Below, piece after piece: positions 1 to 42,333 of a DNA stretch of 42,333 bases (its first letter is position 1; each line of letters begins with the position of its first letter). Position numbers and translations under genes: made by a program. Source of the stretch: Sphaeroforma arctica JP610 (taxonomy: Eukaryota); contig NW_014039837.1 in the NCBI RefSeq assembly GCF_001186125.1, positions 5,172 to 47,504 of the forward strand, in the 5' to 3' direction. The notes under the pieces are model-generated. The model had not been told where the DNA came from, made no database searches, and worked only from the letters and a program-made list of their open reading frames with translations.

Positions 1-75
1 AGTGTGTGTGTGTGCGTGTGCGTGTGTGTGTTTTTGTGTGTGTGTTTCTGGGTGTGTGAGAGAGAGAGAGAGAGT
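1..75. repeat. (GT)n/(GA)n microsatellite
   Basis: Dinucleotide runs are visible directly; they generate the spurious CVCV/ERER ORFs. Confidence 0.95.
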
Positions 76-1014
76 CTGTATATATGTGTGTCTTTTATAT
101 ATCAAAGCTTATCATGGCACACGTGTTTGAAGTCGGAACAATCTTACTGTTTTTTTTCTGTGCTATATTCTCATCTGTTCTCGGCGGTACAACTTGCAAC
201 CTCTCATCGTTGACTCTTTCGTTTCCTCGGCATTGTTCACCATTGCCCTGCTCACACTTGAGAGTAGCCACCGTAGCTGATTCCATCTTGTATCACCGCA
301 GATTCATAGTATGCAAACCTACTAGTAAGTACAGTACATATGGAGAGTCATACACACTTGTTTTACGTAAATATGTATAGAGAACATCCGTTATTTGATT
401 TAAATTGCCACAGACAACTTCTGAAGCCTTCCAGTTTCATAGATGCTGATTGGCTGCTGATCTAAACGATAACGACTCGAGCAAGAGTGTGACTCTCTAC
501 AGTCTACAGTCTACACTACAGCGGGCACAGCCTACACTCCTACAGTCTACCTCCCCCCTTGCCCGGCAGTATGACTCGGAGTACCCACTCTTTATGGAGC
601 TTTCTGCCAGACGTGTGCATTTAAAATTGACTTTCGATTTGACTGGTCGATTGTATTCCGTTTCCAGTCATCGTAATCTTGTTGCATGGTCCAACACTAA
701 AATCATGAAAACAAGATCACATACTACACGGTACATCCTGGCTATGAGTATATGACTAATTGTCTATCTGGCTAGTGGAATATCCTGTGCCAGTGAAACA
801 TCACTATCAGTCATGATACCGCCTGATGTCTAAGGTGCTTGACCAAGCACCTATTCTATCTAAATATAGGTCAGATGCACATCGATCTGATTTCAGTTCG
901 CGCTTTGACGTTTGAAACACGTTAAGTAAATTATTAAGCACAAGAGGTTCTCTACTTCGAACCCTTTAAGCTGACTGACCGTAGAGTGAATTATAGCAGA
1001 GAGATCTCGTCAAT

Positions 1015-2220
1015 ATGGCGCTCGACAGTGTAATGAAACGATTTGGCACGCTGCGTCGTAACATGACGAAAAAATTGAATGGCGAGATAAAAGAGCATCC
1101 TAGACCCCCAATGCCTCAGTCGAGAACAGCTCAACTGAGATTAGCAAACACGTTTGACAGCGAAACTGATGTGGGAACATGTATTTCTTTTGCGCCTGCG
1201 CCTAGACAGAAAGCGCAGATGAATAAATCAAGTGAGTCGGTTAAAGCTATGAACGAAAGTAGGGATACAATATTGAGCACCAAATCAGGTAACCTGAACA
1301 GTTCACACAGCAAGTTGTCAAACGGTGACAAACCCAAACCCAAACCACGCCCACAAGCTCGTCCAGATCGACCAGGATCAGTCCCAGTCGTATCCAGTAA
1401 TTCTGCTTCTGAAGGCATCGACGCGGCAGTTGAAGCGGAGTCTGAATCTGAACGCACAAACGCTATATCTTCTGCCAATACGAGCGCAACAGGCGAGCAT
1501 CATAGCACAGACAGTGCGCCCGCGCGTCCGCCAAAGAAGCCAACACAGAAACCACCGCCGCCAGCCCGCAAGCGTGGCAACTCTCTCACCCCAGCACCCA
1601 CGGCAAGCACCATGAAGAATTCGGTAGTAAATAACCCCAAGTTTGCCGCTGGCACCATGCCGGGAAGACCGACAAACGCGCCTAAGACACGTGTGTCTGC
1701 AAGCAACGTATTCAGTACAGTTGCACAGGACTCAGCGCCTTCGCGGCCACCGCCAAAGGGTGTGACCTGTGCTGCTTTGTGGGCTAAAGTGGACGATTTA
1801 AAGGAGCGTGCCGAGTGTTATAATATAAGTATTGGCAAGGAGCTCCGAGGCATGCGATCGTTATCCACTAGTGGAGTTAATGGATTGACCGTGGAGGACA
1901 ACAGACTGCGTAAAATCACTGCAGCGATGTTGGCTTTGGGTAAGCTAGCTGAGCTATTCAACACGACAATTACCAGTGAACTAGACAGATGTGCTCATAC
2001 GAAAACCGTACTCAAAGATGCTAGTGGCGAAATTGTATCGCCAGATAACGTAGCCAAACAGCTCTTGAACAGCTGGCGCACGTGCCTTATGGGCCTGGAG
2101 TTTGTACATTCGCTCGAGCACAAGACGTCTAACATGTCAGACACCCGCGGTGAGATGGCACACAAAGACTTGATGAAAGTATTTGGAGAAAATACCAGGC
2201 TCCCTGAAGCCTTGATGTAG
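1015..2220 (+). CDS. Hypothetical 401-aa protein, Pro/Ser-rich disordered middle and predicted helical C-terminal region
   Basis: Uninterrupted ATG..TAG ORF of 1206 nt, more GC-rich than its flanks, with proline-rich motifs (KPKPKPRP, PARPPKKP, KPPPPARK). No recognised domain. Confidence 0.7.
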   Translation: MALDSVMKRFGTLRRNMTKKLNGEIKEHPRPPMPQSRTAQLRLANTFDSETDVGTCISFAPAPRQKAQMNKSSESVKAMNESRDTILSTKSGNLNSSHSKLSNGDKPKPKPRPQARPDRPGSVPVVSSNSASEGIDAAVEAESESERTNAISSANTSATGEHHSTDSAPARPPKKPTQKPPPPARKRGNSLTPAPTASTMKNSVVNNPKFAAGTMPGRPTNAPKTRVSASNVFSTVAQDSAPSRPPPKGVTCAALWAKVDDLKERAECYNISIGKELRGMRSLSTSGVNGLTVEDNRLRKITAAMLALGKLAELFNTTITSELDRCAHTKTVLKDASGEIVSPDNVAKQLLNSWRTCLMGLEFVHSLEHKTSNMSDTRGEMAHKDLMKVFGENTRLPEALM

Positions 2221-3352
2221 CGTGTGAGCTCAAATTTTTGAATACACTACAGTTTATTTTACCAATACGCCAACGGGGCCTTGACAGATGTGCCAGCATA
2301 CTTGGACTATTTATTGTAATATAGTACTAACGCGATGCAGGCGACAATCAGAGAGATGGTCACCCACACATGGACTTCAGATATTAAGTTTGTAACGATA
2401 ACAAGAGAAGAATTGTGTGATATGATGGTGAAGATGCACTTGTCATTATAAGCCGTGCGCATATGTGGAGAGCAAAGTCATAGAGCTGTGTACGTTAAAA
2501 ATCTTTGCACCTATAGGCACCTAAGGTATAATAATTTCGCTTTCCACCCGGTTATTTGGATTTTCAGCATAGAGGTTTAATACAGAGTTATTCCATAACC
2601 TCAAGAGTACTATGCTAAATACAACTTCCTCAAATGCAGCAAGTGGATTAGTTTAGAACAGCACGTAGTAAATACGTTCGTCCTCGTCTTCCTGTGTAAA
2701 TAGATGCAATTCAAATACATTTACACTCGAGGTTTTTTTTAAGTACAGCATATTTACAGTAATACTACGTGTTTTCGTCGAAAAAAAATAAATGCAGAAA
2801 AAAAACGAGCCGAAACGTTACTAGACCAATGAAAACGTATTGATTTCCTCAAGTCGGCTTTTGCAATCTCTGCAATACTTCTTGTTCGCAATCAGAAATA
2901 AAGGGGTACGCGTTGACAGTTTAAAGTAAACGCACATCTACTCGATCTTTAAACTTTGAGACGTTTTTCGGGTAGACAGACTTGAGGGCAACTACCCTAA
3001 TTAGGAAACTAAAGGGGCATCTTGTGAAAAATGTCCGGAATATTTGAACCTCAGAGACTCTATGCACCCGTATCTCAACTATAGGGCGAATACGATATAA
3101 ACGTTGATCGTAAACGTATCTTTATTTTCAAAGTTTGTACGTACGTATCTTTTTAAATCTTTACATATGTATTGCATTTTTACCATCTCCTCGGTCCCTC
3201 GGATGCCAGCTGTAACTATGCAAGCTCACCGACTATCCCAGCATGTATTTATTTATATATATACGACGAATGCCCTTTCCAACAAATTCAATACTGATAT
3301 TCGCGATACAAACGTTTGAAACACCGAACGCATCTATTCTTTGACTAGCATT

Positions 3353-6300
3353 ATGACAACGGTAAGTGCAAGCATCCACAGTAGTAAAGAAAGGGGAAAA
3401 GGGTGACGAACTGCAAATCTTTAGCATCCTACGCCATGGGGATTGATGTTTGTATTTTGCGTGTAGCACGTTTCGAGTTATACCCAATGAGTTGTTTCGG
3501 CTATAGAGCATCTGTATCGAAGTTATGACAACCCTCAATACATATCTATATCATCTTTGCATGCCTGTCATACCTTTGGGCGGTACAGTATCAGACGGAT
3601 GGGTATTTGGGGTTTGTTGTGGTTGAGAGCACTCAGTACACGGCATTCAGGAACAACACTCATCTTACTATTTCTCGATACCGTTTAAAGAGTATACACC
3701 TTGGATTTCGTAAGGTTGACAATAGTCCACACCCTGCGCATCGCACTTATTCCTTCATGGTAGTAAACATATGGTGTAGTTGGGAAAGGGTCAACTCATC
3801 GCCATGAACAGAGTAGACCGCGGGGATATCACCACACAAGCGGCTTGATATTCCTAATCACAACACATAACCATAACCTAAGTTCTTCAAGGTAGTACTA
3901 TCCAACATATACTCAGCCATATATGGAACTTCTTACAATATCACGCCTGACATGAATTGTATATGTAGAGTGAGTTTGCTAAGTCTACTGGTATCTCTGG
4001 CTATATGTTTACGTTCTAACCGCATGCGATCCTCACTGTGTACCTGTACATATCGGATCCCTATCTGAATATCTCTATTTAGTACGAAATATTCCTATAC
4101 TGCAGCATATTTGGGTGCCCGCCTTGGAGAGTGGTGGTGATATTTATACTTTTATCTGATGTTTAGTGATAATTTAAGCTTTCTTCTGTACTCTTGACCA
4201 TTGCGAAATGTAGGTGTGCTCTGTGAGATGCGTATCAAGAACTATTGATCGCATCATATGGATGCTACTATAATTCATCTCATGTTATCAGAGCGAGCTG
4301 CTGTCGTGCCTGACGCGATCTCTCACCATACACCTGTGTTCTAATACGTTTGATTTCTCTCTCCCGTAGGCTGACCTAGTGCTGTACTCGTACTTCAGGA
4401 GCTCATGCTCGTGGCGTGTGCGCAGTGCACTGGCGTGGAAGAATTTGAACTATGAGTACGAGGCAGTGAATCTGCTTAAAGGAGAACAGGTATGGTCTGT
4501 TCGATACGCACGATGCTCTGCGTGGCAACGTATTATAGTACCTTTGGTATACGTAGTTCACATTTTGCAAATGGAACTGTGTGTAGTTATATCGTGTGAA
4601 GTGCAGAGAACTACACTTCCGACTGAAACTGCTTGCTTGTACTGATTACTGTCGTAAACCATCACGTGTGCGACGCTGTTATGTGTCGACACACAGATAC
4701 CAGCAGGCATTATTGATCACAGCAATGTGAACACATCGCATAACAAGGTCTATATATATGTATATGTATGTCTGGCAGCAAATCTCATGTATTTCTCGCT
4801 CACAGCTAGGAGATGAGTACAACAGCACTGCTTCAGCGCCACTCGTGCCCACCTTGAAACATGGCGATGTGTCGATTGGTCAGTCGATCGCAATTATCGA
4901 GTATTTGGAAGAGGTGTTCCCCGAGCGACCGCTACTCCCTGCGAACGATCCCGCCAAACGTGCACTGGTATGTTGATTCAGACACACACATATATATATA
5001 TTCACATATATGCCGTTTTTGTACAAGTTCATGTTTGTGCACCAGCAGATGATTTGCAGAATTCTTGTAATGAGAGAATTACCTGTGGCTTCCATATAAG
5101 TTGCTATTGTTGTCACGAACATCTCGTCCATGGCTCATCTGATATATTGTAAGGGAGGCATCATTTCGGGGTCAATATAGCCAACTTGAGTATTTAATAT
5201 CTGACCGCTTGAAGGCAGTAATATTGTTGTGATCGTATTCCCAGATGATGAGCTTAGCATAGTCCTGTTTTGGTACAATTCCCCGTACGTACTTGTTTCA
5301 CCCGTGTGTTATCTACAGATAGTCTGTGTTGCGCACGTCACCGTACACCATTCGCATATTGCATACAGGTGTGGTTGTAGATAAAGCATCTTGACTCTGC
5401 CAGTATACACAACACATGCCCAATTGACACACGGTGCAACGTTATTAGCCTCACACATACATACTCTGCTTAGTGAGTATTTTTTTCTCGTCCATACCAC
5501 AAAATACCATTTTGGGACAAGAAATCTATATAACCTGTATGAAGGTGCGGCTGGACGTGTACCGCGTTTTGTGGGGGTTAATATCATAGATAAACTTTCT
5601 TTCCAGGTATATATATACTGCAACATACAGTTTCAGTAACCAATCCACAGCCATAGCTACCCTATCCAAAACTCTGCGTTGACCAAAGCACGTATACTCA
5701 CATGCACAGATTCGTGAGATTGCCTGCATGATCGGCTGCGACATCCAGCCAGTACAAAACCTCCGAGTTTTGAAGTACGTGGGAGCTGAGAGGAAAATGG
5801 ACCATGGTAAACACTGGATTTCAAAAGGGTTTGAAGGTATGCAAATCGGAACATTCACCTCGTGTACTTGCCTCTGGCATTCAAGATAGAGTATTAGGCC
5901 AGTCTGTGGCGCTCTGCGTGTATCATATCATTATATGTGCTTATTGATCGCTTCTTGTAGACGCATTAGTGGTGTGGTCTTTCCGCGTGGGTGTGTCGGT
6001 GGGCGGGTGTGCTGGATTGAGAACAATAGCTCACTTGTGTTTATGTTTGTTTGACATACTTTGTCGGCCTGGATACCGATTGTGCTATCATATGAATATC
6101 CTTCTGGGGTGTCATATGACTATCCTTCTTGGTGTCATATGACTATCCTTCTGGGTGTCATGTAACTATCCTCCTGGGGGTGTCATGACTAAACTTCTGT
6201 ACATCATATGACTATCCTTCTGGGTGTCATGTAGCTATCCTCCTGGTGGTGTCATGACCAACCTTCTGGATGTCATGTGGCTATTCTTCTGGGTGCCAAT

Positions 6301-7253
6301 GCAACGCATATGCAAGTGTATTCGAACCCTACGTACAATTGTGGTTGAACTAGTGGCCCGTGCCATCCTATGTTTCGATGCTTTCACGAAATCTAATTTG
6401 TTCGTTTCTGGACAGAACCCCCACAGTCATTACTGACAGATGCAAAACCCATATTGGCGAGTTTGCTTTCAATTTGTGGTCGTATTTATGATCTCAATAT
6501 GAACAACTTTTTTCAGCGCTGGAGAAAAAGCTATCGCTGACAGCCGGCAAGTACTGTGTGGGCGATAGCGTCACTATGGCGGATATGTTCCTGCCTGCAC
6601 AAGTATATAACGCCAAAAGGTATGCTGGGATTGGATACTCTTTTTATAGGACATCTCTCGGATAGTACGGTCATTCGCTATATATCCCTATCGTAGCTTA
6701 GCAAATACTCGTGTATGCGTTGTCCAGTTAGCTGCTTGCTGAGTCAATGATTTCAATTAGAACTTATATTCCTATTAACAATACAGTGGCTGGTCATTGT
6801 CTACAATCACTGGACGCCACATGATCCAGTTGCAGGGATCAGTTTTTGCTTGTGGTTTGTTTGGTTTATTTGCACAATGGAATTTCTTTCAAGTCCATGA
6901 TTTGTGAGCTTGCGGAGTTATGGTTGTGGAACTACTTTGATGAATGGTTCTCTTCATCTATTAGGTTATAGTGTTTTGAAAAATATCTGCTTGTATTGTA
7001 AAATAGTATTTGCTTTGGGAAGTGTATGCTGACTGAAATATGCTGTAGTCTATTTCGCATGAGAGAAAAAAACAGATTCTGAAGGATTTCTTGTATGGTG
7101 ATGCGTTTGACTCCTTACAGGTTTGATGTCGATATGTCTGCGTTCCCCACAATAACTAAAGTCAATGACGCTCTATCGATACTAGACGAGTTCGAAAGAT
7201 CGCGACCAGCAAATCAACCCGACTGTCCGGAAGACCTACGTGCCACTTGTTAA
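3353..7253 (+). CDS. GSTZ1: Glutathione S-transferase zeta / maleylacetoacetate isomerase, 6 exons (3353-3361, 4370-4489, 4806-4967, 5710-5836, 6517-6619, 7121-7253), 217 aa
   Basis: The spliced translation is open and all introns are [28 protein letters not shown]..(zeta SSC motif)..[58 protein letters not shown]. The exon total is 654 nt. The 9-nt first exon is inferred (ATGACAACG|gtaagt). Confidence 0.93.
6085..6295. repeat. Intronic minisatellite, ~23-25 bp unit (gtgtcatatgactatccttctggg), ~8-9 degenerate copies
   Basis: The unit recurs in tandem within GSTZ intron 4. Confidence 0.85.
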
Positions 7254-7895
7254 AAAATAAGTAAATTTGTACGAAATATCAATTATGTGGGTGAGTAGTC
7301 ACGCTCAAATGACTAGATCGATACTCGTGTATGCGTCACCAGACTAAACAAATTATGTTGAAGACGTCCACAATCGATCAGTGACGACTTAATTGGAATG
7401 TGATATGCATTGCTAAATAATCCATGGGCGTAGAAATTGCGGTGAACTTATACCTCGCCTACTACCCCTGTTTTGTAGCAATTGATATCGCACTTTACGG
7501 AATCCGTACGCCACTAGAATGCGAATGATATTCATGATCTAGCAGCCCTGCACGCTAACAATGTGAGAGAAAAGCGGGACTACTGGGGAGAAATACTTAA
7601 ATTGGGTTCTAGTCCCAAGATGAGAACAGGTTTGAGTCTTGAATTCGGTCCTTCTAAACATAGTCTCTCCTGGGAATATTTGGAAAAATTAACACGGAGA
7701 AATCCGGTTCATGAATAAATATCAGGTCACCTCGTGTACTCCAAATTCAATATAATTGCCAGTCATGAACTGAAGATGACTTTTCACAACACTTTCAGTT
7801 TTCTCATTTCTGATAGCTTATACCCACACTAAGATATGGGTCCGGACATAATAGCTAAAACTAAAAACCATAATATATTAGTTACAAATTATGAG

Positions 7896-8383
7896 ATTTG
7901 TTAAGACTGCGATTCTCGCCTGCGACCACCAAGTCTGAGGCTCGCGCCTGCGACCGCTTAACCTGTCGCTCTCACCTGCGACCACTAAACTTGACGCCCT
8001 CGCCTTCGACCCGTTTTATGTCTGACGCTTTCCCTTGCGATTCTAGGGTTTTAGGGATATAAACATATACAAATATCATAGCCCCCTGAGAAAAAAAAGA
8101 TCAGGTGTTGATTATTCAGGGGGCTGTGCATATATATATACATACATACATACATATGTACGTATATACATATATACATATACTCGTATGTATATACATA
8201 TATATACATGCATATACATACATAAACATATACATATACATGTACACATACATATACAAATACATATACATATACATATACATACACCTATACATATACC
8301 TATACCTATACATATCCATATACACATATACATATACACATACATATACATGTATATACATAAACATAGGCATATACATATAC

Positions 8384-8437
<54 letters not shown>

Positions 8438-8651
8438 GTAATATATATTAATATATATTTATATATATACATATATGAACGTAAACATATACACACATAC
8501 ATATACATGTATATACATATTCATAAAACATACATATACNNNNNNNNNNNNNNNNNNNNTAGTTTAGTTAGTTAGTTAGTTAGTAGTTAGTTAGTGTTAG
8601 TTAGTGTTAGTTAGTTAGTTAGTAGTTAGTAGTAGTGTAGTGTGTAGTGTG

Positions 8652-8708
<57 letters not shown>

Positions 8709-8744
8709 GTTTTGTTGTGTTTGTGTGTATGTACGTGTATATAT

Positions 8745-8775
<31 letters not shown>

Positions 8776-9132
8776 ATGTATATGTATACATGTATGTATG
8801 TGTAAATTAATACCCTAAATATGTATGTATGTGTAAATAAATACGTATATGTTTGTTAAAAAAAAATACCACTACAGAGAGAATAGAATCTGTGTCCAAA
8901 AAAATACATTATCTTAGATAAATAGTCGCACATCTTTGCCAGTGCGCTTTTGATGTTCTACCATTTTCAAAAATATAAATATAAAGTATTCTGTGTGATT
9001 GGGTCACAGGCGAGAGCGGCAGACCTAGTGGTCGCAGGCGAGAATCGCAGTCATAGTGGTCGCAAGTCCCGGTGGCAGTCATAGTGGTCGCAAGACCCGG
9101 TGGCAGTCTTAGTGGTCGCAGTCTTAACAAAT
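7896..9132. mobile_element. Putative non-autonomous DNA transposon/MITE: inverted termini with subterminal tandem motifs, enclosing microsatellites and an N gap
   Basis: The left end atttgttaagactgcgattctcgcctgcgaccac is the reverse complement of motifs at 9028-9132 (gtggtcgcaggcgagaatcgcagtc ... tcgcagtcttaacaaat). The tgcgacc/ggtcgca motif is reiterated at both ends. Confidence 0.55.
8128..8850. repeat. Compound microsatellite (TACATA)n/(TA)n/(TTAG)n/(GT)n around an assembly gap (N 8540-8559)
   Basis: Directly visible. Confidence 0.95.
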
Positions 9133-10545
9133 ACACAAAATTACATAAAACACATTTAACGTGGAGTACCGAACTGCACGTTTTCAGTGAACAGTCGCAG
9201 TTTTCTATTATTCGGCAATTTACACTCTATAATTCACTCAATATTAGGCTTGCCCGATTGCGCCTACATAGCACTACGCGATTGCGCACCATACTAACAA
9301 CCTATTTATTTACGTCTCCCTTTTGTTGCATAGAGTTGATGTCCTCCCTTTGACAGTCAACTATTGATACTCTTACCTCGATATTTATTTTTTAAATTTC
9401 CTTAAGCCTGGAAGATTGGTGTATTTGACAAACCTTTATTTCACTATTTAGTAACAAATCATGAATGACTATACACCATAATCACGATCGGATTGTGCTT
9501 CATTCTCAAATAGTCTTATATGGTACCATAAATATGACCTGAGTAATCTCTGCCATTCCAAATCTTCCCTAAAATGGTTTGCCTGGTTTCCTTGGCTCCA
9601 TTTATTTTACTTTTTTGATGAACTCACTCACTGTCGTCGATTTAATGGGTTTATCACGTATAATTACGGCACCCAAATCATTATCTCTCAAAATTATTGT
9701 AAAGAGCGATATTGCCTTCTTTTTGTGTGCTGAGCTAGAGAAGCAGGGTTTGGGCCAAATACTGCCATTTCCACTATCTACTTTGAAGGAATCTTCAGTT
9801 TATTCTGATGCAAATAAAACAACACGTGTGTCTGATTTCCAAAGACAAACATCCAGTGAACCATTTCATTGCTGCAAACCGACATCAGTTGAATCGCTGA
9901 AATATTAAAATTGGTTACTAAGTCGCTCTATGGCAGTGACTTTGCAGAAAGCGCATCGAGAACATTTCATCACATGCGGGTAAGTGCAAGCAAGGTTGCT
10001 CAAGTTTCTGGATCCCACACCCAACGCGAAAATATCATGATACTACAGAAGAATACAAGCTCTATAAATGCCGATATCACAGAACATAGAACCAAGTTAC
10101 ATTGTAATAAAAAAGCACAGACACAACAAAGGGTGTACACAAAGACCACAAAGAACAAAATGATAAAGATTGGAAACGTAAACAAACTAATATAGACCAG
10201 GAATCAAAACAGATTGTATCTTTAAACACCCCAAATCTCGAGTCTTCAAGGTGTATAAATCAACCCACTTTTGGATTGTATTCTAAATGAACTTGTTCGC
10301 GAACCCCGTTTCGCTCTAAAATGAGTATCAGGTATGTTTTATCTCGCCCTCGCCTGTGGTTTTAACTCAATAGTTTCTCGTCGTTATGGCGCGTATTGTT
10401 AAAGACAGTCCGGGGAACAAAATATTATCTATAATATTATTGATTTCAATTTCTTTGTTTGTTTTGCTAGTGTTATTGATATTGGCAATTTGATGTATCA
10501 GCTTTATTTCATTAATTTCAATTTTTCGTGTTAGTATGATTATGA

Positions 10546-11720
10546 TGTGCACCCACCACAACAACCGTCATCGCAACAGATAATATAGATACAGTTAGTA
10601 TTACACAGATAGCGGGTGATATACAGACAGGTCACGTAGCTACTACAGCGTATCAGTTTTGGTTAATAGCCCAAACTTGCACCACAATGCCCAATTTTAC
10701 CCTCGGTCACACTACAAGTAAAGCTATGAAAATGCGCGAAAGCATCGAAACAGAGGTCGATAATCATTTGAAATGCTGGAATTGTCACGGTGCCAACAGT
10801 ACACGAATGGTATAGTTGACGAAGTCTCTGTAAATACAGAATCAAAACTAGACTATTCAACTAAAGCACCAACACTAAACTTTAATACCCATAGCTGCTC
10901 AAGGTCAAAACACAAGTAGCGCAGAGTGCACACTGTATGTATACATGAACAGACGTCAATCTTGTATCCCTACGACAATACAAAGTGCAACAGGCGATCT
11001 GTACTTTTTAGGTTTCTGAGGGGTTAGTGATTTTAATGTTAAAGCAAACCCCCCTCGTGAATCCTAAACCCCCTCTATACTGTAGATCAATGATAAGCGG
11101 CCATCAAGATGGGAACAACAACGCAAAACAAGGCATACATTGCTAAGTATCTATGATCTATCAACTACAAACATATAGTTGTACTGTAGGTGTTGTTCAA
11201 TTCGGTGCTCTATAAATATACTAAACTTGTGAATGGGACATGGTGTCCAGTATTTCCAGTATTTCCAGAAAGTCAAGTGTTCATGCTATTAAATTGTTCA
11301 TAATACGGTCACGCCAGCACCCACATGCAACACAGACTATGCATAAACATCATGCTATTAAAGAAAACCCAAGAACACATCAGTCATTTTATGAGAGGTT
11401 GTCACTAGTCATTCCGATATATCATGATACTAACGGTCTCCTTATGGACGCAGAAAATGAGTGCACTACATACGTTTAACAAAGAACCTGGGTCATTGCG
11501 CGCCAAAGGTGGTACGCATCTACAAATAAATAGTAAATACAGACCACTTGCGATGCCATACTGAGTTTATATCAGTGTATCTACGTGGCCACTAGAAATG
11601 AAAACATTCAAACAAACGAACAAACTAAATATTAACGATAAAAGATAGAGGAACGAACAAAGTAGCATACAAACCAACGGACGAATAACAAAGGAACAAC
11701 AAATGAACATATAGACGAAC
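10546..11720 (-). repeat. Detached copy of the ankyrin-gene intron cassette (no exon present)
   Basis: gtgcacccaccacaac..catcgcaacag matches 32776 and 34780; 10835-11650 is colinear with ~35065-35900 (e.g. tagctgctcaagg..acaagtagcgcagagtgcaca, tatcatgatac.aacggtctc, tttaacaaaga..ctgggtcattgcg). Confidence 0.85.
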
Positions 11721-12849
11721 AAATACTGCAACCTAAGTATTTTGTTGCAAGGAAGACCCTGTATTGGGTTTATTTAATATGAATATTTTTATTAAAGACT
11801 ATAATTTCAACTTAGCATATCCGATAAGTTTATGCTTATTATAAAAAGCACAAAATTAAATGTTTAGTTATTTGATCAATTCAATAAATGTACAACGCTT
11901 TCCCTTGTACGAGGGGAGTACGTTGAGATACAGTAAAGGTAGGACAAGCGACAGACATGTATTTCAGAATTTTTGTTTTTGTATTGAGCAAAACACGAGG
12001 TTGTAGGAAAAATGAATCAACCGTGACAGTAACGAACGACACAGGCAGAGGCTTTATTAATAGTTATAATAAAGATGGTATGCCAGCACACCTAGCGGAT
12101 AGCAATATTAAATCCGAGACAGAGCCGAATGAAGGTACGACATCAAACCAATCGCAACAGAGACAACTAGAGCCACACAATCGACACCTTCAAGTGCGTC
12201 TTCGACGTCGACTAGTGCAGTTGACCGATGCAAGGCACCCACCAGGTTAACAGGCAGGTTTTGGTGGACGATATACAAACACAAACGGGTGTGGAAGAAG
12301 ATCCAACTACAAGACCTAAAAGCGAAAAAAGCACACATGTATATTCATTGTCAGAAGACGCCCTAGGTTCGCGCACATACGAACGCACCCTCCAATATAC
12401 TTATAAAAATTACTGATCATCAAAATAAGGCAGGGACAAGCGTTTAAATTTCCCAAATCGACATCGAAAGCAGCACACACCCTTCAATATCAGTCGGTTG
12501 TACTAGATTTTAAACTTGCTCGTATGTGCGCAAAACTTACTAAAATCGACCCAGAGTGAATGCGATACTATCGTACAGAATGCTAGAATCTAAACATATT
12601 ACACAGTTGCAGAAAACTCTGAAGAAGAAAAAACCCCCCATTGCGTGCAGGTGTTACATCACGTACATTGAACTGCCAAAAAAAACCCCTCAATCTGAAC
12701 ACGTGTTTATATTGTGTGTAAAACAGCTGCTCGAGTACGTTGAAATTGAAAAATGCTCAATCACTAAAAATAAAAGGTCAAATTTGCCGTATATCGACTC
12801 TTCAGCCCCAGGTGGAAAATATGCTTGGCCTAAACGATTCTTCTTCGTT

Positions 12850-13897
12850 ACTTTATCTCGCAATAGATTGGTGTATCAGAAATAACTACAAATTACTACA
12901 TCAATTTGCTTGCTATAGCGAGGGACATACATACATATAGCAATAGTTTGCACTCAAGCAAGAGAGTATTCAACGCTTAAGTCCTACGAGAATGCTTACA
13001 CAAAACTTTTAGACTGCACACCAATCTTTGTATTCGACGGCGATATACCCCCAGCTAAACGAGAGGAACATCAACTTTGATTCGATGCAGCGAAGGAAGC
13101 CTATCGTGGTTGAGAATTTTGGAAGCAACTGGAAGGTGTGAGACAGTGGAATTAAACCGACCTAACTGTCACGAGCATGAATACGAACTTGGGAACAACC
13201 TCGTATAGGTATCGTTTGTTGTTTGACTATTCGTTGTCAGAAGTGAGTAGCCCCATACAAGCGGACCCACAGCTGGCATGCATGTGACACAGAGAACTTC
13301 CTGGGGAATAGCTTCTGTTGACTCAGACATGCTTGTCTATGAAGGTGATATTAATATTTGTTTCTCTCTGAATATAGAAGCGGCTAAGACTCAGCTGTCT
13401 AAGCTTCGTGTTTGTATGTACACCCACAGCGACAAAACAAGGGTTTTCAAACTCCAAGGGTCTAAGTGAGGCAAAATTCATGGCACGCTCCCTACTAATA
13501 GGGTGTGGAGCTACACCCGCCGCCTTGAAGTCAAGAACGGCCCACTGTTTCGATATTATCGAAACTTTTTTTGTCTCGGTTGCATACTCAACTGTGTTTG
13601 AATGAAAACTGTAAACAATTGGAATTATGTACTTGCCGCCCTTAACGATGGTCTAGGTGTTATTCGCACGCCCGGTGTGAATCTTCGTTCACGGCTGCAA
13701 TACATGCATACCATTGGGGAATTCGACGTATCTGGTACTATATGTGTAGCAATTAGATGGTGATCGCGAGATAATTGAGGGTGATATAGATATAGCATCA
13801 AACCGTATATGTGGCGATACTGCTACACTACTGTGCTGGTGAGTATACTCAGACTGCAAAATGTGAACAAGCATTGAATTCAAGGGTGCGGTGTTTG
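12850..13897 (+). pseudogene. XPG/FEN1/Exo1-family (PIN-fold) 5' nuclease remnant, copy 1, part of an ISL2EU-like transposon
   Basis: PIFVFDGDIPPAKREEH at ~13021 (XPG-N motif), PIQADPQLA at ~13252 (cf. PYEADAQLA), ASVDSDMLVYEG (cf. TEDSD), LLIGC (cf. GCDY). It has stops and frameshifts and is colinear with 24820-25500. Confidence 0.75.
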
Positions 13898-14058
13898 ACC
13901 TGCTCGGGTCATATAGTGATTTACCGCTTAGGGCGGGAACCTTTTTTCTACTCTTGACATGGTGTCATATTGCTTGTGACATGACACTGTTCAGTTCGTA
14001 TGTATACCGAACTGTATATATTCTTGAGATGACACTGACTGATTTGATATGTCCAACA
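13898..14058 (-). repeat. Copia 3' LTR (outer ~45-50 bp missing), preceded by a PPT (TCAGGGGAG on minus, 14059-14067)
   Basis: Aligns to 21363-21516 with about 10 substitutions and 2 indels over ~150 bp (manual count). Begins TGTTGG on the minus strand. Confidence 0.9.
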
Positions 14059-14069
14059 CTCCCCTGAAA

Positions 14070-15600
14070 TCACTAGGTGGTGAATCGAGAGAATGCAATC
14101 GGATCGGGAATGGGTAGGACGTGCAGTGGATTTGGTTAAAATATCGGCTTGGTTGTCGGCAGGCGAGACGAATTTCATCGAGATGACGGCATTGTCCTGT
14201 AGTTCCTTTATGTAGTGCACCCGGATATCAATGTGTTTCAGGTGCTTCGTGGGGCCAGTGGAGGCGATAGCATGGATGGCCGACTTGTTGTCACATTGGA
14301 GGACTGTAGGGGAAGTTTGTGGGAAGCCTAATTCTGCAAGGGCATTTCATAGCCATTGGTTATGCTTAGCTGCCTCAGAAGCAGCAAAATAACCCGATTC
14401 GGCCGAACTAGTGGATAGTGTCTTCTGCCTGTGTGATTTCCATGCAACGGAAATCCGATTGATGCGGAGGACATATTCTGTGAGAGTACGACGAGTATCA
14501 GGGCAGCCGGCATAGTCGGCGTCAGAAATAGCGTCAGCGATGGGGGGTCCCTGTTGGTATTTATATATGAGGCCAAGATGTGATGTACCTTTCAGGTAAT
14601 AGAGAATACGTTGCGGAGCAAGCCAGTGTTGCTGGGAGGGGTTCTCCATGTAGCGGGCTAATGTATTGAGGGCATAGCTCATATCAATACGCGTGAGTAC
14701 AGAGAGATGCTGGAGCGTGCCGATCAATTCATGGTATGCACACATGTGGCGAGAACCGGTATTGTTAGTTAATATATCTTGTGTTACCGGGGATGGTGCA
14801 GGGTGACTCAGCTAGTTCGAAGGTATTTAATGCGTCACGGATGTAGCTGTCTTGCACTAAGCTAATGAAATCCGACACTGTGAGTACGCGGCCTAACAGC
14901 CCACTGGGTGTACCTAAGTCTTTACAATTGAACTCGGCTTGAAGAAGTGACTTAAGGTGATCGACATCGGATGGTCGAAGGCCACAAATAAGGAGATCAT
15001 CAACGTAGAGGAAGACAAAGCACTTTAGGTTGTCACTATCGACAACGAATAAGCAAGGGTCGCAAGCAGCTTGACGGAACCCCATGCCGAGCAGTTTGTA
15101 TTTGATGAGTGCATGCCATAAGCGGCCGGACTGTTTAAGTCCATACAGGCACTTTTTGAGCTCGAGCACACAGTCCGCAGGAACCCCCATGGCATCAGTA
15201 CCGGGAGGTGGTTTCATGTAGATAGGCTCATCAAGAACGGCGTAAAGGTATGCTGTGTCGACATCCATTTGAGCAACATGCCAACCTTGGGAAGCGGCGA
15301 CGGCAAGTAAAGTTCGCAATGTATCATGGCTGCATGTAGGGGCATGGGTTTCGTTAAAGTTGATACCCTTTGTTTGTGTAAAACCGCGAGCACAAAGGCG
15401 TGATTTGCACTTGTCGACGATACCATTGATGAGTTTGACTTTGAACACCTATTTACTAGATACCACAAAGGCATCATCGGGAACCTCGTCAGGCTGCAAG
15501 AGGTCGTATGTGCCGGCCTGTGTGAGGCTGTCAAGTTCCCTTTGAATGGAAACACGCCATAAGTCAGCATCCGGGCCCTTGAGCGCGGCACGGATAGTCG
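14070..15600 (-). pseudogene. Copia reverse transcriptase + RNase H (frameshifted)
   Basis: RT motifs CKSRLCARGFTQ, QMDVDTAYL, LKKCLYGLKQSGRLW, LYVDDLL. RH motifs SDADYAG, WKSHRQKTLSTSSAE, QCDNKSAI, KHIDIRVHYIKE, NQADILTK. Confidence 0.95.
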
Positions 15601-16705
15601 TCGGGGTAAGTGGATGTTCTTGGACTTTGAGACAGGCACTATAGATTCGATGAACAGTGTCGTTATAAGCGGCCTGTTTTGTGGCAATAGTAGTGGTGTG
15701 TGGTTCGCGTGGGGAGGGTGGACAGGTGAGAGTGATGGGTTGTACTATGCCATCAACATCGTCATCGTCACTGGGAAAGTGGAGTCGGATTGGTTGTTGT
15801 AGCGCGGAAAGTGCCTTGTGTGTGCTAGTGCGGGTTTGTCGGCATGGTTCTGGCGTTTCGTCCGTTTAACATTTACAAGGGATCGCAAGTATTTTTGGCG
15901 AAGGTTGTACTCTTTGATGGACAGGGCCTGAGGGCATGCTGATGGATTGGTCGGTGGCTGGAATGTAAGTATGCCATTGTTCTCCATATCACAGGCCCAC
16001 GATACATGTTTGGGCTGGGGAAAGAGGTGGTGGCGTGCTCCCCTGGAAGCGAGGCGGCGGATGGTGGAGAAGGTGGTGCTAAAGTGGCGGTGAACGTGGC
16101 AACATTAGTGGTGGGGATAGGGTCCTGATGCATTGGATCAACGGTAAGGTGAGACGGTGCGGGTGCGTGCGCTGATGACTCCCCTGAAATGGAGGAAGTG
16201 AGAGGATGATTACCACTATGTGTGTTTGATTTGTTGTACATACGCATGTTATTGAGTAGGGTGGGCTCCCTTAATGCACCTGTGTTACCACGCGGCTCAA
16301 GTAAGAGATCGCGGAGTGTACGGGATTCAGGATGTCGTTGGATATGTGTGTGGAAAGAGCAGGGTCTGAGTTGGAGGTGGCTTGTGTGGTGGAATATTCA
16401 AGTGGGGTAGGTAGGAGTGGACGTTGTAGATGGGACATCGAAGGTGTGGGTAGAAGGGGACTAGAGGAAGATGCAGCAGGTTTAGTGGTATCCAGAGTGG
16501 TAGTCTGTGTTTGAATGCCACGAGAAGTGGTAGTAGGTGGAGGTGTGGGTCCGGCGGTAGTGTTGCGGGTCGGGTTTAGGGCAAGGGTAAGTTTCCTAAT
16601 TGTCGGAATGTCGTGTGGTGGCGTTGAGAACTGGGGAACCGGAGTGTTGCCTATCATACTTCATGTGGGAAAGACATGGTAATTAAATTTAACATCACGG
16701 GAGTG

Positions 16706-17460
16706 TCAAATTTTACCAGTCTTGAGATTTATAATACGGCATTCATCATAGTATGTTGATTGACGGTCGTGTCCAAGGTAGACGCCTATGTTGGCGCGGT
16801 CGTCAAGTTTGTCTGTACGGGATTGGTTAATAAAGACCACCTGACAGACAAAAGGGTGGATGTGTTTGATGCGGTCAGTGGGTTTGAAGCCCCAGAAAAT
16901 CTCCCATGAGGATTTGTTGTCTTTGTTATGTTTGTTATGATGAACGGACATTTTAAGGGCGGCAAATTGTATGGCTTCACCCCACATGTTCGGCGGCATA
17001 TTGGCTTGTTTCATGTCGCTGAGCGTGATGTCATATATGGCGCCGTTAGCGCCTTCGACCAAGCTATGCAATGGTGGTGTGGCAGTAGGTACATATCGAA
17101 TTTGGACATGTTCCTGTGTGTTGATGTTATTGAACGTGTGGGAGACAAACTCGCCGCCCCTATCACATTTGAGTTCGCGTAATTTGGCGAGATAATCTTT
17201 ACCAATATAGGTATAGAATCGATCAAGCACTGTGATCGCAACGTCTTTGTGTTTGAGGTTGTAAACGAGTGTGTAGCCGCTGTTAGCATCAACGAATTTG
17301 ATGTCGCATGTATAGCCACTTGGAGTCGTTGGCAAACCGGTATGAAGATCAACATGAAAACCGGTACCTACAGGCGGACGTGTGTCGTCATCTTTGTTAA
17401 TGTGTCGCACTGGACGGCGTCGCATCTTGCCTTTGACACATGGTGTACAGAAGGTAAGAT
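16706..17460 (-). pseudogene. Copia integrase (CC half of zinc finger, DDE core, C-terminal region)
   Basis: FCTPCVKGK, FHVDLH, FVDANSGYT, KCDRGGEF, LVEGAN, MWGEAI, KLDDRANIGVYLGH. Confidence 0.93.
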
Positions 17461-17534
17461 TGGTAGGATGGGCAAGCGCGTCAGCTTCGGCAGTCAATAA
17501 GTCTATCGTAGGTGGTACAGCATGCTTGATGTTT

Positions 17535-17960
17535 CCAACACGAGCAATACATATGTAGCGCCATTTTGGGAGTCCAACGACGGTGGTGCCATGTTCTAGA
17601 AAAGTGTCCGCAGTAGTACGGATGACCTCGACATGTGAGTGTAATTGTCGCAATGTCTGGTTATAATTTTGGTGTTAGGCATAAGTGGAAAAACCATAGT
17701 GATTAGGCCATTCTCTTTGTCGAGTTTATCGAGTGTGTTACGCCATGTTGTTCGTGTGAATGGTATATTGCCATATAAACGTTTGTCTGGTTAGTGCCAT
17801 CATTACGCGAATGCGTCGTAAAGTGGTGCATCATCGTTGAGCCCGGAATACATCGACACTTGAGCATTGTTGGCATCGGCGAGCAAATCTATGTCTACTG
17901 GTCCGAAGACGGTTGTTACATGTTTAGTCAAGAGTTCCGGGTTGAGCATCCAATTAGTGT
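17535..17960 (-). pseudogene. DIRS/Dam-like DNA N6-adenine methyltransferase domain embedded in copia pol
   Basis: Manual translation: NWMLNPELL..VFGPVDIDLLADANNAQVSMYS..YDAFA**WH*PDKRLYGNIPF..LDKL..ITMVFPL..(frameshift)..TFL..VGLPKW. This matches the pattern W.L.P..F...GP.D.DLFA...N....Y.S...DAF...W....Y.NPPF...L.K...V.P of DIRS methyltransferase domains. Confidence 0.75.
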
Positions 17961-18027
17961 GAGATGATTTTGTTTGAATTGTAGGCATGATTTTGTTTTG
18001 GAGAATTGTATCAGTGGACTTATCACT

Positions 18028-18455
18028 ATGACCCAGTCGGTTGTGCCACTCGGTGGCTGTGTTTGTTACAAGAGTTGTTAATGAATATTGTCCATAGTGA
18101 ATAGGGATAGTGTGGAGTTACTTAGTATCCTTAAGGATGTGACATTCCGGTGGTGTATCAGCATGTGCTGCTGCCGGAAATGTACATCATATCCATGTTG
18201 TTGTAAAAGTTGGACTGAAAGTATATTCTGTGCGGCCGTAGGTACAATGAGTACAGGGCCGAGACCTGGAATCGTTCCTCGTTGTCGTAGAACTATCTGG
18301 CTCTTATTGGGAAACTCAACGATGAATTGGCCTGTCTCTAAATTGTGAACGCCATCGGTGGTCGTCCTGATGTGTACCATGGCGTCAGAGTCGATGAGGG
18401 AAGGGATGAGATGGTTATGTACGGGATTTTCAGGGATGTTTTGGAGTATATTCAA
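18028..18455 (-). pseudogene. Copia aspartic protease and HH half of the integrase zinc finger
   Basis: LIDSDAMVH (cf. DSGAxxH), VLIVP..NILSVQLLQQHGYDVHF; then EWHNRLGH at 18051-18028 after a frameshift. Confidence 0.85.
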
Positions 18456-19398
18456 TTTACAGTGGCATTTGAGTTGCTCACTGGTAGTGGAGTAATGGGC
18501 ATCTATATCGGTATAGGGTGTATAAGATATGCTATGAGTATTATGATCACCCTGACGTATGGCCCCGTACCTTCAGTTTTGCATGCAAGCTGCAGCGTTA
18601 TGTCCTGTTTTGCCGCATTTGGGGTTGGTACAGTGGAGTGTGCTTCTATCAATCGGACACTTGTTGCCCTTGTGATCTTTAGAACCACGCTTGCGGCATA
18701 TGGATTTGGACAGCCATGAATACTATGTCCAAGTTCGTCACCTATTGGACATTTGATATCCCGAGGCTTTCTTGTAGTGGTAGGTGCGGAGTGGATACCT
18801 TTTGATGTGATGAATGCATTGATACCAGATGGGCTGTTGTTGATCTGAAGCTGATAATCGCCTTCATACTTCAAGGTGGGTCTGTAGACCTCACTAATGT
18901 CAAGTTTGGTTATATCCATGGCAAAGATTGTAGACCGAAGTAGGTGATATTCATCACCGAGGCTGTATAATAGCACACAGATGAGATATTTGTCTGGGAT
19001 GTGTTCACCAACATCTAGGAGACTTTGTCTTAGTTCCTCTAGCTGTTACGTACTTTGTTCAGTGGAGCCAGTAGCCGTAAATGTGGTGAGGCGTACATTG
19101 ATTTAGGGTAATGGTTATGGTAAACAGTGGTAACCAATTCCTCTTTGATTGAGTCTATCATTATACGTCGGCATCGGGCATTGGCTAGCGTGTCGACACC
19201 ACAAAGCTGCTCACACACAGTCGGGATGAAGTCGATGAAGAACTCCGAAGTGCGCAAGTTCCATTTTAAGACCCACGATCCATTTACTAAGGCTTTCTCA
19301 GTTTGCAAGTTTAGTACGGTTGTAAATGTCTTTGTACTTGGGGCACTCAGAAAGGGGAACACCTGGGTCGGTGGGGGTAATACCATATTTTTCGGCAT
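18456..19398 (-). pseudogene. Copia gag remnant with degenerate zinc knuckle
   Basis: LLYSLGDEYHLLRSTI (UBN2-like gag segment) and KCPIGDELGHSIHGCP (decayed CX2CX4HX4C), lying directly upstream of the protease. Confidence 0.7.
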
Positions 19399-19482
19399 AG
19401 CATGATGAATCTATTTTTATAAGGATAATATTATTTATTTCAAAGCAGTTAAGTTACAATGTTTGTACATATGGTATGGCTC

Positions 19483-21116
19483 TCATAGCCGTTGTAGTGG
19501 TTCGGGGAAGATCGATGGGAAGAAGTGGTCAGTATATTCTCTGTTGAAGCTTGGACCAAGTGAGTCGACAATGGAGAATATGCGCTGGGTCAATTCAGGC
19601 CGGTGCTGACAAAAAACTGACACCATCGAGTGTGCCACGTATTCGCTTTCTGACCTACTAAATAGCGTACCCACCTCTGTGGTTCGGATCGGGTCTTTAT
19701 CGTGTAGTGCTGTGGAATGGGTTAGTGCAGAGTACGAAATGCCAAGTAGGACCAGGTTATCCGTCATAATTCGGTTGAGGAGCGAGGTTGGGGGTGGACC
19801 GATGCCGCACCAGACCATGGATGCACTCGGTATGTGCTGGTTTGCCTGTATTGGAAGTATCATGGGCGGAACCAACAGGCGCGATGAATTGGTTTGGACC
19901 AAAATTTGGAAGTAGTACTTCAACAGCGTGATTAGCCGGAGTATAGGAAACATCTGTTGATATGTCAGAGACGGGTGTGGGTACAGGGGTTGTTCTACAT
20001 GCTGGAGAAAAGATCCAAGGTGTTCGTGGAGGGTCCAGATACCATGGAAGTCGTGGCGCCCCTGTAGTTGCTGGAGGAGATCAGAGCCAATGAGAGGCAG
20101 TTTTGGGCCTACCAGGATGCATTGGATCAGTTGCTGGATGCAGGCAAAGTGGTTGGTGGTGAAGTTTTGGCCACCGGGGCAGACAGGGCAGAGACAGCCG
20201 TCAGTGCGGTAGTCGAGAAATGTGAACATGTCCGTATTTGTTACAATCATAGCACAGAACCGGATTGGTGTAGGCTCGAAGCAGCGGTTGAAGCTGTCGT
20301 GTCTGGCTTTGTCCCGATCTGAGGTTGGCTGTTTGCCCATGACCAATTGGTAGTAGTATTGACGCCGGGCCATTGCCGCGATCGCCTTGTTGGACCAGCG
20401 TTTCGTTGATTTTTTTTTCTAATGTCGTCACATCGTCGGCGGAGGGCTACATGATCTGGTGTACGCTCGTCCGTGGTTTTGTATACAGTCTTCAAGTGGG
20501 CATATATACTCTATGGGAAGCGCAGTGAGGGGTTGTCGTGGGCCCAGGCGGGTTGCGTCAGAGGCGTGAGTGGGTTTGTGCTGGCCATTGAGTCGAGTTG
20601 CAGTCCCACCGGAGCTTTTAAGTTTGGCGATTCTGTCCAAGGCCTATTGTAATTCAATACGAGTAGTATCAAGCTCGAGTTGAAGAGCAGAGTAATTATC
20701 GGTAGACTTCTCGGATTGCTCGAGAGATGTGATTGGGCTTCTGTTAGACGATCTGTTAGTTGTTTGTGATCGATTTGTAGTGATTCGTGTTTGGCTAGAA
20801 GCACTTTGTGTTCGTCACCTAACTGCACATTATGACGTTTGCAGTTATCGATACCAGTTTGAATATCTTTGCGATTTTTGTTTGCAAGATATAGATCACT
20901 ACGCGCCATTGTACGATGTGGTATTGTTTTTGCAGTAGAGCCAAATATTTCATCATAGGAGATGCTAAGATCCTTGATGACGTTGTTGATGGCATCCATG
21001 TGACCATTGGCGGATTCGAGAGAGGTGTATACTGGTAGTTCTGGCCAGAATTCTCTCGCAAAAGCTTGTGCCTCGCTGAGAAAAGTGATAGCTTTGGGCC
21101 AGTTGATCACCTCCAT
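19483..21116 (-). pseudogene. Extra ORF of unknown function between the PBS and gag (broken into 201-, 70- and 296-aa segments)
   Basis: Long same-strand ORF pieces inside the LTRs, with an N-terminal coiled-coil-like stretch (LLAKHESLQIDHKQLTDRLTEAQ) and a CLCPVC motif. A short AT-rich spacer separates it from gag. Confidence 0.6.
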
Positions 21117-21298
21117 TTTGTTACGTGTGAGATTGATTGATTAAGTATGTTAAGTATTATGAACTGTAATCAATCTGTGGAGTTGTTGAGTGTCTGTGTA
21201 GTAGGGTTGTTTTAGTCGATCCGACTTGCTGTCTATGTAGTGTTTAGTATAAGTTACTATTTAGCTGTATGTTTGACTTACTATCGTGTGAAATTCGA

Positions 21299-21309
21299 GG
21301 CCCACAACC
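21299..21309 (-). promoter_or_regulatory. Primer-binding site, copia/Ty5 half-tRNAiMet type (GGTTGTGGGCC)
   Basis: Immediately follows the 5' LTR's terminal ..AACA on the minus strand and resembles GGTTATGGGCC of Drosophila copia. Confidence 0.75.
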
Positions 21310-21516
21310 TGTTAGATGAATGTAAACAGATAAGAAGTAAATTCATTTGATTACCCAACTGAGGTCATACAGTGTTTTACCGCTTAGGGCAGGAATCTTT
21401 TTTTCTACTCTTGACATGGTGTCATATTGCTTGTGACATAACACCGTTCAGTTCATATGTATACCGAGCTGTATATATTCTTGAGATTGACACTGACTGA
21501 TTTGTTATATCCAACA
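21310..21516 (-). repeat. Copia 5' LTR, 207 bp, TG..CA
   Basis: Plus strand tgttag...ccaaca; homologous to 13898-14058. Confidence 0.92.
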
Positions 21517-22645
21517 AGAGGTAACAGCTATGAGAGTGGTTAGCATCGATAGGCAAATCACGGCTGACAGATATTGCTAAACTCTACTGTGCTGGCGAGT
21601 ATACTCCGACTGCAAAATGTGAACAAACATAATTCAAGGGTGCGGTGTTTGCAAACCACTACAGATATTCAAACACACATATGTACCTATTACTCGGAAC
21701 AGGTGATATTAGATCCCGATAGTTACAAAATCAAATATGCTAAAATTCTGGTAAGCCAACATACAAAAAAAATATGACAAGTCCGCACTTCGCCACAGAT
21801 TGCAGTAGCGTTTCAGCACCATGAATCAAAATGTATTAGTATGCCTCTACTAGCTTGTGCACCGTAGATGGACGCTGTATATTTCACAGTGCTAATACTG
21901 TGATCTCAGAATGTCGGTCGGATGGAGAATAACGCAAAGATTGAAGTAGGAGAAGAATGCATTGGACATCCAGTCCTCGAAGGCTACTATTTTTAGCACA
22001 GCAAGCAGCGTATGGAAAACCCCATAAATACAGCTCTGATCTTGATCTTACATTAACGTCAAACAAATATATCCTATGCATAAGTGAGCTAAGTAAGTAG
22101 AATGAACGCCCGGGGAATCGTAGGTAATTGAGAAATCCCTGGCCACGTTCGTAGTTGAAAGGCCTCGTACTGCATCCAGATTACACGACCAATTGATTGC
22201 TGCTGTGTACGGTACAAAGAGTATCAGAGGTAACAGCTATGAGAGGGATTCGCATCGATAGACAAATCACGACTGACAATATCATAATATAATTTGAATT
22301 ATTATTGTAAGGCAAAATATTTTGGAATCTACGCCGTATACACTGGAGTTATAACGATGATATTACACAGTTCTATCACCTGAGAAAAAGTGATGCATAG
22401 GACCATAGACTACCGATTATTAAAGCTTCAATTTCAATAAACATGTTTTTGCAACAAATTGCAAATTTTTATATAGATATTCTTCATATAAACTTCAATG
22501 TTTTATACTTCTGTTTTTATAATAGGAGAGATGATATCTGCTAGATTAAAGCATACGTCAGCCACGATACAGAAAAACTGTAAATCTACAAGCTTTACTT
22601 TGTCCGCTGACATTTTTAAAGATCTTCGCACGTCGGTTTTTCCTT
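21517..22645. mobile_element. Continuation of ISL2EU-like copy 1: 3' part of the nuclease ORF (SWIM segment deleted) and C-terminus of the transposase (minus)
   Basis: Colinear with ~25425-26392. The minus-strand KMSADKVKLVDL matches KMSADEVKLVDL of 26257-26640. Confidence 0.8.
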
Positions 22646-23206
22646 TATGACTCTGATCTACGAATATTTTTACTCCGGTAACAAAACATCGGACGAAGGA
22701 ACAACGGAGGCCCATGTATCATATAGATGGCTATTGCTATTCACACCAATCGAAAGACATGAATAGCTAGAGGATGCATTATAAAGACGATCCCCCATTG
22801 GAGCGACATTCATAGCACATCTGGTTCCCCTTCTATGTACGTTTCCCTAACAGACACCTATCCGTAACCCCAAGCTATTTATAGCACGGCGCGCCCTTTT
22901 CTGGTTGCCCCTTGCTCATTGGTTCTCAGCCAAGTTAAATTTATTCAAACCCTGAAAACCCCAAAATTCGAACTGTGATGTTTTTTTCTGACCTTATTTA
23001 TTCTATTATTTCTGATCCTATTTATTTACAAACTACGTTCACGAATACTGCTATACTATTGCATCGCATCTGTTAGTCTGTTTGAGCATCATGAGCGGCC
23101 CTGGGTCGGGGGTACGTCCCCCACCGATGTAGCAGCGTGTAATATAACTATTGCCTCACAGGAAACAGGCGTTGACTGGCAGTTCTGGCCGTGCGAGTTA
23201 CCTGAT

Positions 23207-23600
23207 CATCGTCGTAAACGTAAGAAGTGTTCTATTTGCAAACGATGTAGAGGTTGTACACCTCCATGTGTGGCCAAAAGAAACGAAGATGTAGTTTGCA
23301 CAACTGATGATTGTTGTTGTAGTAGAGATATACACGCTGATCCTAACAGGAGAGGTAAACAGAAGACCAAAAGAAAGGCATCATAGGGCCCTATACGGAC
23401 ATCGAAAAGAGCAAGGAAGGAAGTTGTGGACGTCGAACCAGATAAAAATGATATTGACAATGGTATAGAAGCTAATCAACAAGCCGAACAGTAGCAGAAT
23501 ATTACAGACCTCTACTCATTACTCGGTGTCACGTCGAAGCCTGCTGATTATATTATGTCTCACGCAGCGATGTCAACGGAAATAAGTTTGTGTGTAAGGA
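23207..23600 (+). pseudogene. Decayed Cys-rich ORF inside the nested element
   Basis: HRRKRKKCSICKRCRGCTPPCVAKRNEDVVCTTDDCCCSRDIH.., continuing in frame through two TAG stops. Confidence 0.45.
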
Positions 23601-23845
23601 ATATTATTCCGCCTAACTTACTTACTTTGTGCTTATCTAAAAGATCGACAGCTCCTTGCGCATGCCCAGACCTTTTAGATATCAGAATCTTCCCGATTCC
23701 TTTCTTGTACTGGTGGTATTACTACGTTTGTTTGTATTATATCTTCAGCTATAGTCGTTGGATCTTCAGTCTTGTCTAAGGTAACAGTAACAACAGGGAC
23801 TAACGCTCGCTCTATGACACCGTCACTGTGTGTTTGTTTATGCCT

Positions 23846-24151
23846 TTAACTGCTGATCGGATTTGATTCACGTCCCGGTGTGCCATCTACCGGCCTGTTT
23901 TCCACCACAAAGGAACTAGCCTTCCGTTTAGAGAGTTTCAGCTTAGGGAGTCTGCCTATTCTAAGGATTTTTCCTCCCTTATAGTCTCTCATATCCTTCT
24001 TCTGATCAAAGTGTGTACTGCATACTTTGAGGACCTTGTAATCCTCCATGCGACCATCTAACGTCTCCCGCCATGCCTCTCGCCATCTGTGTAGTGGGAT
24101 CTCATCCCACATCAGACCGTATTCTGAAACACAACAACGACCGCCTGACAT
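23846..24151 (-). pseudogene. THAP zinc-finger domain remnant
   Basis: MSGGRCCVSEY..IP..REAW..KVCSTHF..LRIGRLPKL fits the THAP C2CH pattern, with the second Cys mutated. Confidence 0.7.
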
Positions 24152-24253
24152 CTTCCTCAACTCAAAGCTGTCTAAGGTATATCTATAAGTGTGCACGTTT
24201 GCATTGTTGGAGTATGTATGTTTATGTGTAAAATTAAGTAAAACTAGGTACAA

Positions 24254-24342
24254 TAGTCAAGTTGTAGTCAGATCGTAGTCAAATCGTAGTCAAGTCGTAG
24301 TCAAACGTAGTCAACCCGTGGTCAACCCGTAGTCAACTCGTA
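24254..24342. repeat. ~8 tandem 10-11 bp units (gtagtcaaNNc), subterminal in the nested element
   Basis: Directly visible. Confidence 0.85.
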
Positions 24343-24565
24343 TTTTTTTCTGTTATTTTTGAAAAAATGTCAAATTGTAGGTAGGTTTGCTTCACGTGCC
24401 CTTGACGCCGTTGTAGTCGTAGTAACGGGTACTATAGTGTAGCGTCATAGTCGTATTGATGCCCACTATCGATTGGTGCAATAATATATAGTGTCCAATT
24501 AATAGCCGGATATAGCCATATATAAGCATCGTTTGATACGTGACTATTTCTCACAGATCAGGGTC

Positions 24566-24810
24566 TTCAGATGAATACGGGAAAATGCAATCTTCATCGT
24601 CTCGATTTCTGTTTCATTGTAAATTGGCCATCTTTTGATAGCATCGATGTTAGTTTATACTGTACTATATCCGATACCAGCTCATCAATATGGAACCCTT
24701 ATCCCTCACGCAGCTACATCCTGCCCGTAGTTATCCCGTTAGGCTTTTTGGCACAATACTGATATTTTTTTAACACTGATTTTGCCTGGATATAAAGACG
24801 AAGGAAGGTA
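24566..24810 (-). pseudogene. Transposase DDE fragment of ISL2EU-like copy 1
   Basis: Colinear with 26393-26635 (tgtaaattggccatcttttga.agcatc; ggctttttggcacaat). Confidence 0.8.
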
Positions 24811-24819
24811 AAAAATTAC

Positions 24820-26062
24820 TGTCACGAGCATGTATACAAATTTGGGAACAAACTCTTATAGGCATCGGTTGGTGCTTGGCTATACGTTGCCAGAAGTGAG
24901 TATCCCTATACGAAGCGATCCACAGGTGGAATACTTGAGCAGAGAACTACCTGGAGAAGCAGTTACAGCTTCTGTTGACTCAGACATGCCGGTCTATGAG
25001 GGTAAAGATATTTGTTTCTTTCTGAATGTAGGGGCTGCTAAGACGCGGCCATTTATGTTTCGTGTTTGTATGTGCACACACGGTGTTTTAAACTCCGAGG
25101 GTCTAAGTGAGGCGGAGCTCATAACACGCTCCTTATTGATAGGGTGTGAGTACACCTGCTACCTTTAAGCGTCAAGAACAGCCCACTGTTTCAAATACAA
25201 TTGAAACATATACATTGGTCTCGAGTACATACTTAACTGTGCATAAATGGAAACGCAAACAAATTCGATACCGTACTCGCCGCCCTCAAGAATGGTCTTA
25301 GAAACCATTTAAACGCCCAGTGTGAATCTTCGTTCAGGACTGCAATACGTGTATACAGGAATGCTTTAATGTACCACATGTGTAGCACTAAATGGTGATC
25401 GAATATCAGGAGACCGTGTATGTCATAATATTGCTACTGTCCTGATGATTATATACCGTTTGCAAAATGTGAACAAGCATAAGAAAGGCGGACGGTGTTT
25501 ACGAATTATCACAGATATACAAGCACACATCCGTACCTGTTGCTCAGAACAAGTAGTATCAGCTTCCGGTCGTAAGGGTAACCCTATTTTGACACGGATT
25601 GCAATAGCGTTGCGGTACCACAAACTAAAATGAATTAGCATTCCTCTCCTAGCTTGTGTACCGTCGCTGAACGCTGTCTATATCACAAAGCGCTAATATC
25701 GCGAACTCAGAATGCCGCTCGGATGGAGGCTTACGCAAAGACTGAAGCAAGAGGATGATCAAGTGCTCGAAGGGTACTGTGCATGTTCACTAGATGCTGG
25801 TAGGCGATGTGTGCATGTAGCTGCCCTTGTATGGGCAATACAGCAAGCAACGTGGGGAAAGTTATCGTCAGATGAAGATGATCTGTCTACAAGCAAGCCA
25901 AGTAAGTGGAATGTATCCTCAGGCAATCATAATGACGATATTGAGAAATTTCTGACCACGATCATAGTTAAGAAGCCTCGTACTGCATTCAGCAAACAAG
26001 ACCAATTGATTGCTGCTGTATACGGTACAAGAGTATCAGATATAATGGCCACGAGACCGTGA
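24820..26062 (+). pseudogene. XPG-I-type nuclease + SWIM zinc-finger ORF, copy 2 (5' truncated)
   Basis: DPQVEYLSRE..TASVDSDMPVYEG..LLIGCEY, then GYCACSLDAGRRCVHVAALVWAI (SWIM CxCxnCxH) and STSKPSKWNV. Confidence 0.75.
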
Positions 26063-26256
26063 GAGGCTAGCACCGACAGACAAATTAGACAATGGCAGAC
26101 TAAACAAATATTTAAACTAAATTATGATCTTTCCATGGTACTGAAAAATAGCTTTGGGAACGCCGCAAATAGTGGGGTTTGTACGGTAATATTGCAGAGT
26201 CCTATCACCTAAAAAAAAGGAAGTGATGCATAGGGCGGGCCATAGGTTACCTGATT

Positions 26257-27773
26257 TTAAAACTTCAATTTCAATAAACATATGATATCTGTTAGATAAA
26301 AGCATATATCAGCTACGATACAGAAGTGTAAATCTACAAGCTTTACTTCGTCTGCTGACATTTTAAAGATCTTAGCTCTTCGGTTTACCCTTTCAATATA
26401 AATACAAGAAGATGCAATCTTCTTCGTCTCGGTATTCTGTTCTATTGTAAAATGGCCGTCTTTTGAAAGCATCTTCAGTAAATAATATTTGACTCTATCC
26501 TGTAACAGCGCGTCAATGTGGAAGTCTTTATCCCTCATGCAACGACACCGTGGCAATAATTTATCCAGTAAGGCTTTTTGGCACAATTTTGATATTCTTT
26601 TATCACTGATTTTGTCTGCATATAAAGAGGAGGCAAACACGCAATGTCCCGTTTGCGGTGTTTATATTCACTCCAGGTCGCTGCCTGAAGATTGAGATTC
26701 GAAGATGTTTCTCAGAAAGACTCTGTACAGTTTCATACGAATGCTTTTGTTGCATATCCACCACCCTTGGAACACGGAAGTCTCAAGCCATTTACAAGAC
26801 TTGGATTCATTAGTGCCAATGGAGTTCGCGCCGGAGTTTGAAAAACGATAACATCACCATATTTATATCGTTAAGGATATTGGACGTCGTTTGGGTACAA
26901 TTCAACTCGTATAATTGGTCACAATCCCCTGCTCCAGATTGCGCCGCACTCTACAGAACCACATAACTACTGTGTCCTCAAACCCTAAGCCGACCTGGAA
27001 TGAAATTCTCCCCGTGCGCCTTTAATTGTTTCATAAACACATTGAATTTCGTATTGCTCTGGATTACAGTCCAATAGCACCGATATGTTTATAATTCAAT
27101 TTAGCTACAGTGGTAGAATCAACTTCAACTTTCTGCATTTGAAACTTCAGTCGAAGTTCCTCGAGTTCCTTGCTAGCCACCCTTACTTTGTCTTCTGCAT
27201 ACTTTACTTGAAGTGACATCGTTTCATTGAACTCTTTATCATTGTCCACCAATTTAGAGTGCAAACCATCGATTTCTATACGCCTCTTTACAACTTTAGT
27301 CACAGCGTTCCCAACAGCCTTTGATTGCGCTTTTAATTGATTTGCGGGTTCGACGAGTGTTTGTATACTAGTCCGTAGGCCAGTTCTCGATCTTTAGATC
27401 GATTACTTGTCTAAACCAAGGGTGCATCCTTTTCCTATATCTCATCTGCGATAAGCAGTAGTTGAGCCTCGCGCTCTTTTTCCTTCTCAATGTTATCCTC
27501 TACGGTGTGTGTGACTGTACGTTGGTATTCATCACGCTTCAGGGGAACAGCATCTGGTGTCAACGTGTATAGCTGATTTTCCTTACGTAGAAACTGTATA
27601 TCAATTTGCTTTTGACACCATCTGTGACATTTGTATATTTCTATGTACACTGACCACCAGGCTTCATACGGCCTAACTTTGTCAACCACGTAACAAATCA
27701 AGATACTGGTTGAATTGGTTGGATAGCCATGCTTGATTGCATCAGAACAATACTCTGCCGCACACCTACCCAT
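26257..27773 (-). pseudogene. ISL2EU/PHIS (DDE_Tnp_4-type) transposase: THAP-like, coiled coil, HTH, DDE
   Basis: MGRCAAEYC..LTPDAVP (THAP-like); LGFEDTVVMWFCRVRRNL (HTH region); NCTESF*ETSSNLNLQAATWSEYKH; FASSLYADKISDK; MRDKDF; ETKKIASSCIYIERVNRRAKIFKM. These match the IDCTE/YK/SD/ADKGF/RIHVER motifs of this family. Confidence 0.85.
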
Positions 27774-28039
27774 CGTGTAATCATTATGCGTTTCAAACGC
27801 CCTTATTACCACGGGCAGCGTCATGAAAATATATCAGTGTCTGAATACTATACAGTCATATATTTGCCAGTAGAACATATCAAGTACGATATCAACCCTC
27901 GCGCAGTCGCTTCTGCTGACTGAAAGCTGCGCAATGGCCGTTAAAGTTCGACTAGTGTATCAACTAAATCACAAATTATCCACAATCACCTGCACTGGCT
28001 GCCAGTCACGGTCGCCGCCTCGATTTACACATTACGCGA

Positions 28040-29294
28040 TGCCATAATTACAGGGCGGTACCGCAAGGAGGGCAGGACAATCGGCCACGTACGACAGACC
28101 TAGGCAGGCAGCACCGCGAACAACAATCGGTACAACGCACAGCATCTACGCCAGCGCAAGGACAGTCACCACAAGCACACGTATCAGAACAAGCAGCTTG
28201 CTCCCACCTCTGCAGCACCACAAGTCAGCGTAGTCACGCACGATGAATCTGAGCAGGAGCCATCTTCGGCAACAGAGGTACATATTAAATCCATTCTCGC
28301 GGATGACTATAAGCAACCCGACGAAACAACCTCGACCCCACCACAATCAGCTTGGGCACTTATACCAATGTAACTCAGAGACATGAGGGTGTCCGATGAT
28401 AATGTGGCACTCATGTTTACACATCCAATCAATGCAATATCGGCAATTCTTGACCCTCTGCTGACATCAGACAACCGCGTCTACATACAATTGCAGGCGA
28501 ATGGTCGGACATTCAGAGCATGGGCGCGAACCTGAGTTGCATCGCACGAACATCCGCAGACCTCCTAGGACGTCCGATCACTACACCCCAAATTTCTTAT
28601 TATGCTTAGCGGACAAAGATGTGCGAACTCCTCGACTGGGGACGACGGGAGTGGTTCCGATTGGATTCGGTACTGAAATCATCAACGGATCTTTGGAATT
28701 TATGAACTCGCCTGACAGCATCGACATTATTCTAGAATTAGATATGATGCCAGGCCTAGGTTTTTACAAAGGGGGTACACAGTCCCCTCTCGCTTTATTG
28801 ACCTAACCGATCTCGATGACCTTCTCATATCAATGGCCCGTTGCCAAGCCCCCAACACCACCAAACCAAACGGTGTACGGGCACAACTAGATACAGAACT
28901 CTGAAACAAACGCTGCCATTGCAGACAATACATGCTGTCGTCTAAAGGGGAGCGAGGTCGCTATACTAGTGACACGCGAACAGATCATGAGCATGAGGAG
29001 AACCACACGCAACTTTGTATCCGATAGGTGGTTACCGTATGTCGACATCCAAGTACAGAAATGGTTGAACGACCTGGTTGTCATGATGCGCACGACAACG
29101 ACGACAGTGAATCTACTACCGATAGCAGTTCCTACTTTCGACAATGAAGGCAAAGTAAAGAAGTTACGAGCACGTTTCGACAGGAGAGCCGTCAACGCAC
29201 TCTTACCACGCGACCAGTTCTTGGTATCCAAGGACAATGAGACCATCTCCTTAAGAGTAGGAAGTATTACACACCACTAGATATATCGGCAGCA
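28040..29294 (+). pseudogene. Ty3/gypsy remnant: protease region and N-terminal half of RT
   Basis: DIILELDMMPGLG (cf. DxILGxD), VQKWLND, KKLRARFDRRAVNALLPRDQF (cf. KxRxCxDxRxxN..DxF), LDISAA (RT motif A). Confidence 0.7.
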
Positions 29295-29625
29295 GACCGT
29301 ATGCTACCTATACACATCCTTCGACGATACCTTCTTCCCTAAAATCATGACTTCGGCAGTCGCAAAGTGACACTTTGTTGTGCTCATCTTGAAGTTAAGG
29401 TACGTTAGGTGTCTGATAACCTCCTTCACTGTAGCGATGTGCTCTTCACGATTGTCACCGGCGATCGCTATGTCCTCAATGTAGTGATGTACTGGCAATC
29501 CGACTAACCTCGCACTCAGGGTGCGTTGAAGTGGCTATGTTAATACATGGGAGTGCAAACGGTGAGGATGTGAACGAGGACTAATATATGTCAGGCGTCA
29601 AGCTGAAGAGGTATCTGGCGTTGGG
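29295..29625 (-). pseudogene. Inverted gypsy RT core fragment
   Basis: PFAL..LQRTL..HYIEDIAIAGDNREEH..LNFKMSTTKCHF..VMILGKKVS (YxDD decayed to YIED). Confidence 0.85.
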
Positions 29626-29634
29626 TTACTAAAC

Positions 29635-32600
29635 CCAATACACAAAATTGACGCTGTGGGTAGAATGAGCTAGCAATCGAGTATTCTCGCACGAAACGTC
29701 ATAAAAGTACATACCTTTCAGGCTTCCTGAAACAGCAGCCGACCGTGACTGTAATATCAGTTTCAACATTCGTGAGTGCAGAATCAGTCCATGCATACTT
29801 ACATGGAGCATGAGTGTTTCGTTGTCAACTTCTATACTTCGACAGCATAAAAACATACACACGACTCTTCTCACACACTAAGTAGTATGTTCAAAGCTTC
29901 GTGATACTGCCGGCAAGCTGGACACACTCGATAATTGGCACAGGTTTTAAAATATATACACAGGTTTTTTCAGCGGTTTAGGAATTCAGACTATCTGCTG
30001 CATTGTAAGCAAATGCTTAAAATTGAATATTAGTGAATCTCATATAGTCGTATATTCCAGAAGGTCGTGTACACTATTAAATTGCGAAGACGTTCGCTTG
30101 TATACCGCGTTTGTTCACAATGTGAGATTCGTGTACAAAAGTATAGTTGCACACTTTGACGATTCATCATACTATCGTACTGCACTGACCATATGGCTAC
30201 ATATCAATTCCAAAAATCTTGATGCGCAATAGAAAAGCATGCTCGGTCTGTTGCAAAGGAACACTCAACAAGCGACAAATGTCAACGCGTGTTTCAAATT
30301 AGCACTACACAATGCACTCAATTAACACACCGCAAACAATACCACACACGGTCATTCAGCTGAAAATTTGTAAAATACAGACCTTCTTCATATGACAATG
30401 AAGGAATATCACTAGGCACGCAGCATAGGCGTATCAATCGAGAACCATGCATGTGATAAACAAACAAACAAACGACAAAAGCACAGACAAACAAAACAAT
30501 TGATGGACCAACGAAAATCACCCCACCCCCCTCTTAAACACATAAACGAATAAACAACACACAAAAAACAATCATCAATAAACAAATGAACAACAAGTGA
30601 ATAAATGAATGGAATAAAAAGCGAACAAATAAACAAACAAACAAACACACTGAACAACTGAACGAACACATAAGATATGGGGAAAACGTCACAGACACAC
30701 GCATGTCTGAAGCATACCAAAAATCAGAGACTCGCCATCGGACACTGATTAACAACTTACATCCACGTCTTCATACTCACATCATGTACCGACGTAATCA
30801 CACCCACGAGATAACACCCGCTGCAAACCACTCTGTGAATGACACGTTACACCATGTACACGGCGTACGTGGCACTCCAAGACGGCTTACATACGGAGTC
30901 TTTGGCGTCCATGTTGACCCTCCACTGCAGAAGAAGCTGCACCACTTCTTTGTGACCACTCATTTCGGCATGAAGCAGTGGTGTTATCTCACCCTGACGG
31001 AGTGAAAAAAGAAACAGTCGTGCACTGTGAAAACGATATAGTATAGAAATAGATAGTATTACATATATAACATTGCTTCGGTAAAAAAACAAACTAGAAA
31101 GTATATATTTTTAATCGTACTATCTTCGCACACAATACACAAAACTGATGCTGTGGGTATAATTAGCTAGCAATTGAGTATTTTTACACGAAACGTCATA
31201 TAAGTGCATGAGGACTCTTCTCACCGCCTATTTAGTATCATCTAACTTCTGTGTTACTGCCGACATGCTGGACAGACACGATAATTGGCACAGGTTCAAA
31301 AATATATACACAGGTTGTGCATCAGTGAAGAAGATGAGACAATCTCGCTGCCCTTCCATACGACCACCGCAAAGAGTCATTTAGACTATCTGCTGCATAC
31401 TACAGGCAAATGCTTGAAGACTCAGTGTTAGGGAGCCTCATATAGTCGTAATCAAGTAGGCCGTGTACATGCAATCAAATTGCGGAGACGCACACCTGGC
31501 ATACCGTGTTTGTTCACAATGCGTGATTCGAGTCCGAAAGTACATTTGCACCCCTTGACGATTCATCATACTATTGTACAATACTGAGCATATGACCATA
31601 TAAGAATTCTACGAATGTTGATTCCCAATATAAAATTATGCTCGATCTGTTGCGAAGAAACACGTTGATCAACAACCGTATCAATCGAAAACCATGCATG
31701 TGGTAGGCAAAGAATTACATAACAAACGCACAGACAAACAAAAAATTGGAGTAACCACGAACAACTAACAAACAACAACCAACAAACAATAAACTTAAGA
31801 ACAAATAGGCAAACAAATGAATGAACAAACAAGCGAACAAACCAACAAACGAACGCACCAAACACAGCACGAGCAAGCTGACAAACAGACAACATACAAA
31901 AGCATTGACACACACGGTCAAATGATGCAGCCCGTATACTATGTAGATACCTACTACATATTCATCGATAACGCGAATGTATCTACGCTTTCAGTTATAT
32001 TGACCATCATTTTATGGCTCACTATGTAAGTGTACTTCGTTTAATGGGTAGACACATCGACAGAGATCTAAACTAGTCACACAACGAGTTCGTCACTCAG
32101 GCGTGACATATCAAATCATAGTTAACGCCTCTCACACAACAATACCAGCATTGTTCACCAGTTTGACAGATTGTATCATTTTGAAAATGACACGAATTTT
32201 CTCCCATCCGTATGTACCAAGATATGCTCAGCATATATACGGATATATCTGTATCAATATCTGTAATAGAAAACCGAGGCATTCTATCACTTGCTGCTAC
32301 ACTACTACCGAGCATTATGACTTTACCATGGCGTAGCTTCAAGTACAGGAACAATATGCCTTGCGACAGTGTACATAGAACAAATCGATAAATCACACAT
32401 ATGATATAGGGGAAATGTTACAGACCCATGCATATCTGAAGCATTCTGAAAATCAAAGATTCGCCATCGGACATCGAGTAACAACTTGCATCAACGATTA
32501 CATGCTCACACCATGTACCCACCTGCTTACACACGCTCAAGATATCACTCGCTGCAAACGACTCTGTAAATGACACATTGAGCCATGCACATGGCGCGTG

Positions 32601-35600
32601 AGGTACTTCAAGGCCGCTTACATTCGTTGTCTTTGGCCTCCTCGTTGGCATTCCACTCCAGGAGCAGCTCCGCAGCTTCTCTGTGGCCATTATAACAAGC
32701 TGTAAGCAGTGGCGTCATCCAATTCTGACAGTCGTGCACTATGAGAACCAAATCACATATGTTACTTATGCAGGTGTGCACCCACCACAACACCCGCCAT
32801 CGCAACAGACTATATAGAGACAGTTAATAATACACAAATAATGAGTGATATGCAGAAATGCCCAATTTCATTCACGGTAAAACTAGAAGAAGCGCGTTGA
32901 AAATCGTCACATTGGAGCAGAGGTCGATAATCATTCGAAATACAGCACCACATATCTTCATTGTGAACTACTGTCACAGACCACCGCACAAACTGAATTA
33001 GTACAATATTGCTTCGGCGAAGAACAAAAAGGAAAGCACATATTTTGAATCGTACTGCAAAACTGACGCTATAGGTATAATAAAAAGAAATAGAGTATTC
33101 TCACACGAAACGTCATGAAAGAGCACGACTTTTACACTTCTTTGAAACAACAGCCGACTATAACTGCAATATCAGTATCAACATTCGCGAGTGCCTAATT
33201 AGCCCATGCATACTTATTGGAGCATAGGTGTGTTGTTGTCTATATTTGGAGAGTATAAAAAATATACACGACTGTTCTCTCCACCCAAGTAGTACGTTCT
33301 AACTTTGGTGCTATTGCCGACAAGCTGGACACGCACGATAATTGGCACAGGTTAATTGCGTAAAACTCGATTTTTTAACGCGATGCCATTTTTGGCAATG
33401 CTTGCGCACGGCAATGCTTCGGAACCAATAGTCTGTTATTCTCAAGTAATAGCGTGTTTGAAAGCAAATATCCAAAAGAACAAGCCTGGAGCAATATAAA
33501 TAACATATTGACTAATAATAGTAGAGTTATATCCATGAGAGTACACCTAATGTTTTGCACTCCTTGACGATTTTTCATACTATTGTATTGCACTGGTCAT
33601 ATGGCTACATATCAATTCTACGAATCTTGATGCGCAATAGAAAAACATGTTCGGTCTGTTGCGAAGAAACACTCGACAAAAAGAAACAATCAACAACCGT
33701 ATCAATCGAGAACCATGCATGTGATACACAAACAAACAAACAATAAACAATCATAAAAACAAAATAACAGGCCAACGAACAACTAAATGAACAAATGAAC
33801 GGATAAATAAGCGAAAAATCAAACAAAACAAACAAAACAAACAACAAAACGCACGAACACACTGACAAAAAAAACAAAAACTACTGGCAGTCAAGAAAAT
33901 ATACTAACGGACGCATGATCGAGCTCGTATACAATTAAAACACGTACTATATATTTATCGGTAATGCGAATGTTACTAGGCTTTTATTATTTTGACCGTA
34001 ATTGTATGGTTCACTATGTGAGTGTGCTTTGACTACCACGTACACACATCCACAGAGATCTAAACCGGACACACCACGAGTTCGCAGAATTGACTCAGGC
34101 GTGACAACTCAGATAATTTTGAACGTGTCACACACGTGACCATAAGGATTGTTTATCATCGTGACAGACTATATCAGATTAAAAATATTACGAGTCTTGT
34201 CTCATACGTATGTACGAAGATATGCACAGCATATATACGGCTATTTTTTGTTCGAGAATAGAAAACCAAGACATCCTATTACCTGCTGCTACACTACTAC
34301 CAAGTATCATGTCTTTACTTTGTTACTTTGGCGTAGCATCAAGTACAGAAACAATAAGCATTCCGACAGTGTACATAGAGAAAATTTAAAAATCACACAT
34401 ACGATATGGAGTAAACGTCAATGAAACACACATGTCTGAAGCAAACGGAAAACAGAGATTCGCCAAGGGACATTGACTAACAACTTGCATCAACGGCTCC
34501 GTATTCACATCATGTACTCGCATGTATACGCACACACGAAATAACAATCGCTGCATAGCACTCTGCAAATGACATATTAGACTATGCACACTGTTCGAGA
34601 CCGCGTACGTACTTTGTCTTTGGCCTCTACGTCGGCATCCTTCTCTAGGAGAAGCTGCACCACTTCTTTGTGGCCATTCAGACTAGCATAGTGCAGTGCC
34701 GTGCGCCCATTCTGGCGAAATGAAGAAACAAACAGTCGTGCACTGTGAGAACCACATCACTGCTGTTACGCATGCAGCTGTGCACCCACCGCAACATCTG
34801 CCATCACAACCGGTGATATAGCTGCAGATAGTACTACTCGGATATCGCGTGATATACAAATAAGGCACTTTGATACAACATATTAGTATTGGTCTATAGC
34901 ACAAACCTGCACCGCAATACCCAATATCTTTCGCAGTCGCACTCCAAGTAACGCGCTGAAATGAGTAGGTTGGAACAAAGGTTGATAGCATACGAAGCGC
35001 TGTATTGATCACAGTGACAACAGCACACGCGGCAATGGTGTAGTTAACTCAGTCTGTATATATACAGAATCAAAACTAGACTATCCACATACAATACAAA
35101 CACTCCACTTTAATGCCCGTAGCTGCTCAAGGCCACAACACAAGTAGCGCAGAGTGCACATTGTGCATAAATGAACAGAAGACAAATCTTGGAATCTATG
35201 TCAGGAGGAAACATAAACGGCAAAACAATGAGCATATCAGGCAAGCTTTACTTTTAGACGTCAGAATCTTTTTAAGGTGAAAAATCCCTAAACCCTAAAA
35301 CCCCTCCGTCCTGTATACCAGTGACATGAGGCCATCGAGATTGAAACAACAGCGTCAAACAGGACATACACCGCTAAGTGTCTATGATCAAACTACTACA
35401 AATATGGGTGTACTGTAGGTGTCAATCAGTTCTGTGCTCTATAAACATAATCAGTTTGAGAGTGGGATCATGGAGCAAGTGTCAATGCTGTTAAAAAGAA
35501 CATGATATTTACGCCAATGCCCACCTACAACACAGATTGCGCATACACACCATGATAAGGAAAACACAAGAAAACATCAAACATTTATATATCATGATAC

Positions 35601-38355
35601 GAACGGTCTCCTCCCTGGCGAAGAAAAAAGAGCACTACATACGTTTAACAAAGAGTCTGGGTCATTGCGTGCTAAAGTGGTACGAATAGATATTGAATAC
35701 CACAACTATACTACACCACTTGCAATGCCATACTGACTACATATCAGTGTACCTAGCGAGTATCACAACTATACTACACAACTTACAATGCCATACTAGC
35801 TTATTACCAGTGTACATATGTAGCCACTGGAAATGAAAACAAGCAAACAAACCAACAAACTAAATATCAACCATGAAAAATAAACGAACGATCCGTAGCA
35901 AACAGACGAAGGGACGAACAAACACACCAACAAACAAACTAACATACAGTCGAACAAATAATGATGAAAAACATAGTATACAAACGAACAGACGAACAAA
36001 CAAACTAACACACAGACGAACAGCGCAGCATACAAACAAGCGGACGAACATACACACCAACTGAAAAAAATATACATACAGACGAAGCACTAATGGAAAT
36101 AACACAATATAGCTGCAGCAAAGAACAAGCTGGAAAGTGCACATTTTGAATCGTATTATCTTTGTACATTTTTCCACAAAACTGACACTGTGGGTATAAA
36201 TAGCTTGCAATAGAGTATTTTTACACGAAATGTCACATAAGTACATGACTTTCAGACTATCAAAACAACAATAGACTATGACTGCAACAATAGTTTCAAC
36301 ATTCGCGAGTGCCGAGACAACCCATGCATACTTATACTTATTGAAGTATAGGTGTGTTGTTGTCAACTTCTATACTTGGACACATAAACCATACACACGA
36401 CCCTTCTCACCACTCAAGTAGTACATTCTAACCTTTGTGCTATTGCCGACAAGCTGAACACGCACGGTAATTGGCACAGGCTGAAAAACATGAACACAGA
36501 TTGTGCAGCAGTTCACTAGATGAGAAAATATCGTTGTACTTCCATACGACCACCGAAGAGAATCATGTAAACTATCTGCTACCTCCCGCAGGCAAACGAT
36601 AAAAAACTAAACGATATGTTTTCATGTCAAATAGCAGAGACGCACACCTGGCATGCCGTGTTTGTACATAATGTGTGGATCGAGTACGAAAGCACGTTTG
36701 CACTCCTTGACGATTTTTCATACTATTGTATTGCATTGGTCACATGACTACATATCAATACTACGAATCTTGATGCGCAATAGAAATACATACTCGGCCT
36801 GTTGCGAAGAAACACTCGAAAAAAAGTAACAATCAACTACCGTATCAATCAATGTGATACACAAACAAACAAACAATAAACAATCATAAACGAAATAAAT
36901 AGAATATGGCTTCGGCAAAGAACAACTTGGAAAGCGCATATTTAGAACCGTACTATCTTCGCGGGGTGGAATTAGCTAGCAATTGAAACGTCATATAGGT
37001 ACATGATTTTCAGACTTCTTGGAAATAACAGCCGACTGTGACTGTGACATCATCAATTTCAGGGAACAAACAAACATACAACAAACGAACAGACCAGCAA
37101 AAAAATGACGGACCAACGTAAAAATTGTAATCGGACAAACAACAAACAACAAATAACAATCAATAAACGAACAAATGAATGAATGAACAGATAAACAAAT
37201 GAGCGAACCACTGGGCGAACAAACTGACACACAATCAAACAAAGATACAAAATCACTGACAAACATGCAGACCTATTAACGAACAAATGATGCAGCTTGT
37301 ATACCATGTAAATACGTACTAAATATCTATCGGTAACGCGAAATAAATTTTTTTTTTTGTTATATTGACCTTCATTGTATGGCTCAGAGTGTACTTTGAC
37401 TACCGGGTAGTCACATCCACAGAGATCGAAACCAAACGTACCATGAATTGGCAGAATTGACTTGGGCGTGACAGCTCAAAAGCATAGAACACGTCTCTCT
37501 CACATCAATATCAGCATTGTACACCATCATGACAGATAGAACCACCATATAAACAAACCGAGATTTCTGTGGGACTCATGTACCCTGACAAGTCTAACAC
37601 ACATACCCATGTATTTAAACTAGATATCAAGGACAGACATATTTCATCAAACGTTGCTATACCACTAAGAATATGTGCATTATAACTCTGATTTAGTCAT
37701 ACAGACCGAATCAATAAACCTTACGACAGGGTATATAAAGTCAATCAACAAAACAAAAATAAGGGAAAATTGACTGCGACACGCGCATGACTACAGAACA
37801 CCTGAAGTTAAGTGATTCATCTTAGACCCTCAATGATAACTTGCAACGACGAAATTAGCAGACTCACATCATTTACGCAAACGTATGTACACTCACAACG
37901 ATTAAAGAACATATGTGTGGTACTTCATGAACTTTTACCTACGTTGTCTTTGGTCTCAATGTTGGCATCACTTTCCAAGAGTAGCCGCATCACTTCTTTG
38001 TGACCTGCAATACAAGCAAAATGCAGTGGCGTGCATCCATTCTGACGGAGTGAAGAAATAAAAATCGTGCACTATATGAGAACCACATCACTGTTGTTAC
38101 GCATGTAGTTGTGCAACCACCACAACACCTGCAATCACAAGCGATGATATATGTACAGATAGTACGCGTGATATATAGACCTGTCACTTAGCTGCGGCAG
38201 ATTTAGTATTGGTGTATTGCACAAACTTGCGCCGCAATGCCTGATTTCTTCACAACTACACTACGTGTAGTGAGATGGAATACGTAGAAAAATGGGAACA
38301 GAGGTTGACATCATTAGAAATGCTTGGATGACCACGGTGCCAACAGTACACGCGG
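29635..38355. repeat. Tandemly duplicated, mutually homologous intron modules of the ankyrin gene, with (AAAC)n-rich tracts
   Basis: Shared blocks recur, e.g. ataattggcacaggtt (~29931, 31281, 33338; variant 36468), cagagatctaaac (32061, 34053; variant 37420), cacgaaacgtcat (29690, 31187, 33104). Confidence 0.9.

Positions 38356-42333: not shown

Follow-up and report, generated by a model that had tools for sequence, protein, structure and literature searches.

Dam-type adenine methyltransferase domains have long been known in the pol of DIRS elements (PMC3783388, PMC5890265). In a preprint of May 2026, five lineages of DAM-LTR retrotransposons were described, which are RVT_1-classed and Ty3/Gypsy-like; one of the five is ichthyosporean and includes Sphaeroforma arctica (Fernandez-Moreno et al., bioRxiv 10.64898/2026.05.21.726589). 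According to the accessible text of that preprint, Asn-Pro-Pro is the family norm of eukaryotic DAMs, much of the prokaryotic target-recognition region is absent from their DAM domains, and eukaryotic DAMs expressed in E. coli gave no 6mA; the DAM-LTRs of S. arctica have more 6mA and more transcripts. For copia elements, the accessible part of a plant survey reports no domain gain (PMC9289625), and copia elements of Symbiodinium are without cytosine methyltransferases in the accessible text of PMC5890265. The locus considered here lies in a window of 42,333 nucleotides, the whole stretch of S. arctica DNA that was analysed. Its integrase zinc finger is parted by a domain of the Dam family.

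A decayed copia element with a parted integrase finger

The window element (13907-21516, minus strand) is a decayed Ty1/copia LTR retrotransposon (Table 1). Its reverse transcriptase is of the copia type, with an E value of 1e-45 for the Pfam profile RVT_2 versus 0.19 for RVT_1, and its parts follow the copia order gag-PR-IN-RT-RNase H, in which integrase stands ahead of the reverse transcriptase. The integrase core is recognised by rve (E 5e-4) and SH3_retrovirus (E 7e-6), and its top match in the PDB is the integrase 7z0h_W (E 1.6e-8), which we take to be that of Ty1; the D, D and E of the DDE integrase and all four residues of the HHCC finger are present. The RT end and RNase H region matches control copia loci with E values down to 2e-24 (tblastn). 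The LTR pair is 92% alike over 154 nt (self-BLAST), and the PBS-like sequence at 21309-21296 resembles the half-tRNA-iMet PBS of Drosophila copia. The open reading frame at 20723-21116 has no meaningful Pfam match and is assigned to gag from its position. In its ApT and GATC content the element does not stand out. Stops and shifts break it throughout, a 1.3-kb repeat is nested in gag and the 3′ LTR is truncated; because the end of this LTR is missing, no target-site duplication can be read.

The nested insertion (19414-20722, minus strand) belongs to the gag of the window copy only and not to the copia-Dam family: in two of four runs, sister contigs join ~20723-20744 to 19392-19413, skipping 1309-1351 nt. 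In all four runs it is roughly a thousandfold deeper than unique contigs, although depth does not translate into a number of copies. Within it lie a 310-aa open frame with C-x2-C-x9-H-x2-C and an A/T-rich 3′ end; comparison with Pfam, NCBIfam, PHROGs and the PDB gave nothing credible, and the insertion may be the 3′ portion of a non-LTR element. The copia element itself sits in a decayed repeat (13165-13897 and 21517-22646) that matches 23800-26700; this repeat recurs at 24800-26400, a presumably Harbinger-like region with matches to THAP, SWIM and DDE_Tnp_4. Near the truncated 3′ LTR, ~82 bp (13816-13897) duplicate 21570-21651. Elsewhere in the window there are decayed gypsy-like RT fragments (28700-29500, found by tblastn with the gypsy protein P0007; no Dam match nearby), diverged 1.3-3 kb repeats that are AAC/AAAC-rich and 69-88% alike (29600-38400 and 10500-11700), and a 407-aa proline-rich open frame on the plus strand (997-2220) that has no Pfam match and is probably a host exon.

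Table 1. Features of the window element (positions in the window; P0002-P0004 are S. arctica proteins)
Feature	Position	Strand	Basis
5′ LTR, 207 bp, TG...CA	21310..21516	-	self-BLAST against 13907-14058; 3′ end set by the PBS-like sequence
PBS-like sequence directly after the 5′ LTR	21296..21309	-	
Putative gag, first part, ATG at 21116	20723..21116	-	open reading frame and sister-contig joints
Nested repeated insertion inside gag	19414..20722	-	sister-contig joints and depth
Rest of gag, broken by stops	18503..19413	-	Retrotran_gag_2 PF14223, E 0.021
Aspartic-protease / Pol beta-barrel region, LIDSDA in the window copy	18180..18401	-	Pol_BBD PF22936, E 0.0055; 47% identical to P0004
Integrase HH half, WHNRLGH	18028..18048	-	gag_pre-integrs PF13976, E 0.018
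Remainder of the first finger half plus linker to Dam, 23 aa	17959..18027	-	length match to P0003/P0004
Dam-like N6-adenine methyltransferase domain, complete from W-x-L start to RVGN end	17531..17958	-	
SAM-binding-type motif DLLA	17878..17889	-	
Catalytic-type motif NIPF	17758..17769	-	
Return linker, Dam to CC, 27 aa	17450..17530	-	55% identical to P0002 over 22 aa
Integrase CC half, CTPC then VKGK	17438..17449	-	
Integrase core and SH3-like domain; D 17350, D 17164, E 17056	16709..17437	-	
Copia-type reverse transcriptase, YVDD at 15007	14768..15448	-	
RT end and RNase H, broken, SDADYAG at 14526	14104..14808	-	
Polypurine tract directly before the 3′ LTR	14059..14067	-	
3′ LTR, without the final ~50 bp present in the 5′ LTR	13907..14058	-	

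The two halves of the finger were found on the minus strand where the initial annotation had placed them, WHNRLGH at 18048-18028 and CTPC at 17449-17438. The frame of WHNRLGH runs through NWMLNP (17955-17938) and FGPVDIDLLAD (17907-17875) and continues with DAFA (17817-17806), LYGNIPF (17778-17758) and MVFP (17697-17686), while DTFLEH (17608-17591), GLPKW (17575-17561) and CTPC are read in the frame of the integrase core. The single frameshift that had been proposed inside the insert does occur, near 17666-17675. Three stops had also been reported and are present (17805-17800 and 17793-17791); the reading of the TGA as a former Arg did not hold, as the sister copies have Ser. From the second His to the first Cys there are 578 nt or ~193 codons, in agreement with the ~580 nt first estimated, compared with 24-28 aa in 17 control copia loci, which were hand-picked from 38 metagenome pattern matches and include many near-copies. 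Relative to control copia, ~165 extra residues thus part HH from CC. The W, H, R, G and H of WHNRLGH and the C, C and K of the CTPC region are invariant when set against eight control copia rows.

A Dam-like domain between the finger halves

Judged by sequence comparison, the gap between HH and CC holds a whole retroelement-type Dam domain (PF05869). A profile built from 21 non-copia Dam domains matches it in the HH frame at 55.8 bits (E 1.5e-18) and has no second match in the window; when 200 base-shuffled stretches of 7.5 kb were scored with the same profile, the highest value was 6.2 bits. Since the 21 rows were found with the insert as the query, this match is favoured. The Pfam check that the initial annotation had asked for gives a match to Dam at E 0.003, below the curated Pfam cut-off, and the copia Dam domains reach 17-19 bits on that profile, likewise under the cut-off. 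A phmmer search of 1.84 billion representative proteins with the insert gave 19 matches. Sixteen fit Pfam Dam at E<=0.1 and are mostly RT-RNase H-Dam proteins of the DIRS type; the remaining three (P0006, P0008 and P0014), which are repetitive and have no Dam, were set aside. The alignment with the relatives spans the whole domain, from the W-x-L start to the RVGN end.

The insert is predicted to fold as a Rossmann-type adenine methyltransferase. The best of five models of the open homologue P0002 has a pLDDT of 70.6 and is the one that passed the acceptance level of 55 (the other four, 45-54). It superimposes on PCIF1 (Z 11.0, rmsd 3.1, 137 aligned), T4 Dam (Z 10.0, rmsd 2.5, 110 aligned) and E. 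coli Dam (Z 9.7, rmsd 2.7, 113 aligned); its Foldseek list is led by FtsJ, ErmC′, PCIF1 and KsgA/Dim1, and the Atlas clusters nearest to P0002 are PF05869 (0.92). A sequence search of the PDB with P0002 gave one match, at chance level. The Dam profile match and the Rossmann-type fold of the P0002 model together bear out the initial identification of the insert as a Dam-like methyltransferase.

The catalytic motif is less regular. The Asn of motif IV is kept in all four copia proteins and Asn-Pro-Pro is absent from all four, which read NIPF (window copy and P0002), NIL (P0003) and NQP (P0004, whose gene model ends at this point); three contigs in run X11 have Leu in place of Pro. The SAM-type motif is DLF[AS] in three of the four, the sisters having DLFA or DLFS, and DLLA in the window copy, where we take it to be the SAM-binding motif I of amino-methyltransferases. 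That the Asn is kept although Asn-Pro-Pro is absent weakens the case for a canonical enzyme, but not the homology. The initial annotation was right about the deviation to NIPF; it is not, however, private decay of the window copy, for NIPF is also found in P0002 and in P0007. The first Pro of the motif acts mainly via its backbone carbonyl. Active Erm enzymes have the pocket motif NIPY, with NPPY also written in the same source (PMC9386465), and this NIPY, together with the NIPF of the open gypsy protein P0007, means that Ile does not rule activity out.

An active methyltransferase acting on the RNA of the element (m6A or cap-adjacent m6Am) rather than on DNA would be in keeping with PCIF1 as the top fold match, with ErmC′, KsgA/Dim1 and FtsJ at the head of the Foldseek list, with the NIPY of the Erm RNA methylases (PMC9386465) and with the weak matches of several DIRS Dam rows to Pfam PCIF1_WW. 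We nevertheless consider an RNA target improbable: T4 and E. coli Dam stand within ~1 Z unit of PCIF1, the sequence profiles point to phage-type Dam, and a common fold shows no substrate.

A different question is whether the domain is an enzyme at all. Phe replaces the catalytic Asn in nine of the 21 non-copia Dam rows (P0011, P0015, P0017, P0018, P0024, P0026 and P0028-P0030), so the domain is often kept without it. The nine rows group together in trees (support 93/86 and 96/93) and represent a DIRS-like branch keeping a domain that is likely inactive. In the copia elements, too, Dam may have been retained without catalysis, as a part of the integrase that binds nucleic acid or chromatin, holding cDNA or RNA, for example, or steering insertion, e.g. 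toward 6mA-marked chromatin. Such a role would fit the variation of the catalytic motif among copies (NIPF, NIL, NQP), the rows without Asn, the negative heterologous assay in E. coli (10.64898/2026.05.21.726589) and the fact that targeting domains such as chromodomains sit on integrases. Set against these points are the Asn of all four copia proteins and the DLF[AS] of three, and the odd motif variants stem from decayed copies or doubtful gene-model ends; we view a binding module as a possible but somewhat unlikely explanation.

Sister copies, constraint and origin

The Dam domain recurs in three S. arctica proteins (P0002, P0003 and P0004), with 44-66% identity to the window insert; all three are automatic gene models, partly from broken copies. 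In P0003 and P0004 the Dam start is immediately preceded by an HH motif of their own (WHDRLGH and HHARFGH, respectively), with spacing as in the window copy and a linker equal to its 23 aa within one residue. P0004 has the protease upstream of HH-Dam, and P0003 has the integrase core downstream. P0002 aligns to both window frames as one open protein (56% and 66% identical); it is open across the frameshift and runs on into the return linker, and the stretch corresponding to 17450-17530 forms a low-confidence helix in its predicted model. A sister contig has one extra base at the frameshift in both of two runs, and contigs of the same runs have sense codons at the stop positions, at all three in X11 and at one in X12. 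The four copia Dam domains form one clade (support 99/98) and have in common an extra residue in the first helix. In base composition and GC3 the insert is like the rest of pol, and no word >5 nt is common to its two borders in the window copy.

A family-level fusion of Dam into the copia integrase is, on this evidence, almost certain. The initial annotation had proposed that a copia family captured the domain, and had named beforehand what would speak against it, namely the lack of a Rossmann fold or sisters free of the insert; neither was found. As diverged sisters share the Dam domain, the family likely carried a methylase to the DNA where it inserted. All copies seen are dead or partial and come from one species; among them there is no single intact HH-Dam-CC-core protein, and the CC after the insert is read in the window copy only.

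Far less credible is the account that a DIRS fragment happened to nest in a single dead copy, or that the assembly is chimeric here. The window copy does hold another nested insertion, in gag, and Dam domains are typical of DIRS (PMC3783388). The insertion point is, however, common to P0003 and P0004, P0002 is continuous and the four domains are one clade; no other DIRS part adjoins the insert, and its composition resembles that of pol. As for a chimera, a 2493-nt contig spans 15560-18052 with zero mismatches in two of four runs, one of which may be the source of this DNA. Taken together, we hold either event to be extremely unlikely; a one-off nested DIRS fragment is refuted by the sister copies with the insert at the same site. 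Separately, contigs of runs X1 and X11 have 18384 joined backward to 17739, skip 17921-17979 and reach several times the unique depth; a sister's protease-HH-Dam N-half piece has likely been repeated in tandem at another place in the genome.

The sister copies also bear on the state of the finger. With ~165 extra residues between its halves and an HH-side linker only 27-40% identical between copies, the finger could have been destroyed, so that HH and CC no longer share a zinc and Dam is a separately processed or loosely attached pol product. This is quite improbable given that both His and R-x-G are kept in all three copies spanning them, that C, C and K are kept in the window copy, and that in Ty1 the HHCC domain has a role in the multimerization of integrase (PMC8487063).

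In comparisons of the window copy with P0004, identity is 47% in the protease, 44% in the N-terminal half of Dam and 24-27% in the linkers; with P0003, it is 68% in the integrase core, 56% in the Dam N-half and 40% in the linker. In conservation the Dam domain is roughly on a par with protease and integrase and has therefore likely been selected; we regard past selection on it as highly probable. Column by column, two of seven pairwise tests of constraint fall under 0.05, and the excess of invariant residues at outgroup-conserved columns is borderline (9/24 versus 5/33, p 0.053). Set against its closest copies (27 contig rows), the window copy shows changes that appear neutral, at 6 synonymous and 19 non-synonymous codons (positions 10/7/10), and the window subfamily thus shows no recent selection.

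The donor tree kept 21 rows and left out the short P0003, P0004 and P0013, as well as P0031, a neighbour of P0027. By path length, the row nearest to the copia Dam domains is the gypsy protein P0007, and the grouping has a support of 59/78 with two long copia rows; two placements within DIRS are not rejected (p-AU 0.32 and 0.20). The donor need not have been DIRS directly; in the tree, a gypsy origin is neither shown nor rejected. Among the matches of the protein searches, which are weak on range, the HH-Dam layout is found in S. arctica proteins only, and none of the matches was recognised as one of the ichthyosporean DAM-LTRs of the preprint. Word-based protein searches, covering the longer proteins only, returned none of 321 candidates for P0001, three of 6333 for A2 and eight of 5937 for A4, the eight listing RVT_1 and never RVT_2. 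None of 79 pattern matches of P0002 to metagenome contigs was confirmed, and a degenerate HH-to-DLF[AS] pattern, restricted to this spacing, gave 38 metagenome loci, none with Dam (best E 2.8), and no viral loci.

Proposed mechanism and relation to known elements

How could an integrase accommodate and use such a domain? An ancestor would have taken Dam once, from a DIRS or a gypsy DAM retroelement, with the variable loop immediately ahead of CxxC as the point of entry. The finger halves would still close around zinc with the Dam domain looped out; the insert is flanked by 23 residues before and 27 after, and all four zinc ligands remain. Because release of Dam by the protease would cut the finger, the domain would remain attached to the integrase after maturation, both within the particle and at the ends of the cDNA. 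The tethered Dam would methylate adenines in cDNA, in the RNA-DNA hybrid or at the target site, and host AMT1 would then maintain 6mA and keep the new insertion transcribed; maintenance of the mark by AMT1 is the model put forward for the gypsy DAM-LTRs (10.64898/2026.05.21.726589). We favour this whole catalytic chain, an integrase-tethered adenine methylase marking new copies with 6mA, over the other readings and give it an even chance of being correct. Its most specific form, a first and independent capture of Dam by Ty1/copia in which, inside the intasome, an active methylase looped from an intact finger acts on the cDNA ends or the target DNA, seems to us unlikely. If it were true, the integrase would be a write-as-you-integrate enzyme, and each new insertion would start in 6mA-marked, active chromatin.

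Three groups of described elements invite comparison. DIRS tyrosine-recombinase elements have the same Dam family from start to end, and most of the non-copia matches are RT-RNase H-Dam proteins. In the accessible descriptions of DIRS, Dam comes after RNase H, without protease or DDE integrase (PMC3783388, PMC5890265), whereas the window Dam lies in a DDE integrase; with rve, SH3 and Pol_BBD present, the window element is not a DIRS element. SymbioDIRS-Dnmt3, SymbioLINE-Dnmt and KnitGypsy-Dnmt3 likewise have a domain in pol that methylates DNA and for which marking of the cDNA has been proposed, but theirs are unrelated C5 enzymes (PMC5890265). Among gypsy elements, the metagenome protein P0007 is of the chromovirus type (RVT_1, RNase H, Dam, rve and chromo) and shares NIPF and TFL-x-HGT with the copia Dam; its Dam domain, in contrast, lies between RNase H and an intact HHCC and not within the finger. 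P0007 and P0022 represent this open polyprotein of the gypsy type, in which an NIPF-bearing Dam separates RNase H from integrase and a chromodomain is also present. In another metagenome protein, P0010, the Dam domain is followed by FDTGS, which we take to be an aspartic-protease-like motif; P0010 may represent a further DAM-LTR layout, one in which Dam precedes the protease.

The DAM-LTRs are closest in kind, being LTR retrotransposons with PF05869 Dam in pol, with S. arctica in both cases; as far as the preprint's accessible text describes them, they differ in being RVT_1 and Ty3/Gypsy-like, whereas the window element has RVT_2, the order PR-IN-RT-RH, Dam inside the HHCC finger and NIPF for NPPF (10.64898/2026.05.21.726589). 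The words copia, ty1, zinc and HHCC have 0 occurrences in the main text of that preprint, and the 17-19 bits of the copia Dam on Pfam Dam would likely fall below its screen at E 1e-5 (10.64898/2026.05.21.726589). No description of a copia element with Dam was found in the literature searched, which took in few subscription papers and, of the preprint, the main text. The initial suggestion that the architecture was undescribed thus has to be narrowed: Dam in an LTR element is described (May 2026, Ty3/Gypsy, 10.64898/2026.05.21.726589), and it is the copia host and the position within the finger that stand as new relative to the accessible text. Screens based on Pfam and RVT_1, this suggests, miss families like copia-Dam, and an integrase finger seems to tolerate an insert of ~165 residues. 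Since a Dam inside the finger could presumably not be freed from the integrase, its job would be tied to the particle or to integration, a constraint that the DIRS and gypsy layouts do not set on when and where Dam acts. Dam capture is thereby extended from DIRS and gypsy to copia, likely in the same 6mA-using host in which the ichthyosporean gypsy DAM-LTRs arose, and offers a separate case against which to judge the proposal that 6mA in the host promotes captures of this kind. Copia-Dam would work like the DAM-LTRs, but it stands outside their described lineages.
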